From positions 2,133-66,132 of the forward strand of contig CAJOLH010000004.1 in assembly GCA_905235375.1 (NCBI GenBank): DNA of 64,000 bases, read 5' to 3'. The number at the start of each line of letters is the position of its first letter. Position 1 is the first letter of the stretch. The position numbers were made by a program, and so were the translations under genes. The stretch is from an uncultured Bacteroidales bacterium (lineage in GTDB: Bacteria; Bacteroidota; Bacteroidia; Bacteroidales; UBA3663). Below the pieces are notes generated by a model. It was not told the DNA's origin and did no database searches. It saw nothing but the letters and a program-made list of their open reading frames with translations. This document shows positions 1-64,000 of this stretch, piece after piece.

Positions 1-235
1 AGCTGTAAGGTGTTCAGCAGATAAGCGACGGATATATGATTTGTTATATGGAAAAAGACATCTTCAGTAAGCAAAAACAATAAAATGAGCCTAATTCACC
101 TTATTTAATGGAGTGAAGTAGGCTGAATTATTAGGAAAATATGTTACTTTGCAGCATCAATTTCGGATGTCCGAATAAGGTCACACTGATTCCTCAGATT
201 CACACAGATTTTGCTTGCGCACGCCCGGCGTTCTA

Positions 236-372
236 TTTTATTGAACACGGAATGCACTGGAAAATGGTGGATCCCAATGGAGACCTGAGTGCGTTTCTGC
301 GTCGCACTCAGGACGGAATCCACTGATGTTTGACGCGAAATACATTCTGTGAGATTCGTGTGATCCGTGATA
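236..372 (+). repeat. A element copy 1 (hairpin 284..312)
   Basis: CGAACACGGAATGCACTG...CCTGAGTGCG-TTTCTGCGT-CGCACTCAGG...TTGACGCGA. Confidence 0.85.
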
Positions 373-390
373 GATACATCCTACGTTCTT

Positions 391-505
391 TTTTATCGAA
401 CACGGAACTCACTGAGGACACGGAAATTTAGCTGGTTCTAATGGAGGCCTGAGTGCATTGCTACGTCGCACTCAGGACGGAAGACACTGAGGCTTGACGC
501 AAAAT
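391..505 (+). repeat. A element copy 2 (hairpin 448..476)
   Basis: Same architecture as copy 1, with a 9-bp stem CCTGAGTGC/GCACTCAGG. Confidence 0.85.
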
Positions 506-641
506 GAACTCATTGGACTTTAAGGACTTTTGCTTGCGCACTCCAGGGAGAGTAATTCCGTAAATGTCCGAAAAGACGAAAAAGGACGAAAATAATTTGT
601 AGTTATTTCCGCGTTTTTCGATGTTGTTATATAGAAGCCAA

Positions 642-2795
642 ATGAAACACCTACTTCACATCCTCCCATGCTGCGCCCTGCTGCTGCTCTGCAGCTGCAC
701 CACTTCGCGCAAGCAGGTCGCTCAGCGAGAGCAGACCACCTTTCAGACTGCGGGCCACTGGAAACCCGCAACGGATATCCGCTCGGACCTCGTGATGGTC
801 TATGGCGCCAACGACCGCCCAAGAGAGACTTTCAGCCAGCGCGTGCAGTCGTGGCGCGACCGAGGCTACACCACTCACTTCATGACCGGCATCGCCTGGG
901 GAGAGTATCAGGACTACTTCACGGGACGATGGGACGGCCAATGGCACCTCGACGAGGGACAGAAGCAGATGAACGGCGACACCATCTGGCACGGCCACCT
1001 GATTCCGTATATCGTGCCTACGCACAACTACCTGAAATACTTCAAGGAACGCCATATCAAACCCGTCATCGATGCCGGCATCAGCTCGATCTTCCTCGAA
1101 GAGCCTGAGTTCTGGGCACGCAGCGGCTACAGCGAGGCTTTCAAGCGCGAATGGCAGGAATATTACGGTTTTGCGTGGCGACCGCAGCACGAGTCGGCTG
1201 AAAACACCTACCTCTCGAACAAACTGAAATATCACCTCTACTACCGTGCGCTCGACGAGACCTTCACCTACGCCAAGCAGTACGGTCAGCAGCAGGGCAT
1301 GGAGGTGCGCTGCTACGTCCCCACCCATTCGCTGCTGAACTATGCCCAGTGGCAGATTGTCAGCCCGGAAGCGTCGCTGGCTTCGATGAAGAACTGCGAC
1401 GGCTACATTGCGCAGGTGTGGACAGGAACCTCGCGCGAGCCGAACTTCTTCGACGGCAGGATGAAGGAACGCACCTTCGAGACCGCATTCCTCGAATATG
1501 GATGTATGTATTCGATGGTGGCTCCCACCAACCGCAGGGTGTATTTCCTCACCGACCCCATCGAGGACCGCGCCAAGGACTGGCAGGACTACCGCCGCAA
1601 CTACCAGGCCACGTTCACCGCCCAGCTGCTCTATCCCGGCAATAACTTCTATGAGGTTATGCCATGGCCCGACCGCATCTATGAGGGGCATTACCGCAAG
1701 AGCCTTGACAGCAACGAGCGCATCCGCATCCCGCGATTCTACAGCACCCAAATGCAGGTGATGATCAACACACTGAACGATATGCCCGTGAGCGACAACC
1801 AACTCAGCGGCACACAAGGGGTGGGCATCCTGATGTCAAATTCACTGATGTTCCAGCGTTCGCCACGGCCCGTGGAGGGCTATGACGACCCGCAGCTGAG
1901 CAACTTCTACGGGTTGGCTCTGCCACTGCTGAAACGCGGCGTACCCGTAGGCATCGTACACCTTGAGAACACCGGCTATGCCGACACCTGGAAGGGCGTC
2001 AGGGTGCTGCTGATGAGCTATTCCAACCAGAAACCCATGACGGCTGCCGAGAACGAACACCTCGCCCACTGGGTAGCGCGGGGTGGACACCTCATCTACG
2101 CTGCGCGTGACAACGACCCCTTCCAGCACGTCCTCGAATGGTGGAACCAGGGCACGATGAACTACCAGGCTCCTGCCGACCACCTGTTCGAGTTGATGGG
2201 TATTCCTCCTGCAGCTCCCGAGGGCACCTACCACTACGGGCGCGGCTCAGTGCAGATTATCCGCAGGGATCCCAAGGAGTTTGTCATGCAGCAACAAGGC
2301 GATGCACCCCTGCTCACGGCTGTGGGCAATGTGCTGAAGGACATCAGTTTCAAGAACCATTTCCGTCTCACACGCGGCGCATACGAGCTGGCGGCGGTGC
2401 TTGATGAGGACGTTGTGAGCAATGAACCGCTCACCCTGCAAGGCTGCTTCATCGACCTCTTCGACCCCCAACTGCCTGTGGTTCGACAGAAGACCGTGCG
2501 CCCTGGCGAACAGGCTTTCCTATATAATATAGAGAAGGTGCGCAAGCAACGCCGCCCGCAGGTGCTCGCAGCCGCCTCGCGCCAGTCGGAAGAACAGGTC
2601 TCTGCCCACTCCTATGCGTTCACTGCCAAGAGCCCTGCCGAAACCACGAACGTGATGCGTATCCTCCTGCCTTCCGAACCAAAGCGGGTCACGGTCTCTG
2701 CAGACAGCGAAAACCACTGGGACGAGGATAGTCATACCCTCTTCCTTACGTTCGAGAACCAGCCTGATGGTGTCAGGGTGGAGATAGATTTTTAA
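642..2795 (+). CDS. exported lipoprotein of unknown function (about 717 aa)
   Basis: ORF 621..2795. The ATG at 642 gives MKHLLHILPCCALLLLCSC, a lipobox-type signal. The ORF is long and codon-biased, with a long shadow ORF on the opposite strand. I cannot name a family motif. Confidence 0.6.
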   Translation: MKHLLHILPCCALLLLCSCTTSRKQVAQREQTTFQTAGHWKPATDIRSDLVMVYGANDRPRETFSQRVQSWRDRGYTTHFMTGIAWGEYQDYFTGRWDGQWHLDEGQKQMNGDTIWHGHLIPYIVPTHNYLKYFKERHIKPVIDAGISSIFLEEPEFWARSGYSEAFKREWQEYYGFAWRPQHESAENTYLSNKLKYHLYYRALDETFTYAKQYGQQQGMEVRCYVPTHSLLNYAQWQIVSPEASLASMKNCDGYIAQVWTGTSREPNFFDGRMKERTFETAFLEYGCMYSMVAPTNRRVYFLTDPIEDRAKDWQDYRRNYQATFTAQLLYPGNNFYEVMPWPDRIYEGHYRKSLDSNERIRIPRFYSTQMQVMINTLNDMPVSDNQLSGTQGVGILMSNSLMFQRSPRPVEGYDDPQLSNFYGLALPLLKRGVPVGIVHLENTGYADTWKGVRVLLMSYSNQKPMTAAENEHLAHWVARGGHLIYAARDNDPFQHVLEWWNQGTMNYQAPADHLFELMGIPPAAPEGTYHYGRGSVQIIRRDPKEFVMQQQGDAPLLTAVGNVLKDISFKNHFRLTRGAYELAAVLDEDVVSNEPLTLQGCFIDLFDPQLPVVRQKTVRPGEQAFLYNIEKVRKQRRPQVLAAASRQSEEQVSAHSYAFTAKSPAETTNVMRILLPSEPKRVTVSADSENHWDEDSHTLFLTFENQPDGVRVEIDF

Positions 2796-2888
2796 CCCAA
2801 AATTGCCAAAACTGTAAGGTTTTGAGGACCGATGAGATATTTTCGGAGAAAAACTGGACAGAAATTTGGATGTTTTGGCATTTTGATT

Positions 2889-2896
2889 TATATTTG
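2889..2896 (+). promoter_or_regulatory. Bacteroidota -7 box TATATTTG (start of the shared leader cassette)
   Basis: Matches the TAnnTTTG consensus. TTTG lies about 15-20 nt upstream. Confidence 0.6.
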
Positions 2897-2940
2897 CGGT
2901 GTCCATTTCGACTTATCGAAAACAAAAGCGGATAATAACT

Positions 2941-3066
2941 AAGGGGTCGCAGAGCTCAAAATTAATTAAAAGAAAAACGGGACAAGATTGGTCACGGCTT
3001 TTTAGATTAGCTTCTTTTGATAATTTTACAATTAATTTTCTTATAATTTTGAGCGAAGCGACCCCT
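2941..3066 (+). repeat. E element (MITE-like, about 22-bp terminal inverted repeats GGGGTCGC(T/A)(T/G)(C/A)GCTCAAAATT)
   Basis: The left arm 2941-2964 is the reverse complement of the right arm 3044-3066. Confidence 0.85.
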
Positions 3067-3404
3067 AAAAAACTCGAAAAATGAGACAATAAAGGTTTCG
3101 TTGGTTTCGTGGTTTTTCGGAATCCGAAAATACGATGGGGGTAATTCCGATAATGCTCGAAATAACGAAAAAGGACGAAAATTGGATCACGGATCATGGG
3201 GATTGAACGGATGTCCGAATAAGGGCACACAGATTCCTCAGATTCACACAGATTTTTGCTTGCGCACTCCCGAGTAGTCTGCGAGTCGCCAAGGAGTTTT
3301 TTTCTCTACGGACTCATTGGACTTTAAGGACTTTTGCTTACGCACGGCAGGTTTATTGCATTTCTAAATAATATCATTTACTAACTTACTAAAAAAAACG
3401 AATC

Positions 3405-5717
3405 ATGAAGAGATCTTTATTAACATTTCTGAGTTTCGTAGTCTCTGCGCTAGTTGTGGCACAGACTACAGATGAGAAGCCGATACTGACTATTGGCTGT
3501 ATTTCCGACTTCCACAACGAGAAGAGCCTGGTGCAAACCAACGACCCGTCGAAGGTGCAACTACGAGGTTCTGTGCCCATCATTTTTGAGAAGATGGCTC
3601 AGGAAGAGGATGTTGACGTAATCCTTGTGGGCGGTGACTGCACCAGTGAGGCCGAGGTGAGCGAGGAGGTATGGATGGCAGTGAAGACATTGCTGCACAA
3701 CACCATCCGAAGCGGATTCAAGGCAGACAAACCAACGCCAGTGCTTTACGTTGCAGGCAACCACGACTACGAGCTGTCGGCCAGGAAAGACGGTGTAAGA
3801 ATCTTCAATGCTGCCGACTACTACACCTATCCCATGAAACAGGATGTGGGCGAGTTGGCTGAGGGCGAATACACCACCGAGAGCCTTACATTCAGCGACG
3901 GTCCAAAAGACGTGATGAGCGCGTACCACTACAACGTTTACGGATTCGACTTTGTAGGTCTCAACTGCGGCAAGTACAGCTTTGACTGGTCGGACGACTA
4001 CCAGTATCCCATCGCATCGGTGGAATGGGTGGACAAGAAGCTCGACGAGATCTACGAGGATGACCCCGACAAGACGGTATTCTTCTTCCTGCATATTCCG
4101 TTCAACGACTCCAACAGCCTGCGCTTCTACGACAAAGGCCTGAAGGACAACGAGTCGTCGCAGAAGCTGAAGGCTGCCCTGAGCAAGCACCCGAACCTGA
4201 TCATGCTCTACGGTCACGACCACGGCGGCGACCGTGCCTTCACCCGCCGTACCTCGGCACAACGCGTGACGCTGTACGACAGCAACGGCCGCGTCATCCC
4301 ATCATTTGACAAGACACACGTGAAGGGCGCTACAGCAGATCCCGAGAACGATGTCTGCGACGAGGTTCAGGAGTTTGCACTCTACAATGCCTATAAGAAC
4401 AAGTACTTGGGCGACCTTCCTGACAACAGGCTCCAGCCTATCGACACGAAGAGCTTCAACGTGATCTTCACGCGTAACACGACGGGAGGCTCCTACACCG
4501 TTTCGATCGATGACTGCGCCCTGCACAACGGATCGTCGGCTGCCAGCTTCTCCGAGCAGGGAGCCACTGCCATCCTGATGTACAAGGTGGACGGCTATGA
4601 GGACGGAAAGCTCGTAGCGCACAAGACCAACGACCTCGTGGAGGGTGACGACTACCTCGTGGTGCGCTACCCCGACGCAAAGGGCTACTACGTGATGGGC
4701 TGCAAGTCGGTGGAAAATGACAAGTGCATGGCAAGCATTCATGTAGATAACAACGAGGACGGCAGCATCCTCTACATTCCCGAGAACAGCGCGCCTGAAT
4801 GTGTGTGGACGCTCGCTACCCCCAAGAGAGATGAATACTACTATATCAAGAGCTCGCTCACAGGCCGCTACCTGGACTGCAATGAATACAACCTCACCAC
4901 GCTCGAAGAGAAGGGACGCTGCACGGTGCAGAAGATTGCCGACGGAGTGCCTGCCTACCACATCGCCACTGAACATGCAGGCAGGGAGAGCAACTACCAA
5001 AGGAACCTGTTCTGCGGCTCCAACGGCTACTTCTCGACCAACATTGTAGCTAATGACATTTACCTCTACAAGGTGACGGATCTCACAGCTGACAACGAAA
5101 TTACTGCCGTACGCAGCGACAAGGTGGAGCTTGGCGAGAAGTATGTGATTGTGGGCAACTGTGACAAAGACAAGTCAAAGTGGTACATCCTCACCAACAA
5201 AGACTATATCAAGCCCGACGATGGCGGCCACCGCATGGTTCCTATTCCGGTTGACCCGACGGAGACCATCTCTCTTACTGACGACCCCGACAAGTCATGT
5301 CTGTGGGAGTTTGAGGATGCCACACCGGAGAGAGGCACACCGAGCTTCTTCTCCTCGTTCATGGGCAGTGCCCGCCACTACCTAAGCGGCATCGACCCTG
5401 GCACGCTGGACACGGGTACTCCCAACATCATTCAGGGCCTCATGATTTATGTCTATGCTGACAGAGTGGTGCTTCAGATGAAGAACTACCATAAGACAGG
5501 CTATATGGCTGACAGCGGTATTACCGTGAACGAGACGCTGGGCACCTATACTTCCTACCGCACGGTACAGAAAGTTCCTGTTGGCATCAAAGAAGTGGAG
5601 CTGAAGGACGCGTTCTATGAAGAGAAGGACGTGATCTACAACCTTACAGGTGTGCGCGTGAACAATCCTTCCCATGGCATCTATATCAGAAACGGGAAGA
5701 AGATGGTGGTGAAATAA
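3405..5717 (+). CDS. calcineurin-like metallophosphoesterase with C-terminal T9SS sorting domain
   Basis: Signal peptide MKRSLLTFLSFVVSALVVAQ. Metallophosphatase motif series DFHNE, GGDCT, GNHDYE, LHIP, GHDHGG. The C-terminus VIYNLTGVRVNNPSHGIYIRNGKKMVVK matches the type-A T9SS CTD pattern. Confidence 0.8.
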   Translation: MKRSLLTFLSFVVSALVVAQTTDEKPILTIGCISDFHNEKSLVQTNDPSKVQLRGSVPIIFEKMAQEEDVDVILVGGDCTSEAEVSEEVWMAVKTLLHNTIRSGFKADKPTPVLYVAGNHDYELSARKDGVRIFNAADYYTYPMKQDVGELAEGEYTTESLTFSDGPKDVMSAYHYNVYGFDFVGLNCGKYSFDWSDDYQYPIASVEWVDKKLDEIYEDDPDKTVFFFLHIPFNDSNSLRFYDKGLKDNESSQKLKAALSKHPNLIMLYGHDHGGDRAFTRRTSAQRVTLYDSNGRVIPSFDKTHVKGATADPENDVCDEVQEFALYNAYKNKYLGDLPDNRLQPIDTKSFNVIFTRNTTGGSYTVSIDDCALHNGSSAASFSEQGATAILMYKVDGYEDGKLVAHKTNDLVEGDDYLVVRYPDAKGYYVMGCKSVENDKCMASIHVDNNEDGSILYIPENSAPECVWTLATPKRDEYYYIKSSLTGRYLDCNEYNLTTLEEKGRCTVQKIADGVPAYHIATEHAGRESNYQRNLFCGSNGYFSTNIVANDIYLYKVTDLTADNEITAVRSDKVELGEKYVIVGNCDKDKSKWYILTNKDYIKPDDGGHRMVPIPVDPTETISLTDDPDKSCLWEFEDATPERGTPSFFSSFMGSARHYLSGIDPGTLDTGTPNIIQGLMIYVYADRVVLQMKNYHKTGYMADSGITVNETLGTYTSYRTVQKVPVGIKEVELKDAFYEEKDVIYNLTGVRVNNPSHGIYIRNGKKMVVK

Positions 5718-5750
5718 GTAACTCAGATTGTCGATAACAAAACGATGTTT

Positions 5751-5898
5751 GGGGGTCGCTTCGCTCAAAATTATAAGAAAATTAATTTTTAAAATTATCA
5801 AAAGAAGATGGTCCAAAATTGCCGTGACCAATTTCGACTCGTTTTTCTTATAATTTTTTGATTCAATTTTTTGGAAATTTTGAGCGCAGCGACTGCCC
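5751..5898 (-). repeat. E element, opposite orientation
   Basis: Matches the reverse complement of 2941..3066. Starts 34 nt after the metallophosphoesterase stop. Confidence 0.85.
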
Positions 5899-5902
5899 AC
5901 AT

Positions 5903-6050
5903 TTTCGAACACGGAATGCACTGAGGACACGGAAATTAGCGGGTCACAAAGGAGGCCTGAGTGCGTTTCTTCGTCGCACTCAGGACGGATGCCACTGAGG
6001 CTTGACGCGAGACGTGTTCCGTGAGTTTCGTGTGTTCCGTGGTAGAATTC
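5903..6050 (+). repeat. A element copy 3 (hairpin 5956..5984)
   Basis: This is the longest copy and includes the 3' GTGTTCCGTGAGTTTCGTGTGTTCCGTGG segment. Confidence 0.85.
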
Positions 6051-6473
6051 GACAATTCACGATAAAGGACAAGGGCACCAAGGAGTTATTATTCTCTACG
6101 GACTTTTGGGACTTTAAGGACTTTTGCTTGCGCACTCCCGGGATTAAAGGGCACACTGATTCCACTGATTCACACAGATTTTCGCTTGCGCGCTTCGAGG
6201 ATAGGCAGTGGCTCTTCAATCTATCACGAATTGGCGAATTAGCAAATTTCTCTACGGATGTCTTTTTCTCTACGGACTTCAGGGACTCTAAGGACTTTTG
6301 CTTGCGCGCGCCAATGATAGTCCATTATGTCAGACTCCATAGAGCCAAAGAAATCTGTGGAAATCTGTGAAATCTGTGTGACATGTGCCGATGTTCTGCC
6401 GCACGGAGTGCAGGGGTTAGGTCACACAGATTTCGCAGATGAACACAGATTTTTGCTTGCGCACTCCCAGCGT

Positions 6474-6597
6474 TTTTTATTATCGAACACGGAAGACACC
6501 GAGGACACTGAAATTAGCGGGTCACAAGGGAGGCCTGAGTGCGTTTCTGCGTCGCACTCAGGACTGAAGCCACTGATGCTTGACGCGAAATATATTC
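6474..6597 (+). repeat. A element copy 4 (hairpin 6534..6562)
   Basis: Same architecture as the other A copies. Confidence 0.85.
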
Positions 6598-6770
6598 CTT
6601 AGAGAGAAGAATCGGACAGACCTCAGTGTCCTCCGTCCAGTGGACAATGCAGCGCTGTCCACTGGTCTCCCTTGGACGCATAAGATTCCGTGTCTTCGGT
6701 GTATTCCGTGGTAGATAAAAATTGTTCTGCAGCAGAAAAAAAGTTCTGTAGTAGATGCCTCCAACATTCT

Positions 6771-6860
6771 TTTTTTCGAACACGGAATGCACTGAGGACA
6801 CTGAAATTAGTGGGTCCCATGGAGGCCTGAGTGCGTTTCTGCGTCGCACTCAGGACGGAA
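6771..6860 (+). repeat. A element copy 5, 3'-truncated (hairpin 6826..6854)
   Basis: Same 5' half and hairpin as the other A copies. Confidence 0.8.
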
Positions 6861-6875
6861 AAACATCCGGAAGAT

Positions 6876-7502
6876 TTACACGTATAGTTGGAACACTACA
6901 TGATCGTTCTTTTCCATCCTGAGCTTGATGCTGTCGAAGATGCTTTTATGATCCTCATTCAATTGGTCAAGAGGGATGGAGTCGAGTACCTGCCGACACT
7001 CTTGCATCTTGTTGGCTTCCCGATATAACTCTGCCTTCATCAACAGATCTACTGCTGAGTTAAAATTGAACGAATCGTTCAATTCGACAACCGTTTTCGC
7101 GAAGAACTCAAAATCTTCATCTGAAGGTTTGTGGACTTTCTTGCTTCTATAGAAATAGTCGTTATAGGATTGGATTAACCAGAATCGGAGATTATTAAGT
7201 GTTCTATCGTCCACTCCTTCTGCCTGGATCTGGACGTACGCTTCTTTCCACTCGGGGAAAGTCAGTTCGCCAAATGCGGATGAGTAGCTGTCACCTTCTC
7301 CGCACCAATTTTTATATTCCTCATAATATTTGCCACAGTTGGGGCATTTCTGTACTGGAGATACCATTGGAAGCATTGGCGCAATCCTTTTGTTATCGGA
7401 CCAAAAGGTGGCGCCGCAGGTATTCCCTGATGCCATTGTAAACAGTTCTTTCTTCGTCCCACAATAAGGGCACTTCACGATTTTAGCTTTTCCTGGAGTC
7501 AT
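6876..7502 (-). CDS. hypothetical protein with N-terminal double CxxC zinc ribbon
   Basis: 208-aa ORF with CPYCG...CPNCG in the first 60 aa and a helical acidic C-terminal half. Lies in a locally AT-rich segment. No family recognised. Confidence 0.5.
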   Translation of the reverse strand: MTPGKAKIVKCPYCGTKKELFTMASGNTCGATFWSDNKRIAPMLPMVSPVQKCPNCGKYYEEYKNWCGEGDSYSSAFGELTFPEWKEAYVQIQAEGVDDRTLNNLRFWLIQSYNDYFYRSKKVHKPSDEDFEFFAKTVVELNDSFNFNSAVDLLMKAELYREANKMQECRQVLDSIPLDQLNEDHKSIFDSIKLRMEKNDHVVFQLYV

Positions 7503-7760
7503 AGTCTGTACTATTTTAAATAAACTTTTTGTTGTAAATTTTTGTTGTGTGCAAAATTAAGACCAAAAAATTGGATTGACAAGATGTTTGGGATTTTTTT
7601 TCACGATTTTTTGGAAAAAGAGTTCATAATATTTGGAGATTTGCAAAATAAATAGAATGATATTATTGAAAGGCATGCTACACTAACCGAAAGTCCGTCG
7701 AATTATAAGGGTGAGATTAATATTCCCGAGTATGTCGATTTCGAAGGCGACAAGTATTGT

Positions 7761-8165
7761 GTGTATTGTATTTACAGTTCGGCTTTCGACGGAAGCGAAG
7801 AATTGACTAAAGTGACCATCGCGAAAACAGTGGAGTATATCGGCTTTGCGGCTTTCGCCCACACAGGCTTGACTTCTGTGGAAATTCCGGAAAGCGTGAC
7901 GATGATCAATGCTTGCATTTTCGCTGAATGCCTTAGTTTGCAATCGGTTACTATACCGAGCAGCGTAGAAAAAATTTCAGATTATGCCTTCGATAATTGC
8001 ACTAGCTTGAGAAAGATTGTTATAAGAAGGACTACCCCTCCGTCTTTGCATGAAGACGCATTCGCAGATGTCGATAAATCGAAGATCACGGTCTATATAC
8101 CTAAGGGCAGCATGAAATACTATAATAATAGAACATGGAAAGACTTCATCCTCGTTGAGGAATAA
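7761..8165 (+). CDS. BspA-type leucine-rich-repeat protein, short or 5'-truncated
   Basis: Repeats of the form (V)TIPxSVxxIGxxAFxxCxxL. The frame is open back to 7656 and already reads like LRR sequence (GEINIPEYVDFEGDKY), but it has no ATG and no signal peptide. It may be a gene fragment. Confidence 0.45.
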   Translation: MYCIYSSAFDGSEELTKVTIAKTVEYIGFAAFAHTGLTSVEIPESVTMINACIFAECLSLQSVTIPSSVEKISDYAFDNCTSLRKIVIRRTTPPSLHEDAFADVDKSKITVYIPKGSMKYYNNRTWKDFILVEE

Positions 8166-8184
8166 GGGAAAAATATTAAGAAAA

Positions 8185-8363
8185 AAGGCTTCGCCAGAAA
8201 AAGCCCCGGGCTCGATGCTGGACGAAAAAGGCTCTGTAGATTTGCTCAGATTAACCGGATTTTCCGCTTGAACCGACATAACAGAAATCCGATGAATCCG
8301 AGCAAATCCGTAGAGTTTTTTAACGTTAATGATCGTATAATGAACCGTTAATGGTCATTAATG
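8185..8363 (+). repeat. F element copy 1 (about 180 bp, long hairpin 8232..8315 + T-run)
   Basis: Roughly 80% identical to 20609..20786 by eye. Follows a + strand stop codon. Confidence 0.85.
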
Positions 8364-8385
8364 TTTTGATGTAGATGATTTGAGA

Positions 8386-11298
8386 TTAGAAGCTGATGAG
8401 GAAATCGACGAGGTTCTGGTCGGGGGAAAGGGAGAACTTGCGGCGGAGACGGAGGCGGGCACTTTCGACGCCACGTACGGAGAGGTTGGTGAAGGTGGCG
8501 ATCTGCTTGGTGGAGAGATTGAGGCGCAGGAGGGCGCAGAACTTCAGGTCGCTGGCGGTGAGCGAGGGGTATCGCTCCTGCAGGTTGCGGAAGAAGTGTT
8601 CGTGGATGAGGTCGAAGTTCTTCTGGTAGATGCTCCAGAACTCGAGGTTGCCTTCAGTCTGCTGGATGCGCTTGAGGAGGGCATTCATCTCGCGCACCGA
8701 GATGTTGCCCTTTTTCTGTTCCTCCTGCATTGATTCGCGGAGGTTCTCGATGACCTTTTCCTTCGAGAAGACATCCATGGCCAAGGTAGCAAGATCCTTG
8801 GACTTGGAGGAGAGCTCGGTTTCGAGTATCTGCCGCTGCTGCTGTGCGATGCGCTGTTCCTGCTCGAGCATGATGATGCGCTGTTCGCGGCTCTCCCGTT
8901 CATGCTGATGCTGCTGCAGGAGGATGGCACGGCGCGTGCTCCATCGGGCATAGATCCATGCTACAATGCCGATGATGCCAAGATAAAGAAGGATGGACCA
9001 CCAGCGGAAATACCAGGGTTGGAGGATGCGGAAATGCAGCTGGAGCGTATCGAGGGTTTCCCCTGTGGCACCAAGCGCCTCAGCCTGAAGCGTATAGGTA
9101 CCGGGGGTCAGATTGTTGAGCGTCAGCTGCCGGTCGGTGATTGGAATGTCGCGATTGGGACCTTCGGGGATGGAATAGCGGAACGAGATGCCACTCCCGT
9201 TGTAGTCGGGATAGGAGAAGATGAGGTTGATATTGGGTTCGATGACGGGCACACCATCGATGAGCTCCTGATGCGAGATGTCCTGTCGCTGTCCGTTGCT
9301 CTTGTTGAAATAGGACGTGGAGACAGCAATGCGTGGCTGGATGAGCGAAGCGAAATGACGTGCAGCGAGGTCGTATCGCACCACGCCGCCCGACATGTTG
9401 AAGTAGGCACAGTCGCCGAACTGAAAGACGTTGGCGCACCTGTCGCCCGCCAACATACCGAGCGAAGAGACGGGGATGTACTGACGCAGACAAAGGCTGT
9501 CGGCCTGCTTGTCGATGAGGGCATAGCCCTTCTGCCCTGCCAACCACACGCCGTAGGAGCCAGCATCGGTAGCGTTGAAGACATCCTGCGTACTGGTGAG
9601 AAGACGGTTGAGCGGTTCGTAGGGGACGATGCGCTGCGAAAGGTCGTCGTAGGTGTAGAGCCGCTGTTCGTCGCTCAGCACGATGTTCCCGAAGAACTTC
9701 ATGACATGGCAGGTGGAAGCTCCTCCCTCCTCACCGTCGAGGCGTTCGAACGAGCGGAGGTGCTGGACGGCACGCAGGTCGCGATCGAGCGTGATGCAGA
9801 AGACTCCCTTCTGCATATTGACCGCCCAGATGTGCCCCTGGTGATCGACCTCGAAATGACGGATGGGTGACGAGAACCCTTCGACATTGTGACTGAAGAC
9901 CCACTTGCCCTGATGCTGACGATAGATGCGCAGACGGGTGTAGGACGATTCGACAAGAACATCCTGGTCCCAAATGCGGCATTGCTGAAGGCACGTGCTG
10001 CTGGCATCAGTGTCAGGTACGGGATTGAGCTGATAGCCGTGGTCGGCATCGACCATGAACGTACTGCGATTGCAGCCGAGAAAAAACTGATCTCCAATGC
10101 GGGTGATGTGCCAGTTCTGCCCTTCAGTGTTGGGCACAAGGGTCGCCTCTCCCTGACGCTCGCCTTTCGCTGAGGAGATGGAGTCGGCATCGATGGGGAT
10201 ATGGTAGAAGCCCTCGTTGGTGGCCATGAGAAGTTCACCCTGATGGAGCTGAAGCCCATAGACGGTGCCGATGGACTGATGGACGGGCGAAGGTCTGAGG
10301 CAGGTGATGGGGAAGCCGCAATGAATGAGGGCTATGCCGTTGTCGAGACAAGCCCAGACGTTGTTGTCGGCATCGCAGAAGAGGTTGAGCACCGAGTTGT
10401 TGACCAATCCGTCAGCGACGTTGTAATGCCAAAGCAGCTTACCACTGAGGTCGAGACCGTAGATACCATCGCGGATAGTGCCGATGACGAGCGTGCTGTC
10501 GCGGGTGAAGACAGCACGGTTTATGGTGGCACGGCGCAACTGTTCGTCGATGTTGGTATGGTAGGGAATGGTGAGCCCGGAGGCGGGACGATGCAGATAG
10601 AGCGCGGCATTCTCGGTGCAGAGCAGCATATCGCCAGTGGAACGAAGCTGAAAGCCTGCCACGATGCGACTGTTGCCATAACGCGAAGCGGGAATGGCGG
10701 GTTCGTAGTCGTGCCCCGTGAAGCGATAGTAACCGCCTTCGATTAGTTGCGCCCACAGCTGTCCGCCTATCTGATGGAGATAGAGCGGATGCTTATCGCT
10801 GACGTTGATGGGGCTGACACTGCCCTTTCCATCGTTGGCATCAGGGTCGTAACGGAAGATGGAGGCAAAGGTCTGGAAGTAGATGACATTGTCCTGCTGC
10901 AAGATGAACCAAGGCTCCTCGTGTTCGATCGGGAAGTCACCGATGAGGGGACGCAGCGAGGTGTAGATGAAATGCCCGAAGGTATCGCGTTCGAAGTAAC
11001 CGAAATCTTCGTAGGTACCTACATAGATGCGGCTACCTACTGCCTTTACCGTACGGATGATGGTATTGTCGGCGATGGAGGCAGACGACCACTGGAAGCC
11101 GTCGTAAACCAGAAGACACTTATTGGTGGCAAAATAGACGATGCCGTTCTGATCCTGCGAGCAGCACCACACCTGCGAGCCGATAGAGAGTCCGTAGTCG
11201 GCAGGCGTAAAATTGGTGATGACGGGTCGGAACCCTGCAGCCTGCATGACCATACATACGGGCAGGAGCCACAAGAGGAGGAGGAAACGGAGCTTCAT
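8386..11298 (-). CDS. transmembrane one-component regulator: beta-propeller/Y_Y_Y sensor + LuxR-type HTH
   Basis: The ATG at 11298 gives the signal MKLRFLLLLWLLPVCMVMQA. The upstream part of ORF 8386..11526 runs through the SusC promoter region and is an artefact. Y_Y_Y-like ISFRYSIPEG...TPGTYTLQAEA is followed by the TM segment WWSILLYLGIIGIVAWIY, a coiled coil, and C-terminal LTASDLKFCALLRLNLSTKQIATFTNLSVRGVESARLRLRRKF (LuxR/GerE HTH). Confidence 0.8.
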   Translation of the reverse strand: MKLRFLLLLWLLPVCMVMQAAGFRPVITNFTPADYGLSIGSQVWCCSQDQNGIVYFATNKCLLVYDGFQWSSASIADNTIIRTVKAVGSRIYVGTYEDFGYFERDTFGHFIYTSLRPLIGDFPIEHEEPWFILQQDNVIYFQTFASIFRYDPDANDGKGSVSPINVSDKHPLYLHQIGGQLWAQLIEGGYYRFTGHDYEPAIPASRYGNSRIVAGFQLRSTGDMLLCTENAALYLHRPASGLTIPYHTNIDEQLRRATINRAVFTRDSTLVIGTIRDGIYGLDLSGKLLWHYNVADGLVNNSVLNLFCDADNNVWACLDNGIALIHCGFPITCLRPSPVHQSIGTVYGLQLHQGELLMATNEGFYHIPIDADSISSAKGERQGEATLVPNTEGQNWHITRIGDQFFLGCNRSTFMVDADHGYQLNPVPDTDASSTCLQQCRIWDQDVLVESSYTRLRIYRQHQGKWVFSHNVEGFSSPIRHFEVDHQGHIWAVNMQKGVFCITLDRDLRAVQHLRSFERLDGEEGGASTCHVMKFFGNIVLSDEQRLYTYDDLSQRIVPYEPLNRLLTSTQDVFNATDAGSYGVWLAGQKGYALIDKQADSLCLRQYIPVSSLGMLAGDRCANVFQFGDCAYFNMSGGVVRYDLAARHFASLIQPRIAVSTSYFNKSNGQRQDISHQELIDGVPVIEPNINLIFSYPDYNGSGISFRYSIPEGPNRDIPITDRQLTLNNLTPGTYTLQAEALGATGETLDTLQLHFRILQPWYFRWWSILLYLGIIGIVAWIYARWSTRRAILLQQHQHERESREQRIIMLEQEQRIAQQQRQILETELSSKSKDLATLAMDVFSKEKVIENLRESMQEEQKKGNISVREMNALLKRIQQTEGNLEFWSIYQKNFDLIHEHFFRNLQERYPSLTASDLKFCALLRLNLSTKQIATFTNLSVRGVESARLRLRRKFSLSPDQNLVDFLISF

Positions 11299-11338
11299 GG
11301 TGGATAAAATATTTAGAAAGAGGGTGCGTTTTCGGGCA

Positions 11339-11346
11339 CAAAGATA
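11339..11346 (-). promoter_or_regulatory. -7 box TATCTTTG for the Y_Y_Y/LuxR regulator
   Basis: Lies 41 nt upstream of the 11298 start. Confidence 0.5.
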
Positions 11347-11508
11347 CGAATTATTATTGAAACGTGGAAATTTTTTTATAATTATTTCATTATTCAACTC
11401 AATAATTAACAATAGATTGTAAAAAAGAGCGTAGGAAAAGCGTAGTAGAAGCAAATCGTAGCGTAGTAGATTCGTAGTATAATATTTGGACGTAAGGTAG
11501 AAAAACCC

Positions 11509-11516
11509 TATCTTTG
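11509..11516 (+). promoter_or_regulatory. -7 box TATCTTTG (shared leader cassette, SusC operon)
   Basis: Matches the TAnnTTTG consensus. TTTGG lies about 22 nt upstream. Confidence 0.6.
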
Positions 11517-11561
11517 CAGCGTCCATTACGAGAAATCGAAAACAAATGCGAATAATAACAA

Positions 11562-11690
11562 GGGGGTCGCTTCGCTCAAAATTCTCAAAAAATTAAATCA
11601 AAAAATTATAAGAAAAACGGGGCGAGATGGTCACGGCTTTTTAGATCACCTTCTTTTGATAATTTTTTATAATATTGAGCGAAGCGACAC
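11562..11690 (+). repeat. E element
   Basis: Same orientation and context as 2941..3066. The right arm is degenerate (GCGACAC). Confidence 0.85.
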
Positions 11691-12163
11691 TAAAACAAAA
11701 CATCGAAAAACCTGGGACAAAAAATTTTCGTTGATTTCGTGGTTTTCGTGGTTTTTCGGAATACTAAAATACGAGGGAGGTAATTCTGAAAATGTCCGAA
11801 AAGACGAAAAAGGACGAAAATTGGATCACGGATCATGGGGATTGAACGGATGTCCGAATAAGGTCACACAGATTCCTCAGATTCACACAGATTTTGCTTG
11901 CGCACACCCGTGATTGTCTGCGAGTCGCCAAGGAGGTATTTTTCTCTACGGACTTATTGGACTTTAAGGACTCTTTGCTTGCGCACTCCAGGGAGAGTAA
12001 TTCCGAAAATGTCCGAAAAGACGAAAAAGATCCGAAAAGACGAAAAAGGACGAAAATGGTTTGTAGTCATTTCCGTGTTTTTCGAAGTTGCCATGAAGCG
12101 AACATTCCAACAACCTACACATCTTATATATTATTAATCCACAAAAACCAAATCCAATTAAGT

Positions 12164-15100
12164 ATGAAAAAGCAAACACTTGCATTATTGCTTGTCCTTG
12201 CAATGGTTCCCGTGTCGTTGTTGGCACAGAGCTTAGGCAAGGTGAAGGGTCGCGTGCTCGATGAGTTCGGCGAACCTCTGTTGGGTGCTGTAGTACGCGT
12301 GGCGGGCACCGACATCGTCACCACCACCGACTACGACGGCAACTACGAACTCGAAGGTGTGGCATCGGATGCCACATTGACCTGCTCCTACCTTGGCATG
12401 ACGACAGAGAACGTGAAAGTGAAGGGCGGAACGATGAACTTCAACATGTCGCCCGACGTACAGAACCTTGAAGAGACCGTGGTGATAGGCTACGGCGCAG
12501 CCAAGTCGAAGGACCTGACCGCACCCATCGAGACCGTGAAGGCAGCCGACATCGTCAGCGTACCGACCTCATCGCCCATGGCAGCCCTGCAGGGCAAGGT
12601 GGCTGGTGTGAACATCGTGAACAGCGGTGTGCCTGGCGGCGGACCTACGGTGACCATCCGTGGTCTGGGATCGTTCAGCAACACTACCCCACTCTATGTG
12701 GTGGATGGAATGTTCTACGACAACATCAACTTCCTTAACAACAGTGACATCGAGGAGATGAGCATCATGAAGGACGCCAGCGCCAGCGCCATCTACGGTG
12801 TGCGTGCCGCCAATGGCGTGGTGATCATCACTACGAAGAAAGGCAAGAACAACGAACGCGCCAAGGTGTCGTACGACGGCTACGTGGGTATGCAGAAGGC
12901 CACGAACGTGCTTGAGATGTGTAATTCGAGCCAGTACGCACAGATGCTGCGCGAGAGCGGTGTGGACGAATACCTGCCGATGCTGAAGGCCAGTGTGGAA
13001 AAATACGGTGGCAACTTCGAGCAGAACCAGTACAACTCGGACACCGACTGGTACGACGAGCTGCTTCGCACAGCCGTGATCACCAACCACAGCCTGAACA
13101 TCAGCGGCGGCACCGACAGGGCCACCTACGGCGTGGGCATGAGTTACCTCTACCAGAACGGTATCATGGATGCCGACAACGACTATCAGCGTCTCAACTT
13201 CCGTGGCAATCTGGAGTACAAGGCGTTCAACTGGCTCACCGTGGGCATGAACGGCGTGTTCAGCCAGAGCACCCAGCAGCTGCCAAACAACGCTGCCTGG
13301 CAGCAGGCATTCAACATGCCCGGCATCTTCCCCGTGTTTGACAAGACAACCGCCGACATCTACACCGACGGCTATGCCAGCCCGAACACCATCGGCGTAA
13401 GCAATAACTTCTACAACCCTGTGGCTACGGCTGCATTCTTCGACTCGCAGAACAAGAACTACCAGGTGCTGAGCAACTTCTATGCACAGTTCAACCTCAT
13501 CCCTGAGAAGTGGAACTTCCGCACCAGCTACAGCTACGACTATTCGACCACACGTGCAACGGCATTCACGCCCCAGTACTACCTGGGCAACGTGCAGCAG
13601 ACTTCGACCACCAGTCTGACCAAGACCGACAGCAACTACAACAACTACGTTTGGGACAACACGATGACCTACACCGACCAGTGGGGCGACCACCGCTTGA
13701 CTGCCATGCTCGGCACCTCGCTGCGCCAGGAGCGTTACGACGGCCTTTGGGGCACTGCACAGAACGTACCCGAGGGACAGGACAGCTGGAAGTACCTCTC
13801 GCTGGGCGACAAGGAAGGCATCACCCTGGGTGACGGAGGCTACCGCTACCGTGCCCTCTCCTACTTCGCACGTTTCAACTACAACTATGCCGACAAGTAC
13901 CTGCTCATGGTAACCCTCCGCGAGGACGGCAGTTCGAAGTACAACGAGCCTTGGGGCTTCTTCCCCTCGATAGGTGCTGCCTGGGTAATCACCAACGAGG
14001 ACTTCATGAAGGATCAGGACATCTTCCAGTACCTGAAGTTACGTGCCAGCTGGGGCAAGCTCGGTAACGACAAGATTGCCGCCAGTGCAGGTTATGCAGC
14101 CAGCTCGACCGCACGTGCCGTCTTCGGCACAAACAATGCCCTCGACGGCTACATCAACGGTTCGACCTTCAGCTGGCTCAGCTGGGAAACCGTCAACGAG
14201 ACCAACATCGGCCTGAACTTCACCACCGCCCACAACCACCTCACCGGCGACATCGACTGGTACTATCGCATGACCAGCGACGCCGTGATCAGCCCCGCAC
14301 GCCCGATGCAGAACACCACCGTGGCAGGCAACTGGGCAGAAATCCTCAACATGGGTATCGACCTGACCCTGAACTGGAACCAGCGTCTCACCAAGGACTT
14401 CAGCTACCAGGTGGGTGCCACCCTCGGATGGCTGCACAATGAGGTGAACAGCCTGAAGGACGGCGTGAAGCAGGTGCAGACCAACGGCAAGGTCTATCAG
14501 ATTGTGGGCGAAAAGATGAACAGCTACTATGGCTACAAGGTGCTGGGCGTCTATCAGAATGCTGCCGAAATTGCAGCTGACCCTGTGGCCGTTGCCAACG
14601 GCCTTGAGCCCGGTGACTTCCGCTATGAGGACGTGAACGGCGACAACGTGATCGACGGCAGTGACAAGCAGGCCCTAGGCAGCTACGTGCCCGACATCAC
14701 CTACGGCCTGAACGCAGCCGTACAGTGGCGCAACCTCGACTTTGCCATCAGCTTCTACGGCCAGGCAGGAGGCGAACTCTGGAACCGCAAGCGCGCCCTG
14801 CGCTATGCTGCCCAGAACTACAACTTCGACCTTGCCCAGTTTGAGAACCGCTGGCATGGCGAAGGAACGAGCAACTCCGATCCTTCGGCCAAGGCCCTGA
14901 TGAAGAGCTGGAACGTGGGCGACAGCCAGAATGCCAGCTACTTCGTCGAAAGTGCCAACTACTTCCGTCTGCAGAACGTTTCGCTCGGCTATACGTTCAA
15001 GAATATCGAAATGGGCGGCTACACCCTGCCCAGCGCACGCGTCAGCCTCTCTGCCGACCGTCCTTTCACCTGGTTCTCGGCCAACTCCTTCTCGCCTGAG

Positions 15101-15181
15101 GTAAGCGATGCCGACGGTTGGGATTGGCAGGTCTATCCACTCTCCGCTACCTATACCCTGGGTGTGCAGATTAACTTCTAA
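12164..15181 (+). CDS. SusC/RagA-family TonB-dependent outer-membrane transporter
   Basis: The ATG at 12164 gives MKKQTLALLLVLAMVPVSLLAQS. CarboxypepD_reg-like GKVKGRVLDEFGEPLLGAVVRV, plug region, about 1000 aa, ends in an aromatic residue (VQINF). A SusD-like gene follows directly. The 11894 start in the ORF track crosses repeat DNA. Confidence 0.92.
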   Translation: MKKQTLALLLVLAMVPVSLLAQSLGKVKGRVLDEFGEPLLGAVVRVAGTDIVTTTDYDGNYELEGVASDATLTCSYLGMTTENVKVKGGTMNFNMSPDVQNLEETVVIGYGAAKSKDLTAPIETVKAADIVSVPTSSPMAALQGKVAGVNIVNSGVPGGGPTVTIRGLGSFSNTTPLYVVDGMFYDNINFLNNSDIEEMSIMKDASASAIYGVRAANGVVIITTKKGKNNERAKVSYDGYVGMQKATNVLEMCNSSQYAQMLRESGVDEYLPMLKASVEKYGGNFEQNQYNSDTDWYDELLRTAVITNHSLNISGGTDRATYGVGMSYLYQNGIMDADNDYQRLNFRGNLEYKAFNWLTVGMNGVFSQSTQQLPNNAAWQQAFNMPGIFPVFDKTTADIYTDGYASPNTIGVSNNFYNPVATAAFFDSQNKNYQVLSNFYAQFNLIPEKWNFRTSYSYDYSTTRATAFTPQYYLGNVQQTSTTSLTKTDSNYNNYVWDNTMTYTDQWGDHRLTAMLGTSLRQERYDGLWGTAQNVPEGQDSWKYLSLGDKEGITLGDGGYRYRALSYFARFNYNYADKYLLMVTLREDGSSKYNEPWGFFPSIGAAWVITNEDFMKDQDIFQYLKLRASWGKLGNDKIAASAGYAASSTARAVFGTNNALDGYINGSTFSWLSWETVNETNIGLNFTTAHNHLTGDIDWYYRMTSDAVISPARPMQNTTVAGNWAEILNMGIDLTLNWNQRLTKDFSYQVGATLGWLHNEVNSLKDGVKQVQTNGKVYQIVGEKMNSYYGYKVLGVYQNAAEIAADPVAVANGLEPGDFRYEDVNGDNVIDGSDKQALGSYVPDITYGLNAAVQWRNLDFAISFYGQAGGELWNRKRALRYAAQNYNFDLAQFENRWHGEGTSNSDPSAKALMKSWNVGDSQNASYFVESANYFRLQNVSLGYTFKNIEMGGYTLPSARVSLSADRPFTWFSANSFSPEVSDADGWDWQVYPLSATYTLGVQINF

Positions 15182-15219
15182 CCCATCACTCATTACCCAT
15201 AACATACAATCATCAAGTT

Positions 15220-16725
15220 ATGAAAAATATGAAGACTTTATTATACGTACTCCCTGCTGCAATGCTGGCACTGACCAGCTGCAACGACTACATCGACATT
15301 GATGCGGAGAACTCTATCGACGTGGATGCCATCGACTACACCGATGCGAGCACCATGCACGAGGCTGCCACAGGTGCCTACGCCACCATGCGCACACAGG
15401 GCATCCACTGGGCCAATGCCATGATCTGGCTGGGCCGTGACGACGACATGTCGTCGGGACGCGCCGATGACCAGGGCGATGCACTCAAGTTCGGCTACCC
15501 CGGCGGTTACACCAACCCGAATGCCTTCTGGGCAGTAGGCAACATGTGGAGCACGATGTACAACATCATCATCGACTGCAACTCGAACATCGATGCGCTC
15601 GACCAGTATGCCGAGAACCTCAGCACCGGCAGCGCAGATTACCAGAACTACCTGCAGTACAAGGGTGAAGTGCGCGTAGTGCGCGCCTGGGCCTACTACC
15701 AGCTCGTCACCAACTTCGGGCCCTGTGTGATCTATCGCGACAACACGCAGAACTCGTTCCGCCGCAACATCGTGGAGAAGGTCTATGACTACATCATCAC
15801 CGAGCTGCAAGAGGCTGCTGCCGGCATGGAGGCCAAGCGCCCCAACCAGATGTCGCGCCCCGGAGCATTCACCAAATACACAGCCGAGGCACTTGCCGCC
15901 CGCACGGCGCTGCTTGCCGGTAACTATGCACTGGTGGAGACACTCACCGACGACATCATCAATGGTGGAGGCTTCGAGCTTTACCCCGACTACTACAACC
16001 TCTTCAAGATCCCCGGCAAGCTCTGTAACGAAAGCCTCATGGAGGTGCAGTGCTCGGACTTCGGCACAGCCAGCGGCGACTATGTGGGCGTTGACCAGTG
16101 GTTCAACTTCCGTGGCGCAGGTCTCACCCTCTACGACGAGGCCGGCAACTGGAGCAACGGCATTGGCGGCTGGACGTTCATGCGCTACAGTCCCAAGTTC
16201 CTCCAGCTGATGGAGAGCCGTGGCGAGACCATTCGCTTGGAGACTTCGCTGCTTGTGGCTGGCACTACCACACGCGAGGGCTGGACTATCAACGGCGACC
16301 TGGACCGTACAGCCGAGATAGCTCAGATCTACGACGGCAAGGGCTATCTTCCCTTCGAGCAGATGACTGCTGGCAACAGCGAGTGGGGACGCAACAACAA
16401 CGTGCGCATCATCCGCTATGCCGAGGTGCTGCTGATGAATGCCGAGGCCAAAGTGCGCTTGGGCAAGAACGGTGATGCACCATTCAACCAGGTACGTACA
16501 CGCGCTCAGATGCCAACGGTGAGCGGCGTCAATGTAGATCAGATACTGGAGGAGCGCCGTGTGGAGCTCTGCGCCGAGTGGGGCCTGCGTTACACCGACC
16601 TCTGCCGCACCGGTCAGGCAGCCAGCGTGCTTGGCAAATATGGCTGGAACGAGGGCAGCCGCTATATCCCTGTGCCTTCGAACCAGATCATCAATACGCC
16701 CGAACTGGGTGAGGATCCCGAATAA
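15220..16725 (+). CDS. SusD/RagB-family nutrient-binding lipoprotein
   Basis: Lipoprotein signal ...LALTSCNDY. About 500 aa, 39 nt downstream of SusC. TPR-like SusD sequence features (RAWAYYQL, IRYAEVLLMNAEA, ERRVELCAEWGLRYTDL). Confidence 0.9.
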   Translation: MKNMKTLLYVLPAAMLALTSCNDYIDIDAENSIDVDAIDYTDASTMHEAATGAYATMRTQGIHWANAMIWLGRDDDMSSGRADDQGDALKFGYPGGYTNPNAFWAVGNMWSTMYNIIIDCNSNIDALDQYAENLSTGSADYQNYLQYKGEVRVVRAWAYYQLVTNFGPCVIYRDNTQNSFRRNIVEKVYDYIITELQEAAAGMEAKRPNQMSRPGAFTKYTAEALAARTALLAGNYALVETLTDDIINGGGFELYPDYYNLFKIPGKLCNESLMEVQCSDFGTASGDYVGVDQWFNFRGAGLTLYDEAGNWSNGIGGWTFMRYSPKFLQLMESRGETIRLETSLLVAGTTTREGWTINGDLDRTAEIAQIYDGKGYLPFEQMTAGNSEWGRNNNVRIIRYAEVLLMNAEAKVRLGKNGDAPFNQVRTRAQMPTVSGVNVDQILEERRVELCAEWGLRYTDLCRTGQAASVLGKYGWNEGSRYIPVPSNQIINTPELGEDPE

Positions 16726-16735
16726 TTCTTCTTTT

Positions 16736-16883
16736 CTATCACGTTTTTTCTATCACGAATTAGAGAATTTGAGAATTATTATTTGTGATGGCTTTGGTCA
16801 AGACTTAAAAATTCGATAATTCGATAATTCGTGATAAAAAAGAAAAACACGATAATTCGTGATAAGAAAATAACGTGATAAAG
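16736..16883. repeat. word hairpin (TATCACG / CGTGATA, AATTCGAT words) between SusD and GH144
   Basis: The left arm 16750-16780 faces the right arms 16810-16837 and 16848-16866. Confidence 0.8.
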
Positions 16884-16901
16884 ATAAAAAAGTCACTCAA
16901 C

Positions 16902-18257
16902 ATGAAACATTATCACAAATCACTGATAGGACTGGCAAGCCTTGCACTGCTCGTCTGCTCGTGCAACAGTTCGAACGAACAAACGAACCAAGAGGGCAGT
17001 CAGACAATCCAGCTGAGCGACAACGAGCTGCTTGACCTTGTGCAGCAGCAGTGCATGAACTACATGTGGGATGGTGCTGACCCGACCTCCGGACTTGCCT
17101 ACGAACGCATCCACCTCGATGGCGTTTATCCTGCGAACGACAAGATGACGATTACCACGGGTGGTTCGGGCTTCGGTGTTGCCGGCCTGATAGTCGGCAT
17201 GGATCGCGGCTGGATCAAACGTGCGGATGGCGTGGCTCGACTGACCCGCATCGTCGATTATCTGGCAAAGGCCGACCGCTACCACGGTGTCTGGTCGCAC
17301 TGGATGGACGGTCCTTCGGGCAAGACCATCCCCTTTGGCACGAAGGACAACGGAGGCGACCTCGTGGAGTCGTGCTTCCTGATGCAGTCGCTGCTTTGCG
17401 TGCGCCAATATCTGAAAGCTGATGTCGAAGCGGAAGCCTACGTCATCGACAAGATCAATGAGCTATGGAAGGCCATGGAGTTCGACTGGTACACACGCGA
17501 AGGCCAGCACGTAATCTATTGGCATTGGAGTCCCAACTATGGCTGGGAAATGAACTTCCCGCTGGAGGGCTACAACGAGTGCCTTATCACCTACATCCTT
17601 GCAGCTGCCAGTCCGACACACACCGTGCCTGCCGAATGTTATCACGAGGGCTGGGCACGCAGTGGCGGCATCAAGAGCGATGCTGCTCCCTACGGCTATC
17701 CGCTCGACGTGAAGCACAACTATGCCGAGGCGAACGGCGGTCCGCTGTTCTGGGCACACTACAGCTGGATTGGACTTTGTCCGAAGGGGCTCAAGGACCA
17801 ATATGCCGACTATTGGCACGTGACGGCTAATCATGCCCTTGCCAACTATGCCTACTGCGTGGATAATCCCAAGGGCTACAAGGGCTACAGCAAGGATTGC
17901 TGGGGCCTGACCGCCAGCTATTCGCCCGACGGATATGCAGCCCACGCTCCCAACCAGGACCTTGGCGTCATCACGCCAACCGCTGCCCTTTCGAGCTTCC
18001 CCTACACTCCCGAACAGAGCATGGCCGCCTTGCGTCATTTCTATTCGATGGAGTCGTTCCTCTGGGGCAAATACGGGCCGTTCGATGCCTTCTCGCTCGA
18101 TCCTTCGTGGACCCTTCCACGTTACCTTGCCATCGACCAGCTCACCATTGCACCCATGATCGAGAACTATCGCACAGGGCTGCTCTGGAAACTCTTCATG
18201 AGCTGTCCGGAAGTGCAGGAGGGACTGACGAAACTGGGGTTTACAATTAACAATTAA
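16902..18257 (+). CDS. GH144-like (DUF3131, 'glucoamylase family') putative endo-beta-1,2-glucanase lipoprotein
   Basis: The ATG at 16902 gives MKHYHKSLIGLASLALLVCSCNS. Size (about 450 aa) and sequence character match my recollection of the DUF3131/GH144 family. The assignment is from memory, not a search. Confidence 0.55.
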   Translation: MKHYHKSLIGLASLALLVCSCNSSNEQTNQEGSQTIQLSDNELLDLVQQQCMNYMWDGADPTSGLAYERIHLDGVYPANDKMTITTGGSGFGVAGLIVGMDRGWIKRADGVARLTRIVDYLAKADRYHGVWSHWMDGPSGKTIPFGTKDNGGDLVESCFLMQSLLCVRQYLKADVEAEAYVIDKINELWKAMEFDWYTREGQHVIYWHWSPNYGWEMNFPLEGYNECLITYILAAASPTHTVPAECYHEGWARSGGIKSDAAPYGYPLDVKHNYAEANGGPLFWAHYSWIGLCPKGLKDQYADYWHVTANHALANYAYCVDNPKGYKGYSKDCWGLTASYSPDGYAAHAPNQDLGVITPTAALSSFPYTPEQSMAALRHFYSMESFLWGKYGPFDAFSLDPSWTLPRYLAIDQLTIAPMIENYRTGLLWKLFMSCPEVQEGLTKLGFTINN

Positions 18258-18311
18258 TAATTAACAATTAATAATTAATAATTAACAATTAATAATTAAC
18301 AATTAATAATT
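18244..18311. repeat. tandem CAATTAATAATTAA (14-bp) repeat, G-free on the + strand, between GH144 and GH3
   Basis: About 4.5 units. The repeat begins inside the last codons of GH144 (..TINN*). Confidence 0.9.
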
Positions 18312-18320
18312 GGATTGGCT

Positions 18321-20591
18321 ATGAAGAAAACAATATGGGGATTGGCCCTGATGCTGGGCTTGGCAAGCTGTTCGGGCAACAAGTCGGGAAGCGAGATGGA
18401 TGCGTTCATCAATGACCTGATGGGCAAGATGACCCTCGAAGAGAAGTTAGGCCAACTGAATCTGCCTGTGACCGGTGACATCGTGACCGGAGCTGCACAG
18501 TCGAGCAATGTGGCCGAGAACATCCGTGCAGGACGCGTAGGCGGACTCTTCAACCTGAAGGGTGCCGACCGTGTGGCTGAACTGCAGCGGATTGCCGTCG
18601 AAGAAAGCCGACTCGGAATACCTTTGATCTTCGGCATGGACGTAATACATGGCTATGAGACCGTCTTTCCCATCCCGCTGGGACTTTCGTGCACCTGGGA
18701 CATGGATGCAGTGGAGCGTTCGGCACAGATAGCTGCACAGGAAGCCACGGCTGATGGCATCTGCTGGACCTACAGCCCCATGGTAGATATCTGCCACGAT
18801 GCACGCTGGGGCCGCATCTCGGAAGGCAACGGCGAGGATCCCTACCTCGGCAGCCGCATTGCCGAAGCGATGGTGCGCGGCTATCAGCAGGGCGACCTCG
18901 CAAGTGCCAACACCATGATGGCATGCGTGAAGCACTTTGCCCTCTATGGAGCACCCGAGGCAGGTCGTGACTACAATACCGTCGATATGAGCCTCTGGCG
19001 AATGTATAACGAATACTTCCCGCCCTACAAGGCCGCCTGCGAAGCTGGTGCAGGGAGCTACATGGCCAGCTTCAACATCGTCAACGGCGTACCGGCAACA
19101 GGCAACCGCTGGCTCCTGACCGACGTGCTGCGCAAGCAGTGGGGCTTCGATGGCTTCGTGGTGAGCGACTACACAGGCATCTACGAGATGATCGCCCACG
19201 GCATGGGCGACCTCAAGGAGGTGAGTGCCCTGGCCCTGCACGCAGGACTCGACATGGACATGGTGAGCGATGGCCTGGTAGGCACGCTTGCCGAGAGCCT
19301 CAAGGAGGGACGTACCTCACAGGCAGATATCGACCAGGCTTGCCGCCGCATCCTTGAGGCGAAATACAAGCTGGGACTCTTCGATGACCCATACCGCTAC
19401 TGTGACACCACACGTTATGCCAACGAGGTCTATACCGAAGAGAATCGTCGTGAGGCACGCAGGATTGCCAGCGAGAGCTTTGTGCTGCTGAAGAACGAGG
19501 GCGACATCCTTCCCCTGAAGCGTCAGGGCAAGATTGCCCTCATCGGACCTTTGGCCAACACCCGTGCCAACATGCCAGGCACCTGGAGCGTAGCTGCCAC
19601 CAGCGAGCGCTACAGCACCGTGGTAGAAGGACTGCGGCGTGCCGTGGGTGACAAGGCACAGGTGCTCTATGCCAAGGGCTGCAACCTGATGTACGATGCA
19701 AAGGCAGAAGCCGATGCCACCATGTTCGGACGTGAGATGCGCGACAGCCGCAGTGATGCAGCCATGCGTGCAGAAGCACTGGCCATTGCGCGTCAGGCCA
19801 ACGTCATCGTCTTTGCCGGCGGTGAGGCTTCGGAGATGGCTGGCGAATGTTCAAGCCGTGTGGGCTTAGAGATGCCCGATGCACAGCATGACCTCCTCGT
19901 TGAACTCGTGAAGCTCGGCAAACCCATCGTGCTGCTCAACTTCTCGGGTCGTCCGATGATCCTGAACTGGGAAACCGAGCACATCCCTGCCATCCTTGAG
20001 GTATGGTTCGGTGGCAGTGAGGCAGCCGATGCCATTGCCGATGTCGTCTTCGGCGATGTAGTTCCTTCGGGCAAACTCACCACGAGCTTCCCACGCCACG
20101 TGGGCCAGTTGCCGATGAGCTACAGCCACTACAACACGGGACGTCCCGTGCAGGCCGATGCGTTCGTGAAGTTCCAGAGCTGCTACATGGACGTGAGCAA
20201 CAAACCGCTCTATCCCTTCGGCTACGGGCTGAGCTACACCACCTTCAGCTATTCGCCTGTCACCTTGAGCAGCAACGAGCTGACGAATGACGGCAAGATC
20301 GAGGCCAAGGTGACCGTGAGCAACACCGGCTCATGCACCGGCACCGAAGTCGTACAGCTTTATATCCGCGACCTCGTGGGCAGCGTGACCCGACCGGTGA
20401 AGGAGCTCAAGGGCTTCCAGCGCATTACCCTGAAGGAGGGCGAGAGCTGCAACGTAAGCTTCACCATCGATGCCGACTTGCTGAAGTTCTACAATGGCGA
20501 CCTCGAATACGTTTGCGAACCGGGCGAGTTTGAAGTGATGATCGGCACCAACAGCGCCGATGTGCAAAGTGCAAAGTTTGCGTTGAAGTGA
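18321..20591 (+). CDS. GH3 beta-glucosidase (BglX-like) lipoprotein
   Basis: MKKTIWGLALMLGLASCSG signal. GH3 hallmarks: KHFALYG, GFDGFVVSDY (nucleophile Asp context), and a C-terminal fibronectin-like domain (VVQLYIRD...PVKELKGF). Confidence 0.9.
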   Translation: MKKTIWGLALMLGLASCSGNKSGSEMDAFINDLMGKMTLEEKLGQLNLPVTGDIVTGAAQSSNVAENIRAGRVGGLFNLKGADRVAELQRIAVEESRLGIPLIFGMDVIHGYETVFPIPLGLSCTWDMDAVERSAQIAAQEATADGICWTYSPMVDICHDARWGRISEGNGEDPYLGSRIAEAMVRGYQQGDLASANTMMACVKHFALYGAPEAGRDYNTVDMSLWRMYNEYFPPYKAACEAGAGSYMASFNIVNGVPATGNRWLLTDVLRKQWGFDGFVVSDYTGIYEMIAHGMGDLKEVSALALHAGLDMDMVSDGLVGTLAESLKEGRTSQADIDQACRRILEAKYKLGLFDDPYRYCDTTRYANEVYTEENRREARRIASESFVLLKNEGDILPLKRQGKIALIGPLANTRANMPGTWSVAATSERYSTVVEGLRRAVGDKAQVLYAKGCNLMYDAKAEADATMFGREMRDSRSDAAMRAEALAIARQANVIVFAGGEASEMAGECSSRVGLEMPDAQHDLLVELVKLGKPIVLLNFSGRPMILNWETEHIPAILEVWFGGSEAADAIADVVFGDVVPSGKLTTSFPRHVGQLPMSYSHYNTGRPVQADAFVKFQSCYMDVSNKPLYPFGYGLSYTTFSYSPVTLSSNELTNDGKIEAKVTVSNTGSCTGTEVVQLYIRDLVGSVTRPVKELKGFQRITLKEGESCNVSFTIDADLLKFYNGDLEYVCEPGEFEVMIGTNSADVQSAKFALK

Positions 20592-20608
20592 CGCGGGAAT
20601 ATTATTAA

Positions 20609-20786
20609 AAAGCATCGCCAGAAAAGCCTTCAGGCTCGATGCTGGACGTAAGAACTCTACGGATTTTCTCGGATTTACCGGATTTTCTGCTTGAACCGAC
20701 TTAACAGAAATCCGATGAATCTGGAAAATCCGTAGAGTTTTTAACGTTAATGACCGTATAATGGGCCGTTAATTACCATTAATACT
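20609..20786 (+). repeat. F element copy 2 (hairpin 20655..20737 + T-run)
   Basis: Follows the GH3 stop. CTCTACGGATTTTC...GAAAATCCGTAGAG then TTTTT. Confidence 0.85.
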
Positions 20787-20864
20787 GTTAAATCGATGTA
20801 TTTGTGGGTGATTGTTATGGTTTGATTAAACCTGAGAGCGAAAAGAGAGTCTATAAAGGCGGAT

Positions 20865-23831
20865 ATGAAGATTTATCAATCGTTCCCATTGGGACGCAGA
20901 TTGTTACTCCTCTGCTTCATCCTGCTTGGGTGGAGCAGTTGTGTAGTGTCGTATGCGTTCAACATCACTGGACGCGTGGCTTCGGCGACCGATGACACAC
21001 CTTTGGCAGGGGCTACCATTCGACTGCTGACACTTCCCGACTCGACCTTCATAGTGGGCACGTTTGCTGACCGAGAAGGCAACTTCATCCTACACTCATC
21101 GCGATTGGACGGGATGCTCAGAGGAAGAAAGGCACAACAGCGCGTACTGGTACACTTCACCTACGTGGGTTTCCAGGAGACGCTGAAGACGTTCACGCTG
21201 AATCACCGGCAAAAGGCATTCGCGCTGGGCGACGTGTTTATGCAAGAGGAGCATCGCCTGTTGGGCGAAACCGTCGTTTCAGCCACTCCTCCACCGATGG
21301 TGATTCGAGAGGATACCATCGAATACTACGCCAGCAGCTACCAGCTGGAACCCGATGCCACCGCTGAAGACCTGCTGAAGCGTCTCGCCGGCATAGAAGT
21401 CAGTGCCGACGGAAGCATCACCGCACAAGGCGAGACGGTGACGAAGGTCTATGTGGATGGCAAGGAGTTCTTTGGTTCGAACATCCAGGCTACGACGAAG
21501 AACCTCACAGCCGATATGTTCGAATCGGTGCAAGTGGTGGACATGAAGACCGAGGAGAGCCGTCTCACGGGCATCGACAACGGTGAACGCGAGAAGGTAA
21601 TCAACTTCAAGCTGAAGCCGAAGATGCGACGCGGATACTTCGGCAATGCAGCAGGCGCTTGGGGAGACGGCAGCGGCATTGACGAGCGCTTCGAGACCAA
21701 AGGTATGTTGGGATACTTCAGAGGCAACAACCAGAACGCGCTGGTGGCGAATGCGAACAACACCAACAACACGGGCTTCGGCGACATGGGTGAAAGGGTG
21801 ATGCGCAACTCGTCGATGCGCGGCAACCGTAACAGCGGACGACGCGGTGACGGACTGAACACCTCGTGGAGCACGGGACTCAACATCAACTACGACAAGG
21901 GCAACCGACTGCGCGACGAGAACACACCCTTTGCCATCGGCGGCGACGTACTCTACGGTGGAGAGAAACAGAGCGAGCAGTCGTCGTCGCACCGCATCAA
22001 CTACCTGAAGTCGGGAAATACCGGCACAGACACCGAACAAACGGGTGACAACAAGGGACAGAACGTGCAGCTCGACTTCAAGTTCGAAAAGACTTGGGGC
22101 AAAGTGGCCGACGGCGAGCACCGGCTGCAAATCAATCCCGAACTGGCCTTCAACAAGACAGAGACCGACGAACATTCGACAAGCCGAAACTACCACCTCG
22201 ACCCAGATGCAGAGGATGAAATCACAGCTGACCCCACGACCTACATCAGCCAGACCCAGCGTGCAAGCAACATGAAGCAGCAGGGTGTGACCTATGACAT
22301 TGCGCTTACCTATTCGTATGCCAAGAAGACCTCACGAGGCAGACGACGCAGCAGCATACGTGTCAGTCTGAACGGCAGGTACAACGACGGTGACCACTAC
22401 ACACAATCGTTCACCAGTTACGACAGCCTGCTCGTCGATAACCCGAGCCTTTTGAACGACACCACCATCAACCAATGGCAGGAGGAGCGCCAGAACTCCT
22501 TGACGTATCGCCTGCGCCTGACCCATGTGGAACCCATTGCCGAACATCACTTCATCGAAATGGGCGCGACGGGCAGTTTCACACACAACAGTCATCGCCA
22601 GCTCTACCACTTCTGGGACAATCAGCGCGAGCAGTACGCCGACACAGTCAACGGACGTTCGAACATCGACTACAGCACCGACTCGCGCACGCAGCAGAAC
22701 AGCTACACGCTGTCGGCCAGCTATCGCTACGTCACTGAGCGCGTCAACGCTTCGTTGGGCATGGATCTACTTCCCAACACCCAGGACTACACCGATTATT
22801 ACGACCGCACACGCGACTATAGCCGTTCGTACATGAACCTTGCGCCACGTTTGGAATACCGCTACAACTGGAACCGCAGGAAGAACCTGCGCATCACGCT
22901 GAACGGCAGGACGACGCAGCCTTCGATCAACCAACTGCAAGCCCGCAAGAACCAGACATCGGCTACCCACGTGACTTTGGGTAACCAAGACCTGGAACCC
23001 TCCTACCAGACCAATATGCAGATACGCTATCGTGCCAACAGCAGAGAGACGGGTCGTACGCTGGAGGCTTCGGTCAACGCCAGCGCCCAATTCAACACCT
23101 TGGCATCCAAGCGCTGGTACAGCGCCGACCTCCGCACGGACACGACGATGACGGTGAACCTCGACGGACTGGGCGCATGGAACGTGCAGGGCGAATTCCG
23201 GGGTTCGTTCCCCTTTGCCGACAACCACTGGTATGTAACCACGCAGACCACCTTAGGCTACAGGGAGAGCGTGGGATATGCCAACCTGAAGAGCACCGAC
23301 ACACAAGTGAACCATATACACAACATTACGGCAAGCGAACTTGCGGGTATCGCTTACCGTAACGACAAGCTCAACGTGGAGCTGCTTGGAAATTACAACC
23401 TCGGGTACAGCGAGGCGACAATAGTCACGTCGGGGAACTTAGGAACGACCCACCAGTTCGGCGTGCGGAGCAACATCAGTGCCCGTCTGCCATGGAACCT
23501 GAGTTGTTCGACCAACATCGCCTACACCGGACGACGCGGATATTCGGCAGGCTTGACACGCAACCAGACCATCTGGGACGCGCAGCTCTCGCGTGCATTC
23601 CTGAAGCGCAAGAACCTCTCGGCCTTCGTGAAGGTGTTCGACATCCTGCATCAGAAGACCAGCATCTGGCGCACCATCTCAGCCACGTCAATCACCGACC
23701 GTGAAAGCACGACACTCAAGCAATATTTCCTCGTGGGATGCAGCGTGAGGTTCAATCAGCGGGGCGGTCGAGGTCAAGGAGGTCGCGGAGGACAAGATGG
23801 ACGGGGTATGCGTGAACGCCGTCAGGAATAG
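20865..23831 (+). CDS. TonB-dependent-receptor-like outer-membrane beta-barrel protein with CarboxypepD_reg N-domain and Arg/Gly-rich C-tail
   Basis: 988 aa. N-terminal NITGRVASATDDTPLAGATIRL, plug-like segment (TVVSATPP...IEVSADGSITAQGETVTKVYVDGKEF), and a long beta-rich body. The terminal strand ...LVGCSVRF is followed by NQRGGRGQGGRGGQDGRGMRERRQE. There is no SusD partner. Confidence 0.7.
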   Translation: MKIYQSFPLGRRLLLLCFILLGWSSCVVSYAFNITGRVASATDDTPLAGATIRLLTLPDSTFIVGTFADREGNFILHSSRLDGMLRGRKAQQRVLVHFTYVGFQETLKTFTLNHRQKAFALGDVFMQEEHRLLGETVVSATPPPMVIREDTIEYYASSYQLEPDATAEDLLKRLAGIEVSADGSITAQGETVTKVYVDGKEFFGSNIQATTKNLTADMFESVQVVDMKTEESRLTGIDNGEREKVINFKLKPKMRRGYFGNAAGAWGDGSGIDERFETKGMLGYFRGNNQNALVANANNTNNTGFGDMGERVMRNSSMRGNRNSGRRGDGLNTSWSTGLNINYDKGNRLRDENTPFAIGGDVLYGGEKQSEQSSSHRINYLKSGNTGTDTEQTGDNKGQNVQLDFKFEKTWGKVADGEHRLQINPELAFNKTETDEHSTSRNYHLDPDAEDEITADPTTYISQTQRASNMKQQGVTYDIALTYSYAKKTSRGRRRSSIRVSLNGRYNDGDHYTQSFTSYDSLLVDNPSLLNDTTINQWQEERQNSLTYRLRLTHVEPIAEHHFIEMGATGSFTHNSHRQLYHFWDNQREQYADTVNGRSNIDYSTDSRTQQNSYTLSASYRYVTERVNASLGMDLLPNTQDYTDYYDRTRDYSRSYMNLAPRLEYRYNWNRRKNLRITLNGRTTQPSINQLQARKNQTSATHVTLGNQDLEPSYQTNMQIRYRANSRETGRTLEASVNASAQFNTLASKRWYSADLRTDTTMTVNLDGLGAWNVQGEFRGSFPFADNHWYVTTQTTLGYRESVGYANLKSTDTQVNHIHNITASELAGIAYRNDKLNVELLGNYNLGYSEATIVTSGNLGTTHQFGVRSNISARLPWNLSCSTNIAYTGRRGYSAGLTRNQTIWDAQLSRAFLKRKNLSAFVKVFDILHQKTSIWRTISATSITDRESTTLKQYFLVGCSVRFNQRGGRGQGGRGGQDGRGMRERRQE

Positions 23832-23838
23832 CTTTTAT

Positions 23839-23994
23839 CTTATCACGAATTAGAGAATTTGAGAATTAATAATAACTCTACGAATTAATCGGATTAAACG
23901 GACATTTATCGTCGAGACGAACAAATAATCTGTTAAATCCGATTAATTCGTAGAGAGTTCAAAAAAATCGCTAATTCGATAATTCGCGATAAAA
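23839..23994. repeat. nested word hairpins between the convergent TBDR and PPIase genes
   Basis: Outer arms are 23839-23868 and 23971-23994. Inner arms are 23876-23902 and 23929-23955, with 20 bp perfect (CTCTACGAATTAATCGGATT). Confidence 0.85.
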
Positions 23995-24019
23995 GAAAAC
24001 TCGGGATAAGATTAAGATA

Positions 24020-24763
24020 TTATTCTTCGAGAACAGAAATCTGCATCGTGATGTCCTCGACGGGACGGTCACCAGGCTGGGTCTTGACAAGCTGAATCTT
24101 ATCGACAACATCCAGTCCCTCTTCGACTTCGCCAAAGACGGTGTAGTTCTGATCGAGGAAGGGCGTGCCACCGATGGTGGTATAGACCTCACGCTGCTCG
24201 GCACTGTATTTGGGTTCGCCCTGTTCCTTGGCCAGCGCGTAGGTCTTTTTCTGCAGCTCTTCCTGCAAAGCCATCAGTCCTGCATTGTCGCGATTCTTGC
24301 GCAGTTCGATGATGCGGTTGCGGTTCTCGACCACAAGGTCATTGAAGATGTTCTGCAACTGCTGCTGAGCCAGCTGACGCTCAAGCTGGGTAAGTTTTCC
24401 GGCACTGTAAATCTCGCCAGTGACGATATAGAACTGACTGCCGCTGGAACGCTTCTCAGGATTGACCTCATCGCCCTGACGGGCGGCTGCCAACGCTCCC
24501 TTCTTGTGTATCAGCGCCTGATTGAACTCGGCAGGGATGGTATAGTCGGGACCACCGGCACCGAGATGTGCAGTGGGTGAGGCACCACGAGAATCGGGAT
24601 CGCCACCCTGAACCATGAAATTCTTGATGACACGATGGAAAAGCGTTCCATTGTAATAGCCTTCACGAGCCAACTTGAGGAAGTTATCGCGATGAAGGGG
24701 TGTCTCGTCGTAGAGACGCACGGTGATGTCACCGAGACTTGTCTTGATTAATACTTTTGACAT
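24020..24763 (-). CDS. cyclophilin-type peptidyl-prolyl cis-trans isomerase with internal helical insertion
   Basis: FHRVIKNFMVQGGDP and GSQFYIV motifs. A roughly 70-aa insertion (KLTQLERQLAQQQLQNIF...) precedes the C-terminal FGEVEEGLDVVDKI. Confidence 0.9.
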   Translation of the reverse strand: MSKVLIKTSLGDITVRLYDETPLHRDNFLKLAREGYYNGTLFHRVIKNFMVQGGDPDSRGASPTAHLGAGGPDYTIPAEFNQALIHKKGALAAARQGDEVNPEKRSSGSQFYIVTGEIYSAGKLTQLERQLAQQQLQNIFNDLVVENRNRIIELRKNRDNAGLMALQEELQKKTYALAKEQGEPKYSAEQREVYTTIGGTPFLDQNYTVFGEVEEGLDVVDKIQLVKTQPGDRPVEDITMQISVLEE

Positions 24764-24987
24764 GTTATGGGGTTATGAGGGGTTGTGCAAACCATTGCAT
24801 TTGCAATAGTCAGATGGCAATAATATGTTTTTCAACATATTTTTCCTATAAATATGAAGTTTTCTATCGAATAATTTGCTCAAAAGACCAAAAACCCATA
24901 TCTTTGCATCGTGTTTTTCATGGTATTAGATTTTAAGGTTAATGCAAAGGGTCGTTGTGAAACGCCCCTTTCGCATTTTTAAACCCT

Positions 24988-26265
24988 TTATTCGTACTCG
25001 AACACTCCGTTTTCAGTATGGAGCGTGACCTTGGCACCCTCGGAACGTGCTTCGACGTGACCGATAATCTGCGCATCGATGTTGAAGCTGTGGGCAATGT
25101 CGATGACCTCCTGGGCATATTCGGCAGGCAGATAGACTTCGAGCCGATGGCCCATGTTGAACACCTTATACATCTCGGACCAATCGGTAGCCGACTGCTC
25201 GTGAATGGTGCGGAACAGCGGCGGGATGGGGAAGAGATGATCCTTGATGACGTGCAGATTCTGGATGAAGTGGAGCACCTTGGTCTGTGCGCCTCCCGAG
25301 CAGTGTACCATGCCGTGGAGGATGGAGTTCAAAGAGTTTGAGGGGTTCGAGGGGTTCGAGAGGTTTGAGGGGTTCGAGGGGTTTGAGGGGTTTGAGGGGT
25401 TCGAGGGGTTTGAGAGGTTTGAGAGGTGAGAGCGGAACACATCGAGCATCTTCTTGACCACTGGGGCATAGGTGCGCGTGGGACTGAGCACGAGCTTTCC
25501 GGCATCGAGAGGACTGCCCTCCACCGGGTCAGTGAGACGAAGCTGTCCGCTATAGACGAGCGATTCGGGCACTGCATGATCGTAAGACTCTGGATATTTC
25601 CCGGCAAGATACTTGGCGAAGACATCATGACGAGCCGAGGTCAGACCGTTGGAACCCATGCCTCCGTTGTATTCCTTCTCGTAGGTGGCTTGTCCGAAAC
25701 TTGCGAGGCCGACGATGACGTCTCCAGCAGCGATGTTGGCATTGTCGATGACGTCAGAGCGCTTCATGCGACAGGTGACCGTGGAATCGACGATGATGGT
25801 GCGAGCCAAGTCACCGATGTCGGCAGTCTCTCCACCTGTTCCATAGACACCGATTCCCATCTCACGCAGTTCTGCCATCAGTTCGTCGTTGCCATTGATG
25901 ATGGCGCTGATGACTTCGCCCGGGATGAGCATCTTGTTGCGCCCAATGGTCGATGAGACAAGGATGTTATCAACAGCACCCACACAGATGAGGTCGTCGA
26001 TATTCATGATGAGAGAATCCTGTGCAATGCCCTTCCAGACGGAGAGGTCGCCTGTCTCCTTCCAATACATGTAGGCCAAAGACGTCTTTGTGCCTGCACC
26101 ATCGGCATGCATGATGTTACAATAGTCGGGATCGCCTCCGAGGATGTCGGGAATGATTTTGCAGAAAGCCTGTGGATAGAGGCCCTTGTCGATGTGCTTG
26201 ATGGCGTTGTGCACATCTTCCTTGCTGGCACTTACGCCGCGCATCATATATCTTTGGTCAGCCAT
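24988..26265 (-). CDS. purM: AIR synthase-related protein (Bacteroidota-type phosphoribosylformylglycinamidine cyclo-ligase) carrying a 36-aa (SNP)n insertion
   Basis: The ATG at 26265 gives MADQRYMMRGVSASKEDVH. PurM-like DGAGTK and GMVHCSGGAQTK regions. Codons 25325..25432 are a 9-bp tandem repeat translated as LSNLSNPSNPSNPSNPSNPSNLSNPSNPSNSLN. Confidence 0.75.
   Translation of the reverse strand: MADQRYMMRGVSASKEDVHNAIKHIDKGLYPQAFCKIIPDILGGDPDYCNIMHADGAGTKTSLAYMYWKETGDLSVWKGIAQDSLIMNIDDLICVGAVDNILVSSTIGRNKMLIPGEVISAIINGNDELMAELREMGIGVYGTGGETADIGDLARTIIVDSTVTCRMKRSDVIDNANIAAGDVIVGLASFGQATYEKEYNGGMGSNGLTSARHDVFAKYLAGKYPESYDHAVPESLVYSGQLRLTDPVEGSPLDAGKLVLSPTRTYAPVVKKMLDVFRSHLSNLSNPSNPSNPSNPSNPSNLSNPSNPSNSLNSILHGMVHCSGGAQTKVLHFIQNLHVIKDHLFPIPPLFRTIHEQSATDWSEMYKVFNMGHRLEVYLPAEYAQEVIDIAHSFNIDAQIIGHVEARSEGAKVTLHTENGVFEYE
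25325..25432 (-). repeat. 12 tandem 9-bp units (GRGGTTYGAG-type) inside purM
   Basis: Read directly from the sequence. The units are GGGTTCGAG, GGGTTTGAG and AGGTTTGAG. Confidence 0.95.
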
Positions 26266-26347
26266 AGAATTACGTTTTAGCGGGTGCAAAGATAGTGATA
26301 AAAAACGAACTCACCAAATTTTACCCCTTTTTTCTTACTTTTACCAG

Positions 26348-27931
26348 TTAAAAGCACTGGGCAACGAGTGCATCAGCGCAGCGACCGCCATCCATAGCCG
26401 ACGAAACGATGCCGCCGGCAAACCCTGCGCCTTCGCCACAGGGATAGAGGCCTTGCACGACAGGATGACAGAGCGACAGCTTGTCACGTGGTATGCGAAC
26501 GGGTGACGAAGTGCGTGTCTCGGTGCCCACAAGCAAGGCTTCGGCAGTAAGGAAGCCGTGTGCACGCCGACCGAAGTAACGGAGCCCCTCCTGCATACGC
26601 GCACTGATGAACTTAGGCAGCCAGAAGTGCAATGGACTGGCCACGACACCCGGGGTGTAGGACGAAGCGGGAAGGTTGGCCGACAACCTGCCATTGACAA
26701 AGTCGGTCATACGTTGGGCAGGAGCCACCTGCGTGCGTCCACCATTGAGCCAACATTGATGTTCGATGGCCTCCTGAATAGCCATCATCGCAAGGGGACT
26801 GCTGACATCGATGTCGAGATGAAGCTGACTGGCAAGCAGCGGGATGTCGTCGGTACGAATCTCGGTAACCATGGCAGCATTGGCCCAACGGCCGCCACGC
26901 GAACTGGCGCTCATACCGTTGACTACAACCTGATCGGACTTCGTGGCAGAAGGGACGATGACTCCACCGGGACACATACAGAAACTATAGACACCACGAC
27001 TGTCGCACTGCGTGACAAAACTGTATTCGGCAGGAGGCAGGTACTGGCCCCTCCCCTCTTTGGAATGATACTGTATCTGATCGATAAGTGTCTGTGGGTG
27101 TTCCAAACGGCAACCGATGGCCAGTCCCTTCGCTTCGATGAGGATGCCTTCTGCATGGAGCATCGTGTAGATATCGCGTGCAGAATGACCCGTAGCAAGG
27201 ATGACGGGACCCATGAACTCACGTCCATCGAGGGTAGTGACACCTACCACCTTGTTGTCGGAAAGGATCAAACGCGAGACCACTGTCTCGAAATGTATCT
27301 CGCCTCCACAAGAGAGGATGGTCTCACGAATGCTGGAGATGATGGTGGGAAGTTTGTCGGTGCCGATATGCGGGTGCGAAGCATCGAGGATGCCCGTATC
27401 GGCACCAAACTGGCACAAACCTTCGAGCACGCCCTGTACATTGCCACGCTTCTTCGAACGTGTGAAGAGCTTGCCGTCGGAGAATGCCCCTGCCCCACCT
27501 TCGCCAAAGCAATAGTTGGAGTTTGGATTGACGCACTGCTCGCGGGTGATGAGGGCTACGTCACGACGACGGTCGCCCACCATGCGGCCACGCTCGATGA
27601 CGATGGGACGAACGCCCAGCTCGATGAGCCGAAGGGCAGCAAAAAGTCCACCCGGACCCGCGCCTACGACCACAGCCTGATGGGCATGAGGCGGCAGCTC
27701 ACGGTATTCCACCATGCGATAAGTCTGCTGCGGAGGTTCCTCATTGATATACAGATCGACATCGAGCTGCACCATCACCTGACGCTGGCGTGCATCGATG
27801 CTGGTGTGCTTCATGCGCACGCCACGCAATGCTTTCCGGCTGATGGCAAGCTCACGGCAGATCTGGTCTTCAAGCTTCTCTGCATCGCGCCACACCTGTG
27901 GCAGTACACGAATTTTGATATTCTTGATCAT
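26348..27931 (-). CDS. NAD(P)/FAD-dependent oxidoreductase (COG2509-like)
   Basis: 527 aa with the dinucleotide fold VVVGAGPGGLFAALRL. The ATGA start/stop overlap with radA at 27928..27931 implies an operon. Confidence 0.75.
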   Translation of the reverse strand: MIKNIKIRVLPQVWRDAEKLEDQICRELAISRKALRGVRMKHTSIDARQRQVMVQLDVDLYINEEPPQQTYRMVEYRELPPHAHQAVVVGAGPGGLFAALRLIELGVRPIVIERGRMVGDRRRDVALITREQCVNPNSNYCFGEGGAGAFSDGKLFTRSKKRGNVQGVLEGLCQFGADTGILDASHPHIGTDKLPTIISSIRETILSCGGEIHFETVVSRLILSDNKVVGVTTLDGREFMGPVILATGHSARDIYTMLHAEGILIEAKGLAIGCRLEHPQTLIDQIQYHSKEGRGQYLPPAEYSFVTQCDSRGVYSFCMCPGGVIVPSATKSDQVVVNGMSASSRGGRWANAAMVTEIRTDDIPLLASQLHLDIDVSSPLAMMAIQEAIEHQCWLNGGRTQVAPAQRMTDFVNGRLSANLPASSYTPGVVASPLHFWLPKFISARMQEGLRYFGRRAHGFLTAEALLVGTETRTSSPVRIPRDKLSLCHPVVQGLYPCGEGAGFAGGIVSSAMDGGRCADALVAQCF

Positions 27932-29382
27932 TTAAATAAGAGTCGGAATGCCTCATCAACACGGGCGACGGGACAGATCTGTATCTTGAGCGCCTTTGCA
28001 TCGATGCTCTTGAGTGCAATGTTTGGAATGAGAATACGTTCGAAACCAAGTTTTTCGGCCTCACGGATGCGTTGCTCCAGACGCGCCACAGGGCGTATCT
28101 CGCCCGAAAGACCCACTTCGCCCGTCATGCAGGTGAGCGTGGGGAGCGGCATATCCAGATTGGAGGAAAGGATAGCCGCCATCACTGCAAGGTCCATGGC
28201 AGGGTCGGAGACACGCAGACCGCCGGCTATGTTGAGGAACACATCCTTCTGCGCCAGTTTGAAGCCGACCCGCTTCTCAAGGACAGCAAGCAGCATGTTC
28301 AAGCGTCGCTGGTCGAATCCCGTGGTGGAACGCATCGCAGTGGCATAGACGCTGGTACTGACGAGTGCCTGCGTCTCGATGAGGAAGGGACGCATACCTT
28401 CGATGGCAGCAGCGATGGCAACACCCGAGAGGTCCTTGTGGTCGGAGTTAAGCAGGAGTTCGGAAGGATTGGTCACTTGCCGGAGACCCGTGCCAAGCAT
28501 CTCGTAGATGCCCAGTTCGGAGGTCGAACCAAAACGATTCTTGATGGCACGGAGGATGCGGTACATATAATGCTGGTCACCCTCGAACTGAAGGACAGTA
28601 TCGACGATGTGTTCGAGCACCTTCGGTCCAGCAAGCGAACCCTCCTTGGTGATGTGGCCGATGAGGATGACGGGGGTACCCGACTCCTTGGCGAACTTGA
28701 GGATTCGCGCAGCACATTCGCGCACCTGACCGACACTGCCCGCACTCGACTCAAGGTCATCGGTGGCGATGGTCTGAATGGAGTCGATGACAAGGATATC
28801 AGGCTCGACATTCGCTACATGAGTGAAGATGGCATCAAGATTGGTCTCGCAAGCAATGAAGACGGAGTCGAGGGGGGAGGCATCCAAAGATGGCTGCGAC
28901 TGAGACACGGCAGAAGGTGACGATGATAAACGGGTGGCGCGGAGTTTGAGCTGATAGGCAGACTCCTCGCCCGAACAATAGAGAACCTTACGGTCACGTA
29001 TGTTCATCACCGTCTGCAGAACCAGCGTTGACTTGCCGATGCCGGGGTCACCGCCCAGCAGTACCATCGAACCAGGCACCAGTCCACCACCCAGCACTCG
29101 GTTGAGTTCGTCGTCGTGCATATCGATGCGCTGCTCCTCGCGTGCCTCGATTTCGGAAAGACGGCGAGGACGTTCGTTCTGTCCTGGAAGACCTAACGTG
29201 CCTCCATGACTCCACTGCACGCCACCAGACTTGCGGGAAGCCTTGCCGATGGCTCCCGTATGCGTATCGACAATCTCTTCGACACAGGTACCCCATTCGC
29301 CGCACGACGGACACTTGCCGAACCACTTGGGCTCTTCGCAGCCACACGAGCTGCAAAAATAGGCGGTCTTCTTCTTTGCCAT
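27928..29382 (-). CDS. radA: DNA repair protein RadA
   Basis: N-terminal zinc ribbon CSSCGCEEPKWFGKCPSCGEW, Walker A GGDPGIGKST, RadA-specific KNRFG, and a Lon-protease-like C-domain. Confidence 0.93.
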   Translation of the reverse strand: MAKKKTAYFCSSCGCEEPKWFGKCPSCGEWGTCVEEIVDTHTGAIGKASRKSGGVQWSHGGTLGLPGQNERPRRLSEIEAREEQRIDMHDDELNRVLGGGLVPGSMVLLGGDPGIGKSTLVLQTVMNIRDRKVLYCSGEESAYQLKLRATRLSSSPSAVSQSQPSLDASPLDSVFIACETNLDAIFTHVANVEPDILVIDSIQTIATDDLESSAGSVGQVRECAARILKFAKESGTPVILIGHITKEGSLAGPKVLEHIVDTVLQFEGDQHYMYRILRAIKNRFGSTSELGIYEMLGTGLRQVTNPSELLLNSDHKDLSGVAIAAAIEGMRPFLIETQALVSTSVYATAMRSTTGFDQRRLNMLLAVLEKRVGFKLAQKDVFLNIAGGLRVSDPAMDLAVMAAILSSNLDMPLPTLTCMTGEVGLSGEIRPVARLEQRIREAEKLGFERILIPNIALKSIDAKALKIQICPVARVDEAFRLLFK

Positions 29383-29525
29383 ATCTTATGAAAAACTATT
29401 TACGGCGCAAATATAGTGATTTTTTCGATAACTTGTATAAAAAATGCCCAAATAACCGCAAATTCCTTGCTCACTTGTGGAAAATGACTTATCTTTGCAG
29501 CGTAAACGAAGAAACGGGAAACAAT

Positions 29526-30281
29526 ATGGAACAGAAACGCGCAATCATTATGGGAGCCACCTCGGGCATCGGATATGCCGTGGCCAAGCGGCTCAGTGCC
29601 CAAGGCTGGCAACTAGGCATCGCCGGTCGTAGAATGGACAGACTCATCGAGATGCAGCGCAAGGACCTCAACATCGTCGCCACGCAGCAGATCGACGTGA
29701 CGCGGGACGAGGCCTCGCAGCAACTGCTCACGCTCATCGGTAAGATGGGCGGCAACATCGACCTCTACTTCCACAGTTCCGGCATCGGGTACCAGAACCC
29801 CGGGCTCGACACCGACAAGGAACTATCGACAGTGATGACCAATGCCCTCGGGTTCACTCGCATGGTGGTGACAGTGTTCAAATACTTCGAGGAGCGCCCC
29901 GAACGGGAGGGACAGATTGCCGTCATCAGCAGCATCGCAGGCACCAAAGGATTGGGGGCAGCCCCCGCATATTCGGCTACAAAGCGCTACGTCAATCACT
30001 ATCTGGAATGTCTCACCCAGCTGAAGCACATCAAGGGCCTCAGGCACCTGACCATTTCGGATATCCGTCCGGGCTTTGTCAAGACGCCCTTGTTGGACGA
30101 CGGAGGCCGCTACCCATTACAGCTCGACGTGGACAAGGTGGCAGCAGAGATTGTCGAAAAAGTGGAGAAGAAAAAGCAGATCATCACCATCGACTGGCGC
30201 TATCGCATATTGGTCATGTTCTGGCGGCTGGTGCCCCGATGGCTATGGGTGAGGATGCGAATAGTGTCGAAGGACGCATAA
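29526..30281 (+). CDS. short-chain dehydrogenase/reductase (SDR)
   Basis: The ATG at 29526 (MEQKRAIIMGATSGIGYA) sits 29 nt after a TATCTTTG box. It has the TGxxxGxG-type and YSATK (YxxxK) motifs. The 29142 start in the ORF track overlaps radA in antisense and is an artefact. Confidence 0.85.
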   Translation: MEQKRAIIMGATSGIGYAVAKRLSAQGWQLGIAGRRMDRLIEMQRKDLNIVATQQIDVTRDEASQQLLTLIGKMGGNIDLYFHSSGIGYQNPGLDTDKELSTVMTNALGFTRMVVTVFKYFEERPEREGQIAVISSIAGTKGLGAAPAYSATKRYVNHYLECLTQLKHIKGLRHLTISDIRPGFVKTPLLDDGGRYPLQLDVDKVAAEIVEKVEKKKQIITIDWRYRILVMFWRLVPRWLWVRMRIVSKDA

Positions 30282-30286
30282 TCGAA

Positions 30287-30326
30287 GACGTGGCAATTTG
30301 CGCTTGAGAGCACAAATTGCCACGTC
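30287..30326. terminator. bidirectional terminator hairpin between the convergent SDR and Omp28-like genes
   Basis: A 14-bp perfect stem GACGTGGCAATTTG / CAAATTGCCACGTC. Confidence 0.6.
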
Positions 30327-30363
30327 GGGTTATATAATAGTAGTATGTGTTTGAGCAGAGAAA

Positions 30364-32142
30364 TCAATGCCACTCCTTGGCGACCTTATCGCCACGCACA
30401 ACGATATTCAACCCATGTACGGGTGATGCGGAAACTCGTCCCGAAGCATCGTAATAGCGTGGAGCGGCATCATCGTTCGAAATCGAGCGAATGCCCTCGT
30501 CGTCTTTGCCGAACTGTGCAGCGGTGATAGCCATCGTATTGGCCACCTCGCACTTGGTCTTGTCGCTGGGGTCGTAATCGTGGACGAAAGCGAGAATGCC
30601 GAGATTCTCGAAGACGTAGTTATGGTTGTAGGAGATGACACATTCGTAGGTGTAATCATCACCCTCCCATTCGATGACGTCGCCCCAGGTGCTGTTCACG
30701 CGCCTTCCCACATTGTAGTGGATATACTCGCCGCTTGCACCCGCCTGGCTGATGGCAGGCAGATTGGTCTCGGTGAGGACTACGGTGATGCGGGCGGGCT
30801 GTCGTGTGAAGTCGGCCTTGGCACGCGAACCAGTTACGCGCACCTTGATCTGAAGGTTCTCCTTGTCGGCCTCGGCAGTTACCTTGAGGCTCACAAAGGA
30901 CGTCTCGCGCATACGCTCACGGATGAGGGAGTACATCTCCTGCTTGCTGCCAGGATTGCTGACGGGCGTAATCTCGCCAGGCTGGGTATAGCGATCGTAC
31001 ATCACCGCAGGGGCATACTGACTGTCGTAGAACCAGCACCAGTCGGTATCGAAGCGGGTGGTGAAGTTGTCAGTGTAGTAGCCGGCATGATGCTCGATGG
31101 TGAAGAGGCGGCCCTCAAACTCAGGTTCGTTCACGGCATCGTGAATGTAGCTCGCCACACGAGGACAGTTGACGCACTTCTCGGTGGTGAACTCCTCAAG
31201 CAGGACATTACGCACGAAGCTGTGGAGCGTCACGTTGAAAGTACCTGTCATCGAGTTGTCGCTCATGTTCTCGTCCTTCCCCTCATTGAGGTTGTCGATG
31301 GTAAGGGTGAGCGTGCGCTCGGCAGGATCCATGGTCTGAATGCCCGGGAAGTTCGCAGTGAGCTTCACGGTCTTCGACTCGCCGTAGGCTATGACGGAAT
31401 CGCAATGAACAGCATAAGTGTCGGCAATGCCCTCGATGGCACAAAGCACGTCGAAGCCCGTAATCGTCATGGTAGCATTGTTGCGCACCTGCAACGAGAA
31501 ACTGAACGTTCCCTCATCCACCACGAAATTCTTCTGAAGTGTAATGCCTTCGAGCGTGAGGTCGTACTTGGGCAGATTGTCGCCATTGAAGACGGCTTCG
31601 ACACAAGTAGTATAGTTCTCACTATGGTCAGTCCATTCATCGCTGCCCGACTGCACGAAGCACGACAGTCCGGGCACGCCCTTCTCCAAGGCACTCATCG
31701 CCTTGCAGGTACTCTTCTGATGATAGGAATAGCCGACATAGAGGGCACCGGTTTCTGCAGTGATGGCAAGAGGGGTATCGAGGGTGACATCGTTCCAATT
31801 CTTCGAGACACTCTCGGCAGTTCCCTCGGCGAGGTTTTCGCCGTTGAGGTCACTGCGCACCCAGACGCGCAGTTCATCGACATTCAGTCGGGAGGCAAGG
31901 GCTGCACTGACTTCACGCAGTTCGTTGCCTGCAAACATCTTCACCTTGTCGGCAGAAAGCAGGATGGCGGCACTGGTCCATGTGTCTTTCTGCGTAGAGA
32001 CATTGGCGAAATATTCGTCCGACGTCGAGGGAAAAGGTCCCATCTCGCCAAGGCAATAACCCACATGGAAACCCGATGTCTGAGCATTGCCCACCCCGAT
32101 AAGAGTGAGCAATGCGGTTAGGATTAACGTAATACGTTTCAT
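30364..32142 (-). CDS. Omp28-related/thioredoxin-like surface protein with T9SS C-terminal sorting domain
   Basis: Signal MKRITLILTALLTLIGVGNAQ. EEFTTEKCVNCPRV (CxxC in an Omp28-like context, recalled). C-terminus YYDASGRVSASPVHGLNIVVRGDKVAKEWH is CTD-like. Confidence 0.5.
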   Translation of the reverse strand: MKRITLILTALLTLIGVGNAQTSGFHVGYCLGEMGPFPSTSDEYFANVSTQKDTWTSAAILLSADKVKMFAGNELREVSAALASRLNVDELRVWVRSDLNGENLAEGTAESVSKNWNDVTLDTPLAITAETGALYVGYSYHQKSTCKAMSALEKGVPGLSCFVQSGSDEWTDHSENYTTCVEAVFNGDNLPKYDLTLEGITLQKNFVVDEGTFSFSLQVRNNATMTITGFDVLCAIEGIADTYAVHCDSVIAYGESKTVKLTANFPGIQTMDPAERTLTLTIDNLNEGKDENMSDNSMTGTFNVTLHSFVRNVLLEEFTTEKCVNCPRVASYIHDAVNEPEFEGRLFTIEHHAGYYTDNFTTRFDTDWCWFYDSQYAPAVMYDRYTQPGEITPVSNPGSKQEMYSLIRERMRETSFVSLKVTAEADKENLQIKVRVTGSRAKADFTRQPARITVVLTETNLPAISQAGASGEYIHYNVGRRVNSTWGDVIEWEGDDYTYECVISYNHNYVFENLGILAFVHDYDPSDKTKCEVANTMAITAAQFGKDDEGIRSISNDDAAPRYYDASGRVSASPVHGLNIVVRGDKVAKEWH

Positions 32143-32152
32143 TGATCAATGT

Positions 32153-35100
32153 TTATTTCATGACCTTCTGGACGCTGACACTGCCGTCGGCATTGTTCCT
32201 GCGAACGATGTTAACGCCATTGACCATACCGTTGGCCTTGCGACCGTCGATGGTGTAGATCTGAGCGGCATTGGCAGCCTCGACAGCTTCGATGCTGCGG
32301 ATGGCATCGGGCTGCTTGACGCTGACGATGTTCACATCATCAAGGCGGATGATGTACTGACCGTTGCAGTCGTGGTGGCGGAACAGGAGCAGGATATCCT
32401 TGCCCATGTAGTCAGCCATGTCGAACTCTCGGTACTGCCAACCATCCATGGCACCAGCCTCTTCGAGGAGCGTCTCGCTGCAGACAGGCTCGGTCAAGGC
32501 AACCTGCTGGACGTCGATTCCTGCCTCAGCATCGTACTCAGCAATGTAGAGGCTGTAGTGCTCTGCCCAGCGGTAGGGGCTGAAGGCGGCCACATAGTAC
32601 GAGAGTGTTGCACCGCCTTCGGCAGGCATGGAGATGACGGGCGAAAGAGTCCAGTTGTCGGGTTCGATGGCACCGAGATAGTTGCTGAAAGAGATGGAGG
32701 CCAGACACTGGCTGCCGCTATGGCAGTATTCAGGACGATCGCCCCAAAGGTTAGAGCCAAGATCCCAGGTCTCACCGTCGCCATCAGGATCGGCAGTGGC
32801 CCAACCAGCTGCATCGTCCTCGAAGTCGCCAAGCAGGATGAAGCCTTCAGCAGCAGGGTCAAGGGCTGTGCCGTGGCAGATCACCTCAACATCGCCTGCA
32901 CTGGTGCTGATCACCACCTTGCCGTCGTAGGTGCCAGCCTCCTCAGGATAGAACCAGAGGGTGACATCGATGGTCTTGTTGAACTGGGCAGTATAGGTGG
33001 TCTCGATGCCATAGAATGGAGCTTCGCCGGTGATTTCACCTACGCTGAGCGTGTTCGAACCCGTATTATGAAGGGTTACGGTGGCAGTCTTATAGCGATT
33101 GTAACCTACGTATGTATCCTCGAAGGTCACTTCCGGATTGAGCACCTCAACGCCATCGGGGTTGAAGTCCTGCAGCTTGATGCGGATGTTCGAAATCTCT
33201 ACCTTGTCGCCCTCGGGCACGGTGCCGTCACCATTGTGGAACCAGCCCCACTGATAAGAATGGTTGCCGGGGATACAGGCGAGGTAATCAGCCCAGAATT
33301 CGTCATTGGCAAAGACATCCGAGCTGGCATCAGCGCCATCCGAACCGTATGCCTGCTTCGTGCCGGAAGTCATCGGGTGAGAAGCGGTGATTACGGTATA
33401 GCTGCTGTAATAATGGTCGTAGGAACCTTCCACGACAGGACGTCCCCACATCTGTCCATCCCATGATACGTAGGCAAGCTTGCCCTCAGGAATCGAGAGG
33501 TTCATCTGGAAGGAGGCGGTGGAGTATTCGCTGTTGTCGCCGGCATTCTTGTTGGTGGCCTTGCCATCGACAATAACAAAAGGATAAGCCTCGTTCACTG
33601 ACCATGAGGTGATGTATTCAGCTCCCTCGACCACAAGGCTGCCGAAGTCAGGCATATCCATCACACTGGCAGTAACCTGGGCAGTGAATGTACCTGCCGA
33701 AGTGACGATGGTGTAGGTAGCCGTCTTTTCACCCGATACCTTGGCCTCCATAGCAATCGGGATGTTGACCTCCTGCATCGTAGCAGTACTGGCGAGTCCG
33801 CTGATGTCGGCGGTGAACTCCTCATTGTCGCTTGTGACGCTGGAGATGACAAGGTCGTTGCCGCCGAGGTTCTTGAGTGTGATGCTGCCATTCTTTGCTA
33901 CAGTGCCTCCAATGGGAAGGATGGCATTGCCGAGCGATACCTCTGGCGTGAGCAATGCAGCAGAGTCAGCATTAAGCACAGCCTCCGTATATTCAATGTC
34001 ATAGACGTAGAGGCGGTTTTCGGCAAGACCTGAGTAGTAGCTGCCGTCATACTGGAAGCGGATGAAGTGCTCGCCTGGAGCAAACTCCCAGTCACCCGAC
34101 ATGTCTTCGTCAGCACCCGTGAACGAAGCCTTGGCTCCATTGAGCGTGTCGATGAAGTAACCACCTGCATTGTAATACCAGTAGCTGACATTGTTCGAAA
34201 CACCCTTCCAAGCTACAGTAGCAAGCTTGCCCTCGGGAACGGAGAAGGCAAGGTTGAGCCACGACGATCCGTAGGCGCCATAGGTGGTAGAGGTGGCTAC
34301 CTGGGTGCCATCTTCGAGGGTTACAATCTCAAACGGATACTCAATGCCGGTAGTTGCCGTGAAGTTGCCGCTCTTGATGACAGGGCTGTAGTCGGGATAA
34401 TCCTTGGCCGCACCGGCAAGGTCAACCACGAGCGTAGATTCGCCAGCTCCGTTGTCGTAGGTGATGGTTACGATACCCTCGTATTCTCCAGCCTTGTTGG
34501 CAAGGAAATCAAACGAAAGGTCGAGTGTGCACTGAGCAGGAACGGTGCCACCGGTAACGGCAGATGTGAAGGCATCGTCCTCTGCCTCAAGCTCGATCAC
34601 GAAGTCGGCATCCTTGCCGCCTGTATTGATGAGCTGGAAGCCCTTGGAAGCAGATGTGCCCACAAAGCACTCGCCGAAGTCAATCGACTCAGTGAAGGTG
34701 ATGACGTTAGCCACCTCGGGATTGGGCAGCACGGCAGTGAACGACTTATAGACGCGGATGTTGCCGTAGGTATATCTTGCAAGGAACGCTGTACGGCTGG
34801 TGATGGTGGCAATGGTGCCATCCTCGTTGATGGTAAGGTCGAAAACAAGCTCCTCGGCTGGAGTCAATGCGCCCGTTTCGCTCACCGTTCCAGCTACCAG
34901 CATAGCGGTGTAGTAGCCGCCCATGTAGTTACCGCAAGCCACACCAGCTGTTCCAGTAGCAATAGTTATGGTCTTGGCTTCGGCATCATAGACGCCATCC
35001 ACCGGATAGTCGTACGACTGGAAGTACGAACCGGCTGACGATGCCTCCATATCGAAAAGGTTGGTGAACGTGGCTTTGGTTCCATCGAGAGCAAGACCGA

Positions 35101-35428
35101 CGTTATAAGTAAAGATGTCACCACCCTCATAGTTGAACGTATAGCCGTTATGACACGATTGCGCTACAGCGAAGTAAGGCACCGTATCCACTTCAGCGGC
35201 ATCAAGACGAGCCAATGGCGCACGACGGGCAGGACGGGTTGCTGCGGGAGCTGCTCCGTCAAACAGACCTTCGACGGTGTTTGGGGTGGCCAGGAAGGTC
35301 ACATCACTGGGGTTGAGCGTTGCTTTCAACTCTGCAGCGTTGATTTTCTGCTGTGGAACGAGCTGCTGCGCTTCAGCAGTAGCTGTCAGGCAGAGAACGG
35401 CTGCCAAGGGGAGTAAGATTCTCTTCAT
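32153..35428 (-). CDS. large T9SS-secreted adhesin-like protein (choice-of-anchor D/J-type Ig-like repeats)
   Basis: The ATG at 35428 gives MKRILLPLAAVLCLTATAEAQ. Repeated FG(E)xxVGxxxxxxxxLxNTG modules. Cleaved-adhesin/choice-of-anchor-J-like segment DFEDDAAGWATADPDGDGETWDL. C-terminus IYTIDGRKANGMVNGVNIVRRNNADGSVSVQKVMK is a T9SS CTD. Confidence 0.7.
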   Translation of the reverse strand: MKRILLPLAAVLCLTATAEAQQLVPQQKINAAELKATLNPSDVTFLATPNTVEGLFDGAAPAATRPARRAPLARLDAAEVDTVPYFAVAQSCHNGYTFNYEGGDIFTYNVGLALDGTKATFTNLFDMEASSAGSYFQSYDYPVDGVYDAEAKTITIATGTAGVACGNYMGGYYTAMLVAGTVSETGALTPAEELVFDLTINEDGTIATITSRTAFLARYTYGNIRVYKSFTAVLPNPEVANVITFTESIDFGECFVGTSASKGFQLINTGGKDADFVIELEAEDDAFTSAVTGGTVPAQCTLDLSFDFLANKAGEYEGIVTITYDNGAGESTLVVDLAGAAKDYPDYSPVIKSGNFTATTGIEYPFEIVTLEDGTQVATSTTYGAYGSSWLNLAFSVPEGKLATVAWKGVSNNVSYWYYNAGGYFIDTLNGAKASFTGADEDMSGDWEFAPGEHFIRFQYDGSYYSGLAENRLYVYDIEYTEAVLNADSAALLTPEVSLGNAILPIGGTVAKNGSITLKNLGGNDLVISSVTSDNEEFTADISGLASTATMQEVNIPIAMEAKVSGEKTATYTIVTSAGTFTAQVTASVMDMPDFGSLVVEGAEYITSWSVNEAYPFVIVDGKATNKNAGDNSEYSTASFQMNLSIPEGKLAYVSWDGQMWGRPVVEGSYDHYYSSYTVITASHPMTSGTKQAYGSDGADASSDVFANDEFWADYLACIPGNHSYQWGWFHNGDGTVPEGDKVEISNIRIKLQDFNPDGVEVLNPEVTFEDTYVGYNRYKTATVTLHNTGSNTLSVGEITGEAPFYGIETTYTAQFNKTIDVTLWFYPEEAGTYDGKVVISTSAGDVEVICHGTALDPAAEGFILLGDFEDDAAGWATADPDGDGETWDLGSNLWGDRPEYCHSGSQCLASISFSNYLGAIEPDNWTLSPVISMPAEGGATLSYYVAAFSPYRWAEHYSLYIAEYDAEAGIDVQQVALTEPVCSETLLEEAGAMDGWQYREFDMADYMGKDILLLFRHHDCNGQYIIRLDDVNIVSVKQPDAIRSIEAVEAANAAQIYTIDGRKANGMVNGVNIVRRNNADGSVSVQKVMK

Positions 35429-35584
35429 AATTTTGTTAGGAATTAAATTGAAAAAAGATGAATTCTTTGCTTCTAAATAACAACATCGAAAAATGCGGAA
35501 ATGACTACAAAATATTTTCAAATTCGTCTTTTCGAGTTTTGTTTTGGGGTCACTTTTGTTTTCGATATGTCGAAATACTCGCTG

Positions 35585-35592
35585 CAAATATA
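35585..35592 (-). promoter_or_regulatory. -7 box TATATTTG (shared leader cassette, 1091-aa T9SS gene)
   Basis: The reverse complement of CAAATATA. Confidence 0.6.
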
Positions 35593-35718
35593 GCGGAAAT
35601 CTGAAAATACAGCAAGAAAAGTGGCTTTCCGATTCGTCATTTTCTTGAAATTGATTAAAAAAAACAGATTTCTCATCAAAAATCTTGCTTTTTGTTCGTT
35701 ATTTATGCCAAAATAAAG

Positions 35719-35726
35719 TATCTTTG
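35719..35726 (+). promoter_or_regulatory. -7 box TATCTTTG for the TPR/AraC regulator
   Basis: Lies 40 nt upstream of the 35766 start. Confidence 0.5.
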
Positions 35727-35765
35727 CAATCGATTCAGTACGAAACCGACTCTATTGCTCATCTG

Positions 35766-37268
35766 ATGAAGCGTATTTTTATACTTCTGCTATTCATATA
35801 CCTCATCCTGCCTCTGTCCGCGATGACCCATCGCGAGGAAGCTGACAGCCTTGTTGCCGTAGCTGGCCGGTGTTACAGCGAATACCGCTATATGGATGCC
35901 CTGGATATTTTGGCAAAGGCGGTCAGTGTGGCAGAAAAAAACCACAACGAACAGGCTTACCTGAATGCCCTGCTCTCGATTGGCAACATACATACCATAT
36001 TCAAGGACTACGAACAGGCCCTGCATTACTATTCGCAATGCTACGACCGCTCCGTTCAGTTAGGGCTGGATGTCATGCGCTCCCGCGCAGGCAACAACAT
36101 GCTGATGTGCTATTGCATGATGGGCAACAAAGCCGAGGCGCAACGCTGCTACGAAATGGTGCGCGAGCTCAACCTGGAGGACTCGGACCTGAACCGCTTC
36201 TACGGTTTCCTGAACCAGGGTCTGCTGGCTCGTGTCAAGAAAGACCTCCATGCAGCCATCTTCTTCCACACACAAGCGCTCGAATATGCACAGAACCACG
36301 AGATGGACGGGCATTTTGCAGCATCACAGATGGGACAGATAGGAACGCTCGAAGAGGAACTGGGCAACGACGAACAGGCGCTGAAGTGGTATCTCGACTG
36401 CGAAACATTCTCCAAGCAGAAAGGCTACATGAGCCCACTGGCAACCAGTTACGAACGCCTGGCAGGGCTCTATCGCCGGCAACACAACGATTCAGCCTCG
36501 ATGCGTTACCAAAGGCTCTGCGTCCAGCTCACCGACTCGCTTTTCAACGAACGTGAATTCAACAGCAAACGCGGGCAGATAGTCGATTACGAGACACAAT
36601 ACAACATCCACAAGATTAGCTCCCTCACCCGCAGCAACCGCGCCCTCATCATTGGCATATCCATCATCGGCATGATGCTCATCGTGCTCGCGTGCCTCAT
36701 CATCTACATCTTCAGGCAGAACCGCCAGCTGGTCACCACCCAACGCTTGCTTATCGACAAGCACAACGAACTGAACCAGCAGCTCGAACGCGAACGGCGA
36801 CTGCGCGAGTATTTGACCGCCGACACGCCAGCCGACGAGCCTTTCGACGACACCGCCACCTCCGAATCCGCCTCCGATGCCCCTCCCCTGCTCAGCAAGC
36901 AGCAGACCGACCTGCTCCTGAAGGCCATCGCCACCGTGATGGACGACCAGACCGTCATCAGCGACCCCGACTTCAGCCTGCAGGCCTTGGCAACCCGTGT
37001 CGATTCGAATACGAAATATGTGTCGTGGGCCATCAATGCCACCTACGGAAAGAACTTCAAGACATACCTCAACGAATATCGCATCCGCGAGGCTGCGCGC
37101 CGGCTCGCCGACCCGCAGCGTTACGGCAACCCGACGATGGCAACACTCGCCGAGCAATTGGGCTACAAGTCACCCACCAGCCTCACCCAGGCCTTCAAGC
37201 GCATCTTCGGCATGACACCTGCCGCCTACCAGAAACTTGTAAAATTACCTGAGGATAAAGAACGATAA
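35766..37268 (+). CDS. transmembrane one-component regulator: TPR sensor + AraC-type HTH
   Basis: The ATG at 35766 gives MKRIFILLLFIYLILPLSA. TPR-like repeats, the TM segment ALIIGISIIGMMLIVLACLIIYIF, a coiled coil, and a C-terminal AraC HTH (YLNEYRIREAARRL...LGYKSPTSLTQAFKRIFGMTPAAY). Confidence 0.8.
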   Translation: MKRIFILLLFIYLILPLSAMTHREEADSLVAVAGRCYSEYRYMDALDILAKAVSVAEKNHNEQAYLNALLSIGNIHTIFKDYEQALHYYSQCYDRSVQLGLDVMRSRAGNNMLMCYCMMGNKAEAQRCYEMVRELNLEDSDLNRFYGFLNQGLLARVKKDLHAAIFFHTQALEYAQNHEMDGHFAASQMGQIGTLEEELGNDEQALKWYLDCETFSKQKGYMSPLATSYERLAGLYRRQHNDSASMRYQRLCVQLTDSLFNEREFNSKRGQIVDYETQYNIHKISSLTRSNRALIIGISIIGMMLIVLACLIIYIFRQNRQLVTTQRLLIDKHNELNQQLERERRLREYLTADTPADEPFDDTATSESASDAPPLLSKQQTDLLLKAIATVMDDQTVISDPDFSLQALATRVDSNTKYVSWAINATYGKNFKTYLNEYRIREAARRLADPQRYGNPTMATLAEQLGYKSPTSLTQAFKRIFGMTPAAYQKLVKLPEDKER

Positions 37269-37282
37269 ACACACTAATCACT

Positions 37283-39034
37283 ATGACCAAACAAATCAAA
37301 ACACTATTTGCTGCAGCATTGATGATTGCCTGCTGCACATTTACGCTGTTTGCCCAGGCTCCCTCCAAGACCTGGAATCCCAACCTCAAGAACGGAATGT
37401 ACCGCAATCCCGTCATCGATGCCGACTACTCCGACCCCGATGTCTGCCGTGTGGGCAACGACTACTACATGACTGCATCGTCGTTTGCCTGCTTCCCCGG
37501 CCTGCAAATCCTCCACAGTACCGACCTGGTGAACTGGGAACTCATCGGCCATGCCTTGACCGAAGACTATCCCGTGCTCCCCGAATACGAGGGCACCGAC
37601 CTTGACTGGCACAAGAAGATACAGCACGGCAACTACGTGTGGGCACCCGCTATCCGTTATCACGACGGGTGGTTCTACATCTATTGCGGCGACCCCGACC
37701 AAGGTCTCTTCATGACCAAGACACAGGATCCCGCAGGCACTTGGGAGCCCATCGTATGGGTGAAGAAAGGCAAGGGACTGATCGACTGCTGTCCGCTGTG
37801 GGACGACGACGGCAATGCCTACATCTCGCACGGCTGTGCCGGATCGCGTGCCGGCGTGAAGTCCGTCCTCTTCGTGGCTCCAATGTCGGCCGACGGCACA
37901 CGGGTGACCGGCCCGTCGCGTATAGTCTATGACGGACACGAGGACCAGCCCACCATCGAAGGCACAAAGTTCTACAAGCGCAACGACTACTACTACATCT
38001 TCAGCCCCGCCGGCGGCGTGAAGTACGGCTGGCAGGTGGAGCTTCGCAGCCGCAGCCCCTTCGGCCCCTACGAGGAGTATGTCGGCTTGGCTCAGGGCAA
38101 GTCGAAGGTCAATGGCCCTCACCAGGGCGCATGGGTCGATACGCAGAACGGCGAGGACTGGTTCCTTCACTTCCAGGACAAGCACGCCTACGGACGCGTG
38201 GTACATCTGCAGCCTGCACGCTGGGTGAACGACTGGCTCGTGATCGGCGAAGATAAGGATGGCGACGGATGCGGCGATGCCGTGGCCCAATGGAAGAAGC
38301 CCAACCTCCCCTCTTCGGGCGAATTCCAGCCTGTCGAGGACGATGAGTTCGATTCTCCCGAACTTGGCCTGCAATGGCAGTTCGAAGGCCCCTACAGCCA
38401 CTACTGGTACTTCTGCGATGCCAACAAGAGCAAGCTGCGTCTCTACGGCGTGCAGCGTCCCGACGGCTTCAAGAACCTCTCCGACCTGCAGAACGCACTG
38501 CTCCAGAAGTTCCCAACCGAGAACTTCACTGCGACCGCCAAGATGCAGTTCATCCCCAACCCCGAATACAAGGACAAGGGCGAAGAAGGCGGCTTCATCA
38601 TCAAGGGGCAGGACTATGCAGCCATCAAGATTGTCAGCACAAGCGACGGCTGTGAGTTGCGCTACGTCACCTGCACAGATGCCATGAAGGGCAAGGCCGA
38701 GAATGTCGTGGAAAGCGTTGGTCTGGAGATGTCGAAGCAGAAGGCGCCCTACACGCAGAAGTATGCCGTCGATGACATCCCACAGGCACGCATGGCTTCA
38801 CAGGATGTGTATGTGCGCGTCGCGGTGAAGAGTGAAGGTATAGGCAACGCCATCCAGTCGAAAGCACAGTTCTACTATAGCCTCGACGGAAAGAAATATA
38901 AGAAGATTGGTGACGTATTCACCGTGAAAGAAGGCCGCTGGATCGGCGCAAAGCTCGGTTTCTACAACGCCCGTCCTGGAGTGAAGAATGACGGTGCCTT
39001 CCTCGACATTGACTGGATCAGATTCGAAAAGTAG
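37283..39034 (+). CDS. GH43 beta-xylosidase/alpha-L-arabinofuranosidase with C-terminal beta-sandwich domain
   Basis: Signal peptide, then NPVIDADYSDPDVCRVGNDYYMTASSF (GH43 catalytic Asp context), APAIRYHDGWFYIY, and EGTKFYKRNDYYYIF. Confidence 0.88.
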   Translation: MTKQIKTLFAAALMIACCTFTLFAQAPSKTWNPNLKNGMYRNPVIDADYSDPDVCRVGNDYYMTASSFACFPGLQILHSTDLVNWELIGHALTEDYPVLPEYEGTDLDWHKKIQHGNYVWAPAIRYHDGWFYIYCGDPDQGLFMTKTQDPAGTWEPIVWVKKGKGLIDCCPLWDDDGNAYISHGCAGSRAGVKSVLFVAPMSADGTRVTGPSRIVYDGHEDQPTIEGTKFYKRNDYYYIFSPAGGVKYGWQVELRSRSPFGPYEEYVGLAQGKSKVNGPHQGAWVDTQNGEDWFLHFQDKHAYGRVVHLQPARWVNDWLVIGEDKDGDGCGDAVAQWKKPNLPSSGEFQPVEDDEFDSPELGLQWQFEGPYSHYWYFCDANKSKLRLYGVQRPDGFKNLSDLQNALLQKFPTENFTATAKMQFIPNPEYKDKGEEGGFIIKGQDYAAIKIVSTSDGCELRYVTCTDAMKGKAENVVESVGLEMSKQKAPYTQKYAVDDIPQARMASQDVYVRVAVKSEGIGNAIQSKAQFYYSLDGKKYKKIGDVFTVKEGRWIGAKLGFYNARPGVKNDGAFLDIDWIRFEK

Positions 39035-39035
39035 T

Positions 39036-39113
39036 CTTCTTAATCCCTTGGTCCCTTTCAATCCTTTCGAACCCCTTGAACCCTCTTAACCCCTCTTAAT
39101 CCCTTGAACCCCT
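39036..39113 (+). repeat. about 8.5 tandem 9-bp units of the same family (complementary orientation) between GH43 and the symporter
   Basis: CTTAATCCC TTGGTCCCT TTCAATCCT TTCGAACCC CTTGAACCC TCTTAACCC... Confidence 0.9.
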
Positions 39114-40612
39114 ATATTGTACTGGGTGTCATCGCCCTTTACTTCCTCATGGTGTTCGGCGTCAGCTGGTGGACTACCCGCCGTCGTGACCGCGACACCG
39201 AAACCTTCTATCGTGGCGATCGCAAGAGCCCCTGGTGGGTGGTGGCGATTGCCATGATTGGTACGTCCATCTCAGGCGTGACCTACGTCAGTGTGCCCGG
39301 CATGGTCGAAGCCAAGCAGATGAGCTACATCCAGATGGTGCTGGGCTTCGTCTGCGGATATTTCGCCGTGGCCTACATCCTGCTGCCTCTTTACTATCGC
39401 TTGGGGCTGTCGAGCATCTACGTCTATCTGGAGCAGCGCTACGGACGCTATGCCCACAAGACGGGTGCGGCGTTCTTCCTCCTGAGTAAGTATCTCGGCT
39501 GCGCAGTCAGGATGTATCTTACCGCCGTCGTGCTGCAGCTCGTGCTCTTCGACCAGCTGGGCGTACCCTTCGGACTTTCGGTGGCGTGCATCATGCTCAT
39601 CGTCTGGCTCTATTCGTTCCGGGGTGGTGTGAAGACGCTTGTCTGGACCGACCTGCTGCAGACACTCTGCCTGCTTTCGGCGATGATCGGGTTCGTGATC
39701 TGCATCAGTTCCGCCATGGGGTTGGACTTCACGGGGCTATGCAGCACCATTTCCGACAGTCCGATGTCGAGGGTATGGTTCTTCGACGATGCCAACGATA
39801 CCCGCTACTTCTGGAAGCAGTTCCTGGGCGGTATGTTCACCACCATCGCCATGACCGGTCTCGATCAGGACATGATGCAGAAAAACCTCTCGTGCAAGTC
39901 GCTGAAGGAGGCACAGAAGAACATGGTCTCTTACGGTTTCGGATTCCTGCCCGTCAACATCATCTTCCTTTCCTTAGGTATATTATTATATATGTACGCG
40001 CGCGAAGTGGGTGTTGATAAGAGTGGCGACGAACTCTTCCCCTATCTTGCCACAGGCATCAATCCAACCACGGGACAACCTTTCCTGCCCCTCATTGTGA
40101 GTGTGCTCTTCGTCCTTGGATTGGTGGCCGCTGCCTTCTCGTCGGCAGGTTCGGCAGTCACTGCACTGACCACCGCCATAATGGTCGATTTCCTGCGCAA
40201 GACACCCAATGAGGAAGGAGAGGGAAGTTTGAAGGGTTCGAGAGGTTTGAGGGGTTCGATAGAAGGCAAGCGTTTCCGTGTCCACATCATCAATTCCATC
40301 ATGATGGGGTTCATGATCTACCTGTTCCATCTGCTGTCATCGGGCTCGGTCATCAACGCTGTCTATGTGGTGGCATCCTATACCTACGGTCCGCTCATCG
40401 GACTCTTCTTCTTCGGCATGTTTACCAGACGCAAGGTGAATGACGGCTGGTGGATACCTGCCATCTGCATCGCTTCGCCTCTCCTCTGCTGGATTCTCGA
40501 CCAGCACTCCGAAGCATGGTTCAATGGCTATAAGATCGGCTACGAGATGCTGCTCATCAATGGTGCTCTGACGGCTATAGGACTGCTGGCAGCATCTTTG
40601 AGGAAAAATTGA
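39104..40612 (+). CDS. sodium:solute symporter family transporter with a short repeat-encoded loop insertion
   Basis: Polytopic membrane protein of about 500 aa with an SSS-like N-terminus. The TTG start at 39104 lies inside the 9-bp repeat tract, and an alternative ATG is at 39150. Residues SLKGSRGLRGSIE (40227..40262) are encoded by the GAGGGGTTY repeat. Confidence 0.75.
   Translation: MNPYIVLGVIALYFLMVFGVSWWTTRRRDRDTETFYRGDRKSPWWVVAIAMIGTSISGVTYVSVPGMVEAKQMSYIQMVLGFVCGYFAVAYILLPLYYRLGLSSIYVYLEQRYGRYAHKTGAAFFLLSKYLGCAVRMYLTAVVLQLVLFDQLGVPFGLSVACIMLIVWLYSFRGGVKTLVWTDLLQTLCLLSAMIGFVICISSAMGLDFTGLCSTISDSPMSRVWFFDDANDTRYFWKQFLGGMFTTIAMTGLDQDMMQKNLSCKSLKEAQKNMVSYGFGFLPVNIIFLSLGILLYMYAREVGVDKSGDELFPYLATGINPTTGQPFLPLIVSVLFVLGLVAAAFSSAGSAVTALTTAIMVDFLRKTPNEEGEGSLKGSRGLRGSIEGKRFRVHIINSIMMGFMIYLFHLLSSGSVINAVYVVASYTYGPLIGLFFFGMFTRRKVNDGWWIPAICIASPLLCWILDQHSEAWFNGYKIGYEMLLINGALTAIGLLAASLRKN
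40227..40262 (+). repeat. 4 tandem 9-bp units of the same family inside the symporter CDS
   Basis: GTTTGAAGG GTTCGAGAG GTTTGAGGG GTTCGATAG. Confidence 0.9.
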
Positions 40613-40705
40613 CCCCCAGCGCCCTTTACAGAAAAAACGAACGACCTAACTTTCCCAAGTGAGGTCGTTTTCAAAATACTACTATATAAAAAAAATTCTA
40701 TTCTG

Positions 40706-40778
<73 letters not shown>

Positions 40779-40880
40779 AATATTATCTGAAAAGCGGGTG
40801 CAAAGATAGCGTTTTTTTGTTATATCTCCAAATTTTTCGGGAAGAATTTGTCGATTTGGACAAAAATTCAACAATTTCAC

Positions 40881-41885
40881 TTAGAAATAGACATCGAAAT
40901 CGAGCAAAATAGGCAGATGGTCACTATATCCGCCCTCGTATTGATAGCCATAATAGCTTCGCGCAGGGCGATGCCCCAGATGGCTGACATCCTCGGCAAG
41001 CATAAACGGGAGACAGAAAGCTCGGGCATGGGCTATCGAGCAGGAGGGCGAGGATGCCGTGTTCACAACGAACTGGTCGAGGAAGCCCCATTCGCCCTGA
41101 TACTTGTGGCTGCCGTAAGCCGAGGGATGCCGCTTCAACGCCTTTTGTAGCGGGCTCATCAGATTCACATACTCCCTGCCCCACCATGCCTTTGACTCAC
41201 GCGCATAGTCGTTCATGTCGCCCATAATGATGAGGGTGGGATGCAGACGGCAGCGACGGATGCTGTCAGCCACGTGCATCACCGTATGATGGGCGGCATC
41301 GCGAGCTGGCTGCGACCGCTTGGCGCCTCCCATTCGGCTGGGCAGATGGCAGACGATGACGTCGAGTGTGTCGCCATTCACCACACGCCCTGCGGCATGG
41401 AGTACGTCGCGCGTCGGACGGACACCCTCGGGCACAGCTACGCGATGGAAGTCGGCATGGAGCAGCTTGAAGTCGGTAGGCTGATAGAGCAATGCCGTCT
41501 GTATGCCTCGCACATCGGGACCGTCGCTCACGATATAGTTGTAATGCAGATCCCAAAGGGGTGTGGAGTGCGTCCAATAGTGCATCACACTGTCGCCTTC
41601 GATTTCGACCAACCCCACAATCATGGGAGCCTTGCCATCGCCGGCAGCAATGATGACGCGCGACAACTGCAACAGCTTCTGACGCAGACGCGAGCGCGTC
41701 CAATGACGAATGCCCTCAGGCGTGAACTCGTCATCCTGATGGAGCGGATCATCAGAAGGCCAGAACGCATTCTCAACATTCCAGAACATGATACGCTGAT
41801 GCTGCACGTTCACCCTGTCCTGAGCCATGGAAAGGGCAAAGGAAGAGAAGAGGATAGATAAGGAGAAAATGATTGCAAATCGCAT
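40881..41885 (-). CDS. endonuclease/exonuclease/phosphatase (EEP) family protein, secreted
   Basis: The ATG at 41885 gives the signal MRFAIIFSLSILFSSFALSMA. EEP-like features FWNVENAF, MGDMND, and a C-terminal SDHLPI motif. Confidence 0.7.
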   Translation of the reverse strand: MRFAIIFSLSILFSSFALSMAQDRVNVQHQRIMFWNVENAFWPSDDPLHQDDEFTPEGIRHWTRSRLRQKLLQLSRVIIAAGDGKAPMIVGLVEIEGDSVMHYWTHSTPLWDLHYNYIVSDGPDVRGIQTALLYQPTDFKLLHADFHRVAVPEGVRPTRDVLHAAGRVVNGDTLDVIVCHLPSRMGGAKRSQPARDAAHHTVMHVADSIRRCRLHPTLIIMGDMNDYARESKAWWGREYVNLMSPLQKALKRHPSAYGSHKYQGEWGFLDQFVVNTASSPSCSIAHARAFCLPFMLAEDVSHLGHRPARSYYGYQYEGGYSDHLPILLDFDVYF

Positions 41886-41955
41886 GTGAAAAGAAAAGAT
41901 GCTAAAAAACCGGACCATCAGGACGATGATCCGGTGTGCCTTTATCGAAACTCAA

Positions 41956-42492
41956 TTAAGCTTCGGCAGCAGCTTCAGCGGCCTCTGCAGCAGCAGCAGC
42001 CTCAGCAGCGGCGGCGGCAGCCTTGGCAGCAGCCTCGGCCTTCTTGGCAGCGAGAGCCTCAGCCTTGGCGTTCTTAACAGCAACCTCAGCGTTAGCAGCT
42101 TCCTTCACCTTCTTGGCAGCCTCGGCAGCAAGACCAGAAATCTTGGAAGAGATCTTAGCCTCCTTAGCCTTCGTCCAAGCCTCAAACTTGGCCTGAGCCT
42201 GCTCAGCGGTGAGAGCACCCTTCTTCACACCTCCATTGAGATGCTTCATCAGGAGAACACCCTTGTAGGAGAGAATGCGGCCAGCAGTCAGTGTGGGCTG
42301 TGCACCAGTCTCCACCCAGTAGAGGGCGCGTTCGAAATTGAGATGAATAGTAGCAGGGTTGGTGTTGGGATTGTAAGTACCGATCTTCTCAATATACTTA
42401 CCATCACGTGGCGCTCTGCTATCTGCGACTACGATGCTATAAACTGCGTAGTCCTTGTGACCATGTCGTGCAAGACGGATCTTTGTAGCCAT
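41956..42492 (-). CDS. rpsP: 30S ribosomal protein S16 with Ala/Lys/Glu-rich C-terminal extension
   Basis: [46 protein letters not shown] is canonical S16. About 95 extra residues end in [25 protein letters not shown]. Confidence 0.93.
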
Positions 42493-42752
42493 TTCGCAAA
42501 TTGATTTAAAGATGTTAATACTCATGCAATCCTTGGCGGGAGTGGTGACACGTCACGTTCCCCGGTTTTGCGACCGCAAAGGTAGATAATTTATGCTTAT
42601 AAACAAAATATTTGTGGTGAAAATTTCGCGATTCATCGAAATTTACCTTCCTGACCAATAAACTTTTCGGGTTTTGCAAGGTCAAAAAGACAAAGTTGGT
42701 AATTATCAATAAACAAATAACTATTTATTCACCACAAACAAACCACAAGAAA

Positions 42753-43256
42753 ATGAAAAAGATTCTTTTAGCAGCACTCTGCTGCATGACAATGGCAACA
42801 AGCATCGTGCTGGCACAGGACCAGTCACAGAGACGAGGAATGCGCGAGGGTAATCGCCAACAGATGTTCCAACTCGCCGACACCGCCATCACCAACCACC
42901 TCAATCTCACCACCGCTCAGCAGGTCGAGATTGCCAAGCTCAACGAGAGCTTCCGCGAACAGATGAGGGCAGAAGCCGAAAAGGGCAGGAATCTCGATAG
43001 GGAGGCACGCGCCGCTCATCGCACCGAGATGGAGGCAAAGCGCGCTGAAGGACGCAAGCAACTCCGCGCCATCCTAGGCACCGAGCTCTACATCGAATAC
43101 CTCGAAAAGGCCATCGATCAGCGTCCGATGATGATGGGCGGACAGCGCGGACCACGCCCCGACGGACAGAATATGCAGCGCCAGCGTGGTATGCGCCAGA
43201 ACGATTTCGGCGGCAATGCCTTCAGAGGCGGCGGCTTCGATGAAGGTGGATTCTAA
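42753..43256 (+). CDS. small secreted helical protein (Spy/CpxP- or DUF4890-like)
   Basis: The ATG at 42753 gives MKKILLAALCCMTMATSIVLAQ. Charged helical repeats (LTTAQQVEIAKLNESFREQMRAE...) and a Gly/Arg-rich tail. The family call is tentative. Confidence 0.45.
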   Translation: MKKILLAALCCMTMATSIVLAQDQSQRRGMREGNRQQMFQLADTAITNHLNLTTAQQVEIAKLNESFREQMRAEAEKGRNLDREARAAHRTEMEAKRAEGRKQLRAILGTELYIEYLEKAIDQRPMMMGGQRGPRPDGQNMQRQRGMRQNDFGGNAFRGGGFDEGGF

Positions 43257-43830
43257 AATAATCTTTTGTGGTCGCTTCGCTCAAAAGAGCATAGCGACCA
43301 CCTACTACATGAATATCGAAAATCCGGAAATATCTAAAAATATTTTCGGACTTTTTCGTTTTTTCGGACATTTTCGGAATTACACCCATCGTATTTTGGA
43401 TTCCGAAAAACCACGAAAACATCGAAACCAACGAAAACTTTATTACTTCGTCCTTTTCAAGTCTTTGGATGTTTATTTCGATCACTGATCACACGAATCA
43501 CACGGATTATCTGTCGGCACAAAGGAAACCAGTGGTCATTGCTTTGCCGACCACTGGGCGGATAAAACGGATCCTTGCCCGTCATCTTATCTCTATGGTG
43601 TTTTTCTTATTTCTCTACGGACTTCAAGGACTTAATGGACTATCCCTGGAGTGCACAAGCAAAAGTCTGTGCCCTTACATCTCTACAGATTTCACAGATT
43701 TATCAGATTAGCGGCTCGGTCTTAAATAAATCCGTTCAATCCGAGAAATCCGTAGAGGAATGGGACTATCATTGACGTGCGCAAGCAAAAGTCCTTATAG
43801 TCCCGAAAGTCCGTAGAGAATAAATGATCT
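43257..43830 (-). repeat. mosaic repeat block with D, C and B modules in reverse orientation
   Basis: 43342-43445 is the reverse complement of the D module (compare 3088-3185). 43775-43822 is the reverse complement of a C module. 43650-43712 is a B-like module in reverse. Confidence 0.8.
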
Positions 43831-43878
43831 CCTTATGGTGCGGCATCGAACTGACCGTTGCAGAAGAATGGTAATTTA

Positions 43879-43956
43879 AGAAAAAGTCCCATTTTTAGCT
43901 CAAAAAATTGAGAAAAAGTCCCATTTTTGGCTCAAAATATTGAGAAAAAGTCCCCA
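43879..43956 (+). repeat. 2.4 direct repeats of a 32-bp unit (GAGAAAAAGTCCCATTTTTRGCTCAAAAWATT) just upstream of the ATPase promoter
   Basis: Read directly from the sequence. Each unit contains TTGAG...CTCAA dyad symmetry. Confidence 0.85.
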
Positions 43957-44010
43957 AGCTCTTGTTTTTGTTGAAAAAAAGACCTATATTTGCAACCTAA
44001 ATCAGCGATT

Positions 44011-45387
44011 ATGTTATATAGGAAGTTTACAAGCAAAATCGAAGAGCACCTTCTTCATCAGCCCAACAAGATCTTGTTGGTCAATGGTGCCAGACAGATT
44101 GGCAAATCGTACCTGATTAGATATGTCGGACAGAAACTATTCAAGAACTACATAGAAATCAATCTGAAGGAAGACAGCGAAGGACTTAAAATCTTCAATT
44201 CTGTCGCCAGCACAGAAGACTTCTATTTGCAATTGGGAGCCATCGCAGGAAACCGATTAGGCAAAAAAGAGGACACACTGGTATTCCTAGACGAAATCCA
44301 AAGTTATCCACACCTGATGACCATGCTCAAGTTCCTCAATCAAGAGGGACGCTTTACTTATATAGCAAGCGGTTCGCAGTTAGGTGTAGCTTTGTCCCAA
44401 ACGGCATCCGTACCCATCGGCAGCATTTCCATCGAAGAGATGTATCCGCTCGACTTCGAGGAATTTCTTTTGGCTATGAACTGCAGCCAAGACACCATCA
44501 TCGGTATTCGCGAAAGGTTTGTTGCCAAGAAATCGGTGAATGACTCCATCCACAATTACATGATGCAGCAATTCAAGCTGTATTTGTTGGTTGGAGGTAT
44601 GCCTGACGCTATCAACACGTTCAAGGAGACCCGAAATATTGCACAAGTCAGGAACATACAACGCGATATACATAGGCTTTACAGAATCGACGCATCACAA
44701 TATGACGAAGAGAGAAAGCTAGTTATTCGAAAGCTCTTCGACCTCATTCCCTCCAATATGGAGAACAAGAAAAAGAGGGTCATAGTGAAACGCATCGAAG
44801 AAACAAACAGACACAAGCAATTCAGTGATTATGCTGAAGAGTTCGAATATCTGACCAACTCGGGAATTGCCCTTTCTGTACAAGCCATCAGCAACCCAAG
44901 ATTTCCTCTGCTCGAATCCGAGAGCAAGAATCTCATCAAGCTTTATATGAACGACGTTGGCCTACTGACCAATCTTCTTTACGGCAACAACATCAATGCA
45001 GTGCTCAGAGATGAAAAAAGCATCAACCTTGGTTCTGTCTATGAATCAGTTGTGGCGCAGGAATTGCACGCTCACGGCTTCCACTTGCACTATTATGACA
45101 ACAAGCAGAAGGGCGAAGTGGATTTCATGGTTGACGATTACAAGCAGCTCACCGTGCTTCCCATCGAGGTTAAATCCGGTAAGGATTACAAAGTGCACAG
45201 TGCCCTCGACAAACTCCTTGAAAACCCAGACTACAACATCAAGCAGGCCGTCGTACTCAGCAACAACCAGTCCGTTTATTCAGAGCATGGCATCGTCTAT
45301 CTCCCCATCTACTATTGTATGTTCTTCGACCAAAATGCCTCTGCCAGTGATGAGTGCATCATCCCGGAGATACGATTGGAGTTGTAA
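44011..45387 (+). CDS. AAA-family ATPase (AAA_14 + DUF4143 architecture)
   Basis: The ATG at 44011 gives MLYRKFTSKIEEHL. Walker A GARQIGKS, Walker B LVFLDEIQ, and a C-terminal DUF4143-like EVDFMV...PIEVKSG motif. Lies in an AT-rich segment. Confidence 0.8.
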   Translation: MLYRKFTSKIEEHLLHQPNKILLVNGARQIGKSYLIRYVGQKLFKNYIEINLKEDSEGLKIFNSVASTEDFYLQLGAIAGNRLGKKEDTLVFLDEIQSYPHLMTMLKFLNQEGRFTYIASGSQLGVALSQTASVPIGSISIEEMYPLDFEEFLLAMNCSQDTIIGIRERFVAKKSVNDSIHNYMMQQFKLYLLVGGMPDAINTFKETRNIAQVRNIQRDIHRLYRIDASQYDEERKLVIRKLFDLIPSNMENKKKRVIVKRIEETNRHKQFSDYAEEFEYLTNSGIALSVQAISNPRFPLLESESKNLIKLYMNDVGLLTNLLYGNNINAVLRDEKSINLGSVYESVVAQELHAHGFHLHYYDNKQKGEVDFMVDDYKQLTVLPIEVKSGKDYKVHSALDKLLENPDYNIKQAVVLSNNQSVYSEHGIVYLPIYYCMFFDQNASASDECIIPEIRLEL

Positions 45388-45551
45388 GATTTCTCACTAT
45401 TCAGAATAGTCAAACAATCGCCGATACCATTGGTCACGCCCAACTTTCCCGCCTCATGCTCCTCTGGCGCGGTGTGGAGCTTGCAGTTGCGGAAGAATGG
45501 TAATTTTGAGAGAAAAAGAATAGTTAAAATTAGTTTTCATATTATCTAACA

Positions 45552-46217
45552 ATGAACCCTAAATATTGGACAAGCATAAAGAATGCCATCAAGAGCTTCT
45601 GGGCTACTAGAAGTTCTGTCGGTGTTCTGCCAGGCAAGCAGCTTGATGACTTTCTGAAACTAATCAAACAAGTAGCTATGGATGCTAGTGTACCTGAGTC
45701 TTGTATATACACCAAAAACAACCGCATCCCAGGTTATTACCGTGCTAGCAAAGACTGGGATCTAATCATAGTCTCTCCACAAAAGAATTTAATTGCCGCA
45801 ATCGAACTGAAATCTCAGGTAGGTTCTTACGGCAACAACTTAAATAATCGCACAGAAGAATCATTAGGTTCTTCGGAAGATTTCTGGACAGCTTTTAGAG
45901 AAAAAGCTTTCCCTTGCAAACAATCGCCCTGGTTGGGATATATGATGTTGGTGGGTAAAGACGAAGACTCCACGCACAAAGTTAAAGTTTCAGAACCTCA
46001 TTTCTCTGTACGTCCTGAATTCAAGGAAGCCACCTATCTTGACAGATATTGTATCTTGTGCCAAAGACTGATTCTCGAGCACAAGTATAACGCAGTGGGG
46101 TTAATCACAACGTCTGGTCCAAATCATTGCGAAAGCATCGCCAACAACATCTCCATCGAATCTTTTCTTGATAGTTTCCGAGGCCATTTATTAGGTTGTG
46201 AAGATGAGTTCAAGTAA
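45552..46217 (+). CDS. type II restriction endonuclease, PD-(D/E)xK fold, XhoI/PaeR7I-like
   Basis: 221 aa. DWDLIIVSPQKNLIAAIELKSQVGSYGNNLNNRTEESLG fits D...ExK and my recollection of the XhoI family signature. Overlaps the downstream methyltransferase gene by 14 nt. Confidence 0.6.
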   Translation: MNPKYWTSIKNAIKSFWATRSSVGVLPGKQLDDFLKLIKQVAMDASVPESCIYTKNNRIPGYYRASKDWDLIIVSPQKNLIAAIELKSQVGSYGNNLNNRTEESLGSSEDFWTAFREKAFPCKQSPWLGYMMLVGKDEDSTHKVKVSEPHFSVRPEFKEATYLDRYCILCQRLILEHKYNAVGLITTSGPNHCESIANNISIESFLDSFRGHLLGCEDEFK

Positions 46218-47805
46218 TCTTATATATGGCAAGCGCACAAATGGAGGACAGCAAGGCGACGTTTTTACACATCCATACGTCGTAAAGTACATGCTGGACA
46301 TGGTCGGTTACAATCCTGACAAGGATTTATCGACCCTATCCATTATGGAGCCATCCTGTGGCGAAGGCGAATTTCTCGTCGAAATCGTGCATCGTCTCCA
46401 GTTGTCTGCCGAGCGTTTTAGCTTTGACTTGAACAAAGCATACCACACATGTATCCATGCCTCAGATATCGATGCCTCGAAGATAAAGAAATGTCTGGAT
46501 CGTCTCAATACCCTCTTTCCATCCATCATTCATCCCGAACAGATTATCAAAACCGAAGATTATCTGCTGAATGACCAGCCCACGGTGGATATTGTAGTAG
46601 GCAATCCTCCCTATATTCGTTACGAACAGATTCCCGAAAACAAGTTGCCTATCTACAAAAAGCTGTTCCCCACATTCTATTATAGGGCAGACATGTACGT
46701 GCTATTCTATGAGAAGTCACTTCGCCAGCTAAAACCACATGGCCGACACTGCTTCATTTGTTCCAATCGCTGGATGCGCAATCAATATGGCAAAGTGCTT
46801 CGCAAGATGGTCGCACAATCCTTCAGAATAGAGAGAATCATCAATATGGAAGGAGCAGATGCCTTCCAAGAAGATGTCTTGGCTTATCCTGCAGTAACGT
46901 TGTTCTCCAACAACAAGCAAAGCGACAGCTATCTTTACGCTGAGATTTCGTCGGTGAGCCAATTACGTAATGAAGAAACAATTGAACGTCCTTGCCCCAA
47001 TGACGAGGATTGGAGCCGTATGTTTGCCAAGGATTCTTTACACGACTTATTCCCACTCATCGAAGAACAGGGGTTCAAGATCGGCATTGGTGTAGCTACA
47101 GGAGCTGATAAAATTTTCATCTCCCATGATTTAAGAGGTAAAATCGAAGACTCTCTACTTCTGCCTGCGATACATGGGCAAGACCTCCGAGCCAATAAAA
47201 TGAACTGGAATGGGAGGATGCTATTCAATCCCTACGACAAAAATGGGGAGCTCATCAACCTTGACTCCTACCCTCTTTGCAAATCATATCTGGAGAGTCA
47301 TCGCAAAGCATTATCAAATCGGGCCAAGGCAAAGCACAACCCATCCAAGTGGTATGGAACCATTGATAGAATCTATCCTGCCCTCCAACATGAAGCCAAG
47401 ATACTTCTGCCTGATATTTCGGGCAATTCCTTCATTTTTATTGATGAGGGTAACTATTATCCGCTACACAATATATATTATATCATTGGTGGCACGACAA
47501 AACAACTCTATCTGTTGGCAGCTATTCTGATGTCTGATTTTGCACGCGGTCAGCTTGCAAGCCTTACCAATCACATGAATGGAGGCTATCCTCGCTGGCA
47601 GAGTCAATACCTCAAGAAGTTGAGGATTCCTGTTATTAATTCTATTCCCAAGGATCTTGCTGACAAGCTTCTACATTCATACCGAACACGAAATAATGAC
47701 GAAATCAATTATTATGTTTCTCTAATAATCGAGAATGGCAAGCAAGACTCAAAAGGAAGAATACACAGAAAAAAACCGATGCAGTTGCAATTAGTTTTTG
47801 ATTGA
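46204..47805 (+). CDS. N6-adenine DNA methyltransferase (gamma class)
   Basis: The ATG at 46204 gives MSSSNLIYGK. The SAM motif I EPSCGEGEF precedes the catalytic motif IV VVGNPPYI. At about 533 aa, its size is similar to M.PaeR7I/M.XhoI. Confidence 0.85.
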   Translation: MSSSNLIYGKRTNGGQQGDVFTHPYVVKYMLDMVGYNPDKDLSTLSIMEPSCGEGEFLVEIVHRLQLSAERFSFDLNKAYHTCIHASDIDASKIKKCLDRLNTLFPSIIHPEQIIKTEDYLLNDQPTVDIVVGNPPYIRYEQIPENKLPIYKKLFPTFYYRADMYVLFYEKSLRQLKPHGRHCFICSNRWMRNQYGKVLRKMVAQSFRIERIINMEGADAFQEDVLAYPAVTLFSNNKQSDSYLYAEISSVSQLRNEETIERPCPNDEDWSRMFAKDSLHDLFPLIEEQGFKIGIGVATGADKIFISHDLRGKIEDSLLLPAIHGQDLRANKMNWNGRMLFNPYDKNGELINLDSYPLCKSYLESHRKALSNRAKAKHNPSKWYGTIDRIYPALQHEAKILLPDISGNSFIFIDEGNYYPLHNIYYIIGGTTKQLYLLAAILMSDFARGQLASLTNHMNGGYPRWQSQYLKKLRIPVINSIPKDLADKLLHSYRTRNNDEINYYVSLIIENGKQDSKGRIHRKKPMQLQLVFD

Positions 47806-48024
47806 ATAGTAAAATTTCTCGCAGACGCAGTCAAGACCCATCAGGGTTAAGACCAAAAGCCCGTTTCCGCCCAGCATGCAGACAAGGAAAAGCAGGGTTA
47901 ACTCATACAAGTAAAGTCCTGCCAGGGTTAAGACGAGAAGTAGTAAACTCTTTGTAGGGGTAAAGTCTAATTCCAGTCAAGTTATTTCAGGGAACTACAG
48001 AAGAATTCTTCTTATTTTCGAAGC

Positions 48025-48490
48025 ATGACCATTTTGCGCCAAGATTGGGTATTCTTCAATCGCGGCATACCCTTTCTTGGCCAACTTTGGTTATGCTCCA
48101 AACGGATAAAGCACTCTAACGGCCGACAGAGTGCTTTTTCCAACCGAGGAATACCCTTTTTTAGCCGAAATTGGTCATGCTCCTGTCGCGGCATACCCTT
48201 TCCTGGCCAACTTTGGTTATGCTCCAAACGGAAAAAGCACTCTGACGGCCGACAGAGTGCTTTATCCAAACGAGGAATACCCTTTCTTGGCCGAAATTGG
48301 TTATGCTTCTGTCGCTGCATACCCTTTCTTTGCCAACTTTGGTTATGCCCCAAACGGAAAAAGCACTCTGACGGCCGACAGAGTGCTTTTTCCAACCGAG
48401 GCATACCCTTTCTTGGCCGAAATTGGTCATGCTCCAATCACGGCATACACTTTTTTGGCCAAGATTGGTTATGCTCCAAACGACGACTGT
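48025..48490 (+). repeat. tandem array, 126-bp period (3 x 42-bp subunits), about 3.7 units
   Basis: Unit starts are at 48061, 48187, 48313 and 48439. Each full unit has GCACTCTG-ACGGCCGA-CAGAGTGC flanked by an A-run and a T-run. Confidence 0.95.
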
Positions 48491-48494
48491 ATTT

Positions 48495-48575
48495 CGAACA
48501 CGAATAGCACGAATCATACGAATAAAAAGAAAGTTTTGATAAAACTTATTCGAAAGATTCGATAGATTCGTGTTC
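48495..48575. repeat. word hairpin (ACGAAT words) between the tandem array and the DPP-IV stop
   Basis: CGAACACGAATAGCACGAATCATACGAAT faces ATTCGAAAGATTCGATAGATTCGTGTTC. Confidence 0.75.
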
Positions 48576-48649
48576 CTTCCCCAACAATACTAAGCTTCAA
48601 GCATCAGCATTATACGTTTTTGGGAGCAGCGAAAAGTCTCTCAGATAAG

Positions 48650-50908
48650 TCAGAGGTTCTTCTTGAAGTAAGAGCAGACTTTCTTGTAGATGTGGACGTT
48701 GCTGTTGCCGCCTTGGATGAAGTGATTGCGGTTGGTATAGACCATCATGTCGAAATCGAGGTCATTCTGGACGAAAGCTTCTGCCACTTCGTAGGTGTTC
48801 TGTGGATGCACATTGTCGTCGGCTGTGCCTGTGACGATGAGCAGCTGGCCCTTGAGATCCTGGGCGCGACTCAGGACGGAGCTCTTGCGATAGCCTTCGG
48901 CATTCTGCTGCGGTGTGCGCATGAAACGCTCGGTATAGATGGTGTCGTAGAACTTGAAGTCGGTGACGGGAGCCACTGCCACACCTGCCTTGAAGACATC
49001 GTTGCCGCCACACATCGTCATCAGCGTATTGTAACCGCCGAAGCTCCAGCCCCAAATGCCGATACGACTGGCATCGACGTAGGGCAGCGAAGCAGCATAA
49101 CGACCAGCGGAGAGCTGATCTTCAGCTTCACGCACACCTAATTCGCAATAGACCTGACGCTCCCACTGCGCACCGCGACATGCCGTGCCTCGGCCATCGA
49201 CGGTCAAAGCTACAAAACCCTCCTGTGCTAAATACATCGGGAAGCCGAACTCCCAACGGTCTAGCACCTCCTGCGAGCCAGGGCCACCGTATTGCTCGAG
49301 CACACACGGAGCCTTGCCGCTGACATTGTTCGGACGGATGACATAGCCATTGAGCTTGTCGCCACGTTCGGTGGTCATCTGGAAGAACTCACGCTTGGGC
49401 TGACCAGCCACTTCCTTGCGAAGAGCGGCATTGTCCTCCAAGGTCTTAATGACCTTCAGCGTCTGCACACTTTCGAGCGTGACGCGGGTGGGCGTTTCGG
49501 CATCACTGTAGTAGTGCTGCATATAGATGAAGCCACGGCTGAAGGCTGCACTGTGCGTACCTCGGCAACCTGCCCCATCACGTCCGCCATTGAAGAGAGG
49601 CACCATCACACCCTTGGCGTCAATCTTATAGATGCCACGGGTCAGTTCGGAGGGGACTGACGAGCCCTTGCCGACGTAAGCCACCTGCACGTAGGCGCAA
49701 CGCGAAACGGGGTCGTAGCCATAGACGTTGGTCAGGTCGAAATTGCCCTTGGTGAGCTGACGCTGCTGCTGACCCAACATATTATAATAATATAGGTGTC
49801 GCCAACCCGACCGTTCGCTGGCAAAGGTGAAGCCATTCTCGTCGAACTGGATGGCATCGAGGTCAGCCTCGGCGATATACTGGTCGTTGGTGTCCTCAAG
49901 GATGAGCTTGGATACGCCACTGCGGGGATTGACGAAATAGAGTGACAGCTTGTTCTGCAGGCGGTTCATGGTCACAACTGCCAGCTTTTCCTCGTCCTTG
50001 GTGAACTGGATGCGCGGGATGTAGCCATCAGCATCAACGGGCACTTTGAGTTGATTGAGTTTCTTCGTATAGACATCGTATGACCAGGCAGAGATCTTGG
50101 AATTTACTTCGCCTGCCACGGGATATTTATAGACATACTGACCCGGGTAGAACTCATACTCGGGGTGTTCGGGGAACTGGCCCTTGTAGGTGGGCAGGTA
50201 ATATTCCTTCACGTCGCTCTCGTCCCACTTGAGGAAGCAGAACGTCTTCGAGTCGGGACTCCAGGCAATCGCCCTGTCCATCGAAAACTCCTCCTCATAG
50301 ACCCAGTCGGGCACACCGTTGATGATCTTGTTGCGCGCACCGTCGTCGGTCACTTGCCGCTCGGCGAGGTCGATGCCTGCCGACATCACGCGCACATAGA
50401 AGAGATTGTTGTCGCGCATGAAGACGAGCTGACGACCGTCGGGAGCCATCGTCACCGCCTGCACCTTGCCTTCGGTGAGACGCTTGAAGGTCTGACGACG
50501 CACGCCACTGGCTTCGATGACATAGTAGAAATAGTCGGCCTTGTAGCTACGGCGATAGATCGACTCACGATTGCTCCACACGAGGAGACGTTCCTCGTCC
50601 TGTGAGAGTTCGTAGCCCGAAATCCTGAGTTTGCTGACGTCGAGCCCCTCTTCGGGCTTCACCTTGTTGAGATTGAGCAGCGTATCGACGGCGTGACCGT
50701 TGCTGTACTGATATTTTACGATGGCACGACCATCGGCTGTGATGGCGGTGTAATGCTTGCCGTCAGCTGTGCTACGGAAAGCAGGCACACTGTTGCCGCG
50801 ATAATGTCCACCACGGACAGCTTCCACCGTGATAGGTTCAGCTGCATTGGCTGCAACCGAAAAGGTCATGACAATCAAGCCAACGAGCAAAGAAAGATGC
50901 TTTTTCAT
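48650..50908 (-). CDS. dipeptidyl-peptidase IV (S9B prolyl oligopeptidase family)
   Basis: The ATG at 50908 gives MKKHLSLLVGLIVMTFSVAANA. N-terminal beta-propeller, nucleophile elbow GWSFGGY, and GTADDNVH near the C-terminus. Confidence 0.88.
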   Translation of the reverse strand: MKKHLSLLVGLIVMTFSVAANAAEPITVEAVRGGHYRGNSVPAFRSTADGKHYTAITADGRAIVKYQYSNGHAVDTLLNLNKVKPEEGLDVSKLRISGYELSQDEERLLVWSNRESIYRRSYKADYFYYVIEASGVRRQTFKRLTEGKVQAVTMAPDGRQLVFMRDNNLFYVRVMSAGIDLAERQVTDDGARNKIINGVPDWVYEEEFSMDRAIAWSPDSKTFCFLKWDESDVKEYYLPTYKGQFPEHPEYEFYPGQYVYKYPVAGEVNSKISAWSYDVYTKKLNQLKVPVDADGYIPRIQFTKDEEKLAVVTMNRLQNKLSLYFVNPRSGVSKLILEDTNDQYIAEADLDAIQFDENGFTFASERSGWRHLYYYNMLGQQQRQLTKGNFDLTNVYGYDPVSRCAYVQVAYVGKGSSVPSELTRGIYKIDAKGVMVPLFNGGRDGAGCRGTHSAAFSRGFIYMQHYYSDAETPTRVTLESVQTLKVIKTLEDNAALRKEVAGQPKREFFQMTTERGDKLNGYVIRPNNVSGKAPCVLEQYGGPGSQEVLDRWEFGFPMYLAQEGFVALTVDGRGTACRGAQWERQVYCELGVREAEDQLSAGRYAASLPYVDASRIGIWGWSFGGYNTLMTMCGGNDVFKAGVAVAPVTDFKFYDTIYTERFMRTPQQNAEGYRKSSVLSRAQDLKGQLLIVTGTADDNVHPQNTYEVAEAFVQNDLDFDMMVYTNRNHFIQGGNSNVHIYKKVCSYFKKNL

Positions 50909-50909
50909 A

Positions 50910-52127
50910 TCAATCCATTCTATTTTTATAATCTTCGTAATTGTATTCACGCAAAATATCAATTGAACCATCCTCTCGGAAGAAAGCGATGGCGGGATGG
51001 GCAACACCATTGAACGTATGCGTCTTGACCGTAGTGTAGTGGATCATGTCCTCGAAGAGGATATATTCGCCCACCTGCAACTGGTGGTCGAAACGCCAGG
51101 AGCCGAGGAAGTCGCCGCTCAAGCAACTGTTGCCTCCCAAGCGATAGACATATCCACGACCATCGGCATCGTCAATCACGCCATGGTCGGCTGCTGCATC
51201 GTCGGCTGCCGACAGTGGCAGCGACTGCGCACCACGCACTGCCGGCTGATAAGGCATCTCCAGGCAGTCGGGCATGTGACAGGCGAAAGAGACATTGAGA
51301 ATAGCCGTCAGTATGCCATGATTCTCGACGACATCGACCACCTGACTCAGCAACGGGCCGGTCTGCCAGGCAAAGGCACTGCCCGGTTCAAGGATAATCT
51401 TGAGCCAAGGATAGCGCTGGCGCAAGCCTCGGAGCAGACCAACGAGATGACGCGTGTCGTAATCCCTGCGCGTCATCAGATGACCTCCGCCCAGATTGAG
51501 CCACTTAATCTGCGGGAACCACTTCGAGAACTTGTCCTCAAGGTGTGCCAAGGTTCTTTCCAGTGTGTAGGAGTCGTCCTCGCAATGGCAATGGCAATGG
51601 AAGCCTTCTAAGCCTTTGGGAAGTTCGGCAGGAAGGTCATCAGCGAGGACACCGAACCTCGACCCGGGAGCACAAGGATTATAGATGGCGGTTTCGATCT
51701 CGCTATATTCCGGATTGACCCTTATTCCACACGACGCCTTCCCCTTTGCCATGGGATAGAAACGGCTGAACTGGGCCATGGAATTGAAGGTGATGTGCCC
51801 CGAACAACGCAGGATCTCGGCGAAGTTCTCATCCGTATAGGCAGGGCTGTAGGTGTGAGCAGGCGATCCGAACTCCTCGAAGGCAAGACGCGCCTCCCAC
51901 ACCGACGACGCCGTGGTGTGACTGATGTATTCGCGAAAGACGGGAAACGTACGCCAGAGGGCATACGCCTTGAAGGCAAGGATGATCTCCACCCCCGCTT
52001 CGGTCGCCACATCACGAATCAGCGAAAGGTTCCTGCGCAGCAATTTCTCTTCAAGGATATAGCAGGGTGAAGGGAAACGACGATAGTCCGACTCACGGAG
52101 ATAAGATTCGATGGAATTATGAATCAT
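50910..52127 (-). CDS. nspC: carboxynorspermidine/carboxyspermidine decarboxylase
   Basis: 405 aa. PCYILEEKLLRRNL...ILAFKAY...GGNSCLSGD pattern of the NspC group of PLP decarboxylases. The stop lies 1 nt upstream of the DPP-IV start. Confidence 0.8.
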   Translation of the reverse strand: MIHNSIESYLRESDYRRFPSPCYILEEKLLRRNLSLIRDVATEAGVEIILAFKAYALWRTFPVFREYISHTTASSVWEARLAFEEFGSPAHTYSPAYTDENFAEILRCSGHITFNSMAQFSRFYPMAKGKASCGIRVNPEYSEIETAIYNPCAPGSRFGVLADDLPAELPKGLEGFHCHCHCEDDSYTLERTLAHLEDKFSKWFPQIKWLNLGGGHLMTRRDYDTRHLVGLLRGLRQRYPWLKIILEPGSAFAWQTGPLLSQVVDVVENHGILTAILNVSFACHMPDCLEMPYQPAVRGAQSLPLSAADDAAADHGVIDDADGRGYVYRLGGNSCLSGDFLGSWRFDHQLQVGEYILFEDMIHYTTVKTHTFNGVAHPAIAFFREDGSIDILREYNYEDYKNRMD

Positions 52128-52226
52128 CTTGGGTCTTATAGGTTGTATTTCGGCTGCAAAGTTAGGAAATTATTCCCACATTTTAAAATATTTGTCCAAA
52201 TATTTCGCCATCTTGCAAAAAAAAAC

Positions 52227-52234
52227 TATCTTTG
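52227..52234 (+). promoter_or_regulatory. -7 box TATCTTTG for speA
   Basis: Lies about 90 nt upstream of the 52323 start. Confidence 0.5.
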
Positions 52235-52322
52235 CACCCGCAAAAATATTTGATATTTGCATCTCCCTGCTAATGGTTGCGGGGTTTATGTTGAACGGAT
52301 AATTGTAAAATTGTAAATTCAG

Positions 52323-54221
52323 ATGAAGAAATGGCATATTGAGGACTCTGCGGAGCTCTACAATATTCATGGATGGGGTGTCAACTATTTTGACATCAAC
52401 GAGAAGGGGCACGTAGTGGTTACCCCGAAGAAGGACGGTGTGCAGGTGGATCTGCGCGAAGTGATGGACGAGCTGGCGCTGCGCGACATTCAGGCGCCGG
52501 TGCTGCTGCGTTTCCCCGACATTCTCGACAACCGCATCGAGCGAATGTCGCAATGCTTCCAGCGAGCTGCCGAGGAGTACGGCTACAAGGGGGAATGTTT
52601 CACCGTCTATCCCATCAAGGTCAATCAGATGCAGCCCGTCGTCTCGGAGATGGTGAGCCACGGCAAGAAGTTCAACCTGGGACTGGAGGCGGGCTCGAAA
52701 CCCGAGCTGCACGCCGTCATTGCCGCCTGCACCGACTACGACTCCATCATCATCTGCAACGGCTACAAGGACGAATCGTTTGTCGAGCTAGCCCTGCTTG
52801 CCCAGAAGATGGGCAAACGGATCTTCATCGTTGCCGAAAAACTCAACGAGCTCGAAACCATCAACCAAATTGCCAAGCGCCTGAATGTGCATCCTAACAT
52901 TGGCATACGCATCAAACTGGCCTCATCGGGTTCGGGCAAATGGGAGGAGTCGGGCGGCGATGCCTCGAAGTTCGGATTGACCAGTTCCGAACTGCTCGAA
53001 GCCGTCGAATACCTGGAATCGCATGGATTGAAAGACTGCCTGAAGCTCATTCACTTCCACATCGGCTCACAAGTCACCAACATCCGCTATGTCAAGACCG
53101 CCATCCGCGAAGCCTCACAGTTCTATGTGCAGCTCCGCAAGATGGGCTACGACGTGGAGTTTGTAGATGCTGGAGGCGGACTGGGTGTAGATTACGACGG
53201 CACACGCAGCGCCTCGAACTGCTCGTCGGTGAACTATTCGATCCAAGAGTACATCAACGACATCATGTACCAGATCATGGACGCGGCCGACAAGAACGAA
53301 CTGCCCCACCCCAATATCATCACCGAGTCGGGACGTTCGTTGTCGGCCCACCATTCGATACTCGTCATGGAGGTACTCGAGACTGCCACACTGCCCGAGA
53401 TGCCCGAAGAGTGGGAAGTAGGACCCGAAGACCACGAACTGGTGAAGGAACTGTACGAGATATGGGACACCCTGACACAGCGATCGGCCCTTGAGTCGTG
53501 GCACGATGCCCAGCAGATACGCGACGAAGTGCTCCAACTCTTCAGCCACGGCATCATTGACCTGAAGACACGCGCACAGATCGAAAAACTCTTCTGGAGT
53601 GTCACACGCGAAATCAACAATCTCATTTCGGGCATGAAGCGTGTGCCCGAAGAGCTGCACAACATCCCGAAGCTCCTTGCCGACAAGTACTACTGCAACT
53701 TCTCGCTTTTCCAATCGCTGCCCGACATGTGGTCCATCGACCAGATATTCCCCATCATGCCCATCCAGCGTCTGAACGAGAAGCCTGACCGCAAAGCTAC
53801 GCTGCAGGACATGACGTGCGACTCGGATGGAAAGGTGCAGAGCTACATTGCCGAAAACCAGATCGTCAATGCCATGCCAATCCATTCGCTCAGGAAGAAC
53901 GAGAAGTATTACCTCGGCGTATTCTTAGTGGGAGCATACCAGGAGATCTTAGGTGACCTCCATAACCTTTTCGGCGACACCAACGCCGTGCATATCACGG
54001 TCAACAAGAACGGCTACGAGATAGACCGAACCATCGATGGAGAAACCGTACAGGATGTGCTGCGATGGGTGGAGTACGACACCAAGAAAATGGTTCGCAT
54101 CCTGGAGACCTGGGTCACCAAATCGGTCAAGACGGGCAGCATCACGCTCGAAGAAGGCAAGGAGTTCCTCAACAACTACCGAAACGGTCTGTACGGATAC
54201 ACTTACCTCGAAAGAGACTAA
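52323..54221 (+). CDS. speA: biosynthetic arginine decarboxylase
   Basis: 632 aa. The N-terminus WHIEDSAELYNIHGWGVNYFDINEKGHVVV and the YPIKVNQ, GLEAGSKPEL and GGGLGVDYDG motifs are typical SpeA. Confidence 0.92.
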   Translation: MKKWHIEDSAELYNIHGWGVNYFDINEKGHVVVTPKKDGVQVDLREVMDELALRDIQAPVLLRFPDILDNRIERMSQCFQRAAEEYGYKGECFTVYPIKVNQMQPVVSEMVSHGKKFNLGLEAGSKPELHAVIAACTDYDSIIICNGYKDESFVELALLAQKMGKRIFIVAEKLNELETINQIAKRLNVHPNIGIRIKLASSGSGKWEESGGDASKFGLTSSELLEAVEYLESHGLKDCLKLIHFHIGSQVTNIRYVKTAIREASQFYVQLRKMGYDVEFVDAGGGLGVDYDGTRSASNCSSVNYSIQEYINDIMYQIMDAADKNELPHPNIITESGRSLSAHHSILVMEVLETATLPEMPEEWEVGPEDHELVKELYEIWDTLTQRSALESWHDAQQIRDEVLQLFSHGIIDLKTRAQIEKLFWSVTREINNLISGMKRVPEELHNIPKLLADKYYCNFSLFQSLPDMWSIDQIFPIMPIQRLNEKPDRKATLQDMTCDSDGKVQSYIAENQIVNAMPIHSLRKNEKYYLGVFLVGAYQEILGDLHNLFGDTNAVHITVNKNGYEIDRTIDGETVQDVLRWVEYDTKKMVRILETWVTKSVKTGSITLEEGKEFLNNYRNGLYGYTYLERD

Positions 54222-54247
54222 ACTAATAACATTACCCTGATAAAAGC

Positions 54248-54285
54248 GAAATGCAATCGTCATCACGACGACTGCATTTCTTTTT
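54248..54285 (+). terminator. intrinsic terminator of speA
   Basis: GAAATGCAATCGTC-ATCAC-GACGACTGCATTTC followed by TTTTT. Confidence 0.7.
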
Positions 54286-54547
54286 GCCTTAATAATTAAT
54301 TACACATACAATTTGCTATTCACTAATTAAGAGTAATAACCTTTATAAAGATTTATAAAGAATTGCTTCAAAATCACGGTGCAAAGATACACGTATTTTG
54401 TTAAGTTGCCAAATAATTTTGTAACATCAATCTTTTGTATTGTTCCATAAATTGAAAAAAATACAATTTTTATATAATTCTGGCAGAAACAAAGCCATTT
54501 TTGACAAAAAAAAGGACGTTTTAGACAAAATCAAGAACGATTGCAAC

Positions 54548-55948
54548 TCATTTTTCGATGTCGAACTCCATAACATCTGCCAATCCATTGGTACAAGCTC
54601 GCCACTCGGGCAACCCTTCGCCATTGGGATTTCCCGTCTTCATGAAGTTAGTCCAATAGTCAACCATCCGCTCACTGAGTGCCTCGTCGGCTTCGCCCAA
54701 AGGACGCCAGCAACGCTTGACCGTGTTGAAAACATACCAAAGCTCGGAGGAATGGAAAGCACCTGATCCATTGCCAGGCAAACGGCGGCGGAACTCATAG
54801 ACGTAGGGAGCTTCGCCCTTTTCGGCAAGTCGGGAAGCGAGATATGCGTAAGACTCGCCCATGCGGGTGAAAGCCATATCGTCGAGTGTGCTGCCCATCA
54901 TGATGGGAATATGCGGGACGAAATCCTTTTCGAGGCAAGCAGAGAGACCGCCTTCGAGCACCTTGCCATCGACATTGGGCTGAAGCATGAGGAACGGCAA
55001 ATTGTGAGCGGCAGTGTATCGTCCGATAACCTCCTGCAACTGGTCGTAGCTCATCTGGCGCAAATCGCGGATGCTCAGATCGCCCATGAGGGTCTTTCCC
55101 AACTGTTCGTATTCAGCGAGAGGCAAAGCACTCATCCCTTCACTGCCATCGGGATTGATGGCACCACCGCTTTGGATGATGGCCTTGGCAATCTTTCCCT
55201 TGGTCATCGGAGAGCAAAGAAGATTGCGGACACTCATGGCACCTGCACTCTGCCCGAAGATGGTGATGTTGTCGGGATCCCCTCCGAAGTTTGCGATATT
55301 TTCGCGTGTCCAGTCGAGCGCCTTGATCTGGTCGAGCATACCATAGTTGCCGGAGATGTGGTCGGCATTTTCAGCAGAAAGGTCGGGATGGGTCAGGAAA
55401 CCAAATACGCCCAGACGATAGTTGATGGTGACAAGGATGACTCCGCGTTTGGCATAGGCATCGCCATCGAACTCCTTTTCGTAGCCAAAGCCTGCGATGA
55501 AGGCACCGCCATGAATCCAGAATGCAACGGGGAGCTTGTCGCCCTTCTTGGCATCAGCAGGTTTCCATACATTCAGATAGAGACAGTCCTCGCTCATCTG
55601 GGGATCGCCTTCGGAGAAGAACTCCTTCACATAATCCACTTGGCCGTATTCGCTGATAACAGTGGAATCGGGACCTGCCACGTGGGGCGGCTGAAATGAG
55701 ATAGGGCCAAAGTGATCGGCAAGCAGCACATTATCCCAAGGAAGAACCGGCTGCGGTGCCACCCAGCGCAACGCGCCAATGGGAGGCGCAGCATAAGGGA
55801 TTCCCTTAAAGACGATGACATCAGGATCATCGGAAGGAATGCCCTGAACCTTACCTCCAGTCACTTCACATACCAGCGGACTTGGAGTTTCGGTGGTGCA
55901 CGCAGTCAGGCAAAGCACCATCATAGTGGTTGCAATTAAGTTTTTCAT
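54548..55948 (-). CDS. type-B carboxylesterase/lipase family lipoprotein
   Basis: Signal MKNLIATTMMVLCLTAC. GIPYAAPP, HGGAF and FGQSAGA (nucleophile elbow) motifs. Confidence 0.82.
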   Translation of the reverse strand: MKNLIATTMMVLCLTACTTETPSPLVCEVTGGKVQGIPSDDPDVIVFKGIPYAAPPIGALRWVAPQPVLPWDNVLLADHFGPISFQPPHVAGPDSTVISEYGQVDYVKEFFSEGDPQMSEDCLYLNVWKPADAKKGDKLPVAFWIHGGAFIAGFGYEKEFDGDAYAKRGVILVTINYRLGVFGFLTHPDLSAENADHISGNYGMLDQIKALDWTRENIANFGGDPDNITIFGQSAGAMSVRNLLCSPMTKGKIAKAIIQSGGAINPDGSEGMSALPLAEYEQLGKTLMGDLSIRDLRQMSYDQLQEVIGRYTAAHNLPFLMLQPNVDGKVLEGGLSACLEKDFVPHIPIMMGSTLDDMAFTRMGESYAYLASRLAEKGEAPYVYEFRRRLPGNGSGAFHSSELWYVFNTVKRCWRPLGEADEALSERMVDYWTNFMKTGNPNGEGLPEWRACTNGLADVMEFDIEK

Positions 55949-56081
55949 ATAATATATTATAAATAATTTGAGATGGTTTTCAGCGTCTATATAACATCCT
56001 TGTTTGGGGTCACATCGCTCTGCTCTGCGACCCCTTTGTTATTATCCGCATTTGTTTCCGAATAGTTCGAAATGGGCGCTG

Positions 56082-56089
56082 CAAAGATA
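56082..56089 (-). promoter_or_regulatory. -7 box TATCTTTG (shared leader cassette, carboxylesterase gene)
   Basis: The reverse complement of CAAAGATA. Confidence 0.6.
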
Positions 56090-56502
56090 GCAATATTTTG
56101 GATAATTACCAAAAAAGAATGAATTTTCTTTACACCAAAAAACAAGAAAACACAAAAAAAGCCCAGACTTTCACAAGCCCGGACTAATCAGATATACACA
56201 CACACTTATGAAAAACTAACCAATAATCTTAAATTTCCAATTTACTAACATATCATTTTTTTACGCTGCAAAGGTACGGCAAATTTCTCAATTACGCAAG
56301 AGGCGGTAAATTACGAGGAACTTGTATCAGAAAAAACGATATTGATTTTCAGCATCTTGTACGATTTTACTCCTAAATAAATGTAGATATACAGGGAAAC
56401 TGCTTATTTCACAGATTTACCAGGAAATTACAAATCTGGCACGATTTCGAACCTGTTCGATTGTTCAAAGCAAGAAGTGAAGACAACCATTGACATAAAA
56501 AC

Positions 56503-56528
56503 CGTAGGCTGTCTCACGACAGCCTACG
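56503..56528 (-). terminator. orphan intrinsic terminator (functional orientation: minus strand)
   Basis: An 11-bp perfect stem CGTAGGCTGTC/GACAGCCTACG with a 4-nt loop. The T-run (GTTTTTAT) is present only on the minus strand. Confidence 0.6.
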
Positions 56529-56942
56529 ATAAAAAATCATTCACTTATTGTTACCATTTATTGCCTTATGGTGCAAAGATATAACATTTTAAAATACAAT
56601 CCAAATATTTTGAGCATCTATTTTCCTATTTCATAACGAATCGCCCAATTTTCCCCATAAAAGCGCCAACGAAGAAACGAAAAACAGTATAAATCTGCAT
56701 GGTGAAGCCTGATTTTGACCCGACTCTTGTTTCTCGCTTGCGAAACTTGTTGATTCTATGGGACTCCAAGTAACTTTAAGGGCAAGATGGGACGAATGAT
56801 TTTCGGGGTTCATTCTTTCTACAAGCAAAAATACGTCCCTTTTGAGACTCAGATTGAATACTATGCATATCAATCTTATCAATTACGGCCTTGGTTTGGC
56901 AGAAAAAATGACAAATAAGACCGACATTTGAAAAAAACACGC

Positions 56943-56950
56943 TATATTTG
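56943..56950 (+). promoter_or_regulatory. -7 box TATATTTG for the aminotransferase-LicC-LicD operon
   Basis: Lies 80 nt upstream of the 57030 start. Confidence 0.5.
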
Positions 56951-57029
56951 TAAACTTTTTATCAAGACAGACTACATCTGATTATAAAAATAGACTACAT
57001 CTGAAAACAATTATCCGATTGCAGGCATT

Positions 57030-58067
57030 ATGATTTTCTTAGATCGCAATGAATTCAATTTCGAACCTTCGCAGAAGGTGATTGATGCTGTAAAGAACTT
57101 TAACCCCCAGGAGCTCTGCTTTTATACCCGCATTTACGACCAAGGCAAAAAGAGCGTCGTGTCGGTTCGACTGAGCGAAATTTATGGAGTGCCGGAGCAG
57201 CAAGTACTTTTGGGTTATGGTGGCGAGGACATCCTCAAGAATGTCGTCCACTACTATCTCACCAAGGGTGACAACCGTTCCATCCTCATTCCAGAATTCT
57301 CGTGGTGGTACTACAACCGCATTGCCAGCGAATGTGGCGGCGAGACACACATGTACCCCCTCCATGAGCAGGAAGACACATTTGCATACGATGTTGATGA
57401 AGTCATCCGCTATACTTGCGATGTGCATCCGCGTATGCTCCTCATAGCTTCGCCCAACAATCCCACCGGCAACAGCCTCACACCCGATGAGATAACACGC
57501 ATCATGGAAAATATCCCAACCGACACCATGGTGCTCATCGACGAGGCTTACGCTTCGTTCATCTCTGCCGACACCCAATATATCGCACCTTTAGTAGAAC
57601 GGCACAGTAACCTCATCATTTCACGCACACTCTCGAAGTTCTATGGACTTCCCGGTCTGCGCATGGGTTTCGGATTCATGGGCAAGGGTCATGACGGTTT
57701 CCTCAATTATGCCAACAAATACCTTGGATATAACCGCTTCTCGGAGGCAGTGGCACTGGCAGCACTTGAAAGCGACGATCATTATCGCGAGGTAGCCAAT
57801 CAGATGCAATGGGATCGCGACCTTTTCAAGAAAGAGCTGGGCCAACTCCCCGGGTTCAAGGTTTATAAGTCGGTAGCCAACTTCATTCTGATAAAATATC
57901 CAATCGAGATCAAAGAGGCACTGCAAGAAGCCTTGCGCGTGCAGGAATACAAGATCAAGTTCATGTCGGACAAGGGCCTCGAATCCTGCCTCCGTATCAC
58001 ATTGGGTCGCCCCGAACAAATAAAGGTGGTGGTAGAAACCATCAAAAATGTATTTCTTTCACGATGA
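57030..58067 (+). CDS. class I/II PLP-dependent enzyme of the HisC/CobD (aminotransferase or phospho-amino-acid decarboxylase) type
   Basis: 345 aa. ASPNNPTG, IDEAY, and the PLP-Lys motif SRTLSKFYGLPGLRMG. ATGA overlap with the next gene. Confidence 0.75.
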   Translation: MIFLDRNEFNFEPSQKVIDAVKNFNPQELCFYTRIYDQGKKSVVSVRLSEIYGVPEQQVLLGYGGEDILKNVVHYYLTKGDNRSILIPEFSWWYYNRIASECGGETHMYPLHEQEDTFAYDVDEVIRYTCDVHPRMLLIASPNNPTGNSLTPDEITRIMENIPTDTMVLIDEAYASFISADTQYIAPLVERHSNLIISRTLSKFYGLPGLRMGFGFMGKGHDGFLNYANKYLGYNRFSEAVALAALESDDHYREVANQMQWDRDLFKKELGQLPGFKVYKSVANFILIKYPIEIKEALQEALRVQEYKIKFMSDKGLESCLRITLGRPEQIKVVVETIKNVFLSR

Positions 58068-58825
58068 AAGCCCTCATCCTTGCCGCTGGCACGGCTTCGC
58101 GTCTGCGTCCGTTGACCAACGACACCCCGAAGTGCCTCCTTCAAGTGGGTCAGCGAAGCCTGCTACAGCGTTCGATGGACGCATTGCTGCAGAACGGCAT
58201 CCGCCAGTTTGTCATTGTCACCGGATACCTGCACGAGAAAATAGAGCAGTTTGTGAGCCAGCAATATGGCGACAGCATTGAAGTCACATTCATCCACAAC
58301 GACATCTATGCTTCGACCAATAACATCTATTCGCTTTGGCTTGCACGTCCAGCGGTGGAGGGCACAGACTTCCTCCTGCTCGACAGCGACCTGCTCTACG
58401 ATGCTCAAATCATCACACGCGTACTTGCCGACGACGAACCGAATGTGCTGACACTCATTTGTCATCCGCTGGGCGAAGAAGAGATGAAGGTGGTCACAGT
58501 TTCCAGCCGTGACCACACAAAAGGAGAGAATGCAGGAACCATCCTCGATATCAGCAAAACCTGCCGTCCCGACGAGGCAGCCGGCGAAAGCCTTGGCATC
58601 GAAAAGATGAGCCCGACCTACAGTCGAGCCCTCTTTGAAGAACTTGACCGAATGATGAACCGGGAACATCTTGAAAACAAATTCTACGAACTCGCCTTTG
58701 TGCGCCTTATCCAACAAGGTCATACCTTCAGCGTTCTTGATGTCTCCGACCTCTTCAGCTGCGAACTGGACACCGTGGAGGACTTCGAGAATGCCAAGCT
58801 GAAGATTCCTGCATCGCTCTACTGA
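58064..58825 (+). CDS. LicC-like nucleotidyltransferase (phospho-base cytidylyltransferase family)
   Basis: MKALILAAGTASRLRPLTNDTPKCLL is the NTP-transferase signature. 253 aa. The stop is 1 nt before the LicD start. Confidence 0.8.
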   Translation: MKALILAAGTASRLRPLTNDTPKCLLQVGQRSLLQRSMDALLQNGIRQFVIVTGYLHEKIEQFVSQQYGDSIEVTFIHNDIYASTNNIYSLWLARPAVEGTDFLLLDSDLLYDAQIITRVLADDEPNVLTLICHPLGEEEMKVVTVSSRDHTKGENAGTILDISKTCRPDEAAGESLGIEKMSPTYSRALFEELDRMMNREHLENKFYELAFVRLIQQGHTFSVLDVSDLFSCELDTVEDFENAKLKIPASLY

Positions 58826-58826
58826 A

Positions 58827-59645
58827 ATGGCCACCTACGACATTCGCCCTCTTCAACTGCGTATTCTGCGCATTCTCCTTGCCGTCCAACAGGTCTGCGA
58901 AGAGCACGACCTGCGCTATTTCATCATCGCCGGCACCCTTCTTGGGGCCGTGCGTCACAAAGGATTTATCCCCTGGGACGATGATCTCGACATCGCTATG
59001 CCGCGCAAGGACTATGACCTGTTGTGCCAACATGCCAGCGAGTGGCTTCCCGTGCCCTACGAGCTGGTAAGCTACGAAACCGACCCCGAAAACTACCCTC
59101 TCCCCTTCGCGAAGGTACAGGATGCCAGCACCACGCTCATCGAACGTATGCACCTCAAATACCTCGGTGGAATCTACATCGACCTCTTCCCTCTCGATGG
59201 AATGCCACAGAGCGGGATACGTCGTCGCCTACACTTCATGCATTACGAATGGTATAAGCGTGCCCTCTACCTCGTGCATCGTGACCCATACAAGCACGGA
59301 CATGGTCCATCGTGTTGGATTCCCCTACTCTGCCGAAAACTCTACACGATGCAGGAGATCCAAGAGAAGTTAAGGCAGTTGCAACGCCGTTGGGACTATG
59401 ATGCCAGCGACTATGTGGTGGATCATGACGATGGATTGAAGGGAGTGATGAAGAAGTCCGTGTTGGGCAAACCGACACCTATTGCCTTTGAGGATGCCAC
59501 CGTCTGGGGTGTAGAACATCCGCATGAGTACCTTTCGCAAAAATATGGAGCGTATATGGTCATCCCTGACGGAGACCACCAGCGCCAACACAACTTCCAT
59601 CTTCTCGATCTCGACCTTCCTTATAGGGATTATTTGAAGGAATAA
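58827..59645 (+). CDS. LicD-family phosphotransferase
   Basis: LLGAVRHKGFIPWDDDLDIAMPR is the LicD signature (DxD). Confidence 0.85.
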   Translation: MATYDIRPLQLRILRILLAVQQVCEEHDLRYFIIAGTLLGAVRHKGFIPWDDDLDIAMPRKDYDLLCQHASEWLPVPYELVSYETDPENYPLPFAKVQDASTTLIERMHLKYLGGIYIDLFPLDGMPQSGIRRRLHFMHYEWYKRALYLVHRDPYKHGHGPSCWIPLLCRKLYTMQEIQEKLRQLQRRWDYDASDYVVDHDDGLKGVMKKSVLGKPTPIAFEDATVWGVEHPHEYLSQKYGAYMVIPDGDHQRQHNFHLLDLDLPYRDYLKE

Positions 59646-59654
59646 TTATTTTTT

Positions 59655-59826
59655 GGGGATTTTAAGGGATTCTTAGGGATATTTAGGGATTTTAAGGGAC
59701 GTTACTTTTGGCTATAGAAAATAGACCCAAGAAACATTTGTCCTTTAAAATCCCTAAGAATCCCTTAATATCCTTAAATATCCCTAAGAATCCCTTAATA
59801 TCCCTAAAATCCCTTAGAATCCCTTA
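59655..59826. repeat. word hairpin (TAAGGGATT-type units of about 11 bp) between the convergent LicD and GH9-like genes
   Basis: The left arm 59655-59699 faces the right arm 59740-59826. The right arm runs into the GH9-like stop codon. Confidence 0.9.
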
Positions 59827-62175
59827 TCGAATTCCATATAGGTAAGCCAGGAGCATCATTTTGCCACGCATCGTCTCACGCGGCGTGAACTCTGCATTTA
59901 CCCACATATAACGCTGATTGAAATAGGATTCCTGACGCGGCCAATTTTCAGCCCACGAGGGATAGCACCGATTAAGGAGAATACGCGCGTCACCGCCATT
60001 ATCAGGAGACCATACTTCCGTGCCATTGAAAGGTGTCTGACCTGGATGACTCTCAGGAGTGCCATCGTTGCGACCGGTCGTATAAATGTCGGTAAGATGA
60101 CGCTGGCCTAAGCCTGTCATTTCAACAATATTTCCAGGATTCCTGCCCAATGCCCATCCTGCTTCGAGGTATAGAGCACGTTCGAGCTGCTGGCGACGTG
60201 CCTTGGTATAGGCGATGTGATGCGCCAGGACTACAAGATGCAGGTTCTGCGACGTCTGCCACCGTGCATCGTTGGCTGCACGACGCGATGGACGCTGATC
60301 GACATAGCTGACGTTGTAGGCATCGGCATGACGGTTGAGGCTTGACTTCAAGTTGGCATAAAGCTCAGGATAATGACGTTCGCGCGGACAGCACAGATAG
60401 GCAGCAGCAGCATAGAACTGGAAATATCCCACTTCACCTGCCTTGAAGACATTCGTTACATTGGCGGCAAAGAGTCCCTGCCTGCCCTTGTTGAAGAGCG
60501 GCGTATCGCTGTTGGTAATCATGTTCTCCGAAGCAAGGACATCCTCCCATTCCCTTTCGCCCGTGACATTATAGAGGAAGGCAGCAGCCATCTGACGGAA
60601 GTCCCGTCCACGCATACTGATGCTTCCGATATCCTGCATATCGTCGAGCTGAGAGTTTTCCTGACGTGAGGCATAGCGGAAAGCACGGATCGCTTCCTGG
60701 GTGTAATAATTGCACAATGAGTCATTGCCCTGAATGCGGAATGCTTCAGCAGTGATGGCACAGTTGGCGGCATTGGCCCATGCTGCCATCGTGGTGCAAC
60801 CCGCCTGGAACATGATGGTCCATTCGGACGAAGGATTGGTGACACCCTGCGAATAACCTTCACCATCGCGTATGCTCAAGAAGAAGTCCACCTCATTGCG
60901 GGCTTCGTCGATAAGGTCAGGCAGACCATTACCGCTCTCGCGAATGCCAAGGTTATCCTCTGACAAACGTCCCTCAGTGAGAATATAGGGCAGCAACAGG
61001 TCATAGATGTTGGAGACGTGAGCAAGATGACGATCCCAGTCGAACGCATCAGAATGTCCGCCCTTTACATCGACAGCCACTGGATTGCCAGGCAGACGAT
61101 GCTGCCAAAAGATGGAAGAGAGCGCCGGTTTGAAGTGTGGTTCATCCCAAACGTCGGTGCGCAATGCCCTCCATGCAGGATCCCACGGCTGGAAATCGGT
61201 CTTGTAGATGGTAAATCCCTTCGGATCGACCTCTGGAATGAATTGTGGCTGACGTGGCACTGGGGTGACGTGCACGGGGTCAATGGGTTCGCCCAAACGC
61301 ATATAATAGTAGCCGCGCAGTGAATAACGATAGGGCTGATAGTAAATATCGGGATTGACATCGAAGTCCATGCTACAGCCAACGTCCTCGACGACGAGAC
61401 GATAACGCCCTGGGGCAGACACCTTGAAATCGACATTCCACACATCAGTACCAACAAGATTCTTCTGACCTGCCTCATGGGACGAAGCGGAGGCAGACTT
61501 CCAGAAACGCACATTACCCACCGCCTGTTTGCGACGTGTGTTTACGTTGTAGAGCCAAACCTTCTTTCCTTCGAAGGTCTTGTAGTCACGCTGACCACCA
61601 TCGCCAAGCCACATATAGAGATCGGCAGCCTTGACCATCTCGGCAGGACTATATCCAACGATATTGACATGAACGGCCTCAGACTGTGACGTCCAGATAT
61701 CGTACTTCACGGAAGTGGTAGTCTGATCAGACCCCAGACCAACAGGAATATTGACCTGATAGGTACAGCCCTGACGCATGGACTGCGGCAGTTGGAGGAA
61801 GAGCCAATGGTCGAGCTCTGACGTAAGCGTATGATCAAGGTTCATGGGTTTGCTCTTACGATAGACGGCTTTGGGCGACGACAACGTGAAGGTCTTGTCG
61901 TCGGAAGAAGAGACTTGCCATAAGGCAGCCTGTGAAGCTATCGCGGCATCGAGGCGAGGGCCAAAGACGAGAAGCGTATCATCGCCATCGGCAAAACTAT
62001 GCCCCAAATAAGCACTGGGTCCCGTGGCATCATCGCGATAGCGAACCTCGCCATCGCGGAAATGAAGCATCAGGTAATCCTTGTCAACCACTTGAATGCC
62101 AATGAGCCGACTTGCCAAGGCGCTGGAAGAAACAAGGACAGAAAAAAGTGTGATTAGAATTGATAAACGTCTCAT
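59824..62175 (-). CDS. secreted GH9-like (alpha/alpha)6 glycoside hydrolase with N-terminal Ig-like domain
   Basis: Signal peptide. VNIVGYSPAEMVKAADLY resembles the GH9 Ig-like N-domain, GGHSDAFDWDRH resembles GGWxDAGDxxK, and LPDLIDEARNEVDFFLSI resembles PDILDExxWxxDxL. The match is by eye only. Confidence 0.5.
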   Translation of the reverse strand: MRRLSILITLFSVLVSSSALASRLIGIQVVDKDYLMLHFRDGEVRYRDDATGPSAYLGHSFADGDDTLLVFGPRLDAAIASQAALWQVSSSDDKTFTLSSPKAVYRKSKPMNLDHTLTSELDHWLFLQLPQSMRQGCTYQVNIPVGLGSDQTTTSVKYDIWTSQSEAVHVNIVGYSPAEMVKAADLYMWLGDGGQRDYKTFEGKKVWLYNVNTRRKQAVGNVRFWKSASASSHEAGQKNLVGTDVWNVDFKVSAPGRYRLVVEDVGCSMDFDVNPDIYYQPYRYSLRGYYYMRLGEPIDPVHVTPVPRQPQFIPEVDPKGFTIYKTDFQPWDPAWRALRTDVWDEPHFKPALSSIFWQHRLPGNPVAVDVKGGHSDAFDWDRHLAHVSNIYDLLLPYILTEGRLSEDNLGIRESGNGLPDLIDEARNEVDFFLSIRDGEGYSQGVTNPSSEWTIMFQAGCTTMAAWANAANCAITAEAFRIQGNDSLCNYYTQEAIRAFRYASRQENSQLDDMQDIGSISMRGRDFRQMAAAFLYNVTGEREWEDVLASENMITNSDTPLFNKGRQGLFAANVTNVFKAGEVGYFQFYAAAAYLCCPRERHYPELYANLKSSLNRHADAYNVSYVDQRPSRRAANDARWQTSQNLHLVVLAHHIAYTKARRQQLERALYLEAGWALGRNPGNIVEMTGLGQRHLTDIYTTGRNDGTPESHPGQTPFNGTEVWSPDNGGDARILLNRCYPSWAENWPRQESYFNQRYMWVNAEFTPRETMRGKMMLLAYLYGIR

Positions 62176-62269
62176 GATATTTATAATTTAGGATTAAGTC
62201 TTGTCTTCACTTATAACACATCATCTTATTGACTAAAGCGACCAGCATTGAACAGGCCAATGAGGTGCT

Positions 62270-63169
62270 CTATTGATAAAGCGAAGCCATTTGAGCCGTA
62301 AGGTCGCGCATCTGATCACGCAGTGATTGAGGGGCAAGAACCTCGATGCTGGGACCATACTCCAGGAACTTGTTGATCAGGTCGGGGGTGACAGCAAGCT
62401 CATATTCGAAGACGCTACAGTCGGTGTGCGTCTCAACCTCTTGCTGGGAAGGATGTAATGGCAGAGTTCGGAAATAACTGCGCCAGAAAAGATTCACCTT
62501 GATCCGTATGTTCTCGATAATCGGACTGATCTTGGTATATGCGCCAAAATAATGGGCGAAATAGTCCTTCGATGAAAAATATTCAGGAATCTGGAAATCC
62601 ACATTCTCAAGGATACGCAGCTGCTGCATACGATCGAGGGCGAAGAGCTGTAAGTGCGAACTATGATCCTTGCGTGCCAACAGATACCATCGCTGCTGCG
62701 AAAGCTTCACACAGTAGGGTTCCGCGAAGCAGGTGTAGGGCTTGCTGTCAGAGAACTTCTTGTAGTCGAGTTCTATCGCCTTGCCCTTCGACATTGCTTC
62801 AATGATGGTGGGCAAGAAGAACTGGCCTGAAGGAACCTCTTCGAGCAAAATCCTTTCACGAACGGCAGTTTCCTCGCTCATCAGGTGTTTGATGGAGAAT
62901 GACGACAGCATCAACTCCGTGGCCTTCATGCTATTGTCACCCGCGATATAATAACGATAACGATCCTTCACATCACATTCAATCGAGACACCCAGCACAT
63001 CAAGGGCAGAACTAATGGCACGATTCAGCTGATTGCGAGTCAACTCCTCCCCTCCGCTCAGATCCACATTATGCACCCAAAGCTTATTCAGCTCCTCCCT
63101 GTTGAGCTTTTTATAGTTCAGCAGCGTATTCACGAGCCACATTCCATGCCGAAAACGCAGATTTTCCAT
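62270..63169 (-). CDS. WYL-domain transcriptional regulator
   Basis: 299 aa. N-terminal wHTH-like region, central WYL core (KLSQQRWYLLARKD), and a C-terminal WCX-like domain. Confidence 0.75.
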   Translation of the reverse strand: MENLRFRHGMWLVNTLLNYKKLNREELNKLWVHNVDLSGGEELTRNQLNRAISSALDVLGVSIECDVKDRYRYYIAGDNSMKATELMLSSFSIKHLMSEETAVRERILLEEVPSGQFFLPTIIEAMSKGKAIELDYKKFSDSKPYTCFAEPYCVKLSQQRWYLLARKDHSSHLQLFALDRMQQLRILENVDFQIPEYFSSKDYFAHYFGAYTKISPIIENIRIKVNLFWRSYFRTLPLHPSQQEVETHTDCSVFEYELAVTPDLINKFLEYGPSIEVLAPQSLRDQMRDLTAQMASLYQ

Positions 63170-63283
63170 AAAAATTCGACGAATTAACTATATTTAACAG
63201 AGGTGTATCAATGCTGGCAACACCCTGACCCGATCTTTGCAGTGTGAAAAACAAGAATAATCACACAAAAAAAGAATAAAACA

Positions 63284-63520
63284 ATGAAAAAAGCTGCAAT
63301 CATTATCGTCATCGTCGGCATGGTAGTTCTCGACCTTATCCTTTCAGGCATGAATGTCATCCTGGGACTGTTGCTCATCGTTGGAGCAGGAATGTTCGCT
63401 TATCTGATGGACTCGATGAATCACGAGCCTCGGCGCACCACCAGCATCACACGTGCGGCACGACAGAGCCGCGAGTTGCAAAAGACTACATCGAAGGCCG
63501 AACTAAGCATTGCCGTCTGA
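63284..63520 (+). CDS. small two-TM membrane protein
   Basis: 78 aa. MKKAAIIIVIVGMVVLDLILSGMNVILGLLLIVGAGMFAYL followed by a basic tail. Divergent from the WYL gene. Confidence 0.45.
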   Translation: MKKAAIIIVIVGMVVLDLILSGMNVILGLLLIVGAGMFAYLMDSMNHEPRRTTSITRAARQSRELQKTTSKAELSIAV

Positions 63521-64000
63521 TCACTTGATGACGCGAATCTTCATGCGCACGTCGGTCTTTGGGCGATTAACGGCATTGCTTTCGAGGGCAGCAATCTTCG
63601 TAATGACATCAAGCCCCTCGACAACCTCGCCATAACACGTGTACTCACCATAGATGTGATAGGCACCACCTATCGTACTATATGCTTCACGCTCAGCAGG
63701 AGTGAAGAAACGAGTACCAGGCATAGTGCGGGCGATGCTGTCGATATCGTGGTTGATGCGACGAGCCAACTGATTGTATTCGGCTATGCTTGTAGTCTTG
63801 AGCATCGCCAGCGAATCTTTCACAGCCTGGGTCATCACCTTGCGTTGGGCGGCCTTGCGTGCGTCTGCATTGTGGGTCTTTTCCCAATTATTGAGCGTGG
63901 CTTCGCTCATCACGTAGCCATCGACTATGAAGAACATCGACATGTCGGAATTGACCACACCTTCACGATGGGGAGCACAGAGCGCGCCCTTCTTCGGAAC
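63521..64000 (-). CDS. cyclophilin-type PPIase, 5' end beyond the window (partial)
   Basis: The frame is open to the window edge (..GALCAPHREGVVNSDMSMFFIV..). C-terminal YGEVVEGLDVITKI. It carries the same kind of helical insertion as the 24020..24763 paralogue. Confidence 0.8.
   Translation of the reverse strand, partial: VPKKGALCAPHREGVVNSDMSMFFIVDGYVMSEATLNNWEKTHNADARKAAQRKVMTQAVKDSLAMLKTTSIAEYNQLARRINHDIDSIARTMPGTRFFTPAEREAYSTIGGAYHIYGEYTCYGEVVEGLDVITKIAALESNAVNRPKTDVRMKIRVIK

Follow-up and report, generated by a model that had tools for sequence, protein, structure and literature searches.

The window, by which we mean the whole 64,000-nucleotide stretch of DNA analysed here, carries an array of 11 head-to-tail 42-bp units that fill positions 48019–48480. 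Each unit is a palindrome with a central GGCC (GCGC in unit 1) at unit positions 19–22, a register common to all three kinds of sub-unit, which are box1, box2 and the hairpin unit (H). TRF reports positions 48060–48482 with a period of 126 bp (3.4 copies, 90% matches, score 706), together with a 42-bp sub-period. The first-pass annotation had the anatomy right, including unit starts at 48061, 48187, 48313 and 48439, but its leading 'partial unit' is a full 42 bp (48019–48060) of a more symmetrical type that is 78% complementary to box2, and the array is therefore 11 × 42 bp. Of the three interpretations offered there (a repeat-protein gene, a peptide or RNA cassette, and a structural DNA array), the last lies nearest to the evidence. 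The features of the locus are as follows.

43256..48017, + strand: low-GC defence island of 4.76 kb, with its insertion point exactly at the array's left edge
48019..48060, + strand: unit 1, terminal 'Zz' type (CATGACC..GCGC..GGGTAT), more symmetrical, with centre GCGC instead of GGCC
48061..48102, + strand: unit 2 (box1), asymmetric 'Yz' palindrome GCATACCCTTTCTT-GGCC-AACTTTGGTTATGC
48103..48144, + strand: unit 3, hairpin (H), GGATAAAGCACTCTA-ACGGCCGA-CAGAGTGCTTTTTCC, containing the frame-2 TAA; 13 of 15 stem positions pair
48145..48270, + strand: units 4–6 (box2, box1, H), first full copy of the 126-bp block
48271..48396, + strand: units 7–9 (box2, box1, H), second copy of this block; the stem of its H unit (48355) is perfect over 15 bp
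48397..48480, + strand: units 10–11 (box2 and a box1-like last unit), truncated third copy of the block and end of the array
48496..48575, no strand assigned: ACGAAT 'word' inverted repeat in the stretch that separates the array from the DPP-IV stop codon; arms of 30 nt, 80% complementary

The palindromes are 32–38 bp long. In the H units the A5 run pairs with the T5 run, and the stem comprises 13–15 of 15 possible base pairs. The hairpin and box cores occur nowhere else in the 64 kb window, and dinucleotide shuffles average 0.00 and 0.07 matches. The 126-bp period arose in this lineage by triplication of three units within an ancestral 11-unit array. Orthologues of the window locus also have 11 units, in a different order: unit 1 is orthologous to unit 1 of related arrays (36 of 42 positions match in the orthologous locus L013), unit 2 finds its best match in unit 7 of the L013 array (40/42), and units 4–6 are the counterparts of L013 units 6–7–8. 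Variation in copy number between samples, which the first-pass annotation had proposed to look for, is absent from two other assemblies of the locus; these are identical and 99.98% identical, and carry the same array.

The array does lie, as first described, at the edge of a restriction-modification island, and the insertion at 43256–48017 stops at the array's left edge. By domain matches, its genes encode a PDC-S01-type AAA_14/DUF4143 ATPase, a XhoI-like restriction endonuclease and an Eco57I/TaqI-like N6-adenine methyltransferase, and its GC content is 39–46% as compared with 52–59% in the flanks. This segment is a lineage-specific insertion: it is missing in L013, L021 and L061, where both sides otherwise align at 86% identity. 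Over 13 kb of synteny between the window and L013, large structural differences occur only at the two edges of the array. The DNA 3' of position 48480 is unrelated to the array family, and positions 48481–48653 are without counterpart in the orthologous loci, where the gap between array and DPP-IV is 6–9 bp. The ACGAAT inverted repeat bounds the array on this side and stands outside the array family.

The window array belongs to a family of fixed-length arrays, apparently not described before, in rumen Bacteroidales/Prevotellaceae. Positions 48019–48480 are a non-coding 'solo' copy of this family, which has about ten 42-bp units per array, each unit being a palindrome of two ~20-bp arms around the central GGCC. 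We found 29 family loci in 7 rumen Bacteroidales/Prevotellaceae MAGs and 38 more in metagenomes, all relatives coming from short-read MAGs or metagenomes. These loci represent about 20 distinct chromosomal positions, and since many are orthologous the locus counts are not independent. The repeat has no match in phage and plasmid collections (blastn) or in IMG/VR (pattern search), and literature searches by topic and by the literal repeat sequences found no description of the 42-bp array repeat.

Spacing and unit number are closely maintained across the family. Junctions are spaced by exactly 42 bp in 529 of 545 cases and by 84 bp, equivalent to one undetected unit, in 12 more (541/545 together). 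Ten units are present in 46 of 66 arrays, nine in 10, eleven in 7 and seven or eight in 3, so that 63 arrays have 9–11 units; a search for solitary units within the family found none. Arm positions hardly vary, and linker positions have an entropy close to 2 bits. In 118–128 of 139 units the mismatches between the Y and z arms fall at an identical set of three positions, G-T and A-C mismatches are equally common in H units (68 vs 73), and single-sided changes at stem positions are never compensated. The constraint on the family acts on arm sequence, not on pairing. Within oriented arrays Yz units outnumber Zy units by 171 to 10. The end units come in several types, with Z-left units making up 53% of first and 63% of last units vs 25% of inner ones. 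All family loci are intergenic. A gene 3' end lies within 82 bp of the array, often at 0–50 bp, in at least 11 of about 20 locus groups; array polarity is independent of the direction of the abutting gene, and five locus groups are flanked by divergent promoters.

Complete arrays sit immediately 3' of a gene whose product is a small DNA-binding protein of MarA-like (HTH_18) type. This gene, encoding 162 amino acids, stops 13 bp before the array at three or more sites, with nothing between the stop codon and the array start, and two MAGs have two copies per genome. Arrays at the tRNA-Leu loci keep a leader that is a remnant of the HTH_18 gene 3' end (about 36 of 47 bp match by hand count, and an alignment of 75 columns gives an identity of 0.59–0.64). 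HTH_18 homologues at 62, 58, 54, 48, 45, 40 and 29% identity are also followed by arrays with a 42-bp period. These arrays consist of palindromic units and are mostly 8–11 units long, and their unit sequences are different from those of the family and differ between homologue groups. By TRF, the HTH_18 gene lies 6–95 bp before a 42-bp array in 6 of 8 homologue groups, and one further group reaches its array only past an insertion of ~0.5 kb. In L082 and L083 the 42-bp register is visible by eye, with nothing scored by TRF, and the L078/L079 subfamily has 127-bp 'word' repeats in place of the 42-bp array. The 64 kb window itself is without a gene for the HTH_18 protein (HTH162) or for its frequent upstream partner (WH288).

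The reading that we favour, at a little under an even chance, is that the window array is a 'solo' phased binding array for an HTH_18-type protein. The array is probably a phased protein-binding platform, because complete copies adjoin a MarA-like gene, and it would act as double-stranded DNA. Since 42 bp corresponds to four helical turns, about twenty phased sites would be presented on the same face of the helix. MarA-type proteins bind as monomers to an asymmetric site of ~20 bp, and two such sites in inverted orientation would fill one 42-bp unit. An HTH_18-family protein supplied in trans would then coat the sites to give a nucleoprotein block of ~0.45 kb at the junction of genes or islands, for which insulation, a roadblock, silencing and segregation are candidate roles. 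The proposed link between protein and array is drawn from adjacency and co-variation. Other processes could produce the same signals: in-register gene conversion alone could keep unit length constant and purge indels, and a gene and its array could diverge together simply as neighbours.

A broader proposal is speculative, and we think it unlikely. Under this proposal the Bacteroidales would possess a hitherto unrecognised two-part system, in which a small MarA-like HTH_18 protein polymerises on an array of ~10 × 42 bp, strictly phased so that some twenty half-sites share one helical face, to form a nucleoprotein body of defined size. The cis part would have been multiplied in a rumen Prevotellaceae clade into ~20 'solo' arrays, acting as insulators or boundary elements that mark where defence cassettes accumulate. 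If the partnership is real, fixed-size, helically phased multi-site arrays with an AraC/MarA-type protein would be a new kind of cis-element, and a directly testable model would be available in abundant but uncultured rumen bacteria.

Centromere-like and iteron arrays of plasmids, which lie beside the gene for their own binding protein, provide a close parallel to such a binding array. The F plasmid sopC site consists of 12 repeats of 43 bp, and SopB binds the short inverted repeat that each of them contains; the R1 parC site has 10 repeats, and plasmid iterons are a further case. Like these, the family has tandem repeats in strict phase, each about four helical turns long, an inverted repeat in each unit, ~10–12 units, and an adjacent gene for a small DNA-binding protein with which the repeat sequence changes. 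As in a cognate-site array, phased sites adjoin the protein gene and the site co-varies with the protein. Unlike in the plasmid systems, the partner is an HTH_18/MarA-like protein rather than ParB, RHH or Rep, there is no partition NTPase gene near the family arrays, and the family is chromosomal, without plasmid or phage match and mostly as 'solo' copies at ~20 positions.

Two alternatives would have the array act through its transcript. That it is a gene for a protein or peptide cassette built on a 14-residue repeat (AYPFLA..GYAP / STLTADRVLFP), perhaps one in decay, is extremely improbable. Gene callers place a 160-aa ORF at the window array, and a search with the frame-2 peptide retrieves 7 database 'proteins', but these are array translations on short contigs, one of which begins inside a tRNA-Leu gene. 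The observations that had raised the coding possibility are accurate: four frames are open in the window, the TAA at 48107–48109 and the GTG at 48131 are where they were said to be, and of 15 variable columns, with substitutions counted singly, 7 are silent in + frame 2 as against 1 in frame 1. The frame-specific constraint derived from them is at chance level, with 7 of 15 differences in one codon phase giving a binomial P of 0.20, and one reverse frame likewise has 7 of 15 silent. Stops were counted in six frames, in 33 and then in 50 arrays. Frame 2 is free of stops in 1 of 50 related arrays (the best frame in 14 of 50), being interrupted by TGA or TAA in Z-left units and by TAA in many H units. 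The first-pass annotation had named in advance frameshifts or frame-2 stops in homologous arrays and the loss of the silent excess with more units as what would tell against coding, and the coding reading fails by that standard. Positional entropy has no clear codon periodicity (0.47, 0.46 and 0.24 bits by codon phase in box units; 0.59, 0.52 and 0.52 in H units), and unit length is always exactly 42 bp, where length steps of 3 or 6 bp would be tolerated in a coding repeat. We therefore reject the coding reading on the stops in relatives, the codon-phase entropy and the binomial test of the 15 differences. A practical consequence is that the arrays yield spurious ORFs, namely the 160-aa call at the window locus and at least 7 protein-database entries. 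They also break short-read assemblies, and recognising the family would clean up the annotation of Prevotellaceae MAGs. The second alternative, which we consider unlikely, is an RNA-level element: the array would be transcribed with neighbouring mRNAs, and its ten or so consecutive hairpins would terminate transcription and/or shield 3' ends. REP/BIME and BOX/SPRITE elements are thought to terminate transcription and/or to protect 3' ends from exonucleases. The folds of both strands of the window array are much stronger than those of shuffles (z = -14.8 and -11.7), yet G-U-compatible mismatches are not in excess on either strand, compensatory changes are absent, and the commonest unit (Yz) retains its three fixed mismatches despite the existence of fully paired variants (Zz, Yy). 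The nearby gene 3' ends in at least 11 locus groups and the start of the array 13 bp past the HTH_18 stop codon would suit this element, whereas the lack of a link between array polarity and gene direction, with five locus groups between divergent promoters, would not, and independent hairpins would need no exact 42-nt spacing. A T5 run follows two of the three H units in the window, where it forms the outer part of a long palindrome (15-bp stem), but a T-run of four or more is found in only 14 of 145 distinct H units. The 'perfect bidirectional terminators' noted initially are thus not a family trait, the T-run being missing from the other 131. A terminator consensus scan flagged a single site in the array, which does not exceed the number in shuffles. 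An intrinsic terminator (a G+C-rich stem-loop with a conserved U-tract after it) as a family trait was rejected, given that the T-run pairs with the A-run and that few H units have one. There is also no Rfam match to the array: with Rfam 15 only a tRNA-Thr reached the gathering score in the window, and at 47700–48700, with E-values up to 10 allowed, the best hit was a microRNA model at 0.1.

The remaining alternatives concern how the arrays spread and what they attract. A selfish or neutral MITE-like repeat, comparable to BOX or BrickBuilt, could have spread as a ~420-bp unit and been kept uniform by gene conversion, with no host function and the HTH_18 gene merely the founder site. We give this explanation a low probability. 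It would account for the ~20 intergenic positions of all types, for the HTH_18 3'-end leader remnant that accompanies some solo arrays, and for the concerted evolution by which window units are closer to each other than to their orthologues. Both ends are enriched in Z-type palindromic units, much as with terminal repeats, but there is no signal of target-site duplication (mean shared flank word 4.65 vs 4.72 for the null). No transposase was noticed in the annotated flanking genes except an unrelated rve IS in L074 and L084, and the insertions are old, being common to species with 86% identical genes. A repeat of this kind also leaves it surprising that arms, spacing and unit number are maintained while linkers are near random, and that the 42-bp period and ~10 units persist beside proteins of 40–60% identity despite a wholly changed unit sequence. 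A recombination landing pad, in which ~420 bp of portable homology or fragile palindromes favour the gain of foreign cassettes such as defence genes, is compatible with the other readings, and we hold it to be distinctly improbable. Three independent lineage-specific defence insertions adjoin arrays: the restriction-modification system with the PDC-S01-type ATPase at the left edge of the window array, an AbiLi-like ATPase downstream in L020 that L006 and L019 are without, and a retron-type reverse transcriptase in L042 and L073 that L055 and L043 are without. The confinement of large differences to the two array edges in the 13 kb shared with L013 points the same way. Against this, the cases number only three, with no statistical control, and intergenic regions between convergent genes or beside tRNA genes are in any case hot spots for insertion. 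At 32–38 bp the palindromes are short for hairpin-provoked breakage, and the 42-bp phasing and fixed unit number would be left unexplained.

The nearest precedent within the Bacteroidales is BrickBuilt of Porphyromonas gingivalis (PMC4596501). Like the family, BrickBuilt has ~19–20 intergenic copies per genome (19 in PMC4596501), tandem short repeats without spacers, a 'leader' on some copies and a limited host range; its tandem repeat comes with both leader and tail (PMC4596501). The unit of BrickBuilt measures 23 nt and is not palindromic, and the total length is 84–991 nt (PMC4596501), whereas the family has a 42-bp palindrome and a fixed ~420 bp. BrickBuilt also shows terminal inverted repeats of IS5-like type along with some target duplications; in the HTH_18-linked family no target duplication was seen. 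A MITE, defined by terminal inverted repeats and target duplications, was rejected because flank words are at the null and the ends show no more than an enrichment of Z-type units. Pneumococcal BOX elements (PMC3049150) resemble the family as composites of module types in tandem, in giving spurious or nascent ORFs from stop-free repeats, and in folding strongly if transcribed. In contrast to the family at 9–11 units, the number of boxB modules varies by locus and strain (PMC3049150), and BOX is bounded by A and C modules of their own kind where family ends show only a preference for one unit type. A BOX-type composite was rejected on the unit number of 9–11 in 63 of 66 arrays and on end units of several types. 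REP/BIME elements of Proteobacteria (PMC2817692, PMC3733652) are likewise imperfect palindromes of 20–40 bp, intergenic, and arranged in mosaic clusters of several unit types often at gene 3' ends, and BIMEs are known protein-binding sites (PMC2817692, PMC3733652). Membership in this class fits the palindrome size and fails on tags, alternation, singletons and copy number: only 35 of 606 family units carry a GTAG or CGTC tag, units run head to tail rather than alternating, singletons and dimers are absent, and there are tens of loci with a fixed unit number, not hundreds. No RAYT (Y1) transposase was noticed among the annotated flanking genes. A CRISPR array, in which unique spacers of similar length separate identical repeats, was rejected since the units abut directly and variation is confined to a ~10-nt linker, and an integron attC/VCR array since the RYYYAAC and GTTRRRY cores are both absent from the window array and no cassettes lie between units.

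The partner often encoded upstream of the HTH_18 gene is a 288-aa orphan protein with no significant match in Pfam, NCBIfam, PHROGs, PADLOC or PDB sequence searches. Foldseek with its AF2 model (pLDDT 83) gave no match at E < 0.001; the model has tandem winged-helix domains, and 6 of 26 members of the protein family have a weak HTH_36 match.

The tandem repeat reported by the first-pass annotation lies where it was placed. Tandem Repeats Finder returns a 126-bp period at 48060-48482 (3.4 copies, 90% matches, score 706) and a 42-bp sub-period (58% matches). Set out as 42-bp rows, the window sequence contains eleven units from 48019 to 48480, of three kinds: box1, box2 and hairpin (H). Neither the hairpin core nor the box core is found outside the array in the 64-kb window (shuffle means 0.00 and 0.07 matches). 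What had been taken for a leading partial unit is a complete 42-bp unit of the more symmetrical kind (78% complementary to box2), and a central GGCC is the common register of the palindromes in all three kinds. The A5 run before the hairpin pairs with the T5 run after it, giving a stem of 13-15 bp rather than an 8-bp stem plus tails. The unit layout rules out a CRISPR array, and a core-motif check rules out an attC array.

Arrays of this type form a family. Searching one genome per species for exact patterns gave 29 loci in 7 MAGs, all of them rumen or omasum Bacteroidales/Prevotellaceae, and metagenome contigs scanned with the hairpin core gave 38 further loci. Together these map to about 20 separate sites on the chromosome, many common to several species, so the counts exceed the number of independent observations. 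The relatives are short-read MAGs or metagenome contigs throughout, and contig ends frequently fall within arrays (loci L003, L036, L037 and L070). In arrays with boxes, 529 of 545 junctions have a unit spacing of 42 bp and a further 12 have 84 bp, spanning one undetected unit, and GGCC is the central tetranucleotide in 509 of 606 units. Among 66 internal arrays, 46 have 10 units, 10 have 9, 7 have 11, 2 have 8 and 1 has 7; a few edge units with degenerate centres go undetected, so that some arrays may really have one unit more. No solitary units were found in the family scan. Each unit has two arms of three possible kinds (Y, ATACCCTTTCTT; Z, ATRACCAATCTT; H, AAGCACTCTGWC), seen in the left/right combinations Yz, Zz, Zy, Yy and Hh, and arrays are box-rich, alternating H/Z, or H-only. 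One contig (L030) carries two arrays of unlike composition 4 kb apart, at 154-529 and 4572-5033; one is H-only with some 41-bp spacings, the other box-rich.

The window's own contig was recovered with 100% identity over 22 kb (L001), and a contig from another sample, 99.98% identical, carries the same array (L002). Three related genomes (L013, L021 and L061) have an 11-unit array at the same position, with flanking genes about 86% identical and the DPP-IV stop codon 6-8 bp from the array; the order of their units is unlike the window's. Window unit 1 is orthologous to unit 1 of the related arrays (36/42), and units 4-6, 7-9 and 10-11 all find their best match in the relatives' units 6-7-8. It follows that the 126-bp period reflects a triplication, specific to this lineage, within an older array, and that the total stayed at 11 units. 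Compared with these relatives, the window carries two insertions, which lie at the two edges of the array; no integrase or transposase is present within the first, the island at 43256-48017.

Insertions and genes around the window array
43256-48017: low-GC island of 4.76 kb, absent from three related genomes
43990-45387: PDC-S01-type AAA_14/DUF4143 ATPase, in the island
45552-46217: XhoI-like type II endonuclease, in the island
46198-47805, + strand: Eco57I/TaqI-like N6-adenine type II methyltransferase, in the island, flanking the array and convergent with the DPP-IV gene
48481-48653: second insertion, 173 bp, containing an ACGAAT word hairpin
48650-50908, - strand: DPP-IV peptidase gene, flanking the array and convergent with the methyltransferase gene

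The first-pass annotation also proposed frame-specific constraint, with + frame 2 as the candidate coding frame. Its tally of 15 differences among units 1-3, of which 7 are silent when read in frame 2 and 1 when read in frame 1, was reproduced, but 7 of 15 differences in one codon phase is attributable to chance (binomial P = 0.20), and the reverse frame with the same wobble position likewise has 7/15 silent. In related arrays of defined polarity, frame 2 is stop-free in 1 of 50 and the best of all frames in at most 14 of 50. Units with ATGACC or ATAACC as left arm have TGA or TAA in frame 2, and many hairpin units of related arrays read GATAAAG in this frame. Unit length shows none of the 3- or 6-bp departures from 42 that a coding repeat would permit, which is further evidence against coding. 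A search with the frame-2 peptide matched seven database 'proteins', which are array translations on short contigs; one begins inside a tRNA-Leu gene. The related arrays decide the matter, and we regard a coding array as extremely improbable. ORFs annotated across arrays are very probably spurious. They include a 160-aa 'hypothetical protein' at the window locus (48025-48507, + strand; L001 12402-12884), and calls in the other three open frames of the window array, like the seven protein-database clusters (P0001-P0007), very probably belong with it.

In one locus class, 13 bp separate the array from the stop codon of an upstream gene, whose 162-aa product consists of little beyond an HTH_18 (AraC/MarA-type) domain. 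This block of gene and array recurs at three or more separate sites, with two copies per genome in two MAGs. Arrays downstream of tRNA-Leu carry a 'leader' that is a remnant of the HTH_18 gene 3' end (about 36/47 bp match, counted by eye; alignment identity 0.59-0.64 over 75 columns). Some solo arrays at least, which have no adjoining HTH_18 gene, therefore derive from gene-linked ones. Diverged homologues of the 162-aa protein are nearly all followed by a palindromic array of 42-bp period with a different unit sequence.

Homologues by identity to the 162-aa protein, with their arrays
L081: 62%; about 9 units downstream, GCGCGC centre
L074/L075: 58%; 4-5 units downstream, then an IS
L076/L077: 54%; 10-11 units downstream, arms GCATACAGAT / ATGTATGC
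L084: 48%; about 10 units at a distance of 524 bp, beyond an insertion
L080: 45%; 10 units downstream, arms GCATGTCC / GGACATGC, then the GTGCAATCGGTTGA trailer also found at GGCC-type loci
L082/L083: 40%; about 8 weak units downstream
L047: 29%; H-only array, separated from the stop codon by 7 bp

The exception is a subfamily (L078/L079, 49% identity) that has 127-bp word-hairpin repeats instead of a 42-bp array. The 42-bp period and about ten units are retained while unit sequence shifts with the protein, as one would expect for a protein and its cognate sites. MarA-type domains bind as monomers to an asymmetric site of about 20 bp, and two such sites in inverted orientation could fill one 42-bp unit. 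We tentatively favour the reading that the array in the window represents a solo HTH_18 binding array. It would offer some twenty half-sites, phased so as to lie on a single helical face, to be coated by HTH_18 protein supplied in trans. The sequence comparisons establish the family, its non-coding character, the phasing, the length and the linkage to the gene; binding to the arrays, with any function downstream of it, is what we infer.

An RNA hairpin array serving as a 3'-end stabiliser or terminator would fit the many arrays that abut gene 3' ends, but base pairing is not what constrains the units. Across 139 distinct Yz units, arm positions are nearly invariant and linker entropy approaches 2 bits, close to random, which implies that the units are old and their arms held by selection or continual correction. 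Y/z arm mismatches fall at three recurring positions, in 118-128 of the 139 units, and fully complementary Zz and Yy units exist beside them. Where one side of the H stem has changed, for example from C-G to T-G (9-12 units) or C-A (8-13 units), the matching double, compensatory change never occurs. G-T mismatches are not in excess over A-C in H units (68 versus 73), and the two are balanced in box units after one polymorphic position is set aside. H units lie in both orientations (33 versus 25), and array polarity has no fixed relation to the direction of the neighbouring gene. Five locus groups are placed between divergent Bacteroidetes-type promoters; no promoter has a conserved, fixed location, and the window array has no Rfam match. 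Its predicted folding is very stable on both strands (z = -15 and -12), a trivial consequence of the palindromes. We consider an RNA role unlikely on these grounds. The conserved arms, exact four-helical-turn spacing and fixed length point to recognition as double-stranded DNA rather than as RNA structure.

A selfish MITE-like repeat homogenised by gene conversion would account for dispersal and concerted evolution, yet it does not explain why ten units of 42 bp are kept beside deeply diverged proteins, and no target duplication was found; this too seems improbable. It is more doubtful still that the arrays are recombination landing pads for defence cassettes, a role that may coexist with the others. 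Three lineage-specific insertions do abut arrays (the window island; L020; L042 and L073), and the reverse transcriptase and AbiLi-like ATPase listed here are absent from the relatives' orthologous loci.

Defence-type genes near other arrays
L042 9217-10314 and L073 1362-2624: retron-type reverse transcriptase (PADLOC RT-Protease_XI/RT-TIR_XII-like, E = 1e-98), adjoining the array
L020 6468-7805: AbiLi-like AAA_21 ATPase, adjoining the array
L082 293-1630: another AAA_14/DUF4143 ATPase, near an HTH_18 and array pair

As HTH_18 binding arrays, the family would in its working come closest to sopC, parC and iteron arrays, with phased repeats and internal dyads beside a binding-protein gene. It is unlike them in protein class, in its chromosomal solo copies and in having no partition or replication genes. 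REP/BIME elements likewise have palindromic mosaic units, but the present family departs from them in tag, orientation, copy number and singletons (PMC2817692, PMC3733652). Its fixed unit number is unlike BOX (PMC3049150) and BrickBuilt (PMC4596501), and, again in contrast to these, terminal repeats with target duplications were not found in the present arrays. No prior description of the family was found in Rfam, in phage, plasmid and viral collections or in the literature searched, literal sequences included.

An orphan 288-aa protein is usually encoded upstream of the HTH_18 gene, and its family (288-295 aa) comprises 42 clusters, from metagenomes only.

Orphan-protein genes upstream of the HTH_18 gene
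L018 1959-2825: orphan 288-295-aa protein
L020 3835-4701: orphan 288-295-aa protein
L011 2291-3157: orphan 288-295-aa protein
L081 2651-3538: orphan 288-295-aa protein

Its AF2 model (pLDDT 83) predicts two tandem winged-helix domains and a small C-terminal beta-rich domain, the latter having N-D-Y, H, H and R as invariant residues; neither structure nor family comparisons gave a significant match. Upstream of the gene lie five tandem blocks of ~90 bp (L020 3190-3660), with like blocks in L018 (about 1350-1940) and L011 (about 1720-2270). Each has 4-5 10-bp words (GGACAAATGC, GTGACAAAAG, CTGACAAAAA) and then a Bacteroidetes-type promoter (TTTG ... TAACTTTG).

'Word' repeats, 3-5 copies of a 6-10-nt word at 9-11 bp spacing, are abundant in the intergenic DNA of the window's genome, often with complementary words a short distance away that make 'word hairpins'. 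The ACGAAT word hairpin adjoining the window array (48496-48575) is one of many and is lineage-specific. Further word repeats lie at 43317-43438, 43609-43820, 43873-43954 and 47828-47992, and many Tandem Repeats Finder rows have a period of 9-11 (e.g. 6014-6512, 11428-12056, 20660-20791 and 59656-59826). The 127-bp repeat of L078 (4550-4894) and L079, in 2.8 copies, has word hairpins around TTTTGCTTGCGCAC; the motif (as GCAAGCAAAAGTC) is also present at 43637-43667 and 43763-43793 within the window island, the two occurrences being 126 bp apart. At 25336-25427 the 9-mer GTTTGAGGG is repeated ten times in tandem; 14-15 kb from there, at 39038-39113 and 40227-40256, are shorter runs of this word or of its complement (CCCTCAAAC-like).
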